From NCBI GenBank assembly GCA_002269645.1, contig NIVC01000696.1, positions 186,001-250,000 on the forward strand: 64,000 nt of DNA, read 5' to 3'. Of this stretch, positions 1-64,000 are shown piece by piece. The position numbers and the translations under genes are program-made. The DNA comes from Macrostomum lignano. Taxonomy: Eukaryota. The notes under the pieces were generated by a model. The model was not told the DNA's origin. It ran no database searches and saw nothing but the letters and a program-made list of their open reading frames with translations. Every line of letters begins with the position of its first letter. Position 1 is the stretch's first letter.

Positions 1-292
1 TTATTATTAGCAACTACTATGTCTGCAGTAGTAGCAACAGTATTCGACACGGTAGCTAACGATTGATTTGGCACAGTATCCAATAGCATAGTTCTAATAG
101 ATTCTAGCACAGCGGCTTCATTAGCTAGGCCTATTTGAGTCTTGGCTGCGTTCAAGTTCACATCGAGAGCATCTGCTGGCAGTTCAATTGACAGAACGCA
201 CACGGGCAGCTTGGTTGGCACGCCGAATGCAGAGGAGATTGTAGAACGAATCATTTTCACGAGCTTAGCTGACTGTACTGGGCGTCTGTTGA
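1..292 (-). CDS. PMS1: PMS1 exon 2 (MutL transducer region), runs off the window
   Basis: Acceptor atttgcag|TC at 293/292. Joined to exon 1 it reads HSFFI-V-NRRPVQSAKLVKMIR...LPVCVLSIELPADALDVNLNAAKTQI, matching PMS1 FIFINSRPV...DVDVNLTPDKSQV. Confidence 0.85.
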
Positions 293-477
293 CTGCAAAT
301 TAATTTGTTTCATATCTTCAGTTATGCTAGCTAGGTGCATTGATTGATAGAGGCTTAAGTGTCTGGATTGGCTTGTGCTAATCTTGCGACTCAAGGTTAC
401 TCAAGTGAAAAAGGCTGGTAGGTCGAAAAATCGGGTCATTAAGGGGATTTACTTGAGCGATCCATACTGCGAATTGC

Positions 478-865
478 GAAAGTGGGTCATTAAGGTCTAA
501 AATGGGGTCATCAAGGTCTGAAATGGGGTCATCAAGGTCTGAAAAGGGGTCATCAAGGTCTGAAAAGGGCTCACTAAGGTCTGAAAAGGGTCATCAAGGT
601 CTCAAAAGGGTCATCAAGGTCTCAAAAGGGTCATCAAGGTCTCAAAAGGGTTCATTAAGGTCTCAAAAGGGTTCATTAAGGTCTGAAAAGGGGTCAGCAA
701 GGTCTGAAAAGGGCTCACTAAAGTCTTAAAAGGGGTCATTAAGGTCTGAAAAGGGCTCACTAAAGTCTTAAAAGGGGTCATTAAGGTCTGAAAAGGGCTC
801 ACTAAAGTCTTAAAAGGGGTCATTAAGGTCTGAAAATTGGTCATCAAGGTCTTAAAACGGGTCAC
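478..865. repeat. 21-bp minisatellite (gggtcatcaaggtctgaaaag), about 18 copies, in PMS1 intron 1
   Basis: 21-bp period read directly. It explains ORFs 502..729 and 614..865. Confidence 0.9.
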
Positions 866-903
866 ACGCTGTTTAACACTGAAATGATCAATATTTTACT
901 CAC

Positions 904-1705
904 CAATGAAGAAGCTATGCAGATCTCCATTCCGAAACAGCATAGCCTTGTCAGCACCGCTGGCTGGCACAAACGCAACGACTCGACCGCCCACTGCATT
1001 GTCAATCTGACAGTCAAGCCGCTGCATCTGCTGCCACACGGCATAGCTGAGCACTTGTCTCACGCGATCATTCAGACTGGCGCACTCTGGCAGGCTTAGC
1101 AACGCTTCGCCGTCGCTAAGCAACGCAAAACGTACGCCAGGATTAGCCAGAGCGGCTGATCGAATGGCGGCTTCCACGCTAGCCAGGGCTTCTCTCAGCC
1201 GTTTAGCCGAGCGCAGCTGCTGGCGCCGAACTGGCAGACAGTGGAACAGCTGACGGACGGTGACCCGGGTGCCGATTGGCATGGCAACGTCCCGCCGGGA
1301 CACAACCTGGCCAGACTTATCGAATGCGTACTCCCTGCCGAGCTCCTCGCCCTGGCACCGAGTAGCCATGCTCAGCTGGCCAACTGTGCACAGCGAGTTG
1401 AGCGCCTCGCCTCGGAATCCGTAGGTGACCAGGTCGGCTAGCCCGGAATCGTCAGCCAGCTTGGATGTGCAGTGCCGCATAGCAACCAAGTCGGCATCGC
1501 TGGCGGAGAAGCCACGGCCATTGTCCAGCACTTCGAGGCGATCCAGGCCGCAGCTGTCTAGCCGGACGTCCACTCTGGTGGCCCCGGCGTCCAGAGCGTT
1601 CTCAATCAACTCCTTGACTACGGACTCGGGACCGAGGATCACCTGGCCGCTGCTGAGCATGCGAGCTGTGGCAGCTGGCAGCTGGCGCATTTGAGAGGCC
1701 GACAT
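904..1705 (-). CDS. PMS1: PMS1 exon 1, GHKL ATPase domain of a MutL-family mismatch repair protein
   Basis: MRQLPAATARMLSSGQVI, VKELIENALDAGAT, DNGRG, TSKL, TYGFRGEALNSLC, GTRVTV, LFHCLPVRRQ. The N-terminus is closest to PMS1 (MKQLPAATVRLLSSSQII). Donor G|GTGAGT at 904/903. Confidence 0.9.
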
Positions 1706-3811
1706 TTGGCCACGGTTGCTGCAATTGATAAATTTGAAATTAATCAAATTTTTGGTGGGACATTACAAGTCAAACATCTTTCATTTAGGTCTAGGATAGT
1801 TATAAGCGTATGGACTTGATTATTCATGAACGTTTTTAAACTTCATTTCTGAGTATAACTAATTGGTTCATTGCTAAACAATCATATCCACATGAAAACG
1901 GTATCTAGGCGCACATACATGTGCAACAGTCGGCCGAGTCGGCCAATCTGGCCGACCAATTTGGCGGCCAACCAAGGAAGTCGCAAAAATGCCCACCCAA
2001 AAAACGCCAAAGTAGTAGTACTAAATAGCTGACGAAGCATTTCGGCTTAATAAGTCAGTCATAGTTACTTCTGCCGTTTACCCTGTAGTGCATTAATTTT
2101 GCTTTAGGGTTTTTTTTACATGTAAGTTGCATTTTTGGCCAAAAACTATGTCGCATTTTTGTTAAAACTAAGTCACATGGCCGACCAAATTTTGGAGGTT
2201 GAGCATGTATGTAGGCGCAGTCACTTATGTCTATAGGCCCTAATGTTAAGCACACATGGTAAATTCATTTGCCATTCAATATTAATGATACTGCTGCTGG
2301 CACTGTGTATGTATTATAGACATGGCCACTATCTTCAGTATAAGATGCATTCTATATTGTATAGATATGGTCACCAACTTGCTATGTTTATAAGCTCTAA
2401 TATTATGGACATGGTGGCCTAGCTGTCTATAAGTATAGACTTAAGCACTATTAGAGATATGACGGCTGTCTATAATTCAAAAACTTATAGAAATGGTGGC
2501 TATATCTCTAAGTCTAGCCTTAATTAAATGGAATAATTGTATTATTATATATTAAAAATATTATACTAGTTTATAAGACATAAGGCCTAGCCCTAGGCCT
2601 AGAATTTATTTGCAACCAACTAGGCTAATAATAACTAAGCATATTAGGCCTAACAAACAAATAGATAAACAGATAAAAACACAAGTTAATTCTTGTCAAT
2701 TATGTAGCATAATTGCATAATTTTTGCACTATTTTTACAACTTTGTGCCTCTAAGTGTTGTAGACCCTAAATCAAGTAAATTCTAGAAAACAATTAAGCC
2801 CATTCAACTTTTTCATTTTTTGTTATGACCATTACAATCATTTTGCCTTCAATTATTTATTTTTTATAACTTGCACTCATAGAATTTCATTTCCTATATA
2901 ATACATACATTTTGCTTTAAGATATGCAAAAATTTGAAGCCAATAAATAGGATTAACATTGATTGATGAGTCACAATGTATAAATGTTACGACCATTATT
3001 ATATAGAATGACCATTAATACATTGTTAGGCCTAGCACAAAGATTAAATAGATATAAAACATTGACAGCTAGTTTACTTTAAGCATAGCAATTTGGGAGA
3101 TACTTCCATATTCCCCATCTAAAAAATTCAAAAATGCATTTTTCAACTAAAATGTTTTTACATAGGCCTAGAAAGTTAGTCTAGTTAGAGGGGTTAGAGT
3201 AGGCCTACAATCTTTTATCCTAAAATATGTTTGCTTAATTTGAAACTCAAAGTTTAAATAAAGTTAGGCCTAAGCCTAAGTAATGTAACATAAACTCATG
3301 CAATAAAGACATACTTTAACATAATTATTATAAATTATAAAGTATAGCTGTACAGCTGTTAGCATAGGGCGAAACCCGCATAGAAAATGAAAGCCATAGG
3401 CATAGGCCATAGGCATATTACAATTAAAATAAACTTTACTATTCTTGCCAATATTTGAATACTCGAAACAATTTTGCTAGGACTATTAAGTAATTTTGCT
3501 AAGACTATCAAGGCTACTAAGCGAAATAGTAGGACATTCAACAATGTAAGTACCATAACGACTATAGCTACTAAGTACTAATGCATGTGCATGCTTGCGT
3601 TGCAAAAAAAACATGCCACAAGAATTTTGAATAGTTTAAATTTGTTTAAATGCACTCGGCAAAAACGCAGGCTGGTGATTTTTTATGCATGCACATATGT
3701 ACATGTAATGAAATGTATAGTATACCTATCAGCACACCACGTAGCTGCTCAGATTCGATATATTATAGGATAACCAACGAAAAATTGATTTGGGGGCTTG
3801 TACAAACGATT

Positions 3812-4330
3812 GTTATCTCTACCTATAAAAATCAAAACTCTGTCTGTCTGTCTGTGGACAAATTACTTCGCTATGGACTCCCAAACCGCTCAACCAAATT
3901 ACACCAAACTTTACACCCACCCTAAACTTACTACGGAGAATGTCTTAGGCTACCTTTTAATTTCCTAAATTTGAGTCTTCCTACCTAAAAGTGCAAAAAA
4001 CTGCTCAAAATGCGCAATTTTTTCACTAAATCCTCCATAGCGCCGCTCCACTTCTACCGATTCTCTTCAAATTTGACACAGATAATCTTAAACTATTTTG
4101 GCACAATCATGTAAAATTTCGAGTCTGAAAGTTAATCCTAAACGGCGCTGTGCACTTTTAAAGTTTGGCTGTTTTTTTCAGCGAGGCAGCCACCCCAACC
4201 TCCGCCCGCCTGCCTCTCTTTCCCGATCTGGGCAAAGGGTGTGAGTAGGTTTTGAAATGCCTAACTTTCGGCTGCCATAGTTTTGCTCCACGTGAAGCGA
4301 TTGACTTCAAATTTGACACAATTCTTTATT
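3812..4330 (+). mobile_element. Non-autonomous Helitron/HINE-like (Lep1/DINE-1 type) fragment
   Basis: Begins atctctacctataaaaatcaaaac, then (TGTC)n, then aaaccgctcaaccaaattacaccaaacttt. This is the typical 5' layout of such elements. No clear 3' CTAG end. Confidence 0.45.
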
Positions 4331-5049
4331 GACTCATTCTCTGCCTACATGTAAAGTCTCAACTCTGTATCTCAATCAGGACAGAAACTGTGAGCATGTG
4401 AATTTTGTCTGCTTTTTCTGTTGTTTGTGCCTCTCACTCGCTCATTCCCCAGCCCAGACGAAGGGTCAGGCGATAGGACTGAATGTACATAGCAAATGTA
4501 CAGTGTTTTGGAATAACTTTATTTATAGCCTTCTCTGCACCCCGAGAGTGGAGAGGCTACGTTTAGCCATGACGGTTTAGTGAGAAATTCTAACCACTGC
4601 CCTCCCTCTGTATTGGCAAACTCTGCAGCAGTTTAACAGTGGATGGCAATTGGCAAATCGAGGGAATCCAGCATGGTTTGTAAAAGCGAAAGATTTATGA
4701 AAAGGCGATGCGATGCAATGAAATACAACCCTACTAAATTAGGCACACCATTGAAATTTTAAGTTTCTCTTAAAAGTACTTTGAAATTTAAATGGCCTAA
4801 GAAATGCATATTTCATTGGTTGTTAGACTGATGCAGACTGCAGTGGAGCTGAAGATACACAAATTCCTTTCAGGGCTGCAAATTGGCAAGAAAGATGACG
4901 TGATCAAAGCATGAGAATAACGATGAGAGTAGTACGTCCCACAAACTGGCTTTCGAAGCAGGGATCGGCAGACTTTTACTTCAAAAGCCAGATAAAGAAT
5001 CCAGCTTATGTGCGGGCCAGATGAGAGTGGAAAGGAAGGAATAGACTAT

Positions 5050-6830
<1,781 letters not shown>

Positions 6831-7436
6831 GATCCAAGGGACGTAGGGAGAGTCAGGGAGAGACCAGAGTTTAGCAATATATGTTTTAGAGTCAGACAGA
6901 CATTGCCTGACATTCTGCGCAGTACCCCAGCCAACAATGTCTCAAACCCTAATTTTACACGAATGTGCTCCATTTTATGTCTACCTCTATCCTACTAACT
7001 ATTAACAAGTTTTTGTTTGTGTATGGCCTTAGATTTCAGAATACATGCAAAAATAGTTCCGGGGATTGGAATTCCCCGGGTTCAAAATCCGCGGGTTTCA
7101 ACAGCTTGTCTGATATATACATGCACATGCATGCATGTATACTCAATCAATAGCGGCACATGTGCTAATCAGTGCTTTAGAGTTCGGACGACCTCAAGGC
7201 TATATAATTAAAGCGGCTAGAATTATATCGTGATCGCATTTTGCTGATACAGTATACATATCACTTCATCTTTAGACCATGCAGCTTGACTTACTTTGAC
7301 TTAGCTGCAGGGCTGTCCCAGGACGGACACAGAGGGAAGGCGCAAACGCCCATTCCGCTAATCCCTGAACGGCCGACGCATCGCTATAGACGAAGGGTTG
7401 GCGCCGCCCAGGGAGGTCCCCCAGTGTCGCCAGCAG

Positions 7437-10400
7437 CTATATAGTGCTCTCTGGAAAGGAGAGTTCAGCCCTGCGGGTGGCCCATAGGTATCGCATGAGC
7501 TGATTAAAGTTTTCGAGTTTGCACGCTTCAGTAATAGGTGTGTGTGGCCCGAGGTAAGTGAGTCTGGCTCGCGTAAGGCGGGACAGATGCTGACGAAATG
7601 CTCAGCGGTTTCGTCACCTGAGTTACAGAAACTGCAGGTGGCGTTGGTGGCGTTGCCCTGCAGGTACTGGTGCCTAGAGAAGCAGCCGTGACCTGAGAGG
7701 ATCATGGTGGCAGCCCAGATGTCTCTGCGCGAGAGGCGTAAGAGGAGCTTCCAGAGCTGGTGAGAGGGCTGACAGCGCCTCTGGATTGCCTGCAGGTAGT
7801 GCAGTTCGCCCAAGTCGAGCGGTGCTGGATCCTGATCCACGCTTTGATGCGCGAGTCGATGACACAGCCAGGAATCGGGACAAGGGGTTCGGGACCGAGA
7901 GAGGAGCCGGAGGCGCCAACTTTTGCAAAGGGCGTCAGCCAACATTCCCTCGGATTCCCACTTGCCCCGGAACCCACTTAAGGGTGCTTTTGTTGGTGGA
8001 ACCCAACATGTATGAGTTTGATACAGTCGAGGACTGCTAGCAGAGTTGGTGCTGCAGCCACTGATGGCGTGCAAGGCAGCTTGGCTGTCCGAATGGAGAA
8101 TGATGTTCTTACCGGTTACGCCAGTGGCGAGGAGCTCTGCAGGGCAGGAGCTAATGGCTAGAACTTCATTTTGGAAGACACTGCAGGAGTTGACCCCAGT
8201 GTACTGAGAGTGGGTTGCGATGACCCTCCCGTTCAGGTAGAGCTGGGCCAGGATGGCTGAGGCACGCTTGGCTTTTGCTTTCACGTGGAAAGACCAGTTG
8301 AGCCGGTGGTCGAGTATGACCCCAAGACATCTGGTCTGGTGCGCGAAGGCAATATCTTTGCGGTATAACTGCAGAGGTCGTATGCTCCAGCGTATTCTGC
8401 TGGTGAACATAATGGCAACAGTTTTGGGCTCAGAGAGTTCCAGACCGTTGTCATTGGCCCAGGATTCTGCTTTGCGGATAAAGCTCTGCATCAGATCCCT
8501 GAGCGTGCTGGGAGACGGTCCTGTCACAATGGCAGTGACGTCGTCAGCATACCCGACTTTGAAGACGGGATCAGGTCGGGAGTCGCCCAGAAGAGCGTCC
8601 ATGACCAGGTTCCAGAGCGTCGGGGTGAGGACTCCGCCTTGGGGTCCACCCTTACAGACTCTGGTGGAGGCAGTTTGCCCAAGAAGTTGGGCAGTGACCG
8701 TACGGTTGGAGATCATGTACATGATCCACCGTATGAGGGTAGCATGAGCTTTGCGATTTTGAAGGGCCCTCTGAAACGCTTCAAAGATAACGTTGTCGAA
8801 GGCGCCAACAATGTCAAGAAAGAGAGCCAGAGCGTAACCGTCACCCAGTACCGCCCTTTCAATCTTCTCGACAATCGCATGCAGGGCGCTGTCAGTCGAC
8901 CTCCCGGTACGGAAGGCGTGCTGATTATTGCTGAGGGGCATCGCTGTCAGCTCGCAGGACAGCAGCCGCCAGAGAATAAGCCTCTCAGTGAGCTTAAGGA
9001 TTGCTGACGTTAAGCTAATAGGCCGGAAGGCCTTGACGCTTTGGTAGTCTTCCTTCCCAGGTTTGGGAATAAAGACTACCCGAGCTTCAGTCCAGCATTT
9101 GGGAACGTATCCCAGCTGGATAGAGGCCCGCATAAGATTGCGGGTGAGTCTCAGGAACGAGGGTATCTTGGCTGCTTCACGAAGGAGAACAGGGTAGATA
9201 CCATCAGGTCCAGGAGATTTGAAGGGTTTGAAGGTTCTGACCGCACGAGCGATTAGGTCTTCAGTGACAATGCCCGCCGCTAGGGTGGCTCCATCCATCG
9301 AATGGTTGGGCTCCGGTCTAGCAGTAGGTACCCTCGGGAAGAATGTGCTGAGCATATGCTGAAGCACTTCTTCAGGGTCTTTAGTAAGAGAGCCATCATC
9401 TTTTTTGATCATGGCTAATTTGGACATTTTGTCCATTGTAAGGGCCTTGACAAGCCTAGAAGTAGGTCTGTCTTGATCCAATTCATTGCAGAATTGGCGC
9501 CACTTACATTCCTTGGCCTTGCGCACTTCAGATTTGAAATTGCGGGAGGCTTGCCGGAAAAGCTCCATGTCCTCCGGGTTTCCGGTCTTCATGGCCCGGC
9601 GGTGAAGGATTTTGGCCTTCCGCCTGAGTTTCCCCAGCTCCGGGTTCCACCACGGCGCCGAGGTCTTGCCTTTGTAGGCACGGACAGGGCAGGCCGCTTC
9701 ATAGGCTACAGTAATGCAACCTGTCAGCGTCTCAGCTGCATGGTCCACATCCTTAGCCTTGTAGGCCGCCCAATCAGTGTTGCAGATGTTACGCCTCCAA
9801 GTCACGAGGACTGGGGTTTAGTGTCCGCGATGTTAAAGGCGATAAAGCAGTGGTCAGACAGGGAGGGCTCCTCAGACCAGACTCTCCACTCCTCAACTCT
9901 ATCGAAGAGTCTTGGGGTAACGAGTGTGGCATCGAGGACCTCAGTCCATCTGCCATTGTTCAAGGTAGGAGTGCTACCGCGGTTGCAGAGCATGAGGTTT
10001 GTGTTAGAGATGAGGGCCAGAAGCTCCTCCCCTCTAATATTGGTGTCTTTGCTGCCCTAGTGCTTATGGTGCGCGTTGAGGTCGCCCCCTAAGCACAGCT
10101 CAGCGTTCTGGGACTCGCAGTACTGCGTAAGGCGCAGTAGACTCTCAGGTGCAGGATCTCTGTCGCCTGGAATATAAATCGAAGCAACGAGACACGTCCG
10201 CGAAGAGAGATGATTAGATTGGATGATACAGAGGTCTCCATCTGAGAGATCAGTCCTCAGCCAAGCCTGAAGATGGCTGGCAGCGAGGATAGCCGCTCTA
10301 GGGCGGCTGTTCCCCGGGCCACACACGAAAATCAGAGTAGCCAGAAGGAATGTTGAGCAACTTACCGTTGCGCATCCAGGGTTCCTGGATCAGGATGAGG

Positions 10401-10513
10401 CCTGGCCTGTACAGCTCAGCAATCTTCATCAGATTTACTGACGCAGATACGCAATGCTGTAAATTTATTTGCAGACAGAATGTCACTCCTTTGGCAGCGT
10501 GGAGCTTAGTCAT
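7437..10513 (-). pseudogene. LINE ORF2 (APE-RT-RNase H-CCHC), disrupted
   Basis: APE: LQINLQH, LIQEPW, GGDLNAHH, SDH. RT: KSPGPDG, VFIPKPGK, FRPISLTS, QHAFR, LFLDIVGAF, GGPQGGVLTP, YADD, LGVILD. RNase H: SVFQNEVLAI, SDSQAAL. Knuckle: CSFC..ETAEHF..C. Frameshifts near 10320, 9803, 8040, 7740 and 7575; stop near 10058. Confidence 0.88.
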
Positions 10514-12071
10514 ACTGTATTAAATGCAAAAACTGGCAAGAACCCCGGGCCATCAAGGAGACTTGGACAGCAAATCGTCCTCGTCCCAAGCCGTTGGGGC
10601 TTGACTGGGAGATGGGAGTTGGTCGATGTCCATGGCCTCCTCACCCCCACCAGCCCCCCCCCCCCAGCAGAATCCTCGGGCTCCGATGATAGGATGGAGG
10701 AAGCTTCCTCACCTGCATCTTTGCCTTCAGACCCCACCAGGGTGGCTGAGGAGAGCTCGGATTCCGAAGACCCGGCCTCGTCCTCAACTCCTTCTCCGAC
10801 TGGCAGGTTCGGTTCCCGGGGCTTGGCCGGAGCCGTCACCTCGGTCGACGAATTGCTGCTAGCAGAGGGGCGAGACGCAGCTCCGGCTTTGGGATCGGCT
10901 TTCGCCTTTCCTTGGGCCTTAGACTGCGCCCCGCTCTTGCCGGAGATGCCGGGGTTGGCAGAAGCCTTCCCTTTGGCAGACTTTCCTCGGCGCATCTTGA
11001 GCTTGAGGGCACCCAGCTGGAAAGAGGATCCGTTAGGGTACCGACTCGCTCAAGTGTTGGAGAGGCCTAGGACAATTGATTTACCCATCTCCCCGCCTGC
11101 GGACATTGCGGTGATACACCAGTCCACTAGCAGGGAGGTCGGGATTCAGGCGCAGTAGGACCCGGCGAATAACGTCTGGTCCAGCTGCAGTGCTCTTTGC
11201 AGGGACAAAAACCACATAGGGTATTGTCTTTGGACGCTGGCCTTCGCGAAGAAAAAGAGCTCCGCCAAGGTCAGCATCCAAGGAGACCGTCGGCAGCGGC
11301 TGGAGCAGCTGCTGAGTGTCCTCCTCACTGCTAGGAGCAATAAGAACGAATGTGCTTCGCAGCATCATCCGCTCAATGCCGATGGAGATTCCCTCCTCGA
11401 CAGTCAGCTCAATCAGATAGGAGTCAATAGCACTTCCACACTTTTTGAAGCTGACCAGTGGTCCAGTCCTGGTTGCGACCTTGAATGATCACTCCCGGGA
11501 TTTTGGCCTTGGCCTTCGCCGCAAAGGTAGCTCCCGAAGGAACCTCCTTGTTGGCAGTGGCCATTTGTTGCGCCGTGGTTTCGGCCTCTGCAGCCGCAGC
11601 AGCATCTCCAGGGAGCGCCGCCGCTGAACTACCGGAGCTTCCACCGGCCGGCCCGTCTGGTTGCCTTGGGACGCCAGTCGCTTCAGCATCCATGGTGGAC
11701 GCCGCCGCATTGGCCCCTGCAGCTCCCTTCTTGGCCTGCCTTTTGGCGCGTTGCTTAGCGCGTTTGCGCTTTAGCCGAGCCCGCTGAGCTTTGTCGGATC
11801 TGCCAGATTTGGCCGGTCCTTTAGGCTCAGAGCCCGCGGTTCCCTTTGATCCACCAGCAGAGCTGCTAGGTCTTTGGGTACTTTGATTTTGGTAGCTTTG
11901 GTCAGATCTGCCAGCAAGGCCGGCCGGTCCTTCGGACTGAGGTTGAGGTTTAGAAGGGTCCCCGTCCCTAGAAATAGAAATAGGGTTTTTATCCATAGTC
12001 GGCTCGAAGGCCATGATAAAGGTTTTGATGGCTACCCTCGAAGGGGCGCGGTACCCACCCGGCCGCTCCAA
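10510..12071 (-). pseudogene. LINE ORF1 (low-complexity basic N-terminus plus DUF4780-like domain), disrupted
   Basis: ORF pieces 11424..12071, 11081..11368 and 10510..10995 join across frameshifts. The segment RVLLRLNPDLPASG...SIVLGL...FQLG resembles the ORF1 domain of LOA/R1-type elements. Confidence 0.65.
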
Positions 12072-13050
12072 CTGACCGGGCAGTAGGCCAAAAGAACCCT
12101 CAAGGCTGGCCCGACACCAGGAGGGGGACCGCTTGCGACCGGACTACTCCCCGGCCTTCCAGCCCATCGGCACGGTCGAACACGTTAGGCATTAGAGGGT
12201 ACGTTATACGCATTAGAGCCAGACCCGCATACCCAAGTTCAGCAAAAGCCACTGGATGGGTCCCCAGCGCCGGAGCCCAGTCAGTCCGGCAGCCCTAGGG
12301 TCTGACTTGAACACTCGCGGGGACGGGTACCCCTGGGTCGGCTTGCGAAACAGCGTGGGAGGGGGTCTGCGGCTGCCAGCGGCAAATAGAGGGTGCAGAC
12401 CTCCCTCCAGCCTTTACCTGCTGGAGATAGGGGCAGACGTGGAGCATCGCAGACCTTAGCCCATAGGCCTGGTCTGTCTCATACTTCACTGGCATGCTGA
12501 ATACGCCCGTGCGAGCCATTAGACCAGCACTAATGTACAAAGTAAGGAAGTAGAATTACATGTACATATAGCCCTATGCTTCGTCAATAACTCTCTGCTT
12601 CAGTATTTCACAACTTGGCAGACCGCAACTTTGCATCATTTGGTATATTTATTCTGCAGCCCCTTTTCGGTATGGCACCAAAATGCACAGAAATGGATCT
12701 TGCAGAAACCGAAATGGGAATTCGTCGGTCAGCTGATCCCATCGAAAGCAACTGGAGAGTTCCAGTGAGGGTTTCCTAATCTTAGACCCACCCGAAAAGC
12801 ACGTGATTTTGGCATCTATGTAGATTCAGATGTTGGTACCAGCTTGCACATGCAGCCAATTCCGACCCAATTAAGAAATTCCTTGGTTGCTAGGCTTCTT
12901 GCTTCTAGGAGGTTATATAAGCAAGTAATCAGCGGAAGCCGGTAGGAATCAGCTACCATCAGATATGTGAAAAAGCAATCTGCAGAAGCCACACAAAGCC
13001 TTCAATATCTTGCGAGAAGAAACTAATACTTTTCTAATAAAGAAGCCAAA

Positions 13051-14685
13051 ATGTTTGCAATCAAGTTGCTGCTGCTGCTCATCCTGACAACACTGTTGTT
13101 GCCAACAGAAACTGCTGCGGCATTGACGGACTCAGCCACGCCGGTGCATCAAGTGTCCGTATCGATCAGCAGCACCCGTTCTATTGTGTACCACGGAATG
13201 CAAGTGCCAATGTTTCAAAACGCCGGAAACAGCAGCAGCGAATCAAGGCGCTACTTTTTTCCACCGCTCGCTCTGTTGGATTGCAGCTCTTTGCTGGTCA
13301 TCAATCCAGACAATAGCGCCACCGTCCGCGCCAAGGATTCGGAAGTTTCCAATACTACTGAGCGGCCATTTGAAAGCGGCACTATGCTGCGACTATCGAT
13401 ACTGCTGTGGACTGACGAGTTCCTGTCCGCGGCGACAGACCAGCTCACTCCGCCTCCAGATGCTAGGTTTGATGACGCACCAGCTCATGTAGAGCTGATG
13501 CCGCTGACTGAGTTGACGCTGAATTGGTCAGCTCAAGCCCATCATTGGCTTGGGGAGGACTTTGGGCAGAGGTTCCGTCTTAGCTACGGCTGGCAGGATG
13601 CGCAGAGGCCGCTGGCGCGAGTTAATTTTACGGTGTCGTGTAAAAACTTGGATGATTGCCGATTTTTAATGGCACAACTGGGAGACACGGACGGCTCAGC
13701 TGGGCAAATCTTTGACCTAAAGTACCGCATTCGTTGCAACACCCAGCGGCGCCTCTCAGTAACTTTGGCAAGCCGACACCTGCTACGTTCGCCACTGTTT
13801 ACTCAGCTGAACTGGCTCGCACTCAAGTCGTCGGGTGTAGTTCTGGCTTCGGAAGCCGCGATCGACCAGCTGGCTGGGGAACTGCGCCGTGCTGCGCTTG
13901 ATGAGCTGCAGGAGCAGCAAACCGGAGAGCAGCGAGCTGATAGCATCAACTCGGAGGCGCTCGGAGCTCTGCTTGCGGATGCCGAACTTCTATTGCGTCG
14001 TTCGCCCGTCAGAGGAGCTAGTTTGACTCAGTGGGCCGATCAAGTCTTCTGGCAGCCGCCGCACAACAGTCGAGGATTGACTGACAGCCCAACCAGTGGA
14101 GCCCTCCGTCCAGACATGCTGGCCAAACTTTTCAACATGCTGTTCACAGCCGAAGTTGGAGGACTGCCCGGGCACGTTCGTCCTGCAAGCGACTCTGTCA
14201 CATTGCTGACAAGGCTGGCTGATGATGGCGAGCTGCCAGCAGGTGCGGTTGCTCCACTCCGCGAGTTCCTCGCCTCTTACAATCGCCCTGGAGCTGAGGC
14301 GATACCCGTCGACGCTGCTTGCGAACTAGCAACGTCACTTGGAAGCGCGGTCTCGTGGAATGCCGCTAGCGTACGTTTCGTGCCGTCGCCGAATGTGCAG
14401 CTGTACCAGCTGGACACTCGACGGCTGCTGGGTGCTGGAACCTTCGCTATGCGCGACGTTGTTCTCCACTACCGAGTTTCTGAGCAGCGGGACCATGTAG
14501 TGCCGCTCTGTCGGGCTGTGCACGGCTCCGCTGACTACACAAAGCTCACTTGGGAAGCGCAAGCAAAAATAATGCGCATGCGCTATTTGGAATTGTTGCG
14601 TCGAGCGAATAGCGCATCCACCGAGCTGCAACGCATGGCCACCGTTATGGCCAGCTCTCGAGCCGATACGGGCCCGTCCTCGTCG
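13051..14685 (+). CDS. Secreted protein of an uncharacterised family, exon 1
   Basis: Long open frame with signal peptide MFAIKLLLLLILTTLLLPTETAA. Best phase-0 donor TCG|GTCTGT at 14685/14686; exact donor uncertain, and the unspliced ORF stops at 14739. Confidence 0.75.
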
Positions 14686-15121
14686 GTCTGTGACGTATTA
14701 TTGAACCTGCTTTCCATTGAAGCTTTCACAATGGAATAGCCTTGAAAACGGCCGTGGGGTCAATTCAAATTTGTAAAAATAGTCAATTTAGGCTGTATAA
14801 ACGGCAGGAATTGTGTAGGATTTTCAAGATATAAGTTGTGACCGATCTTAGCGCTGGAAAGTTTGTCAATAGGGGATGTCAACTGTTGCTACAAAATGAA
14901 GCCCGAAGCAAAGCTCAGCAGATTGCTGACGACTGCAATCAATATCTTGAATTTCCCGAGACATCCAATCCTTGTGCTCCTGCAGTTTTTAAACTGCAGC
15001 TAAACTTGACATCCTCTTTGGTCCATTGTGCTTGTAGTCGACCTTCTATTGCTTTGCCGTTCTGTTCTGTCATGCGTTCTCATTACGGAAAATGGGTAAT
15101 TAAATTATTTCCACTTTGTAG

Positions 15122-15484
15122 GTGCGCTACCGATCAGCTGACGACTCGTCAGAGCTGTACCCGGGAGCTGATGCAGGCTCAATCGATGGCCTGTGGTCGA
15201 AGCTTCAGTCTCTGTCCAATACGGTCAATCGGTCAATCGATGCCGTCAAATCTGCGTGGCAGTCTCACTTTGCTAATTCCTTCTGCGTATTGGCCAACTC
15301 GGGGCCACCGCCGAGAGGCATGAGCTGCCGCACCATTTCATTCGTGATCCCGAAGAAGTCGCTTCGAAAGGGACGATTTCTAAATCGGCAAGTCCGGGTC
15401 GGCACGGGCACTGCGGGGCAGAACCTGTTCGAGCCGATTGGGGGCGACTTTTACCGCTTCCAGCTGCGCGGCTGCTGCCAGTGA
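15122..15484 (+). CDS. Secreted protein, probable terminal exon with a small Cys-containing C-terminal domain
   Basis: Acceptor tttccactttgtag| at 15121, phase 0. Reads VRYRSADD...SFCVLANSGPPPRGM...FQLRGCCQ*. Confidence 0.65.
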   Translation: MRYRSADDSSELYPGADAGSIDGLWSKLQSLSNTVNRSIDAVKSAWQSHFANSFCVLANSGPPPRGMSCRTISFVIPKKSLRKGRFLNRQVRVGTGTAGQNLFEPIGGDFYRFQLRGCCQ

Positions 15485-16441
15485 GCCCAGCCGGGGGTTC
15501 GAGACCGCGAGTTGACAAAATACGGTTTTAACTGCTCTCAGCCCAGTGAATTCTTATGATAAATCTGTTGTTGCTTTGCTAGCCTGTAGTGTGCATGCGT
15601 GAGCTACTTCTGACTATTCAAGAAATACTACTTCAAATAGCTAATAAAAAGACGCTATTCGAGCACCTAATATTCGGCTTAAAGTCGCAACCGAGCTGTC
15701 ACAACGACATGAACTCAATTAGTCGCTACAATAGCGATTTTTGCTTCAATTTGATAGCCTTAATGATGCTTCTAAGCCAGGCGAATTGAGGAATAAATAC
15801 CATTGATTCAGATCGAAAGATGGCGGAACGATTCAAGGTTTCATGATTCAAAGCTGTCTTGTACGTTTCAATAACATCCATTTAGATTTTTTTCAAATAA
15901 GATTTCAGTTGAGCCTAAAGAATCATGATTAGCTCAAGCCCTGCTGCTTCCCTGACCGTAGAGACCGGCACACCTATACTTCACAGAGTCAGTTGAGCAA
16001 TCATTGGGCTAAGCTTGCAATGACAGGACATAGCTTGTTGTTAAAGTCTGTCATTAAGCTGGCCGTCTACACAGGTAGTACATGTAAGCTGACTACGTAA
16101 CATTTTTAGATTAGCTACTCAGAGCTGGGGGCTATTTTCGCTGCTGCAACATGGCATCTCCAAGCAGAGGAAGGCCGCAACAATGTCGGCGCCGGACTTC
16201 CGAACCTGTCAAACCAATAAAGTCTCACGAAAGCTTCTTTAAGGAAGAGCTTATTCAACTCAAATTATTTAGTCTTTATTAACTGACATCCATTTTCAGG
16301 TTTTGAATGTCACAGTACGTTTGTAGTTTATATATTAGTTTTTAAGTTGGTGCTCTACTGTGACAAAGCCCAACATCGAATGCTAAATCTGGGCCCGGTA
16401 AGCAGCCCGACAGCCATAGCAGTTTTATTTCTCCCATCGAC

Positions 16442-16682
16442 TCAGCCAAGAAAGCCCGGGACGTGACGTGAGCCGCGACTGGTAGCACGGATTGAGTCTT
16501 CCTCAAACTGGATGTCAGCCAGATCCAGTTGCTGGCCAAAGATGTCCGTGCCGGGTGTCCGCTTGGCCGGGGCGGCTGGCTGTGCCGAAGGAATCGGGTA
16601 TCGACAACTGCAGGCAGTCTCCAAGGGCGGGAGTCCGCTATGGCAGACACTGAGATCGGAGAGTGCACGGGTTAGAGTGAGT
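16442..16682 (-). CDS. PLAC8-like protein, terminal exon
   Basis: Acceptor acttctcag| at 16683. The phase-2 join gives CFCC-P-LTLTRALSDL. Stop at 16442, AATAAA about 160 bp downstream. Confidence 0.55.
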
Positions 16683-16691
16683 CTGAGAAGT

Positions 16692-17519
<828 letters not shown>

Positions 17520-17545
17520 ACAGCACCAATAATTCAGTTACTCAC

Positions 17546-17630
17546 GGACAGCAAAAGCACACAAGATGCGCAGTGCAAGCTGAACAGAAGCCATTATTGA
17601 TAATGCCAATTGAGAAACGCTTTCTGAGCT
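17546..17630 (-). CDS. PLAC8-like protein, internal exon
   Basis: cttctgcag|AG CTC AGA...TGT CC|gtgagt. Encodes LRKRFSIGIINNGFCSACTAHLVCFCC, resembling the PLAC8 R.(K/R)(Y/F).I...C..C..H..CC.. motif. Confidence 0.55.
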
Positions 17631-18009
17631 CTGCAGAAGTATTGGACTATGCAGACTGGGAACTGGATTTAAGGGAGTTACTTTTTTAAAGCTGAACCAC
17701 GGAACCAATGTCTTCGTTTCCAGCCGATTTCTCTGCCCCAAATAGAAATTCAGGAGTTCTAACTTTTTAAGTTAATCCAGACTAAAAGCCGAAAATCAGC
17801 CCTGAAAGCTTTTGACACTTATTTGATCCTTAGTGCCACCCCCTTTAATCCATTTCACTGCACATGTAGAGTGCCTACATGAGATCTAATCAAGGGATAA
17901 TTTCCGAGCTGCAGCAACATTTAAGCCAGCTTTAACCTAAGAGATCGAATGCGATCCATGACAGAACTTTTCTAAGCTCAAATTTACTACTAAATCGATC
18001 GAAGCGACT

Positions 18010-19040
18010 CACTCTCCATATTCTCCGCTGCCATAGACATCACCCTTCATATTCTCCGCTGCCATAGACAGCACTCTCCATATTCTCCGATGCCATAGAC
18101 ATCACCCTTCATATTCTCCGCTGCCATAGACATCACTCTTCATATTCTCCGCTGCCATAGACATCACCCTTCATATTCTCCGCTGCCATAGACAGCACTC
18201 TCCATATTCTCCGATGCCATAGACAGCACTCTCCATATTCTCCGATGCCATAGACAGCACTCTCCATATTCTCCGCTGCCATAGACAGCTCTCTCCATAT
18301 TCTCCGCTGCCATAGACAGCACTCTCCATATTCTCCGCTGCCATAGACATCACTCTCCATATTCTCCGCTGCCATAGACAGCACTCTCCATATTCTCCGA
18401 TGCCATAGACAGCACTCTCCATATTCTCCGATGCCATAGACAGCACTCTCCATATTCTCCGATGCCATAGACAGCACTCTCCATATTCTCCGATGCCATA
18501 GACAGCACTCTCCATATTCTCCGCTGCCATAGACAGCTCTCTCCATATTCTCCGCTGCCATAGACAGCTCTCTCCATATTCTCCGCTGCCATAGACAGCA
18601 CTCTCCATATTCTCCGCTGCCATAGACAGCTCTCTCCATATTCTCCGCTGCCATAGACATCACTCTCCATATTCTCCGCTGCCATAGACAGCACTCTCCA
18701 TATTCTCTGCTGCCATAGACATCACTCTCCATATTCTCCGCTGCCATAGACAGCACTCTCCATATTCTCCGATGCCATAGACAGCACTCTCCATATTCTC
18801 CGATGCCATAGACAGCACTCTCCATATTCTCCGATGCCATAGACAGCACTCTCCATATTCTCCGATGCCATAGACAGCACTCTCCATATTCTCCGCTGCC
18901 ATAGACAGCTCTCTCCATATTCTCCGCTGCCATAGACAGCACTCTCCATATTCTCCGCTGCCATAGACAGCTCTCTCCATATTCTCCGCTGCCATAGACA
19001 TCACTCTCCATATTCTCCGCTGCCATAGACAGCGCTCTCC
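18010..19040. repeat. 31-bp minisatellite (gagagtgctgtctatggcagcggagaatatg on -), about 33 copies
   Basis: 31-bp period. It explains ORFs 18133..19095 and neighbours. The - strand end of the array runs into a GTGAGT donor. Confidence 0.93.
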
Positions 19041-19499
19041 TTGATTCGCGGCAGTGCCCACAGCCTTTTGCGTTCTGACGAGCGTTTTGAAGCATTCAAT
19101 AAATGAGTTACCAGAAGGCAAGATTCGAACCACCGACCCACGGCATCCAGAGGGCAAAAGCGTTGTATTAATATCTTGGCGGAATCAGCTATACGTACTC
19201 AAGACTCAAAGACTTCTCAAAAAGTTTTGAATTCATTGGTGACTATTTAACTGTTTAATTCAACTTTAATCCAGGATTTACCGCGCGAGTTTTCGAGTTA
19301 AAAGAACTACAGATGAGCATTCATGTAGAAAATCTGTCAACTACTACTTATAGTAATCGAATAAAAATGTGATTAAGCCAGTCGCCAATTAATATACAAA
19401 ATAAATCTAGTCCATATGCTCAAAAATCGAATCGCAAAATATGAAAATTCGACAGTTTAAGAATATTGAACTGCATGGGATTTAAAAACGTATTAACCA

Positions 19500-19825
19500 T
19501 TCTAGACAAGATATCGAATACATCGAAGCATCAAGGCATTAAAGCATCAATAAATTATATCATCGAGGCATCCAAGCATCAAATCATCAAGGCATCAAGG
19601 CATCAAAGCAATAAAGTACTAAAAAATCAAGGCAACAAGGTATCAAGGCCTCATGGCATTTAAACATCAAGTAATTATAGCATCAAGGCATCCAAGCATC
19701 AAAACATCAAATCATCAAATCATCAAGGCATTAAGGCATCATAGGATCAAAGCATCAAATCATCAAAGCATCAAATCATCAAAGCATCAAAGCATCAAAT
19801 CACCAAGTCATCAAAGCATCAAGGC
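19500..19825. repeat. Degenerate catcaa(g/a) repeat immediately 3' of the MCTP stop
   Basis: Repeated gcatcaa/catcaag words. Confidence 0.8.
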
Positions 19826-21423
19826 GGAGGCAGAGGCTTCGTTCGCTCCAAATCTACATCGGACGGCACCCGGGACAGCAGATTGAGCAGCTCGTTGCTG
19901 TCATCGGCGCCAGGCCGGAGCAGCTTCTTGCTGAACTTGTTGACGCCCCAGGCCAGCGCCAGCAGCCGCAGCGGCAGCAGGCCGAGGGCCAGCGAGGCGG
20001 CTGCGAGCAGCGCGACGGCCAGGCAGGAGATGCGGGGCTCCCGCCACCCAGCCAGATTGCGCAGCCGCTCAGCGCTGGAGGCCGCAACATCCAGGCCGTC
20101 TTGAAGTCGCAGCAGCAGATCCTGAGCGGCTCTGGCTCGCTGCAACCAGGACAGGTCATCGGTGTCCGCTTCATCATCCACTCCTGCCGCGGCAGCCGAT
20201 TCGTCTACCGAAAAGTCGGCTTTGCCACCGCTGGGATCGACTGCAGTTTGCACCATCGGCCTGTCCTCAGCCGGCTGGCAGAGCCGGGCCAGCCAGTTGA
20301 GGAGAAGCAGAGCCAGGGGAGCCAGCGGCAGCATGAAGGGCTGCAGGTTCCACACAATGGCAACGTAGCTGGCCAGGGCAGCGGCGCTCCGGGCCGGGTC
20401 CTCCCACTGGAAGCAGCTGTTGGCGAAGGCGCCAACCCGGGCGGTGGTCTCGATGAAGGCGGCGCACCGTCGGGCGTCTCGGCGCACCAGGCGGAGCCTC
20501 AGCTTCGCCTCCGGCCGATCGCGCAGTTGCGGCTGCCGCGGCCCGATGGCACGCACGGCGACGCCGATCCAGCTGTACCGAAGCCGCGTCTCCAGCCTGA
20601 GCCGGCCGCCCGTCCAGGCCTCCAGACGCTTGTCCTTCAGGCCGTGCCAGCTCGACCGGCTGCCGCGAGCATCGGCGCCATCCAGCAGCTGCGGCAGGCG
20701 GAGCGCCAACCGGCCCAGCAGAACCGGCTGCTGCTGCTGCCGCTTGGCCTCCTCAAAGACGGCCACCTGCAGCTCGGAGTGGAGGTCGCGCACGCGAAAT
20801 CTCAGCTCCCGACTGCGGCCGCTGGTCTCAGCCAGTCGGGCGCTGAGCTGCGAGTTGCCCAGCCGCACCGTGCAGAATGCGCCAGCGGCCGAGTTCGCGC
20901 CAGCTCCGGGCTTCAGCAGCTCCACCGCTGCCACGCGAACTCCGAGGCAGCCGATGGCACCGTCGCCCCCGAAGTCATCGTCGAAGTCGTATTCGTCTTT
21001 GTCGCCCCCTGCGTCGGCAAGGCTCGGCAGCAAATCGAGGGTCAGCCGAACTGCCGGCCCGCCAGCCGGATGGTCCAACAGCGGCGCCACGATGAGGTCG
21101 CCGCCCCATCGCGACTCGGCTGGCAGCAGCGGGACTCGCGCTCGGCCCAGCAGGATGTCCTGGCTGGTGAGGTGGCGCTCGTACACTGCCACGTCAAGCT
21201 GGCGATGCCTGGCCGAAAGCGGCAGCGGCATGCGCAGGTCCTCGTCCCAGCCGTGGCCGCGGTGGGCGAGGCGGCTGCGGCAAATCTGTTCGCCCAGCTG
21301 CAGCTGAGCATAGAGCGGGCGATTCGACAGCGTCGAGTCATCGGCCAAGTCTGGCCCGCAGCTACTGCTGCTGGTGGTGGTCAGGCCGACAATGTCGATG
21401 AGGCCGACATTGACTATGGACTC
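19819..21423 (-). CDS. MCTP: MCTP exon 3 (C2B, C2C, transmembrane/PRT_C region)
   Basis: Acceptor ccaattcag|GAG. Contains LDVAVYERH..QDILLGR, FRVRDLHSELQVAVF, FANSCFQWE, RLRNLAGWREPRISCLA, LAWGVNKFSKKL and LLSRVPSD, all typical of MCTP. Confidence 0.9.
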   Translation of the reverse strand, partial: ESIVNVGLIDIVGLTTTSSSSCGPDLADDSTLSNRPLYAQLQLGEQICRSRLAHRGHGWDEDLRMPLPLSARHRQLDVAVYERHLTSQDILLGRARVPLLPAESRWGGDLIVAPLLDHPAGGPAVRLTLDLLPSLADAGGDKDEYDFDDDFGGDGAIGCLGVRVAAVELLKPGAGANSAAGAFCTVRLGNSQLSARLAETSGRSRELRFRVRDLHSELQVAVFEEAKRQQQQPVLLGRLALRLPQLLDGADARGSRSSWHGLKDKRLEAWTGGRLRLETRLRYSWIGVAVRAIGPRQPQLRDRPEAKLRLRLVRRDARRCAAFIETTARVGAFANSCFQWEDPARSAAALASYVAIVWNLQPFMLPLAPLALLLLNWLARLCQPAEDRPMVQTAVDPSGGKADFSVDESAAAAGVDDEADTDDLSWLQRARAAQDLLLRLQDGLDVAASSAERLRNLAGWREPRISCLAVALLAAASLALGLLPLRLLALAWGVNKFSKKLLRPGADDSNELLNLLSRVPSDVDLERTKPLPPP

Positions 21424-21783
21424 CTGAATTGGCGCAAATGGGGAGGGGCGTTTCGGGTGCGGAGCTGTAACCGGGTTCCATTCCAGGTCTCTGGCCATAT
21501 AGTCAAGGACTAAATGTGTTTAGATTACGCAGATAAAATTTTGGGGAAAAATGTCTATAAAGAATCGAAACTACTTGTAGTAGTGTCGCCCTTGATTCGA
21601 AAATCGCAGATTTATACTAGTTAAAGTAGAGCTAGTCTGAAGTCTGTCTCGTCAGTTGCCTCCCGTGAATTGAGATTGGGGGAGGGGGGCACTGACCTCC
21701 CGACATTTAAGATTAATGCATAGAGTGCTTCAGGGTGTACAGTGGCTGCAGCTGAGCACCTGACGACTACTCCAGCTACCAAC

Positions 21784-22050
21784 CTGCATCTGCGCCGGCT
21801 TTGTCGCAGCATTAACGGCAGCCGGTAGGAGCGCAGCCGTGAACTGCAAGTCGCCCATGCAGGCCTCGGCGGCCTGTCCGGTTTCGTCAGCCAGCGGCAG
21901 GCGAAGGCTGAGCTGCTGCTGGCCGGGGCGTAGGGCCGCCAGAGGCAGCAGGCAGCGGCCCATGTAGTCGTCGCGAATGCTCAGCAAGTCTCGATCGTAC
22001 ACCCGCAGCTCCAGCTCGCCAGTCAGGTTGTCGATCGCGAAATTGAATTC
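21784..22050 (-). CDS. MCTP: MCTP exon 2 (second half of C2A)
   Basis: tttttttag|GAA; EFNFAIDNLTGELELRVYDRDLLSIRDDYMGR; donor CAG|GTTGGT. Confidence 0.85.
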
Positions 22051-22104
22051 CTAAAAAAATGGTCATTTTGTTTTTGTGTTCAATTGTTATGCTCTCTTAG
22101 CCGA

Positions 22105-22378
22105 CTGTTGTTGTTGTTGTTGTTGTTGTTGTAGTTGTTGTTGTTGTAGTTGTTGTTGTTGTTGTTGTTGTTGTTTTTGCCGTTGTTTTTATTTTTGTTG
22201 TTTCCGTTTTGATGCTGTTGCTGTTGTCGTTTGTTTCGGTTGTTGTTTGATATTTGTTGTTGTTGTTTATTTTTTAATTGTTACTTTTGCTGTTTTAGTT
22301 TTAGTTTTCTGTTTTCTGTTGTTGTTGTTGTTGTTGTTGTTAGTGGTGATGTTGCTTTTTGCTGTTGCTGCTGTTGCG
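22105..22378. repeat. (TTG)n-rich microsatellite in MCTP intron 1
   Basis: Read directly. Confidence 0.9.
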
Positions 22379-22464
22379 ATCAAAGAGAATTAGCAAAACA
22401 ACTAAACAATGAAATAAACAGGAGACTGTACAAAACAACAATCATCTAGAGCAAGGAAACTCGC

Positions 22465-22632
22465 CTCATCCCAAACGGGCTCAAGGCACTGGTTAATGAC
22501 CCTGCTCCTGCCCAGCTGCTTGTCAGCCAGGCGGAACAGCACGTATGGATCGCTGCTGCCTGTCGAATCCCGGACGACCAGGCCGCTACCTCGGATGAGG
22601 CGAAGATGCAGTCGATAAGAAGCTGGATCCAT
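22465..22632 (-). CDS. MCTP: MCTP exon 1 (first half of C2A), ending at a GC donor
   Basis: MDPASYRLHLRLIRGSGLVVRDSTGSSDPYV...LEPVWDE|gcgagt. The start codon is uncertain; upstream exons are possible. Confidence 0.8.
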
Positions 22633-23727
22633 TGCAGGCAGATTGCAGAGGTGCAAAGTTCAATTTCAGAAGGTTGCGTGTGATGATAGGCAGCGGTTGA
22701 GGGCAAGGCGCTGGTTTTATGTCAGCTTTGTACAGATCAGCGTATTGCGAGATTTAAATGTACACTTAAATATCTCAGCTCTGCTGATTGGCCAGCTTAG
22801 TTCTGTGCTGTACATTGCCTGCTAGGACTTCAATGTACTTCACGCATGCAATTATTTGAGTGGTGGGTACAAGGAGAGTCTTTAATTATTTTGTCTAATT
22901 GGAGCCCGATCGATGGTCTAATTGCTGTGTCTAGTAGAGGTTGAGGTACCCGACCGTATTTATCAATTATAGGTTTATCAGTATCGTTTTAAGCTCGATC
23001 TAAGAAAAAGTCAGCACGACCTCATGGCATTATTTCGATTTACTTGCTGCCTTGAAATTCGATGCATCATTTTTATTGCGTCTGACAGTAGCGTTCATAC
23101 AAGCGTCATTAAAATTATCCTAAGCGTTTTGAAGTGAAGCAATTAACAATGTCCATCAAGCCCAGCCCAGTTCCTTTGTTAACAAATAATTAATTAGACG
23201 CAAAGATGAAGAGGCAATTTTCGTGCTTGTGTGTACAAAAATGTAGCTAGGGTTCTCTCTCTCTCTCTCCCTCTCTAACAGTTGCAGCGTATTTCCTGTC
23301 GAATTGGGCCCGCTCTGATGTGCCATCACTGTTTCTACAGACGGCTTGAGTCCACAGAGCTGAAGCAAACTCGTGCGCTCTCTCCCGCTTGCCCAGCCTG
23401 CTCAATTCTCAGTCCTCTCTGTCTGAGCCTCTCTCTCTCTCTCTCTCTCTCAGCTTGGATACGAGCATCTATTGTCTGTCCCCACCCTAGAGATTAGACC
23501 TGCGCGGCAAGTGCCTATGCGGGACTCTGCGCTAACGTGTGGGTTGCCAACCCACACATCTACGAACGTATTTTAGCTCCAGCCACGCGCAGAAAGTCTG
23601 CCTTCTCCAGCTAAGTAAGCGCCGTATTTTTGTTAGACAAAACTTGTTATTCTGTCGGCAAGAGTTACGTTGAACAAGCGTCAGGCTTGTAAAGTTGAAC
23701 AAGAGTCGGGGAGCCTCACAGCCAGCC

Positions 23728-24264
23728 ATGCCTGCGGTCACAACGCTGGCATTTTATCGCGAGCCGCAGACGGTGGACAGTTTTCTGCGCGAGCGTCCGA
23801 AATCGCTGCTGGCTTTGCGCGCCGCTTGTCGCCAGGAGATCGACGCTGTGCTGGTCGTCCTCAGAGAGATCGAGCTGGACTACCTGCACCCGCACGAAAC
23901 TCAGGAGGACTTCATCAGGGAGAATCTGTTCACCTTCAAGCGGCTGATGATGGCTGGCGGAATTCGCGAGATACGCAAAACTTTCGACATCGAGAACATG
24001 ATGGAGTCGCTCAACAGCCTGGGCACCGAGTCCATCAAGTACACCGAGTCGATGCAGAAAGTCAGGCAGCTGCAAAAGCACGTTGGTGATTTCCTACCTG
24101 AGAAGTTTACCCCATTCAATGAGCGGCTTACAAAGGTGATGCAGTGCCTGAGAAAGTACTGCCTCAGCTTCTACAGGGGCACAACGCAGAGATCGCCGGA
24201 CAAATATCTGGACACGCCTTTCAAGTACGAGCAGAAGAGGCTGGAGCTGACCACCCGGATGCAG
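23728..24264 (+). CDS. Coiled-coil/death-domain protein, exon 1
   Basis: GC3-rich ORF from MPAVTTLAFY; donor CAG|GTAGGC, phase 0. Confidence 0.75.
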
Positions 24265-24489
24265 GTAGGCGCCACTGTGATACAAGTACAAGCCTAGCAA
24301 CTTCTATACTGTACATGACTTTGCCATTGACTTGCTGACTTTCTGCACGGTCTGACAGGTCAAGATGGATCATGGTGCTGCTTCGAATTCTTATTTCAGC
24401 TCCGCATATCAGTAGAGAACTTTATCGTTCGAAACATCATCTATTACTGATGGATACTATATACAGAAGTAGTATAAGTGTATAGTGTA

Positions 24490-24808
24490 CTTGCCGGATG
24501 GCGGTGGGCATCCTGGTGCAACGCCTTCGGCGACATCGCCCCACACAGCCAGCGCTGAGGCAATTCTGCCCATTCCGCTGACTCCTGAGCAAATGTAAAC
24601 GCGCCAACGGCCCAGATTTTCTAATCGTCAGGCATGTACACTCTGTGTGCCTTGGCGGTTGGCCCTCATGGGAGTGAATCGCACGACAACCTCAGTCCAT
24701 TGACCAATTTCCGTACCCAAGCCCCAGATGAATGCGGCCGCGCACAGAATCGAACAAGGGGATCGTGGCGCGAGAGTCAGGCGCGTTCACCTCTGAGCTA
24801 CTTTGCCC
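24490..24808 (-). mobile_element. tRNA-headed SINE, copy 1
   Basis: - strand head GGGCAAAGTAGCTCAGAGG (A box) ... GTTCGATTC (B box), plus core and tail shared with the copies at 45.5 kb and 59 kb. Confidence 0.75.
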
Positions 24809-25194
24809 TTCAGAAGATAGTGAGCATCAAGTATGAGCAGTAGTCAAGTTGCAGCCTCAAAAGGATCCTAACGCACATTTATGGTGAAACATTTATTTTG
24901 AAGTACGAGGTAAATAGTCAGTCTCCAATAAAACACAAAATGCGTCCCTACCAAAGTAGTTCGCAGACGACTTAATGTCAATAAGCAAACAGAACCACAT
25001 CCTGAGTCACGATGTCGGGTGACAGCCTACCTACTTACTTAAGTAGTATGAAGCACAACCATTCAACTATATACGAAATACGAATTTGTGAAATAAAATT
25101 CCGGCCTATTCCTACGGTTCGCTCATTGCAGAAAATCATCATGGGCCTAACGGAGAAATTTTTCGTATTCGGCTCTGTCGGCCTCGGGCTTCAG

Positions 25195-26035
25195 GGCTTT
25201 TCCTACAACGTGCAGCAGCTGGCCAGGCGGGTCGGTTGCGGAGAAATCTCGTTACTTCTGCTGCTGCCCGAGGCCTGCGAGCAGGTGCGCGAGGCCTGTC
25301 AGCTACTGAACAATTGGATCGAATTAGACAAAGAGTACGTTGAGAACCTCGGCAACGACTTGGTTGGCATCGAGCTGGAGCAGTCGTCAGCATCGCGCAA
25401 ATACCAGGAGGAGTACACCAAGATGGTGCAGCTCAAGCACCGACAGGCTGCCATTTTGAAGAGAATCGACGCGTACGAGAAGGAGCTGCCCGACTTCCAG
25501 CAGAAAAAGAAGCACGTGGGCCGGCGGCACCACCTGGCTTTGGTGGAGATGAAGAAGTGCGAGTACCATCTGCACCGGGCCAAAACGGTGCTAGGCGACA
25601 TCAAGAGGCACCCGGAGACTTTCTTCACCGAGGAGGAGATGCAGCGAGCAAAGCTGGAGAGCACGCTGGAACTGAAAAGACAGAAGACAATTTTTCCTAA
25701 GATCAGCAAGAAGGTTGAGATCACTGAGTCCATAGTGAAGCACTGCGCGCAGCGGGACTCGGAACACGAGGCCGACAAGCGGGCCGCCATGGAGCTGCAG
25801 TTCCAAATCGACAAGTCGTCCCGAATCGTTGCCGCACTGCAGGAGAAGCTGGAACGGAGCACCAGATACGAGAAGGTGCTGCGCCACATCTTCACACTGA
25901 AACAGTCTCCGTCTTCTATGAAGAAGATTTTTCACAACCTTCAAATGGACGACCGACTGCAGAACAGCCTCATCAAGGAGCGGTCGGTCAGTCCAACCCT
26001 AATGCTGGCTCCTGAAATCGAGGAGTACACTCTGG
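25195..26035 (+). CDS. Coiled-coil/death-domain protein, exon 2 (charged coiled coil)
   Basis: Acceptor gggcttcag|GGC in phase 0; E/K/R-rich helical sequence; donor G|GTGAGT. Confidence 0.75.
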
Positions 26036-26149
26036 GTGAGTTAGCGAAGCACTGCGTCTGAGTGTTTTTCAATGCTTTCACAACGGAAAGTTGCAATTTG
26101 GTTAGATGCAGACTTGAAGTCTGTTGTCCAGAAAATTGTTTGGACTTTG

Positions 26150-26400
26150 TACTTCAGAAAGTTGGCATCTACATGTTGATGGTTGCAGTCCGTAAAGTAC
26201 GTTGCAGTCCATAAGGTTGCAGTCTGAAATCGCAATCCAAAAGGTTGCAGTCCGAAAGATTGCAGCCTGTGTGGTTGAAATCCAAAGGGTTGGAATCCGA
26301 AAGGTTGAACTCCGAAAGGTTGCAATTTCTGTAGGTTGCAGTATGTGAGGTTGAAGTCTGTGACGTTGCAGTCCGAAAGGTTGCAACGAAAGTCACGAAA
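26150..26400. repeat. Degenerate ~15-bp repeat (ggttgcagtccgaaa) in intron 2
   Basis: Repeated gttgcagtc/ccgaaag words. Confidence 0.7.
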
Positions 26401-26483
26401 GTGAGGATTTAAATACAGAGTATCATCGCTGCAGTGCTCTTGTCGCAAACAATGATTATGACTCCCGGTTTTCCACTTGTCAG

Positions 26484-26626
26484 GCAATCCAATCCAAATG
26501 GCCTGCCGCGTCGTGGCCAAGGCAATCGAGCAGGACTGGTTCCGGCTCTACTTCCAGCTGCCGTTCTATCCGCCTCGTGGCCAGGTGGACCTGGACGCTG
26601 ACGTGGATCGGATCAACAAGCGCCTG
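26484..26626 (+). CDS. Coiled-coil/death-domain protein, exon 3 (first half of death domain)
   Basis: ttccacttgtcag|GC...CTG|gtaagc; reads ACRVVAKAIEQDWFRLYFQLPF. Confidence 0.8.
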
Positions 26627-26767
26627 GTAAGCCGCAACTGTTCTCTCATTGAATGCTTTCTTAGAAGAACCTTTTAGCAATATATTGCTAGTAGCAAGAT
26701 TACTAGATCCAGCAGTTTGCTTAATGTTTTGGCTTAAATTCACACATGTACATGTACTTACATGTAG

Positions 26768-27019
26768 GTCCGCGGCAATCGCCAGGAACTGGCCACCGAG
26801 ATGCTGGCCACCTGGCGCCGGCTGCACACCCGCGCCAATGTCGAGGCGCTGAAGGAGGCCCTTGGCCGCATCGGCCGTCAGGACCTGAGCCAGAGAGTGG
26901 ATGCACACTTGGCTAGGCGGCTGCATGTGCAGGCCTCTCAGCAGCGGTCAATGCAGTCCATGACAACGGCCAGACAGCAGGACGCGGTGCGCACGTACAC
27001 CTCCCTGCCAGCTCTCTGA
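26768..27019 (+). CDS. Coiled-coil/death-domain protein, terminal exon
   Basis: catgtag|GTC; QELATEMLATWRRLHTRANVEALKEALGRIGRQDLSQRV fits the death-fold ML..W....A.V..L..AL..I.R.DL pattern. Total about 590 aa. Confidence 0.8.
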   Translation, partial: VRGNRQELATEMLATWRRLHTRANVEALKEALGRIGRQDLSQRVDAHLARRLHVQASQQRSMQSMTTARQQDAVRTYTSLPAL

Positions 27020-28466
27020 TCTGGTTTTGACTACAGAATAGCTACGAGTACATCAGAGCTTTTTGTTTTATTAACTTGGCATGGCCTTTTTGAGAAATTA
27101 TGCAGCTGTCTTCCAGATAGAAAAAATTAAATTACACCATGTTTACGAATTGCGTATTGCACTGTTAAAACATACACGACACAGTTTGTACAAAAGTTAG
27201 TAAGAGGACGAAGCACTTCAAAGCAATTACGCTAGTAGTAGCTGCATATTCAAAGGCCTTATTTCAATTTCTAAAGTATTTTCAGCATACTAATTTAACA
27301 GCTTTGCACTCAAAATGTAACACGGTAAAGTATCCCATGTGCTTAAGGAGATAAACTGTATTTTTGAGCGTTCATATGGGGGTGCGGAGAGGTGGGGCAA
27401 AGGCTTCACTTCCCTACCATAGACTATGTTTTGCTTTCTATGAATAAGATTCAGAATTTTCCGTGCAGTTAGTGACCGTAATCGAGTTTTGGTCATAGAC
27501 AGCTTGTTGTATAACTGTTGTTTGGGCTTCCTGTACCGCTCAATCAGCAGACAGCTGATAAATCTCTGAGTGGCATGAAATATTTAAAATCAAAACTTTC
27601 GACCGACCAACAAGATTGAAAAAGTACAATTGTCAACTTGAATTTATTCACTTTTGTAGGTTCCCTGATTAAAGAGCTTCACTGGATCTCTATATACGGA
27701 ATTTTATATTGTCACTCGCTATCACTGCCACAGTGCCACTATTGCCATTTTTCCAGCCGTCGACATACCACAGACTGATGTGCCGTTGGCTCTCCTTTAA
27801 TATGAAAAATTTGCACTTCACTTCAACCTTGCAGATGTTACTTATTTTGCTATTGTTATATCCTTATGAACTCGTACAGAAATATATAAATTCACTGTTC
27901 ACATTGCCTATTGTTGGTGATCAATAAATGTGTCTTCGCGAATATAATGTGAATTAAAGCTTTATTCATTTTTTATTAATTTTTAGCCTTAAACTAATAA
28001 ATGTTTTATTAAGACATGAAAGTCTAAATCCTTCTTCTCGCTATAAGTGAACTTTAACAAGTAAAAAAACCGCAATAAAAAGGAATGATTATGGTTTCAA
28101 AATTTTCACAAGATCGAATAATTAACAGTATAAGCTGTTGAACACACTTTCCAGTACAAAATATGTATAATTATATATTTAACTTTGAAATTGCTCCAAA
28201 CGGATGTTAAGCTGTGCAATAACAGCGTGTCGAATAGCGATGGTTGACAGAACAATTTAGACTACTACTACTACTACTACTACTAGTACTAGTAGTATAT
28301 GCAGGGACCCACGAGACTATTTAGAGCTAGAGTGCACTAACTGAACACAAAACAAGTTTAAGCGTGTATTTAAACAAATGCAATTATTATACACGCTCAA
28401 TTCTTGCTGCTCAATTCAATGCTAATTCACTCCTGGTCTGGTCCCCCCCCTCCCTTGCAAATTGTC

Positions 28467-28895
28467 TCAGTCATCAGATTTGATGTTCACGGCCTCGATA
28501 ACGCATCTGTAGGGATTGTCCTCGCCAGCTGGTTTGTTGCGGAAGCGTCTCTCGTAGGTGAGAATGCCCTGCACCTGCAGCCGGGCCCCAATCTTGGCCA
28601 GCGAATTGGCTTTATCAGCTTGCGGCCCGAACGATTTCACATTGTGCTGGAAGCTGATTGGCGTATTGAAATCCGGCTTGGTAACGCGGGTTCGCATGAT
28701 GAACAGACAGTGCTTCGGCCCGGCCGTCAGCAGCCGCTCGACTGTTCCGCGCAGCTCTACGGTGGCGGCGTCAGTTTTTGACGAAGTGTTGGCAGCCTCC
28801 GAGACGGCGGCGGCGGCGGTGGAGCAGCCGCGGCGAGGCGCGAGGCCGAAGGCGGACTTGGCGAACAGGGTGCGCAGAGATGCGATGGATGCCAT
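28467..28895 (-). CDS. Mitochondrial single-stranded DNA-binding protein-like (OB fold), intronless
   Basis: Arg/Ser/Ala-rich presequence, then VELRGTV, QHNVKSFGPQA, IGARLQVQGILTY and VIEAVNI, aligning to SSB V.L.G.V/WHRV..FG..A/KG..V.V.G.L/I.A..I. Confidence 0.7.
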   Translation of the reverse strand: MASIASLRTLFAKSAFGLAPRRGCSTAAAAVSEAANTSSKTDAATVELRGTVERLLTAGPKHCLFIMRTRVTKPDFNTPISFQHNVKSFGPQADKANSLAKIGARLQVQGILTYERRFRNKPAGEDNPYRCVIEAVNIKSDD

Positions 28896-28999
28896 GATGC
28901 CTATAGAGCATGCAGGTGAATGGCTATAATGACGGTTTCCTTGGCTATACCTGTATCAGCTGTACTTGCCATTCTAATGAGCAATTCATAAGATGGGAT

Positions 29000-30170
29000 A
29001 TCTGGGATTAGGCACGGGGCAGTTGGGATATCCGAAATGGGTCAAAAATGGTTGGGATAGCTGGAATGGGTCATAGATGGTTGGGATAGCTGGAATGGGT
29101 CATAGATGGTTGGGATAGCTGGAATGGGTCATAGATGGTTGGGATAGCTGGAATGGGTCATAGATGGTTGGGATAGCTGGAATGGGTCATAGATGGTTGG
29201 GATAGCTGGAATGGGTCATAGATGGTTGGGATATTTGGAATGGGTCATAGATGGTTGGGATATTTGGAATGGGTCATAGATGGTTGGGATATTTGGAATG
29301 GGTCATAGATGGTTAGATTATCTGGATTGGGTCATAGATGGTTAGATTATCTGGATTGGGTCATAGATGGTTGGGATTTCTGCATGGGTCATAGATGGTT
29401 AGATTATCTGGATTGGGTCATAGATGGTTAGATTATCTGGATTGGGTCATAGATGGTTGGGATTTCTGCATTGGTCAAGGAGTGGTTGGGATAGCTGGAA
29501 TGGGTCATAGATGGTTAGATTATCTGGATTGGGTCATAGATGGTTAGATTATCTGGATTGGGTCATAGATGGTTAGATTATCTGGATTGGGTCATAGATG
29601 GTTGGGATTTCTGCATGGGTCATAGATGGTTAGATTATCTGGATTGGGTCATAGATGGTTAGATTATCTGGATTGGGTCATAGATGGTTGGGATTTCTGC
29701 ATTGGTCAAGGAGTGGTTGGGATAGCTGGAATGGGTCATAGATGGTTAGATTATCTGGATTGGGTCATAGATGGTTAGATTATCTGGATTGGGTCATAGA
29801 TGGTTGGGATTTCTGCATTGGTCAAGGAGTGGTTGGGATAGCTGGAATGGGTCATAGATGGTTAGATTATCTGGATTGGGTCATAGATGGTTAGATTATC
29901 TGGATTGGGTCATAGATGGTTGGGATTTCTGCATTGGTCAAGGAGTGGTTGGGATAGCTGGAATGGGTCATAGATGGTTAGATTATCTGGATTGGGTCAT
30001 AGATGGTTAGATTATCTGGATTGGGTCATAGATGGTTAGATTATCTGGATTGGGTCATAGATGGTTAGATTATCTGGATTGGGTCATAGATGGTTAGATT
30101 ATCTGGATTGGGTCATAGATGGTTAGATTATCTGGATTGGGTCACAGATGGTTGGGATTTCTGCATGGGT
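29000..30170. repeat. 29-bp minisatellite (gggtcatagatggttgggatagctggaat), about 40 copies in variant blocks
   Basis: 29-bp period; variants tagctggaat, tatttggaat, agattatctggatt and tttctgca. Confidence 0.93.
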
Positions 30171-30715
30171 CAAGGAGTGATTGGGATATGGAATGGGACA
30201 TGAAGTGGCTAACTTCACGATGTGGGTCATAGAAATCTAGCCAAAAATCCTAGAATACATCACAGCCAAACCACAAAAAACGAACAATGGAGCTTTCCTA
30301 GCCAAAAAAGAATTGTTTAAACGCGCACCGTTTGTTGTCATTAAAGTTTCTTGTTTGCATTCAAAGTTGACTTAAAAAATGAAAATCAAATGCTAGTTAT
30401 TACGCCGGTACAACGAGAGACATACAGAAAGAGAGAGAACAAAGGTAGATCAGGGAGATTTCGACTTACATATATAGTATTTGGGCCTTACAATCAAATA
30501 CATAAGGGGAAATGGCAAAATTAAAAAAATAACAGACGCGAATAATGAATGAATGAGACTGATAGGCAGAATACTTGGACACGCAAGTTGAGAAGCTTGT
30601 TGAAACAACACTACTTATCGCGCATTTCTAATAAGTAGTATAAATATAACATGTACGAGTATAATAAATATATGCACATAGAAATTGCTCTTAATTTCTC
30701 TTATCCATGCGACAG

Positions 30716-30785
30716 TCACATGTTGGGATTCTTGAATCGGCTGGCCTGTTGTTTCACTTTCACTTCGTATTCTCGACGGTTTTGA
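30716..30785 (-). CDS. UBE2I: SUMO-conjugating enzyme UBC9, exon 2
   Basis: tatttcag|T CAA AAC...; QNRREYEVKVKQQASRFKNPNM* matches QNRVEYEKRVRAQAKKF. Confidence 0.9.
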
Positions 30786-31316
30786 CTGAAATACCAGGCA
30801 GTGTGGAATAAAATAAGGAGACAGGCGGGCAGTACGCGCTCTTTGGCTTGTTAATCTCTTGTACTTTAACATCAGCTGGTTTTTTATTCGCTTTAATTCT
30901 TGAAATCAAAATCTGAATTTCACTTAGCCAAAATTGGTTCAAAGATTTCAAGCACTTTAAAATTTAAAGTCTGCAGTTTGCATCTAGCCGTATTGACTGC
31001 AATAAATTTTCCTGTTTGTCAGACTTTCTGCATCTTAAACGGAAAGGCAGACAGGCAGACAAACACAGACAGAAAGACAGACAGACAAACAGACAGTCAT
31101 AGACAGACAGACACATAGACAGAAACACAAACAGGACAGGCACAGGCAGTCAATCACAAAGAGACGGACAGACAGCCAGAGATAGACATAGACAAGCAGA
31201 GTCAGAGACAGCCATAGAGACAGACGGAACAGCCTCCCTTCCCCACAGCAACTGCTGCACGCACAGGTGCCAACCCTAAAAACTCGCTGTTTTAACTAAG
31301 AATTAGCAAAACTCAC

Positions 31317-31765
31317 ATAAAGCAGGTGTAGGCATCAGCCTGAGCTGGGTCTTTAATATTTGGCGAGTCCAGCAGCTCCTGTATGCCCAGCAGGATCTGC
31401 TTGACCGTGACGGCGGCGCGCCAGTCCTTCTCTTCGTCAAGCAGTGAGAGGCACACAGTGCCAGACGGGTACACGTTCGGGTGGAATAGAGGCGGCTCGA
31501 ACTTGCACTTTGGCGGCGAGCTTGGATAATCCTCTTTGAAATACATGCGCAAGGTATACAGGCCCTCCTCCCAGATGGTGGACTTCTTGCCGGGAATCTT
31601 GCAGTCCCAAATCATCAAGTTCATCGTGCCGTCTGGATTAGTAGTCGGCTTGGCAACAAAGCCAAATGGATGATCCTTTCGCCAGGCTTTGCGCTCCTCG
31701 CTTAGCCGGGCCAGGGCTATGCCGGAGCACTCGTCACCTCCGCCAACTGCTCTGATTGTTGCCAT
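31317..31765 (-). CDS. UBE2I: SUMO-conjugating enzyme UBC9, exon 1
   Basis: [36 protein letters not shown] (catalytic Cys), DPAQ; donor AT|GTGAGT. Confidence 0.95.
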
Positions 31766-34700
31766 GGAGATGTCGCGCGGTACCAGGGACTGCCAACAGG
31801 AGCAGTGATGAATTGCTATTTTGACATGGTGAAACTTAGCTCTTGTTTACAAAAAAATCTGCTACCGAAGTAGGGAATGTCCATTGCAGAACATGATCTG
31901 ACTATGGACAAAGGTACCTAGGTAAGCAGATAACAGAAAAGATATCAAAGCATCCCTTATTTCGCTTATCATATGTAGGTGCACCAATACTACTAGAACT
32001 TTACATATGCAAGCTCAACTATCTATAATTGATATAAAGGCAACATCTTAAACATAAACAATGATTTTTCATCTAAGAATAGCCAAAAAAACTGTAAAAA
32101 TTACTTTTTTTTAATTACCCAATGATTATCATGAGAAATAGAAATAGAATTTTCTAATAAATAGAAATTTATAAGAAAAACTTTAAACTAAGATATAGTA
32201 GTCATATCTATAACTTTTTCAAGTTTTGGTATATAAAGCTACTTCTACTACTTTCATATAAATCCCCTCCACCCCCGTCTGGATCTGCCACTGAATGTGA
32301 TGGGCAAATAGTAACTACAGAGTGGAAGAATACAAATGAAAAATATGAAAATAACATATAATCAAAAATTTAATTCTTGAAAGTATAGAAAATACAGAAA
32401 AAATGCAAAAGAATGAGGTATCACACTTAAAAATTAGATAAGGAATAAAAAAGTAAGAAATTTTTAATGTGATATTATCTGCAAAAATTTCTGCAAAATA
32501 CATTTGGCCTAGAAGCCAATAAAAAAACAATTTTAATAGGCCTCAATATTTACTACAAAGTGTCTTAGAAAATTGCATTTCAAAAATACTACTGTTGTTA
32601 TATTATGCAAATATTAAAAATATTTCTTATGTTCCATATATTTTATATATTATATATATTCCTGTTTTGTTTTAAATGGTAGGAAAACTTTTACTATAAA
32701 AGGAAGCCAGTTGAGAGCCAGAAAAATAATAAAAATTGATCAGCTTGTTTTGAACTTGTTCTAGTTCAGTTTTTCAAAGCCTATTACTTCATGTGAGATG
32801 AAAGTAAAATCAGCCTCAGGGCTTGTATTTGCTTGTGTTACTTATTATGAGTAGTAGATAGCAACTTGGAATAGCCCCAAGATTGGGAGAGTTTAATCCA
32901 TTTTCAGAGAATGAGATATCCAGATTTAGAATATGAGAAATTGCCTTTAGAAGGCAGAAATCCTACCATAGGGTAGAGTAATCTAGACTCAGAATCTGAG
33001 AAACCTGCCTTAGGGCAGAATACCTAGCAAGTAAGCTGTGACCCTCTGATCCTGGGAATGCCCAGGACTGAAAGAATAAAATTTCTTAGAGGAGCATAGG
33101 GATAGGGTAGACAGTGCCATAAGATTGCTCAGGCCAAAAGTACAGTACAAATACATATGCTACCAGTAGATAAATATAGGCCTATTTACTACCAAAAGAT
33201 ATATATGCAACCAGAAGTACAAATATCTATAAAAGTACAGGTATTATAAAAACTATTAATCTAACTTTGGAAACTTAATGGAAAGATTATAATATAGAGA
33301 AGCAAGATGCCTGTTCAATAAAAATTTCAATTTCAATAAAAAAGTTTAGCCCTGTTACACAACAAAAATTTTTTGCAGGCCTAGGCCTTATTGGAATAAG
33401 TGGACAAAAGGTGTCTGACCATTTGTCTCAATTTCTAAATTTTCTAATATAGCATTGTGGCTACCTTCTGGTAAATAAACCAGATAACACCATAAGATAA
33501 TTTGCAAATCTTGTCAGATTCACTACCGATTTCCTTGTTTGAGGTGTGAAACTAGTGAAACCACCAGATTTGTCACTAGGTAACTTTAGAGTTATCTGGT
33601 TTGCCTGTTATCTAGTAAGTTATCTGAATTTCACCAGATAACATGGCCCAAATCTTGTTTAGAAATCAGATTACATGACAAGATTCACCACCAGATATTT
33701 TTTTCTTGTTTGACTGTTATCTGGTGAGTTATCTGAATTTTACAGGATAACAAAGTGAAAATCTTTTTTGAAAATCAGATAACAATTCAAGATTTGCCAC
33801 CAGATAATTCTCTGTTATCTTGGTTGATTGAATCTTTGTTTGAATCGGAATTTTACAAGGTAACATGGTGCGAATCTTGTTTGAAAAGCAGATAACAGTA
33901 CAAGATTTCAATCAAGATGCCTTAGTATTATCCGGTCTATAAGAACCCATTGTACTTTTCACCCAGAATTTTATGATCCGGGCCTGATTAATTAATTGAG
34001 TTCCAAGTGAAGGCCTAAATCAGAATTTTTGGCCCCAAATAGCCTTTTTTCTAGAAAATGTGACCTGCAAAAGTTTGGAAAAAGGAAAGCTGTTCCAGCT
34101 GCATTTTTCAAAATTTTTCACGTGGAACACTGCTAAATTCTGATTGTAGACCCAAATTTTAGGTTTTCCAAATGAAAATGTTCTGAATAAGATTTTGGGA
34201 GTTCAGTCGGAATTCCTCAGTGATCTAGACCAAGTGATCTAGCAAATCCACAGGGATCAGCTCCCATTGACCCGAATCTCGATGAAGTTACAGATAAGAC
34301 TAGTCTTCCTGTCTGTTGTGGCTCAAGGCAGCTGCTAAGAGTAGTCACTTTTATTTGACTATGTGGGTCAATCTTTAATCTGAGGGATAATAAAGCCTCA
34401 AAATTGCAAGGTGAATTGATCTGCTTTTTGGAGGCATTGTAGCGTCCATAATGTGAGGCTGTGCCCATCCTCCATACAGGTGACAATTGAAAAATTGTTG
34501 CACCCTGATTGTGTGCAAGAGGTTTGACTATCACTAGCATATAGTCTATCATAGCTGCTTAGTGTGTCAATGGGCTGAATGATTCTATTGTCATATTTGA
34601 CAATTAGAAACATGAGTCAGCCAACCATATTGTTTGGCATAGCTGGGTGTCTAAATGGAGACTGTGGCATAGTTCCAAATAGCTCTAACTGGCCTAATAG

Positions 34701-34807
34701 GCAAAGCAACTTTCTTATTAAGATAGATGCTAATCCAATTTTTGTTGGTGTATGCTCCAATGGTTTATCTAAAGTGTTTGCAGTTGCACTAGCCGTGAGC
34801 AGATCAA

Positions 34808-35097
34808 GTCAAGAGAGTAGTGTTGGTAATCTTGTCGAGGGTTAATAAATCCTCAAACAAGTCAAGAGAGTAGTTGTTATAGACTACAAGTGTTGGTAAT
34901 CTTGTTGAGGGTTAATAAATCCTTGAACAAGTCAAGAGAGTAGTCGTTACAGACTGCAAATGTTGGTAATCTTGTTGAGGGTTAATAAATCCTTAAACAA
35001 GTCAAGAGAGTAGTTGTTACAGACTACAAGTGTTGGTAATCTTGTTGAGGGTTAATAAATCCTCGAACAAGTCAAGAGAGTAGTTGTTACAGACTAT
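34808..35097. repeat. 70-bp tandem repeat, about 4 copies
   Basis: gtcaagagagtag recurs at 34861, 34931, 35001 and 35071. Confidence 0.9.
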
Positions 35098-35099
35098 GA

Positions 35100-36570
35100 G
35101 TATCAATAATTTTGTCAGCCACTTGTTTTTAGAGGATGTTTTTTGCGTTTTCTCCACTTTAGAAGCTGATTTTAGCATGTTTAGACATCCTTTAAGCTAT
35201 TAAAACAATAAAATTAACAACTGTTTTTTAAGCACTTTTTTCTATCTTTAAACTAGAGTGGGGCAAAAAAGAAGTAAAGGCTATAAGTTAAACTTATATT
35301 ATTTATATTAACTAGCAAACAGGTTAGCTGAAATATTTGTGATAAATTAACAGCTGAGATTGTCTGTAGAGAAGAGCATGGTAGACAAAAGGAATTGGCT
35401 AACTGAAAAGTACAAGGCTAAGTTGCAAACAAAAAGGATAAATCAGACATGTATTGTTTGACATGGCACTAATGCTTGTTGGAAGGGTATCCACGCTTTT
35501 TGGTGCCTGGCATTTTGGTGCCTGGCATTTCGGTGCCCAAATTATACATTAGAATTGGACACAAAAATATAGAAATTAAGCCCTAATGTAGTAATAAGTG
35601 CTTTGTCTTTTTAGTTCTTATTTACTTTGAAAAACTAAGGTCATTTTGTTAAGCTGACCTAGTGTTTTAATTAAAAAATGATTTTTGATTACTTGATTGT
35701 ATGTACTTGACCATGACGCTATAGCCACATCTCCGCCGCATCAAAATTTCAAAATAATGTCCCAAATGCGCTTGTAAAAAACCTTACAGATTTTGGTTCA
35801 AAAGTTATGCCCCAAAATATTTCAGTTCAGTAAATAATATTTGCTTCATTTCTTAGGCAGTTTTGTGAAAAGAAACATTTGTATGATTCAAAAAATCAAT
35901 ACTAACTAAAATACATGTATAGAATTGTCATATTTCATAATTTCCATCAAAGCTACATGTAGCATTGTTGATGGATTTCAAATTTACCAAACTAAGTCTT
36001 CATAGCACTAGCACGCTTGCTAAGTGCAGCCAGCTTATATTGCATATTTGCATGGTACGTCGTATAGCAAATGCATGCAGTTAAATTAGCCATTTTTTTC
36101 CAAATTTAAGAAATGCACCAGTTTAACAAAATTAACATGTACTATTTTTATTAGGAATATCAAATGTTTTGTAAAGTATTTATTATAGTTTTTATAGAAT
36201 TTCTTTTTTATTATCATCATTTTGGTGTCATAAACTAGGGCACCAAAAAGCATGGGCACCAAAATGCATGGAAACCATTGGAAGTGTCTATGGTCCAAAG
36301 GGATGAATTGGTTAGAGGGAAAGGAAGTCTAAGTAACTAGACTTATGTTTTTGCTAAGACCATTAACTATCAAGTCTTTAACACTATATTAGGAGGCTGC
36401 CCTTAAAATGTTAAGAATTTTTAGGAATTGCTAAAGATGGAAAAAGTGCTCAAAAAACAATGTTATTACTTTTACTGTTTTATAGCTTGAAGGATATCTA
36501 AACATGCTTCTAAAATAGAGAAAATGTGAGAAACATTGAAAAAATAGTTTAATAAACAATTTGAGAATAT
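35100..36570. mobile_element. Foldback-type element with long imperfect inverted arms
   Basis: 35140-35240 is the reverse complement of 36431-36535 (agcatgtttaga(c/t)atcc...agcacttttt). Inner inverted tttggtgcc arrays lie at about 35500 and 36240. No TSD identified. Confidence 0.55.
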
Positions 36571-36675
36571 TAATATTTTATCTATGATAGGCCTATTATA
36601 GGCCTTATACTCAAAAGTTAGAAATTTATAAGTTTTAAATTCTCACTAGTCTTTAATTTAGGCTTAACCTATATT

Positions 36676-36954
36676 CAGGGACAAATTTAGGGGAGGAGTG
36701 GGGGGAGATAGGGCTGCCCCCCTCAAATAGCTTGACAAAACATATAGCACCCCCCAAAAAAACCTAAATTTACACCCCTTAAACTTGATTTTTCACATCT
36801 AAATGCCTTTTTTGGGCCCTTAAGCTTGATTTTTTGCCCTTTACACACATTTTTTGGACCTTTTAGCTTAAAAATTGGCGCTTCTCATACTCCTTATTGA
36901 CACCCAAAACTTGGACTGCCCTCCCTCCAAAATGAAACTCTAGATCTGCCACTG
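36676..36954. mobile_element. Degenerate hAT-type MITE
   Basis: Right end ctagatctgccactg, left end cagggacaaatttag; 8-bp flanks cctatatt/cctatact. Confidence 0.55.
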
Positions 36955-37012
36955 CCTATACTATTAATAATTAAAAAAACAATTTTATAAAAATTAAAAT
37001 CAGAAGTATTAA

Positions 37013-37797
37013 GGCTCATTCCATATAAGCATGGTCGTAACATGACAGGTTATTTTTACTTATAAAATGAAATCTAATAATAGAATATACTAAACCAATA
37101 TTTTAAATGAAAGATTATTTTGTCTAGAATATATTTATAGAGTTTCATATAGATATCATCATTAGTATAGATGCTATTAAACCTTAAATGACACTTATGG
37201 TCGTAACGACAGGATTTTTGACATATAGAAACTAAAAGGTAAAAGTCTTATAACATTTTTCATTTTTGATATTTTGCAATACATTTTTAAAATTTGACTA
37301 AGAACATCTTTAGAAATCATACTCTTTTATTAGAATATATAAACTTAAAGGCAACAAAGATACAAAAGAAAAGGCAGCCTTATGGTCGTAACATTATGGT
37401 CGTAACATATTTTTTTCTGTCAATTCAGTAACTTTGAGGTACTAATACATTAAAAATATAATAGATTATTTGGTCACCAATGCTTTTATCTGATGATGCA
37501 AGTACTATACTTTTATCTATAGTTTGTTTCAACCTTCAAAAGCTTTCTATTTGTTTTTAAAAGGTACAAAATCTTAATGATGTCTTTTGCTTCGAAAAAT
37601 GTCCAAATTTTTACAAAAATGACTTTTTGCCAATTGATAACATACTAATCCAACATTTTACCATTCCTTTATTCTTAGATTGTATATATTGCACAATATA
37701 AACATTTGGTAAAAAAATAGGCTAATTAGGCAATGGCAAGCAAAAATATTGACTTTTTTCTATTTTCCAAATATGTCCATCTTATATGGAATGAGCC
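37013..37797. mobile_element. Non-autonomous DNA transposon with TTAA TSD (Kolobok/piggyBac-like)
   Basis: Perfect 17-bp TIR GGCTCATTCCATATAAG, TTAA on both sides, internal repeated ATGGTCGTAAC motif. Confidence 0.8.
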
Positions 37798-37919
37798 TTA
37801 AGAAGTTCACTTCCTTGCTCAAGCCAGTTCTAACTTTTAATTGCCTAATGGTCCTATTAAAAATATTTTGTAACATTAGGCCCTAATAGTATACTCAAAG
37901 ATGACAGTCATATAAATTT

Positions 37920-39156
37920 GGCAGTGCTTATCCCCACGGTACCATAGGAATAATTTCTGTCTTGTTCCAATGGTACCATGGGAATAATTTTCTATTTATC
38001 CGCATGGCACACTGACAAGATAGCTGGCCTATCTTTTACATGTGCTGTGGGATAATTTAGTTCAGCACTTACGATTTAAGTGCAGTATAGGCCTAACAAC
38101 ATAACTTTGCTTGACAATTTGTTTAATAGAAATAAAGATTTAATAGCTTTTTTAATACAAAAAAACGCAGCATTCTTTCATCTTACGATGCCCAAAATTG
38201 TATCTGTTTCGTCTTACAATGCCCATGTTAAATAAGCAAGAAGGGTTTAAAAATGTATACTTTACAATGGAAGAGAGCAGTGTTTCAGAGGTCTTAAATT
38301 CAGTCACACAGTTGGTTTGTACTTCTAACTATATTTCCACGGAAATGTCACGACTCACATACTTTAACATTGTGTCCACCCTCATTAGCAACTGAAGCTA
38401 TCGAGCCATTATAATCAGTTTTGTTTTATGATGCCTTATGAATAATTACAACGTCTGGGGCATTGCTAAACGAAATGGATATTATAGCAGCACTCTTGGA
38501 CTTGAACTTATACATTATATGAAGAGTCCTGAGAATTGATAAAGAAGAGGAGACAAAAGTGGTAAACCAATTTAAGGACCCAAAATAACCCCCCTCACTT
38601 TCGTTTTGCGATGCCTATAATGGACTGAATTACACCAAAGGCATCGTAAAACGAAACAGAATATATAACTTGCCTTTCATTAATGAACAACAATCTATCA
38701 AGTATACGAAATACAAAATATGTGTATAGCTATAAAACAAAAATTATACAGAAACTACACCATCACGCCTATGCCATATGCTTTCTATGGGCATCATAAA
38801 ATGAACAGGGGCCGTCCATTTGAAATGCATAGCAGGCATCATAAGAGAAAAGAATGCCAAAAACGCTGGTCATGGTGTTGATCCAGATCAACAGCTTCTT
38901 AGTATCCTCAATTTAAATTCCCTTTAAAAAGCTATAAACTATTCACGTACAGCATATATATGTAAAAGATATGGCAGCTATCTTGTCAGTATGCCGTGCG
39001 GATAAGCAGAAAATTATTACCACGGCATATGTAAAAGATGGGGCAGCTATCTTGTTAATGTTAGTGTGCTGTGTGGATAAGCAGAAAATTATTCCCACAG
39101 TACTGTTGGAATAAGACAGAAATTATTCCTACAGTACCGTGGGGATATGCACTGCC
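37920..39156. mobile_element. Foldback/MITE-like element with ~150-bp TIRs and nested inner inverted repeats
   Basis: ggcagtgcttatccccacggtac versus gtaccgtggggatatgcactgcc. Inner gcattctttcatcttacgatgcc (38170) versus ggcatcataagagaaaagaatgc (38835). Confidence 0.7.
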
Positions 39157-40991
39157 TTAGTCTGCCTAGGCCTATAAATTTATTAAAATGCTACACAGAA
39201 ATAAAATAGGCTTAGGCTTATCCTAAGTTAAAATTTTGCTATTATAGAGTAACAAAACTAATTTTGTTATTATTACTAGTATTGGTATAGTGGATGTTAA
39301 CAAGTAGGGGCCTAGGCCTATTTTAAAGGAGACATTTATTAATTGAAAAATAGATAAAAATAAAACCAGCGCTGCTTTACAATTTATGCACATTTCTTTA
39401 ACTTCAATAACCAACGAACACTATTATGCCTAGATGTATATTCGTGAGGGAGTCATTTAATCCTGTTACTTGCAATCATGAGTCATAAAAAGTAGTGCTC
39501 AGTCTAGACTCCAGATAGGCCTGAACCGTAGGCCGATCTAGATCTCAATGATCGAGCCCGCGCGATCGATCAGTGCGCTAAACATTGTTTTGGCTGTTTA
39601 AATTTTTATCTTATTATAACAACTGAAAGGTTGCGAGCTTAGACGTGACTTGTAAAATTTATAAGTAGTATTAAAGAAGTATTTTTTACTTTTAAAAAAA
39701 ACAGAGCTCGTCAAAATAAAGACTACTTTTTCCCGATAATACATATACTTGGGTCAATTTTAATCGCAACTTCAAATTAAGCAAATTTTCACCTCTTTAA
39801 ATTTCCCTGGATGCATGAGCCTCGACAGCTTAAACAATCAAAGTTATGACAAAATTGAAACACTACAAAGGATCATGTAATGTGACTCATTTCATTTCAA
39901 TCAAATTTCCAAATATAACTCCTTTCTGATCCTCCTTTTCGAATGTACGTAACAAGGATCATTATCGAATGTATTCGGCGTTCCTGACACAATATGGTTT
40001 ACTGAAAAAAATAATTAATTTTAGTTGGAATTATTCGCTTTTTGCTAAAGTCTGGTCTCTTTTAATGATTCCTTCGACTTCGAGCGGATATTTAAATTTG
40101 AGATATTTTCCAAGTCTAAGGGATCCTACTACTACGGTTTCCGTGTACTACCCTATCTACAGTTCATGTACTACACATTGCATGGCCCCTATATTACTTA
40201 CCTCTGCTCTGGCAATCATCTGGCAACTTATCCCAGCAGATTTCTTCGTTTTTGGCTATATATGATTTCATTTCATTTCACAGTTAAAAACAGGAAGATT
40301 AACTTCATTTAGCTTAACTAAGCTGAGCCAGAGCTCAGAGGTGATGACAACAAAAATACGGCTTACATGTTATATAAAGACACCTAGCTAAACATTCGTT
40401 CCAAATTTATTTTCTGTCGAAAGAAAAAATTATTATATGTGAATAAATACATTGATTTTGTGAAACACTACATTAAACTGTTAGATGCTTGTAAAACTAC
40501 GTACATAGCAATCGATCCTGAATGCTACAGTCCGAACTTTTATTGTTTGAACCAATCCTAAAATACACATGATCTTGTTCGTGGTGTTAAACAGTTATAA
40601 AATGAATTTAATCTTTTGAAATTTAAAATTCAGCTCGGACTGTTGCATCAGTTATGCTATGCCTTAATTCTATATTTCATCCCTCAATGTTTAAACGTCG
40701 ATGGTATTTTGAAATTTAAACGGAAAGATAGAATAGATGCATCATATAGTGCAGTAGAAAAAAAAAGATCACGACAATAAGGTCGGTCACGTACGGCACT
40801 ATTCGGCGGCACACAGGTTTTAGGAAAGGACCATTGCAGTATACTGCTAGAGGTCCTTAGTTTTAGGCTAGGGGGCAGGCATTTCGTACCATTAAAAGAA
40901 GTAAATTTAATTGAACATTTTCAAGTTGTTATAAATAGATGCAAGGGAAGAAACGATTGGATTTTTTTTTACAAAAACAACTCGCAATGTT

Positions 40992-41138
40992 CAGTGGCGC
41001 AACCAGGGGGGGGGGCGGTCGCCTAAGGCTTAAGGCGGAGACCGGAAAAAAATCAAAGGGGCCAAGCGAATTTTCACCAAAACAGAGCCACCTTCCAGAA
41101 TCCGCCCCCCCCTCAACAAATTTCTGGTTGCGCTACTG
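40992..41138. mobile_element. 147-bp hAT-type MITE
   Basis: TIRs CAGTGGCGCAACCAG / CTGGTTGCGCTACTG and a perfect 8-bp TSD GCAATGTT. Confidence 0.88.
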
Positions 41139-41720
41139 GCAATGTTTTCAATTTCCAAAACTGTGAGCCTTGCATCTAAGAGGGAAAGTAAAGAGTGCAT
41201 GTCAGAAGCAAAGCAGTAAAGCAGCAGATTTGGGCTCGGAATACTTGAAAATTGTGAGGCTTGCTAATTAAAGAAGCAAAAAAACGCAACCCAATTAAAG
41301 TAAAAAATCGAAAAACATAAAATGAGACTCGAGCTTCAATCGAATTATCTGAGGAAAATTCGACAGTTCAATCTCATCGACCGATAATTATGAATCGCAG
41401 AGCATTAAATCTCCCATCTTTAAAACCATCATACTATCTGAAAGACCAATCATCGTCAAAAAACAACAAAAATCTCTTACTCATCTTACGCAGACCTTGA
41501 ATTAGCTACTCCATAAAGGATTATATCTTTTCTTTTTTAATTAAACAAAATATGATCCTTTGTGACCTCATTAATTGGCTTAATTTTAAGGGTAATGAAA
41601 TTGTCCAAAAACTTACTGCAAAAATAACAAATTAAAACTGTGGTCCGAGCAGTCTACCGGACCTACTCTCACACGATGTTAGCTGTGCTACATGTACTCC
41701 TGTGATGAAGCTGTACTTCA

Positions 41721-43679
41721 TCACTGGAACGGCACCAAGCAGTACACTAAATCGGAGTTAAGCAGCCGGAATTCGGCTGGCGGGTTCGTGACAACTACCC
41801 GCTTCGTGGTCTGCGGCTCGCCCATATTGTAGCTGTCCCTGTACCGGTAGACACCGAAGCAGAGAATACCGTGCGATTTCAGAACGCCAGTGAACAGCTC
41901 GCCGTAGGTTAACTGGCCGTAGGGGCGCAGCCTGGCGTCCAACATCGACAGCTGCATGATGCGGCAACGGTTTCTGTTGGCCTCAATCTCTGGAGTAGCC
42001 TCCGTACCGTCCATGCTGAGGCCTTCCGCCATGAGCACCTCCATCTCTGGCGTTGCACCACCGGTCACCAGAGTTCGAATGAGGGTCATGGCGTTCATGT
42101 TGTAGAACACTGTGGACATGAGCGAATCCAGGACGTCAGTAGTGAACGCGTTGCCGCAGGCGTACGGCTGAGAGTTGTAGATTTCCTCCTCGTCCGAGTC
42201 GTTGTCGTCTTGGTCTAAGAATTGGATGTTTTTTCCCACGAAAATTTCGGTGAGAATCGGCACGGCGACCTTGGACATCATGGATTTCGCCTGGGCGTCC
42301 TTGCTCTGAAATGCCTGCATCTGGGCTTGAACGCTTGTATCCAGTTCGTCGGCAAATGACATCGCCTTAATGTTGAGAGTGCACAGCACGACCTCCTTGT
42401 CCATTAGGTAGGGATCCATTTGCTCTTTCCACTTGGACTTGGCGCTCATAATGACGCACATGTCGCAAAGGTTGATCTTGGCGCTGCGCAGGATGACGCG
42501 GTTCATGGGCGAGCCGGGGAACATGTACAACTTCGGGAAGTTCTTTAACGACTGCCACTCTTTCTGTAAGAACTCCAAATTTCCAATAAACACAATAGGT
42601 TTCAGCTCTCTCAGATGAAAGTTGCTGGCCTCAGCGGCATGACAAAACTGCGTAGACCGATGAGGTGCGAGTCGCTGTCCGCAAACACAATCACTATGTA
42701 GTGCTCGCGCAGATTCAGCCGAGCAGCACTACCGGGTTTCAGCATTACATCCTCGAAGTTCCGTTCGGGACACCAATGAAACATGCCTGTTAGGTCGAAG
42801 TATTCAGTCGACTGCTTGCTTGGGTCGTCGCCGGAGTACTCGCCGTACCGCTGCTGCTCGTCAGCCCCAAACTCCGTCTCTTGCACCGCGGCCAGCACCT
42901 TCTTCCGTGAGGCAACCTGAATTTCGGGTCGGCGAACATTTGCGCTGTTGCCTCTCAGACGTGTCACCTCATGCGCACCGTCGTGACCCGGCGATTCCGG
43001 GCCGCTGACCTCCGTCTGGCAGCTGCATTTCCGAATTTGGCGGGGATCGGCCAAGTCCCGGTGGCACCTGTTGCAGTACAGGTAGGCCCTTCGAACCTCC
43101 TCTTGAGAGTCAGCAACAAAAAATCCATGACAGCCGTTGTAAATAATGGCGGATCTGCCTGGGGGGTTGATTGAAAGGAAGCGGTCTCCTTCGCTGTTCT
43201 TGGCTTCGATGGCGAATAGAATCACCCGCAGCTTGTTGTAGCAGAGCATCACCGCCTCCTGGAAGGTCATTCCCACGAAGGAGTCGCTAAAGTACTCGGA
43301 GTAAATCTCCATGGCGCTGCCATCCTGATAGTCCTTCTCCCAGCTGCCAATAAGATGCGAGTCGCTCATGGCCCTCGTGGAAAACAGGTTTGCCATCAGG
43401 GTTGAGAAGCCCGGCGCGAGGCAGCTCTGAGCCAGGAAGCCCTGTTTCATTTCGGCCACGCAGAGACATTCGTCACCAAGCCGCCAATCCCAGTTGGGAA
43501 TGTTCAGCAGATAGCCTTTGTTGTGATACTGCAGCAGCTGAATGATGCATCGAGTCTTCGGGGATACATTCTTGATAGAGATCACCCGCATGATGTTGGA
43601 TGCGTCCTCGGCATCTGGGTCCTCGTCGTACTTGTTGCACAGGATGATGGCGGCCGCTGAGGACTCCAGACAGACTCGC
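41721..43679 (-). CDS. slo1: Slo1/BK-type Ca2+-activated K+ channel, exon 3 (RCK1-RCK2), with a 1-bp frameshift at about 42630
   Basis: ccaactccag|G CGA; EDASNIMRVISIKN, LAQSCLAPGFST, FVMPLR-ASNFHLRELKPIVFIG, Ca-bowl QFLDQDDNDSDEEE, QPYACG, ALTLIRTLVTGG-like segment. The two ORFs overlap at CTGAGGCCAGC (one G missing). Confidence 0.9.
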
Positions 43680-43916
43680 CTGGAGTTGGGTGAAAAACGA
43701 AAATACTGATCAAAGTGATAAACGCTGGAAATGGCTGGATTCGTCTGCGGTTGGAATTCAGCGCGGAAAAGGTTCAATGGATAGGCTAAGTCAATTAGAA
43801 GCATATCTAGGCACCAGATTTAAGACGTGAGCCATATAGTGATCCCAAGTAGATACAGACTGATCACAGGAAACCAAGCAAAAATGCACAGAATCATCAA
43901 GCTATCCCGAACTCAC

Positions 43917-44341
43917 TGACAATCTGTCGGATTGAGCACGCTACCAATAAAGTAGACTAGATGACCGAAGTTCCTCTTCAACAGGGACTGAAACTCCAAG
44001 CTGGGCGCCTTCTTATTGATGCAGACAACTTCAACATCAGTGTCTTCTCGGTCCTCGTGCAGGAAATCCTCCAGGAAGCTCTCAATGGACTCCTTGGTCA
44101 CGGCTCCGCAGACAACCACGTGACGCCTGCCGTGCTCCTTCTTGTAACGGCCGGCATAGGGACTTCGACTGGTGATGATCTCGGCAATCTCGGGGATGAA
44201 GGAGGCGAATATGCCCAGGGCCACCATTATGTAGAAAGAGATGAAGAATTTCCCCCAGTCAGTTTTTGGCGAATAGTCTCCGAATCCGACCGTGCTCATT
44301 GTGACGATAGTAAAGTACATGCAGTTTCCGAATGTGATTCC
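43917..44341 (-). CDS. slo1: Slo1/BK-type channel, exon 2 (pore, S6, start of RCK1)
   Basis: catttcag|GGA; YFTIVTMSTVGFGD, FASFIPEIAEI, DFLHEDRED, GSVLNP; donor CA|GTGAGT. Confidence 0.92.
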
Positions 44342-45454
44342 CTGAAATGTTCGACACAAAGCGATTCTATAAGAGATCGTCTACTGGAAGAGTAGCAAGG
44401 AAAGGACTTGAAGCGAATCGGTTAAAGTGTGAGAAGAAAGGGTTGCGCACTAATAGCTAATTAGAACATCGAACGTGTGTCCACAGGTGAGGTCCTGGAT
44501 CAGCGGAAACCCAGGAACCGGTACTGGCCTGCAATCACTTTTGGACGCAGAAGTTTGCAGTTTTGATTTGAGTTTTGTTTAAGATTTTTGCACTTTTTAT
44601 TGAACCTTTGTCCGTCAATCTAAGGTTTCTTGATAGTTGCGCCATTGAATAATTGTTCACATATTTTTATTGCACTATTTACTTCTAGTTCTAGTAGCTA
44701 GGCTTCATCCGATAGAAGAATAACAAAAAGCAGACTCAGACCGCAGCAGGGTTGCCAAGCTATGCGCAGTCCAAGTGGTCTTTTGAGACCCAAATGAATA
44801 AATTATCCGGCCCTCCCTGCAGCCAATCTTCCTGGGGATTTCATTAAAAAGTTTAATTGCCCAATACATGCGGGACGCATGCTCTTGAGAACCTACACTG
44901 ATTGTGCCCTGGAACAATGACTTGAGAAATCCTACCGATCCTAATTCCTTAATTAATATTTCTAAAGATCTCGTTAAAAGATGCTAGCTTCATTTTCATT
45001 GCTTTTGTAACTCAGGCTATGACTCTGATACGCTTTTCCACTCTCACTCACGCCAGCTCATGTACTATACTTTTATGAGTACTAAACCCTGCTGTGAAGC
45101 TATACACTGAGCTCACGCTCTGCAGGCTCAAGGACATGCATTTAATTATGGACTTCACTTTTCTTTGTAGCTTTTTTTTCATTTAGAGCAGTCAGGTTTT
45201 TGGACAGTATGATATGCACAAATTTTCCTGAACATTTAGTATTTCTGTTTCTGATCTCCCAGGGGACCGCTAAAATATTCATCCCTGACAGCTTTTAGCT
45301 CAAGAAGACATATTTTGAGCCTCAAGAATTAATTTGCATATGTTTTTGCTTGCACTGTACGCCATCAGTTCAATGTGAAAAACGTTGAAAAATACAGAAA
45401 AACAGTTTGGCAGTCTGACGTCATAATTGACCAATATAATTATATTAAGGTTAA

Positions 45455-45701
45455 CTCACAACCAGCGGTGAGGTCATTCTGCTCATTCCGCTGACTCACT
45501 CGTACACACGCTCACACGGGGTGCACAGCGGCCCTGACTTTCAACTCATCAGCCATGTACACTCTCTGTGCCCTGGGGATTGGCCCCCCCAATGGCTGTG
45601 GAGCGCATGACAAGCCCCACATGAACGCGTTTGCGCACGGAATCGAACCAGGGATCGTAACGCGAGATTCAGACGCGCTTTGTCGCTGAGCTGTTCCACC
45701 C
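45455..45701 (-). mobile_element. tRNA-headed SINE, copy 2 (Slo intron 1)
   Basis: Head GGGTGGAACAGCTCAGCG...GGTTCGATTCC; core agccatgtacactctctgtgccc; tail gctcattccgctgactc. Confidence 0.7.
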
Positions 45702-45812
45702 ATCAAAGTAAGAAATTTGATGTTAGAATATTTCGAAAATGGAAGCCACGACGCCTCATACACAGACTATTATGGATCCAGAAAAGCAATTCAAGGCTAA
45801 TTCCGGACTCAC

Positions 45813-46619
45813 GTTGACATTCGAGTATTCGTACTGCGGATCACCGGAGTTCTCGCACAGATGCGTGATGCCGGCCCCGATGACCCACACGCTCAGGAAA
45901 GTGGTGACCATCTGGAAGAAGCGGATCACCGTGCCGGACTTCAGCACGCTCAGGTACTGCAGCACGTCGGGCAGGGTCATGATGCGAAGGCAGCGAATGA
46001 ATCGCAGGCCCAGCCAAGACTGGTTCAGGTAGATGTTAACGAAGGCGGGCGGCACTGTGCAGTAGTCCACGATGGAGTAGATCTCCAGCCAGAACCAGAG
46101 CTTGTCCTGGGCGGCCAGAAATCGGATGCAGAAATAGATTAAAAAGACAATATTGAAGGCCAGGTCCACCTGGTTGAGCACGCTCTGAGACCAAGGGACG
46201 CAGTTCTCTACAAAGCCGACTAGAAAGGTGGCCTCGTAGATGTAGATGCCGAGAGACGACACGCTCAGGCTGAAGATGAGCACAACCAGAATTCTGCCAG
46301 TAATGCTCTGCGCACTGATAAGCTCGTTGGCCCATTCCTTCACCTCGGCTGTCCAGTCGATTCGGTCGCCTTCGATAGTCTGGCCGTTGCCCTTGGCAAC
46401 CATTGCCGCGTCCTTGCCGATCTCAGTGCTGCCGCCCTGACTGCTCCGGCGAATTCGCTTGACCAGCCATCCGACCAGGCGGACAAGCAGGACCAGCAGC
46501 AGGCCGCCGATGAAGGCGATCGCCGTGGACGCCAGGTGAATGTACCACAGGCGGGTGGAGCAGGCTGCTACCACTCCGGATGTCGTGCTTCCGGCAGTTG
46601 AAGCAGGAGTTGTCGCCAT
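45813..46619 (-). CDS. slo1: Slo1/BK-type channel, exon 1 (S0-S5)
   Basis: S0 LASTAIAFIGGLLLVL, EVKEWANELISAQSITGRILVVL, S4 WLGLRFIRCLR, ENSGDP; donor AAC|GTGAGT. Confidence 0.92.
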
Positions 46620-47373
46620 CTCTACCTGCTAGCTGTGCTCTCTCGGCGTGCTGCGCTCTCCAGCCAAGTCAGGGCTCGCTTTCTTCTCGGGGAAATACGG
46701 TATGGGATAATAGGAGGGCTAAGAAAAAATTTTATGCAGCAGGCAGCGGAGAATCAAGAGGGAGGGGGCTGCCAGGAGGGCCGGTCGCCAAGGGTGCCGG
46801 CGCAATTTAAATACGTCTCTGGGCGCACTCAGCTGTCTCATCCCAGAGTGGCAGCCAATAGCAGAATGCGGCTAGGGGACGAGAAGAGATAGAGGAAATA
46901 CGCGGAAAGGTGGGCGAAGGCCGGGGCTGAGCAGTAAAAAGAGAGTGACGGGTGGGAGAGGAGAGAAAGGGTGGGGCCGCGTGTGAGGCTGTTTTCCCAG
47001 TTTTCTCAGGTGACCTCAATCTTAGAGAGAAATTCACATGAAGAAGCGAGAGAGAAGCATTAAAGGCTTACTTCCAGTTGCTTTCTCCCATTGCGTGCAC
47101 AGCTCTGCATTTTATTCAGAATGTAGGCAGCGCGTACGCAGGACCTGTGCGTTCTTTTCGATCACTGTGGAAGATCTCAACAAGTTAAAATTATAAACCT
47201 AGCCAATGAGGCTAGTTGCGCGAGAACGCACCTGTTTAATCAATATTTATCGAAAAAATTTTACTTCTAAGAAGTACTTTAATGCTTTTTGTAGTATCAG
47301 ATACATGTGTTTTAAAAGTACTTACTAAGACTATCAACGAGGCAGTTTGGTAGACGCAAGGAGGCACTTTTAC

Positions 47374-47927
<554 letters not shown>

Positions 47928-50900
47928 GAAATTTAAGGTTTGCATTTTAGATGCAATTTAAGAGCTCTAAGAGCTCTTAAAGAGCAACAATAGTGTTCGC
48001 GCCAAAACTGATAGAACTCTTTACAGCGCTCGCCAGTGCGAATATACAAGTGTCATTCCCTGACTGTCAAACTTTCCAGAAAAACCAATTCGACTGTTGA
48101 ATGCTGAGGCGGAACTTGCAATGGTGTGGGTGGGTGAGTCGCAGTGCTGGCTGCTGAATCGGCAAACTGGGGAGCGGGGGGTTACCGCGCGCTGCCGGCC
48201 TTGGATACGGGGAAGACATGGGCTGGGATGCTCAAAGGATGGATGGGCTGGAGGGCAGGAGCGGTAGAAAGTCTGAGGCCTGCCATTGTGCCTCCCCTCA
48301 GCCTACGTGTCCGGAAATTTGGAGAGGCAGTTTGGGGGGGGGGGCAGCAGCCCTCAGCCAGCAGTTGCATTTCAGGGCAGGAGCGGCTTGATCTGGGGAT
48401 AAATGAGATAACACAACCCCCATGTGCAGTTGCTGAGCTCAGGAAAAATAACAAAGCGGCTTAAGATACGCAGCAGGCATTCCTAAAATTTACCTCATGC
48501 CGGTGTAAGCCGCCTCTCATTCTCTAACAGCTGCAGTACATTGTTGTGCCGCCAGAATGAGCATAGGCGCAAAGTGCTCTCAGCTGCAGCAGCAACAGCT
48601 TGGAGGCTGCATGGCTACAAGCCTCTATACTTACCGGTTTTTCCGGTTAATACGAGTAGGCAGAATCCCGCAGAGATCCTTCTCTCGTCTCCACCTGAAT
48701 AGCCCGGGGACATCTCTAGCCAAGAAGAAGAGCCATCCTAATTGCTAGCCTCATCCTGAGCTTTGAAGCCCCCGATCATCTGAAGACGCTGCCTCCCTGC
48801 GTCTGTCCTGAGGTGAATTCTCGTTAATTTTTGCTCGCAGGGCTGCATCCGATCCTAAATCCTGTATAAGTGTGTAGCCCTTCGTTGCCGAGGTCCTACA
48901 TGTAGGCCTCATTCAATTATAAAGTCTTCACGGGCTCGACTGTCTTGTCGCGGTGTTTCAACCCCATCAAGTGCAAGAGCTTATGCACTGTTGTGTTTTT
49001 TTAAAAGTGCATTATCTGTTCAAAGCTCAGGAGTCGAATTTTCTGGAATCAATTAAATAATTCGAAGAATTTTGAGCTAATAGTCAAGGAAAACAAGAAT
49101 TTTCTATTTTATCAAACTGTAAAAATATGGAAAAATTATTCGAAAGCTTATTTTTGCTGAAAAATGCGTTAGTGAGATAGAAACTTCTCCTATGTAGGAA
49201 CTTTTGAATCGAAAATATGACGACTTCTTAGCATGAAATTTTCGATGCCTGCATATTTGCGTTTGATAGTTTAAGTTCATTTGTATCAAACTGGTTTTTC
49301 TCCTCAGACAATCTCGGGAAAGTAGTGATATTCCTGAAGTATAAGGTCAATAAACTCACGAAGCCGACGTGAACCAAACACATGCTACATGTAGCTAGCT
49401 ACTCGCGTCGTTTGTAGTATCTAATGGCAAAATATAAGAAAGCACCTTGTTAAGTGCCTGCAATGTATATTCTAGCTCGCTAATGGATATTTAATCGTAA
49501 TTCGGCCTTCAAAAATTTTTTTTTCCATAGAACCAGAGTGTTGATCAAAGCTATAGTAACAGGTACGAGTTAGTGAACTGAGTCCTCTATGGCTTATGTA
49601 CACAGGCACTATAAGCTACTAGAGTGGCCTACTTTAGAAACAAAAGCAATTTAGTTTACAGTGTTAAGTCAACGCTCGGTAACACAGTTAACTTCCAAAC
49701 AGCCATGCCAGCCAAGGCAATCGATTTGCAAGTAGCTACGGCCTTGACCGTCTCAGCAAGTTCTCTGCTAGTTATTTTGATCAAAAAAGTTCTCCCCTTG
49801 GACTCCACATTCTCCACAGCAATCCCCCCTGCTGCTGCAGCCCTCCACTGCCGCAGTATAGTAAGAGCCCATATAGTAGCACAAGCAACTCCCAGCCTCG
49901 CTCTTCTGTTCAACTCTCTCCCCCCTCTCTCTGTACCTCTCTCACTCTTGCATGACAGCGTCGCGAAAACAATGAACCCTGAATTCTGCCCCGCATCTTC
50001 TAGCATTTTTCTCTCCCCAAATCCGCCTAGCTCCTCCTGAGTCTGGGGCGCCCCCCACCCAGCTCACAACTCTCACCGGCTTCCACCTGCTAAGTCGCCA
50101 ATCCCGCGGTTGCCTAGGCAGCAACAAGCGGCGCGCTTCACCACTCTGGCATGAAGTTTTTATGAGGACGGGCAGGCAGCAGGTGATGAGATTAGAAAGG
50201 ACTGGGCGCTGACTGCATGCCCTGCTCATTAGAATTTCAGAAAACGAAATCTTGCGAAAGGCTCAGATAATAGTGCGGATATATAGTTTATTTAAGATAT
50301 ATATATACATAGATGCGCGTCCACTTTATCTTAAAGCAGTTGTCAAAGAAAACTATATAAAGTATCTAAAATAACATAATTAACCCGGTGAGGTTAATAT
50401 CATAATTTATATACAGGTACGATATGCAGTATTGAGTACCTATCGCTGCATTACAGAATTTACTTAAAATGCATCAATTGGAAATAATTTTCGTTATTTT
50501 TTAGTTTAAATGTAAATCATATTTGTATACTATTAAACATTTTGTATCTGATAAAGCAATGATATAGCAAGTGGTGTTCGATATGTCGTGTAGTAGGTCC
50601 TTTGGACATACATGTACATGAACTGGGTCAAATAGAGTTGTTGAGCAAACATACATGTACATTCTGTGTTTTAATTTAGTCAAATTTATTAGGAAATTGA
50701 AAAAAAATATTCCTATCGGAGCTGTGTTTTGAAGGAATAAACTATCTCTGCAAAGCGAAACGAATTTGGACGGGTTTGGAAGAAGAGTTGTTAGTACTCC
50801 AGATATCTCATTTTAGGTCTTTGACATCCATTGATTTCTCAACGTTAACACCGCCATGCATCTACAATTTTAGTAGGATAGTGTAGAAAATAATTATTCC

Positions 50901-51985
50901 TTAGGATTTCTTGACAAAAAAACTCCGAAGGTTGCATAAACTTATACTTTTCGCGTTCAAGGCTAGAAGCCGAACTACAATCAATTCGAGAGATGGGTTT
51001 TTCGATGATTCTACATGAGTTACTCGTACACTCATTGCATGCCGATCCAAGTCGATCGGCATCCAAAGTGCCGCTCTGGTGCATTGCAATTCCATTCTAG
51101 GGACAACTAAAACTACTTAGTTTAAGTAAACTTAATTAGTTTAAGTTTTCCCTGTTCCATTCTCAAGCCTTAAGTTGACATAAGATCCTTATTATCCATA
51201 ACTTCCTACTGTGGGTCTATTTGAGACATTTAAGAGGTTGGATTTTCGATGATTCCACAACTATTACCGGTACAATAGGGATCCGACAGCGAAACCTGCG
51301 CGCCAGCTTAATTGGTGCACCGCTAATTCATTTCGGGACAAGGAGCCTTTTCACGGCAATCGATTCTCGAACCAGAAATGTAAATGCATTCGTTTGTTGA
51401 ATGTTTGACTGCCTTAACAGCCTCACTTTTCACAATTTTTCACTTTCTTCTTGGCTATTGCCATTCAATAATCACAATTTTAAAGCACTAATATCCCTCT
51501 AGTTTAGGAGACAAAAAGTTATACCTAAAAAAATGGTTCTGGTTCTAGAACCAGAACAAGCAATATGAAGATTGAAGAGCCTCAAAATTGACATCACCTT
51601 TTTATATGTCTTGTGTCGAAGTCTGAGGTCTTCATTAATAACTGTTTATTAGAATTTTTGTACTGTTTTTAGTGAAAATCAGGGCTAATATATGTAATTT
51701 TGTTCATTTGTTTTATTGTGCAAAGCGCGTTACATTAAATTTTTAAATTAATTTAAATTCGTGGCTTTAAATTAAATAATAATCATCCCGGCCGGGAGTT
51801 TAGCTCGTATTATTTGCATGTAGTTAGATATTAAAGTTTTTTTCCTTTTCACACTCAGCTCAGGCCAGCCCTCATTTTTGGGCTATCCATATGAAATTCA
51901 GTTATTTGTACTCTTTAGTTTTGTGAAAAAAAATCTGGCATATTATAATCAAGTAGGGCCTATTCCAAGAAATAACGATTGTGTC

Positions 51986-52141
51986 ATGAAAACATTGTTT
52001 CAAAACATTATTCGAACTGCTCTGGTCAGTGCATATGTGCTGGTTTTATATTACAATTTTACATATGTAAGATTTCCTTCACGCAAAAACCCTTCCAAAA
52101 ATTTTGGTGGAAAGTATGAATACCTTACTGTGCTTAATCTG
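51986..52141 (+). CDS. AIG1/ADTRP (FAR-17a) family membrane hydrolase, exon 1
   Basis: FGGKYEYLTVLNL carries the family motif with catalytic Thr; donor CTG|GTGAGT. Confidence 0.85.
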
Positions 52142-53046
52142 GTGAGTTTTTTAAACATTATCTATGATTTTATATAAACTCAATATAAAAAAATGGTCAG
52201 AAATAACATCCTGATATTTATTGCTTAGCCTTTTATACTAGCTAATGTTAATAGAAATATTATAGGTTATCGATGCAAGCCAAGGCCTAGTAGGGCCTAA
52301 ACTTTATGTATGCTATGATCAATTTTCTTAAAAGCCTTTTTGATGTTTAATCAATAAGAAAAATGTTTCTTTTTTATTATTAAAATAACATTGATTAATG
52401 TTAATAAGCAATCTATAAATAATATCTTATCTCAAGATAGGTCTTATACTATTGAATTTAATTTTGAGCATTATGATTTTAGTGTTGTGATAAAAGAAAA
52501 GTTATTGGTATAATGCATAGGCTTATTAAATGTCTATTAATATTTAAAGCTCATTTGAAGCTTAAAAAATTCAGTCTAAAAATAAAATAGACCTAGCTTT
52601 AGATTTTAAATAATCAAGCAATGAATATCTAGCATTTTTAAAAAAGTAACTTAATACATTTATATTAAGTTTATTTAATTTGTCTATATTTTGCCTTGTC
52701 AATAGATTAGAAAACTATTTTCAATAAAGATTTTTATTATAGATATTTTAGATAGTAAATCCAATTTTTATTTTAATGGAGGCTATTTTGGACTTCTTCA
52801 AGTTTATGTCAAAAATTAGTTGCAACTAGTAATCAGCGCCCCCTGTTGGGAAGCCAAAAAATGTAGTACAAGTTTTTTTTAATAAACTACATGTAAGTGT
52901 CTCTTTGCATTATACCTCAGCAACCCCTTGCAAGCCTTGACATGTCAGCAATTCCCCCCCCCACAAGCCTTAGCATATTAATTCCCCCCTTGACATCTCA
53001 GCAATGCCCCCATAAGCCTTGAAATCTTAAAAAATCTATCAACCTT

Positions 53047-53096
53047 CTAACCCTAACCCTAGCCTAACCCTAACCCTAGCCCTAACCCTAACCCTA
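53047..53096. repeat. Short interstitial telomere-like (CCCTAA)n tract with CCCTAG variants
   Basis: About 8 units; lies in the first of roughly three degenerate ~420-bp tandem units (taaactaca at about 52885, 53308, 53712). Confidence 0.7.
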
Positions 53097-53859
53097 AAGC
53101 ATTGACATTTCAGTAATTCTCTCCAAGAGTCATTATAGCACTACTATAGCATTATAGCAATTCCCTGCAAGCCTTGACATTGTAGGAATTCCTAAATAAA
53201 TCTCTTAACTTCAACATGAAGCTTCTTTTATTTTTTACATTATGCTTTTTCTATCAGCAATCCTTCCCCTGAGGAGGCAACAAATAATGTAATAAAAAGT
53301 TTTGAATAAACTACATGTAGCTTCTGACTTTAGCCTTGACATCTCAGCTATTCCTCCCATAAACCTTGAAATCTGAAAAATCCCCTGTTAACCTTAAAAC
53401 CCGCTAAAATCTAACCTTCAACCCAAACCTGACCTAAATCTAACTTTACCCAACCTAAAGCCTTGAAATCTTAGCAATTCTTCTCCCTTAAGCCTTGACA
53501 TTTTTGTGATTACTTCTTTAAGAATCACAGCACTATAACAATTCCCTCCAAGCCTTGACATTATAGCAATTCCCAAATGAATCTTTTAACTTTGACATGA
53601 CTCTTCTTTTATGTATACATAGTGCTTCTTTTCTTTTTTACATGACTTTTTTTCTATCTGCATCCCCTCTCCCCATAGCAAGCCAACAAAGAATGTAATA
53701 AAAAATTAAGTAAACTACATATACTTTGAAGTAGCATCTGACTTTTGCTTTGACATCTCAGAAACCCCCCCCCCCCATAATCTCAGTTATTCTCCGTGAG
53801 CCTTGATATATCAGTAATTCTCCCTAGCACAGCACTATAGCTTCATTTAATTTTTACAT

Positions 53860-55075
53860 GATACTTCTATGATTGTTTGCATGATGCTTCTACAATTGTT
53901 TATATGATGCTTCTATGATTGTTTGCATGACACTTCTATGATTGTTTACATGACACTTCTATGATTTTTTACATGACGCTTCTATGATTATTTACATGAT
54001 GCTTCTATGATTGTTTACATGACACTTCTACAATTGTTTACATGACGCTTCTATGATTGTTTGCATGTCACTTCTATGATTGTTTACATGACACTTCTAT
54101 GATTGTTTACATGACACTTCTATGATTGTTTACATGACGCTTCTATGATTGTTTACATGATGCTTCTATGATTTTTTACATGATGCTTCTATGATTGCTT
54201 ACATGCCGCTTCTATGATTTTTACATGACGCTTCTATGATTCTTTTATGATGCTTCTATAATTTTTTAAATTATGCCACTATGATTTTTTGACACTTCTA
54301 TGATTTTTTACATGACGCCTCTATGATTTTTTACATGACACCACTATTATTTTTACATGACGCCACTATGATTTTTACATGACGCTTCTATGATTGTTTT
54401 CATGACGCTTTTATGATTGTTTACATGACGTTTCTATGATTGTTTGCATGACGCTTCTATGATTGTTTGCATGATGCTTCTATGATTTTTTATATGATGC
54501 CTCTATGATTTTTTGTGATGCTTCTATGATTTTTACATGACACTTCTATGATTTTTTTATGATGCTTCTATGATTGTTTGCATGACGCTTCTATGATTGT
54601 TTTCATGTCGCTTTTATGATTGTTTACATGATGCTTCAATGATTGTTTGCATGACGCTTCTATGATTGTTTGCATGATGCTTCTATGATTTTTTATATGA
54701 TGCCTCTATGATTTTTTGTGATGCTTCTATGATTTTTACATGACGCTTCTATGATTTTTTTATGATGCTTCTATGATTGTTTGCATGACGCTTCTATGAT
54801 TGTTTTCATGTCGCTTTTATGATTGTTTACATGATGCTTCTATGATTGTTTGCATGACGCTTCTATGATTGTTTGCATGATGCTTCTATGATTTTTTATA
54901 TGATGCCTCTATGATTTTTTGTGATGCTTCTATGATTTTTACATGACGCTTCTATGATTTTTTTATGATGCTTCTATGATTGTTTGCATGACGCTTCTAT
55001 GATTGTTTTCATGTCGCTTTTATGATTGTTTACATGATGCTTCTATGATTGTTTGCATGATGCTTCCATGATTGT
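53860..55075. repeat. ~21-bp minisatellite (catgacgcttctatgattgttt) with a ~203-bp higher-order repeat
   Basis: Variant block tatatgatgcctctatg recurs at about 54491, 54694 and 54897. Confidence 0.9.
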
Positions 55076-57218
55076 TTATATTGATAAAAGCTTTCAATAA
55101 AAATTTTTCACTACTAAGATTTGAACCTAGGTGGCTGCATGTGGCTGTTCACATCTAGGCTAGCTTTTATTGAAATGAAATGAAATTGTAGCGCTTATAT
55201 AATTCAACACTCACTCACTAAGCAGTTATGACAATCAATTTCTCAGGCAAGTCAGTATCAGCCTCAATTGAAGTTGACAATAGGGTTACACAATCTAAAT
55301 CAAGTCTACTGCTATATGCTTCCACACTACATTTTCAACAGTGTGATGCAATTGAATTCAGTGTCAAAATTCAGCCAGTACACTAGTTTATCAGCCAGTA
55401 TGATAAATAAAAAGCCTATGTGATGTAATCTATTTCAGAATCAGAATTCAACCAGTCAGTTTTTTCTCTAGCATTCTTACAATGCATTTCAAGTCGAAAA
55501 GTTTGCTTGACCTTTGCAAAAAACATGTTTTTCGAATATTTAATCCCTTTAACATTGAGCAATTTCTTAGCCAAGACACATGTACTGTCACAGGAAAATT
55601 TCTGATTGAACAGTGCAAGTCTCATGAAAATTGGTTAAGCCATTTTTTCTCTAATTGATTGCAAGCAAGCAAGCAAGATTTTTATTTTTAGTATATAAAA
55701 AAAGGAGAAGGGATTTTAATAAGAGCATAATTTTGTCTCTATAGGTTGGTTTTTGATGGTGCTGATTTCAAATTTAAGCTTTATTTTTTTGTAACTTCAA
55801 TCCAACTATATGTATAGCTTAAAACCAACCACCAGGGCATGGGGAATGGGAGGTTTTAGGGTGGGGAGATGCTTCATGGGCATTGATTTTATCAATATAA
55901 ACTTGAATAAAGGCATAGAGACCTATTCAAGATTGTATTAATAAATTCCAAACTCAGTGGAAGGGTAGACCCTATCAAAATGAAAATAACCAAATACTGG
56001 GGCATGAAGAATGGGATGGAGGTTTTTAGAATAGGGGATTCTTCATGGGAGTTGAACAAGCATCCAGCCTTGGCAGCAACTTCCCAGATGCACAAGATCT
56101 GCATGCCTAAAAATAGCCCTGATTGATTGGCAAGCGAGAAGCCTAGCCATGCAATCCTCACATGATGCATGAATCTCCTCTGGCCGACGGCTCATATTGA
56201 GCCTCCCCATTCCACTTTCTTTCCCTATTTCTCCTTGCTCACGTACAGTCTGTTAACTTATAAAATATACTGATTGAAGAGGAAAGATCCTTGCCTGAAG
56301 TTTGAGAATGTGACTCTAGAGAGATCACACAGAGAAAATTACCATCAAGTCCATAGTTTGTTGTCTTCCTGAACTGTTAGCAGAAGGAAATGATTATATG
56401 GGAAAAACCCATATAAATTGTTGTTTCAGGGTTTTTGGGTAGGGGATTCTTCATGGAGGTTGATTTTATCAATGCAAACTTGAATATTACAGACATTTAT
56501 ATGATTAATTATTTACATCACTAAATCATTCAGCAAGAGATATTAATCTCAACCACAACACAATGGCAAAGGTAGCAACAAATCAGAATGTGGGAGACAA
56601 TTGTCAGCACATCATAGATGTGGCAAATTTAAAAAAGAGGAAACTATGACATGGCAATTATTTGACATTATAACAAAACTCAATATCAAATTTGATAAAG
56701 TCATTTGCATTCACTATACATGATAATTGGAAAATGGTTAATATTACTTGTGATTTCTCAATTTTATATACACAAAACATGTTAACTTATTTTTATGTTT
56801 CAAAAAGTGTTTTTAAACAAAAAATTCATTGAAACAATTTTTATCAAATTCTCATTGGCACCATAGGGGATTAATAAACTGAGGTTGCATCACTACAGAA
56901 TGTAGTTTTTGGTGATTTTTTTACTTTTTTATCATTTCTGGCATCCCCCTTGTCTGGTGAAAATTTCAGAAAAATTGGAAAATTGGAAGTATTTTATCAA
57001 CATAAACTTGAAGAAGTCTGCTATTTTTCTTATATGTTTATATACTTTTGAGCCAAATTTAAAACTGCAAATAAAAACTATAATAAATCTACAATATATT
57101 AAAAATTAAAGAAATTTTTAATCTTTAATCTTTAAAAGATTAAAGATTAAAAAACTTTTACAAGCTTCCTAATTATTTCTTAAACTTACTTTAATGATTA
57201 ATTTCATTCTTTTTTTAG

Positions 57219-57341
57219 GTCTTTTTGACTGCAAGCCTAACCTTAAGTTTTCTTTGTGAACTATTACCTATTGGCTTGAACTCAAACCCAGTGCATAAGC
57301 TGAAAGGCATATTAAATGCTGCCAGTGCAACTATCTCAATG
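57219..57341 (+). CDS. AIG1/ADTRP family, exon 2
   Basis: ttttttag|GTC...ATG|gtaatt, phase 0/0; hydrophobic VFLTASLTLSFLCELL. Confidence 0.7.
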
Positions 57342-57434
57342 GTAATTATTGTTTTTTTATTATCACTATTTTCTCTTTATTGAAATTGGTATATACCAAT
57401 AAATATTTAACTATTTAAACAATCATAATTTCAG

Positions 57435-57555
57435 TTTGTGTGTCTGGCATTCTGGTCAATCTATGCAATAAACAGGGAGTTGGTTTTTCCTGCAGTGCTT
57501 GATAGCATCATTCCTCCCTGGCACAACCATGCCATTCATACAACTGTCCTGCCAG
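57435..57555 (+). CDS. AIG1/ADTRP family, exon 3
   Basis: FWSIYAINRELVFPAVLDSIIPPWHNHAIHTTVLP matches AIG1 FWIIYAYDREMIYP...WLNHGMHTTVLP (catalytic His); donor G|GTGAGT. Confidence 0.9.
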
Positions 57556-57711
57556 GTGAGTTCTTGTTTCCTACCCAATGTTTTTAGAGTTTGCAAAACA
57601 AAACTTTCTTCTTATTGGTGCACACGTTTTTGTACAAGATAGTGAGTTTTGCCCCATAGCTATATTGTGCATCGCCCCACAGCTACAGCGAGAATAGCTT
57701 GCAGCCCCTTA

Positions 57712-58257
57712 TCACAGTGTCCCTGATCAGCCTCACTCCCCCATCGCAGTGTCCCTGACCAGCTTCATCACTCCCCCATCGCAGTGTCCCTGATCAGCCT
57801 CACTCCCCCATCGCAGTGTCCCTGATCAGCCTCACTCCCCCATCGCAGTGTCCCTGATCAGCCTCACTCCCCCATCGCAGTGTCCCTGATCAGCCTCACC
57901 CCCCATTGCAGTGTCCCTGATCAGCCTCACTCCCCCATCGCAGTGTCCCTGATCAGCTTCATCACTCCCCCATCGCAGTGTCCCTGATCAGCCTCACTCC
58001 CCCATCGCAGTGTCCCTGATCAGCCTCACTCCCCCATCGCAGTGTCCCTGATCAGCCTCACTCCCCCATCGCAGTGTCCCTGATCAGCCCACTCCCCCAT
58101 CGCAGTGTCCCTGATCAGCTTCATCACTCCCCCATCGCAGTGTCCCTGATCAGCTTCATCACTCCCCCATCGCAGTGTCCCTGATCAGCTTCATCACTCC
58201 CCATCGCAGTGTCCCTGATCAGCTTCATCACTCCCCATCGCAGTGTCCCTGATCAGC
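57712..58257. repeat. 32-35-bp minisatellite (cagtgtccctgatcagcctcactcccccatcg), about 16 copies, spanning a splice acceptor
   Basis: Period 32 with 34-35-bp variants; the last copy supplies the acceptor of exon 4. Confidence 0.92.
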
Positions 58258-58572
58258 TACCTGCTGACGCCAAAGAGCCACGCGCCCCGATTCGCCACCC
58301 TGATGTGCGTGGCCTCTGGCCTGGTGGTGTGCTACACCCTGTGGATCTACGTGATCTACCTGAACACAGGCCGCTGGGTCTATCCGGTGCTGGCGGTGCT
58401 GGGCGCACCAGCTCGGGCTGCATTCATTGCTGCCTGCGCTCTCAGCATGGCCCCGTTTGCATTCGCTGCGCACTGGATCAAAAGCCGATTCGACGCTTGG
58501 AAAACTGACGCCGCCAAGGCCGTCAAACGGGAGAAACGAAAGCAGAAGGCCAAGGCTAGGAAGGCTCAGTAG
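58244..58572 (+). CDS. AIG1/ADTRP family, terminal exon
   Basis: Phase-1 join G|TG gives LP-V-SLISYLL; YTLWIY...TGRWVYPVL matches the family Y..W...G.WVYP.L motif. Confidence 0.85.
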
Positions 58573-58814
58573 TTTTTATTACTCAAATTTATATTGCCAG
58601 TTCACTCCATTTTGATTTTGATGTAGCTTGTCAGATAATATACTGATTAGGTTTTTTATTCAAGTTGAATGCTTAAATTGATCCTATTGTAGATGTAGGG
58701 AAAGTATTTAAAGGATGGATACAAGTGATTTTAAATCCCGCGAAATTATTGCAGTTTAAATATGTCCAATGGCTTTCTTAGTTTGGTATGGGATTCGACC
58801 ATAGACTAGTTTAG

Positions 58815-59177
58815 TTAGAGGCAGGGGCTGTCCCTGGCGCACTTTAAGCGATTGTCACACAACCGGCGAGAGGCATTGCTGCCCATTCCGCCCGACTCCC
58901 CTGAGCAGGCACACAAGCGCGCGGATACGTACGCAGTCATACACACAGGCACACACTCACACAGAAGTGTACACATAAAGTTATACTCATAGAGTTATTT
59001 ATCGTTAGGCATGTACACTTCACTGTGCCTTCGGGGTTGGTCCTCAAGGGCGTTAATTGCCGAGATAATAGGAGAGCCAAGCCGAGATTCCAAAATTAAT
59101 GTGGCTGCACTTGGAATCGAGCCTGCGCCGCTAGCACATCAGAGCGCCGCGCTGGACCACTGGGCTACGCCATCCCC
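58815..59177 (-). mobile_element. tRNA-headed SINE, copy 3
   Basis: Head GGCGTAGCCCAGTGG...GGCTCGATTCC; core aggcatgtacacttcactgtgcct; tail matching the LINE 3' UTR. Confidence 0.75.
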
Positions 59178-59611
59178 GATCATTGACTAACGATTTTATC
59201 AGCTTTAAAGCTTGAAGTTTTCTAATCTAGGGATCAGTTTAATGCGCTCCACAGGGGACAACTTAAGAGAACATTTTATTAATGAGTTTTTGACACATTT
59301 ATTCATAGAATTTTCTAATTCTATAATTTTTAGTGACTTTGATTTGCGCCTTTGTCTCTGCGCCTTTGTCTCTGGCTTTTAGAGTTTCCACGCATGTAAT
59401 CCACTTTGCCTGTGCGCCTCGTCTATTCCCCCAGTGTTAAATGAGCGGTGATAATCAACGTGTCCCCCAGTCCCCCAGTGTTAAATGAGCGTAACTCTGC
59501 TACCATCGACAAACCAACGAGATAGATAGACATGGATAGCGGAGATAACTCATTATCTCCGGCGGAGATAAGGTGTTATATTCAGGTCGCACATGCCGTG
59601 GATTACATACA

Positions 59612-59689
59612 AAGAATCGCCTGATACTAGGAGATGAGCCATAGACAGCCATAGAACCGAGGCTCATCTCCTCGTATCAGGCGATTCTT
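59612..59689. other. Near-perfect 29-bp-stem hairpin with a 20-nt loop
   Basis: aagaatcgcctgatactaggagatgagcc pairs with ggctcatctcctcgtatcaggcgattctt, one mismatch. Confidence 0.85.
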
Positions 59690-60604
59690 GTTTATCGAAC
59701 TTGGTGCTGTTAGTTTGGCTTGTTAACGATAAATTATAATGATCTCGAATATTAAAACTATATTCATTTGCAATCTAAAATTGATATGAATGGCGACTTT
59801 ATTGAATGAATAAGTTTTTTGAAGCAATTAAAGCTTTGTAGAAACAATTAGCCTAGATATTTTTCTCCGACAGAAGCGAGTATGAAACAGACCGACTCGA
59901 TTGATTCTCTGGTTGGGATCGGACGAGCCTTTAAAATCTGTACGTTTGTAGAGGAGGCTTTTGGCGCTGCCGAAAATCAAGGCATAATGCTTGCTGTCAT
60001 GCCCTTTTTGCTAACCCTTGAGCATTCTTGAGCACACGTACACACGGTACATTCACGTACATTCAGGCACGTACAAGTGTCGGAGATTACGAGTATAAAG
60101 TGTCGGAGATATGGAGTGCCAGTGATATGAAGTGTCCGAGATATGAAGTGTCCGAGATATGGAGTGCCAGTGATATGAAGTGTCCGAGATATGAAGTGTC
60201 CGAGATATGAATTCAGTATTGAGATATGAGTTGTCAAAGAGGCTGCTAAACTGATTTGTCGGTGATATGAAAGAAGTGCTTTCTGCAGAGATGAAATCGT
60301 CCCATGAGTGTTACCGTGTGACTCACTTGATAAGCACCAGCCAATTTTTCAGCACAAGCCCAAATCATGTGAGTACATGGCAATAGCGTGTTAAGTATTG
60401 TAATTAAAAGATACTTTGCGGTTAACGAATTTTTTAACTTTGCTTTCTTTCCAAGTTTAGCTCGTGTGTATTTTATACTTGTCGACTCATTGCAAACTGT
60501 CAAACTGCTACTACGAGTAATACAAAAATTGGCAATTCTTTTAGCAGCCAAGGCCTGTAAGTTGTTAAGGCTCAGTGCGCCGCAACTTTGCAGACATTTT
60601 TGGC

Positions 60605-60688
60605 TTAGACAACCCTGGCTGGCACTTCAAAGCAGACGAGGTCATTGTTGTTGGAGTCGGTCAGCTCCCACCTGACCACCAGTGCGAG
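60605..60688 (-). CDS. NPC2: NPC2/ML-domain sterol carrier, exon 3
   Basis: ttcccacag|CTC; LVVRWELTDSNNNDLVCFEVPARVV*. Confidence 0.88.
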   Translation of the reverse strand, partial: LALVVRWELTDSNNNDLVCFEVPARVV

Positions 60689-60802
60689 CTGTGGGAAATT
60701 ATTGAATTATATTTGTGAGCACGATTTGCATTTACCAACTGTAATTGATCTCATAGTCAACTGGGCAGTAATATTCCAATAATACGAGGGGTGTTGCAAC
60801 AT

Positions 60803-61060
60803 GACTGTTTACCGTGAACGACAGGAATAACCATAGACTATTGCAAAAGTTTCTGGACTGTGTTTACCGTGAACGACAGGAATAACCATGGACTATTGCA
60901 AAAGTTTCTGGACTGTGTTTACCGTGAACGACAGGAATAACCATGGACTATTGCAAAAGTTTCTGGACTGTGTTTAGTGTGAACGACAGGAATAACCATG
61001 GACTATTGCAAAAGTTTCTGGACTGTGTTTAGTGTGAACGACAGGAATAACCATGGACAA
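60803..61060. repeat. 55-bp tandem repeat, about 4.5 copies, in NPC2 intron 2
   Basis: gtgaacgacaggaataacc recurs with a 55-bp period. Confidence 0.9.
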
Positions 61061-61604
61061 TGTAAGTACGTTCGTCGCTACATACCACACAAGCTAACTT
61101 AACTGGATTTCGCTGCATATAGCTACTGCATTGGCGAGATCGAAGCACTTCTTTGGTTTTCTTAACACTAAATTGACTTTGTAAGTCTTTTTATCTTATA
61201 AAGTTTGAAAAATATTTCTAAAGACTGCGATAACACTCGAAATTCGTCTCACTCCTTTGCTTTTTTAAATGGATTCATAAAGTTTTTCTATTGGTGAATA
61301 CCATGAAATGAGGTTCTATCATACAGAGACCTGATAAAAACCCCTCGGACAAAGCACACACCTTTATACTTGCTTCGCTTGCACTTTGGAAGTTCGGAGC
61401 ATGAGGTATTGTCGATTTAGTGCTAATAAAAACTGCAGAACACTTCCTATTTATTGCTATGATAAAGTTTGCTGCAAAAATTGGCCTTCTGCGAGTGTCC
61501 TTTTTGGTGGTTCCCTGTTCGTAAAAGTTCGTTCATCTGCAGTGTACTCCACAGGTCGAGGAGAAGTAATTAAATACCCAGTTTAATTAGGCAATTCCAC
61601 TCAC

Positions 61605-61888
61605 AGTGGGGTAGGCCTGCTGCACCTCGAGCGCATTGGTGTACTTGTAGCTGGCGCCGTTGGACAGCGGGCACTTTGGGCTCATAGCGTTGCAGGCGTT
61701 CGGATCGGGCAGCGGGAACGGCACGGCGATGCCCGAGATCACTCCGTGCACCACTGACTTGACCGCGGTGGCGCTTTCGCTCGAGGTGAAGTCCACGGTG
61801 ACGCCAACTTTGGTACCGCGCTTCAGCTCGCAGGGCAACTTCGGGCACGGGTTGATGTCCACGCTATTGATCTTGCCGACCTTGGAGC
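61605..61888 (-). CDS. NPC2: NPC2/ML-domain sterol carrier, exon 2
   Basis: GSKVGKINSVDINPC..PCELKRG...VVHGVISGIAVPFPLPDPNAC...KCPL...YKYTNAL; donor ACT|GTGAGT. Confidence 0.92.
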
Positions 61889-61994
61889 CTGAGTAGCAAA
61901 CAATTGTACTTTCTTTGCTACAGAATCACACGCCATACCTACTGCTTTAAGTAGTGCTCTATAAAAATAGCGGCAATTTTTCTTCAATAAGCCG

Positions 61995-63207
61995 CTTGAT
62001 TCTTTTACATGTATAAGCCGCTTCTGCGCCTCAGATTCTTGAGTAAGCCGCTTCTGCCCCTCAGATTCTTCAGTAAGCCGCTTCTGCCCCTCAGATTCTT
62101 CAGCAAGTCGTTTCTGCTCCTTAGATTCTTAAGTAAGTCGATTCTGCCCCTCAAATTCTTCAGTAAGCCGCTTCTGCCCCTCAGATTCTTCAGTAAGCCG
62201 CTTTTGCCCCTCAGATTCTTCAGTAAGCCGCTTCTGCCCCTCAGATTCTTCAGTAAGCCGCTTTTGCCCCTCAGATTCTTCAGTAAGCCGCTTCTGCCCC
62301 TCAGATTCTTGAGTAAGCCGCTTCTGCCCCTCAGATTCTTCAGTAAGCCGCTTCTGCCCCTCAGATTCTTGAGTAAGCCGCTTCTGCCCCTCAGATTCTT
62401 GAGTAAGCCGCTTTTGCCCCTCAGATTCTTCAGTAAGCCGCTTCTGCCCCTCAGATTCTTGAGTAAGCCGCTTCTGCCCCTCAGATTCTTCAGTAAGTCG
62501 CTTCTGCCCCTCAGATTCTTCAGCAAGTCGTTTCTGCTCCTTAGATTCTTCAGTAAGTCGATTCTGCCCCTCAAATTCTTCAGTAAGCCGCTTCTGCCCC
62601 TCAGATTCTTCAGTAAGCCGCTTTTGCCCCTCAGATTCTTCAGTAAGCCGCTTCTGCCCCTCAGATTCTTGAGTAAGCCGCTTCTGCCCCTCAGATTCTT
62701 CAGTAAGCCGCTTCTGCCCCTCAGATTCTTGAGTAAGCCGCTTCTGCCCCTCAGATTCTTGAGTAAGCCGCTTTTGCCCCTCAGATTCTTCAGTAAGCCG
62801 CTTCTGCCCCTCAGATTCTTGAGTAAGCCGCTTCTGCCCCTCAGATTCTTGAGTAAGCCGCTTCTGCCCCTCAGATTCTTGAGTAAGCCGCTTTTGCCCC
62901 TCAGATTCTTCAGTAAGCCGCTTCTGCCCCTCAGATTCTTCAGTAAGCCGCTTCTGCCCCTCAGATTCTTGAGTAAGCCGCTTCTGCCCCTCAGATTCTT
63001 CAGTAAGCCGCTTCTGCCCCTCAGATTCTTGAGTAAGCCGCTTCTGCCCCTCAGATTCTTGAGTAAGCCGCTTTTGCCCCTCAGATTCTTCAGTAAGCCG
63101 CTTCTGCCCCTCAGATTCTTGAGTAAGCCGCTTCTGCCCCTCAGATTCTTGAGTAAGCCGCTTTTGCCCCTCAGATTCTTGAGTAAGCCGCTTCTGCCCC
63201 TCAGATT
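61995..63207. repeat. 30-bp minisatellite (gtaagccgcttctgcccctcagattctt(c/g)a), about 40 copies, in NPC2 intron 1
   Basis: 30-bp period; a two-unit variant block recurs at 62101 and 62521 (420 bp apart). Confidence 0.95.
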
Positions 63208-63292
63208 GTTCACTACATGTAAGTCCCTATTATCCCTTAGAAACCGAACGAGCTACGAATCAGCCTTTGATGATTGCTTTCCAATATCTTAC

Positions 63293-63374
63293 CGCAATCC
63301 TTAAACTTGACCGGGTCAGCGAGAACCGCAGCGAAGGCGCAAGCAAGCGCAGCAAACAACAGAGTCAGTTTCAT
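63293..63374 (-). CDS. NPC2: NPC2/ML-domain sterol carrier, exon 1 (signal peptide)
   Basis: MKLTLLFAALACAFAAVLADPVKFKDC-G|gtaaga. The spliced product is 149 aa with the six NPC2 cysteines. Confidence 0.9.
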
Positions 63375-63747
63375 TTCGCGTAAAAGTTTCTAATTGTCTT
63401 CTTTCTTTACCTATGAATAGCCTATAAGGACTGATTGCTTTGTGCAAGCGGAAATTTTTGCCGAACCACAGCGGGGCGGTATTTATGCATCACGGGTCTT
63501 ATCTTGGTCAAGTCATGCAGTTTTAGCCGGGGTTTCACAATGGGAGTTCGGCATGTTTTTCTTCCAATACTGACCGGTGGTATGGCCAGGTGCTGCTGCT
63601 CTCACGGCTTCGCGCAGCAGCTTTGCGTCAGCACTGCGGCTGAAAACAATCGAGCGCATTGGGAGTCCAAAATGAATACAAAGAAAAGCCTTCACTACTC
63701 AAATGTCCCAATCCATAGGAATATTATAAACATGCTCTTTTCTTGTT

Positions 63748-64000
63748 GACCTGACTGACTGACTGACTGACTGACTGACTGACTGACTGACTGACTGACT
63801 GACTGACTGACTGACTGACTGACTGACTGACTGACTGACTGACTGACTGACTGACTGACTGACTGACTGACTGACTGACTGACTGACTGACTGACTGACT
63901 GACTGACTGACTGACTGACTGACTGACTGACTGACTGACTGACTGACTGACTGACTGACTGACTGACTGACTGACTGACTGACTGACTGACTGACTGACT
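63748..64000. repeat. (CTGA)n microsatellite running off the window
   Basis: Read directly. Confidence 0.97.

Follow-up and report, generated by a model that had tools for sequence, protein, structure and literature searches.

The window, a stretch of 64,000 nucleotides from contig NIVC01000696.1 of Macrostomum lignano, carries on its forward strand a locus that, judged by its transcript-derived annotation, is an expressed gene with two exons, Mlig006920. An ATG at position 13051 starts an ORF of 562 codons, and the coding part of exon 1 takes up the first 545 of these (13051..14685), as delimited by the ORF and the splice donor and in full identity with the GenBank CDS. The chance of 545 uninterrupted sense codons is about 4e-12, i.e. 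approximately (61/64)^545. The intron (14686..15121, forward strand) is 436 nt long, of the GT..AG type and in phase 0; its donor follows 14685 (G|GTCTGT), and its acceptor, preceded by a pyrimidine-rich tract, lies before 15122 (TTTCCACTTTGTAG|G). The coding part of exon 2 (15122..15484, same strand) adds 120 codons and the stop.

Both exons are in phase 0, and splicing gives a 665-aa product that matches GenBank PAA52814.1/PAA78274.1 with 100% identity and 100% coverage, titled 'hypothetical protein BOX15_Mlig006920g3/g2' (Macrostomum lignano). The annotated gene on this contig measures exactly 2434 bases. The annotation it belongs to draws solely on assembled RNA-seq transcripts (PMC5730564), and the two-exon model proposed in the first-pass annotation, with exact coordinates and an in-phase intron, yields the very protein derived from those transcripts. 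When left unspliced, the ORF continues for 17 codons past exon 1, to a stop at 14737-14739. We rejected the resulting 562-aa product because the cysteine-containing tail encoded by exon 2 is present in the paralogue Mlig030455 as well as in the relatives P0004 and L008.

Exon 1 encodes a predicted signal peptide (residues ~1-24), an N-terminal alpha/beta domain (~35-490) and a first long helix (501-538), as assigned by homology to P0003, P0004 and P0006 and by AlphaFold modelling, and exon 2 encodes a second long helix (566-596) and a cysteine tail of ~70 aa (~590-665) that ends in ...LRGCCQ*. Pattern searches of the flanks point to a candidate core promoter, the TATA-like element TATATAA (12914..12920, forward strand), ~135 nt upstream of the ATG, and to a predicted polyadenylation signal, AATAAA (15643..15648, forward strand), ~160 nt after the stop codon. 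The gene occurs in two genomic copies whose exons differ at one synonymous site; since the copies agree just as closely in the intron and over ~1.2 kb of downstream flank, this exon identity is uninformative on selection.

A secretory N-terminus in an unnamed family

The predicted signal peptide (MFAIKLLLLLILTTLLLPTETAAA, 13051..13122, forward strand) consists of an n-region with K5, a Leu-rich core and AAA at residues 22-24, with probable cleavage after the latter, at residue 24; the cleavage site was read by rule from small residues at -3 and -1. Residues 1-26 are the only hydrophobic segment of the 665-aa protein (Kyte-Doolittle, threshold 1.6), and P0003, P0004 and P0006, together with the exon stitches of L005 and L008, also open with hydrophobic N-termini; the secretory N-terminus noticed earlier is thereby supported. 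Having a predicted signal peptide but otherwise no membrane segment, the Mlig006920 protein has, on sequence grounds, the features of a protein secreted through the classical pathway. It further contains five N-x-S/T sites and 10 cysteines, including the pair C197/C203 that is invariant in the family.

Relatives of this protein are few and far between. Run exhaustively against 1.84 billion representative proteins, phmmer returned 5 matches, among them P0003 (E=1.3e-76), P0004 (E=4.7e-5) and P0006 (E=1.8e-4), and the description of the family as patchily distributed is borne out by this sparseness. Word-indexed searches with the full protein and with alignment A1 gave, among the matches listed, only the query itself, and a search with the trimmed core alignment (A2) yielded just three additional unnamed fragments. 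As it now stands, the family extends over two M. lignano loci (Mlig006920 and Mlig030455) and ~14 unannotated eukaryotic contigs; nine eukaryote-like metagenome loci were found in addition to the phmmer matches. A family HMM matches exon fragments at 14 loci, 10 of which (L005-L014) span at least one intron position that is common across loci. The ORFs neighbouring the homologues include a NatA subunit and an RT/RNase H.

Searches of Pfam, NCBIfam and PDB sequences found no family match for the Mlig006920 protein, and the family therefore deserves the label 'unnamed' that it was first given. The relatives suggested at that stage for Daphnia, bdelloid rotifers, springtails and cnidarians were not recovered, as no named protein outside M. 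lignano was found. No viral relatives were found either. A possible bacterial origin had also been raised, and we rejected bacterial horizontal transfer, having found no relatives in the genomes of 185,579 species of bacteria and archaea.

The order of motifs by which the family was originally recognized fared better. All of these motifs are present in the protein, at positions that are conserved in an alignment of 18 sequences, and homologues with the same motif order exist at the two M. lignano loci and on the ~14 eukaryotic contigs. The conserved residues are R67, P72, L76, W120, E148, P151, W159, W181, F193, C197, C203, Y225, W328, V332, F333, W334, P336, R353, P354, D355, N362, W436, P445 and L451. 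They define a collinear core that runs from R-Y-Y/F-x-x-P-L through L/M-W, V-E-x-L/M-P-L/M and F-x-x-x-C-x5-C to W-x-S/x-V-F-W-x-P, R-P-D-x6-N and W-x4-7-F-x3-P; every core motif occurs in the Mlig006920 protein and is retained by 85% or more of the sequences in the alignment. Some of the spacings given earlier were slightly off, the actual ones being C197-x5-C203 and W328-x3-V-F-W334.

The domain order, N-terminal domain followed by helices and cysteine tail, recurs in M. lignano, in P0004 (where it is contained in one ORF) and in L008. The M. lignano paralogue Mlig030455 (P0003, L017 4001-5581) is intronless and lacks the helical linker, its N-terminal domain being joined directly to the cysteine tail in a single ORF.

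Predicted structure and the cysteine tail

In its overall anatomy, the protein consists of the signal peptide, an alpha/beta domain of ~450 aa, two long helices with a heptad pattern and the tail of ~70 aa. The two AlphaFold models, of the Mlig006920 protein and of P0004, have mean pLDDT values of 66 and 62.5, a moderate quality, and are least confident in the linker and tail. The Mlig006920 model shows beta-rich structure in the first 240 residues, followed by a helix-rich stretch. Both models and the alignment present the 450-aa domain as a globular unit that is compact and conserved. Hydrophobic residues occupy 8 of 11 a/d positions in helix 501-538 and 7 of 9 in helix 566-596, and P0004 is predicted to have corresponding helices at 439-482 and 489-525.

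Judging from these models and from sequence searches, the N-terminal domain has no detectable match to a known family or fold. Among 350,542 PDB chains, Foldseek found no counterpart to either model at E<=1e-3, and the top matches of the two models had none in common; a comparison with viral structures was likewise without a match. Searched against PDB sequences, the single protein and the 18-sequence profile both had 0 matches at E<=10. A search for internal repeats (hhalign, six segments) found none, apart from one match that arose from overlapping adjacent segments.

The tail contains four cysteines (C600, C614, C663 and C664) and ends in CC. It is collinear with the tails of Mlig030455, P0004 and L008, which confirms the C-terminal cysteine module as a conserved element; the M. 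lignano proteins and P0004 have four tail cysteines and L008 has six. A resemblance of this tail to the ApeC module of apextrin/MACPF-type proteins had been suggested, and it holds in part. Against the Pfam ApeC profile PF16977, the tail of L008 ('WPSGRYCILASGSCPAGF...SCCK') scores 21 bits (E=3.2e-4), below the 26.5-bit cut-off, over profile positions 73-96 of 208 (24 positions), whereas neither the complete M. lignano protein nor any of the P0001 (Mlig006920), P0003 and P0004 tails matches PF16977 at E<=10. The L008 tail matched no PDB sequence. The putative kinship with ApeC is thus founded on one sub-threshold match of 24 positions in the relative L008.

Nor do the tails conform to the ApeC domain as defined, which comprises ~200 aa with 8 cysteines and three DXED motifs (PMC9585378, PMC8361754). 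The tail of the Mlig006920 protein has ~70 residues and the protein ends there, its cysteines number four (six in L008) instead of eight, and D-x-E-D is absent from all four tails. However, bacterial ApeC-like domains have been reported with just four cysteines, so the cysteine count alone leaves room for distant kinship, and DXED motifs have been lost in some genuine ApeC-containing proteins (ACPs) too (PMC8361754). The family resembles the short secreted ACPs and apextrins in being secreted, in belonging to an aquatic invertebrate and in having a cysteine module at the extreme C-terminus, and the L008 tail, which ends in CC-K, shares with them the ApeC-type motif W-P-x-G-x-Y-C-I...C-P-x-G-F. 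ACPs are similarly patchy in distribution, without orthologues between phyla (PMC9585378).

Possible roles of the Mlig006920 protein

The function of the protein is still guesswork, and it bears no mark of a toxin. Our best explanation, to which we assign a probability of only about 0.3, is that it is a soluble, oligomeric secreted protein of the recognition or agglutinin type in an aquatic invertebrate. The product would enter the secretory pathway and leave the cell with glycans and disulfide bonds in place; its two heptad-like helices would bundle several chains by coiled-coil multimerisation, the ApeC-like tail would either bind surfaces or glycans or serve as a disulfide cross-linker, and the N-terminal domain would carry an activity specific to the family. 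Oligomerisation, ligand binding and any role in defence are inferred. The domain order, the a/d-patterned helices, the matching helices of P0004 and the ApeC-like tail of L008 are consistent with such a protein, and in short secreted proteins ApeC domains attach to peptidoglycan and cause bacteria to agglutinate (PMC9585378, PMC8361754). The paralogue Mlig030455 lacks the helical linker, and multimerisation through this linker is therefore not essential to the family.

A similar layout, with a helix or collagen stalk and a small C-terminal module, is found in oligomeric soluble recognition proteins, namely collectins, ficolins/FREPs and C1q-domain proteins. These have no sequence or fold relation to the Mlig006920 protein, whose oligomer is a prediction; unlike in collectin-type proteins, the largest domain is N-terminal and the stalk is missing from the paralogue. 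If the recognition reading is true, the family would show that aquatic invertebrates have secreted recognition proteins of a further, new domain architecture, and its compact four-cysteine ApeC motif could reveal the essential part of ApeC. If it is wrong, we are left with one more lineage-restricted secreted orphan protein of flatworms, yet even then the gene model is confirmed, the 'Vitellogenin domain' name given to the protein in UniProt looks unfounded and a toxin is unsupported. M. lignano offers methods for transgenesis, RNAi and in situ hybridization, which makes the family directly testable.

A bolder version of the recognition reading, which we consider rather doubtful, is that the N-terminal domain is a new extracellular fold of an ancient, patchily retained family of proteins secreted by aquatic invertebrates, joined through the stalk to a minimal four-cysteine ApeC-like tail, and that the whole represents a novel type of innate recognition or effector protein. 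The tail would then show the smallest part of the ApeC domain that is still functional.

Among the other explanations, a structural role as a component of mucus, eggshell, adhesive or extracellular matrix, in which CC and other cysteines cross-link the chains and the helices aid assembly, survives best, although we think it fairly unlikely. M. lignano is abundant in secretory glands, and the signal peptide, the N-glycosylation sites, the C-terminal CC and the long helices would all suit such a component. For apextrin, an ApeC protein of the sea urchin, a role in cell adhesion has moreover been proposed (PMC8361754). Against this, the protein shows neither the tandem or internal repeats nor the low-complexity composition that are typical of structural secretions, its 450-aa domain is compact, conserved and globular, and the gene goes unmentioned in the texts and supplements searched for it: Mlig006920 is absent from the main text of the searched literature, and both Mlig006920 and Mlig030455 are absent from the supplements of PMC5816591, PMC7336406, PMC12896417, PMC5946080 and PMC12732829.

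A role as a secreted enzyme of new fold is improbable. Part of an active site might in that case be formed by E148 and R353-P354-D355, which are invariant and include a few charged residues within the best-modelled region. However, no His, Ser, Cys or second acidic residue is conserved that would complete a recognizable catalytic set, and the conserved positions are mainly aromatic, Pro and Cys residues, as is typical of a structural core or binding face; the invariant ones are mostly W, F, P, C and L, in addition to R353, P354 and D355.

The toxin, effector or pore-forming fold favoured in the first-pass annotation is quite improbable as well. It would require a pore-forming toxin or venom-like effector whose N-terminal domain inserts into the membrane and whose tail does the targeting, as in apextrins, which consist of a signal peptide, MACPF and ApeC (PMC9585378). 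The protein is secreted and its tail motif is weakly ApeC-like, but no MACPF, aerolysin or other toxin family of Pfam matches at E<=1, there are no sequence relatives in the PDB, and neither AlphaFold model found a PDB counterpart by Foldseek at E<=1e-3. We accordingly reject a MACPF/apextrin identity, and the 450-aa N-terminal domain, unmatched in Pfam, sets the protein apart from apextrins.

Finally, a highly divergent large lipid transfer protein, with an N-terminal domain of the vitellogenin, MTP or apolipophorin type, built of a beta-barrel and a helical superhelix as in lipovitellin or MTP, is very improbable: the signal peptide, the comparable size and the beta-rich first 240 residues followed by a helix-rich stretch would fit, and UniRef100_A0A1I8J1X4 is automatically named 'Vitellogenin domain-containing protein', but Pfam Vitellogenin_N has no match at E<=1, PDB searches with the single sequence or family profile and Foldseek against PDB (E<=1e-3) were equally negative, so that we reject the vitellogenin identity, and the copy A0A267FI01, different at one residue, is named merely 'Uncharacterized protein'. 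This difference in naming could stem from a borderline automatic match or from different annotation runs.

Gene model and transcript support

The gene at 13051-15484 is transcribed. Its product starts with a secretory N-terminus, follows a conserved three-part layout and bears no known catalytic or pore-forming signature. The two-exon model of the first-pass annotation is borne out: a reading frame of 562 codons opens on the forward strand with the ATG at 13051, and good splice sites, a donor after 14685 (G|GTCTGT) and an acceptor before 15122 (TTTCCACTTTGTAG|G), delimit exons of 1635 and 363 nt, each in phase 0, whose 665-aa product is identical over its full length (100% identity) to GenBank PAA52814.1 and PAA78274.1 (BOX15_Mlig006920g3 and g2, M. 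lignano). The locus itself is not new, since GenBank already lists its product as a "hypothetical protein", and the gene called on NIVC01000696.1, the contig of the window, has 2434 bases and matches the interval first delimited exactly. Because the M. lignano assembly was annotated from RNA-seq transcript assemblies only (StringTie/TACO/TBONE, with TransDecoder ORFs; PMC5730564), the exon junction has transcript support by provenance. Sequence patterns mark a TATA-like element upstream (12914) and an AATAAA downstream of the gene (15643), both on the forward strand.

The unspliced 562-aa product can be ruled out, since a paralogue and two other family members all join the conserved N-terminal domain to a C-terminal cysteine tail. 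The paralogue, P0003 (Mlig030455g1; 526 aa, 40% identity, phmmer E=1.3e-76), is a single unbroken intronless ORF at 4001-5581 of another M. lignano locus (L017, contig NIVC01000203.1), with the N-terminal domain fused directly to the same tail and without the helical linker of ~100 aa. The distant relative P0004, a 594-aa protein read from a single ORF of a 64-kb eukaryote-like metagenome contig, combines the N-terminal domain, a long helical region and the tail; at locus L008 some 400 bp separate the N-terminal domain exons from the tail that follows them.

A family with an apparently undescribed N-terminal domain

The only hydrophobic segment spans residues 1-26, and K5, a Leu-rich core and AAA at 22-24 fit a cleavable signal peptide, a call that rests on rules and not on SignalP. 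The sequence contains five N-x-S/T sites; of its ten cysteines, C197 and C203 never vary within the family. An AlphaFold2 model that drew on the family's small alignment (pLDDT averaging 66, rising to 75-92 in blocks between residues 110 and 490) predicts a beta-rich region (37-118), mixed beta-alpha units, a helix-rich middle and beta strands (434-486), followed by long helices at 501-538 and 566-596 and a small beta tail at 600-664. The independently made P0004 model has the same element order. In the best register, 8 of 11 a/d positions are hydrophobic in the first long helix and 7 of 9 in the second; no internal repeats were detected.

At E<=1 Pfam had no family for the protein, and its output for six relatives was not meaningful; NCBIfam and BFVD gave no match, nor did PDB sequences when searched with the single protein, an 18-sequence profile or the L008 tail. 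The pore-forming fold that the first-pass annotation proposed to look for did not emerge from Foldseek: for both models, none of 350,542 PDB chains matched at E<=1e-3 (best E-values 0.7 and 0.24), and the top matches, none common to both, were unrelated small alpha/beta or beta-sandwich pieces. UniProt A0A1I8J1X4 is automatically named "Vitellogenin domain-containing protein", and A0A267FI01, differing from it by S178I, "Uncharacterized protein"; a vitellogenin domain has no Pfam, PDB or Foldseek support, which makes the name look like the result of a borderline automatic match, presumably to a PROSITE profile.

Searched exhaustively with phmmer, 1.84 billion representative proteins yielded no more than five matches at E<=1e-3, namely the query, P0003, P0004 (E=4.7e-5), P0005 and P0006 (E=1.8e-4 each). 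Since distant relatives reach only ~1e-4 from the M. lignano query, weaker ones may have been missed. Three fragments came from a core-profile search, and nine further loci from scanning metagenome contigs with a back-translated pattern. In each of the 14 non-Macrostomum loci the family HMM matched exon fragments free of stops; ten of these loci (L005-L014) have short introns, with exon breaks recurring at profile positions ~52, 106, 159 and 327. The genes are of animal type. L005-L016 come from GCA_041192925.1 (an unannotated eukaryotic assembly), ENA assembly ERZ25070786 and metagenome contigs JAAUYM01/JAAUYJ01. The ordered motifs that had been noticed at first sight coincide exactly with the positions conserved in the 18-sequence alignment, and they are indeed shared with other uncharacterised proteins; from the taxa then named (Daphnia, rotifers, springtails and cnidarians) the searches recovered no named protein. 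Bacterial homologues, raised as a sign of horizontal transfer, did not turn up: 185,579 bacterial and archaeal species, represented by one genome each and scanned twice, gave no relative, and neither did IMG/VR.

As far as the tools used and the searched literature go, the family and its N-terminal domain are undescribed. The protein is a secreted one of an invertebrate; its C-terminal cysteine module is ApeC-like, and its N-terminal domain has no detectable counterpart in any named family or solved fold. Flatworms have many orphan secreted families; this domain is large, conserved across distant genomes and testable in a tractable model animal.

The cysteine tail and possible roles

The YC-I...CP.GF...CC module of apextrin-type proteins, to which the C-terminus was first likened, describes the L008 tail accurately (WPSGRYCILASGSCPAGFTRASG...IKCHGKCGQYGNWIGDLFIVSCCK*) but the M. 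lignano protein only loosely (FCVLANSGPPPRGMSC...GCCQ). Against Pfam ApeC (PF16977) the L008 tail scores 21 bits (E=3.2e-4), where the curated cut-off is 26.5 bits, and the alignment spans only profile positions 73-96 of 208; the tails of P0001 (the M. lignano protein), P0003 and P0004 have no ApeC match. The tail is ~70 aa long, lacks DXED and has four cysteines, or six in L008. It departs from ApeC in all four respects that define it (profile score, ~200 aa, eight cysteines, three DXED motifs; PMC9585378, PMC8361754), so we do not file it as such. A distant or minimal kinship with ApeC may still exist; bacterial ApeC-like domains reportedly retain just four of those cysteines (PMC8361754).

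The likeliest working of the protein, to which we give a probability of roughly 0.3, is that the helices would multimerise the chains and that the cysteine tail would bind a surface ligand or cross-link chains. Such a protein would be analogous to secreted ApeC proteins, which bind peptidoglycan and agglutinate bacteria, and its layout to that of stalked soluble lectins. P0003, which has no helical stalk, weakens models in which the stalk is essential. A structural secretion is a more doubtful possibility. An enzyme of new fold is very unlikely: the invariant residues are mainly Trp, Phe, Pro, Cys and Leu, plus R353-P354-D355 and E148, a pattern that looks like a structural core or binding face, not an active site. 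With the Pfam, PDB and Foldseek searches empty, MACPF, aerolysin and other pore-forming and lipid-transfer folds are undetected; a pore-forming toxin is very improbable, nothing pointing to the toxin first suggested, and a divergent lipid-transfer protein is the least probable of those named. The remaining probability falls to something else.

Surroundings and genomic copies

The neighbourhood is that of an ordinary animal genome with many micro- and minisatellites, and the surrounding features give no sign of a gene cluster or functional linkage to the gene. On the reverse strand upstream lie a 283-aa HATPase_c_3 ORF (896-1747; a GHKL ATPase, possibly MORC-like), a retrotransposon copy with an 815-aa reverse transcriptase ORF (7358-9805; RVT_1 E=4.5e-28) and, ~1 kb from the gene, a 215-aa ORF (11424-12071), possibly a gene, whose product is rich in K, R, A, G and S and matches nothing in Pfam. 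The next annotated gene downstream, also on the reverse strand, is a 559-aa C2 + PRT_C ORF (19819-21498) of an MCTP-like multiple-C2 transmembrane protein, followed on that strand by exons of a Slowpoke/BK calcium-activated potassium channel (41721-43804 and 45756-46619; BK_channel_a, Slo-like_RCK, Slowpoke_C, Ion_trans). The 359-aa "YLSI" ORF in a (TAGA)n array (16693-17518) and the 400-aa ORFs on both strands of 62005-63304, produced by 40 copies of a 30-bp unit (62014-63212), are repeat artefacts, not genes. Further minisatellites, at 18010-19040 (31-bp x33), 29022-30201 (29/116-bp x41/x10), 53853-55078 (23/203-bp x54/x6) and 57711-58257 (32-bp x17), fit the repeat-rich M. lignano genome.

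A third copy of the gene, Mlig006920 g1 (PAA73398.1), differs from the others by S178I. The copies on NIVC01000696.1 (13000-16700) and NIVC01003179.1 are near-identical across the gene, the intron and ~1.2 kb downstream, and their flanks differ by ~2% plus indels, a pattern that fits gene conversion as well as the recent duplication or hidden polyploidy of the species.
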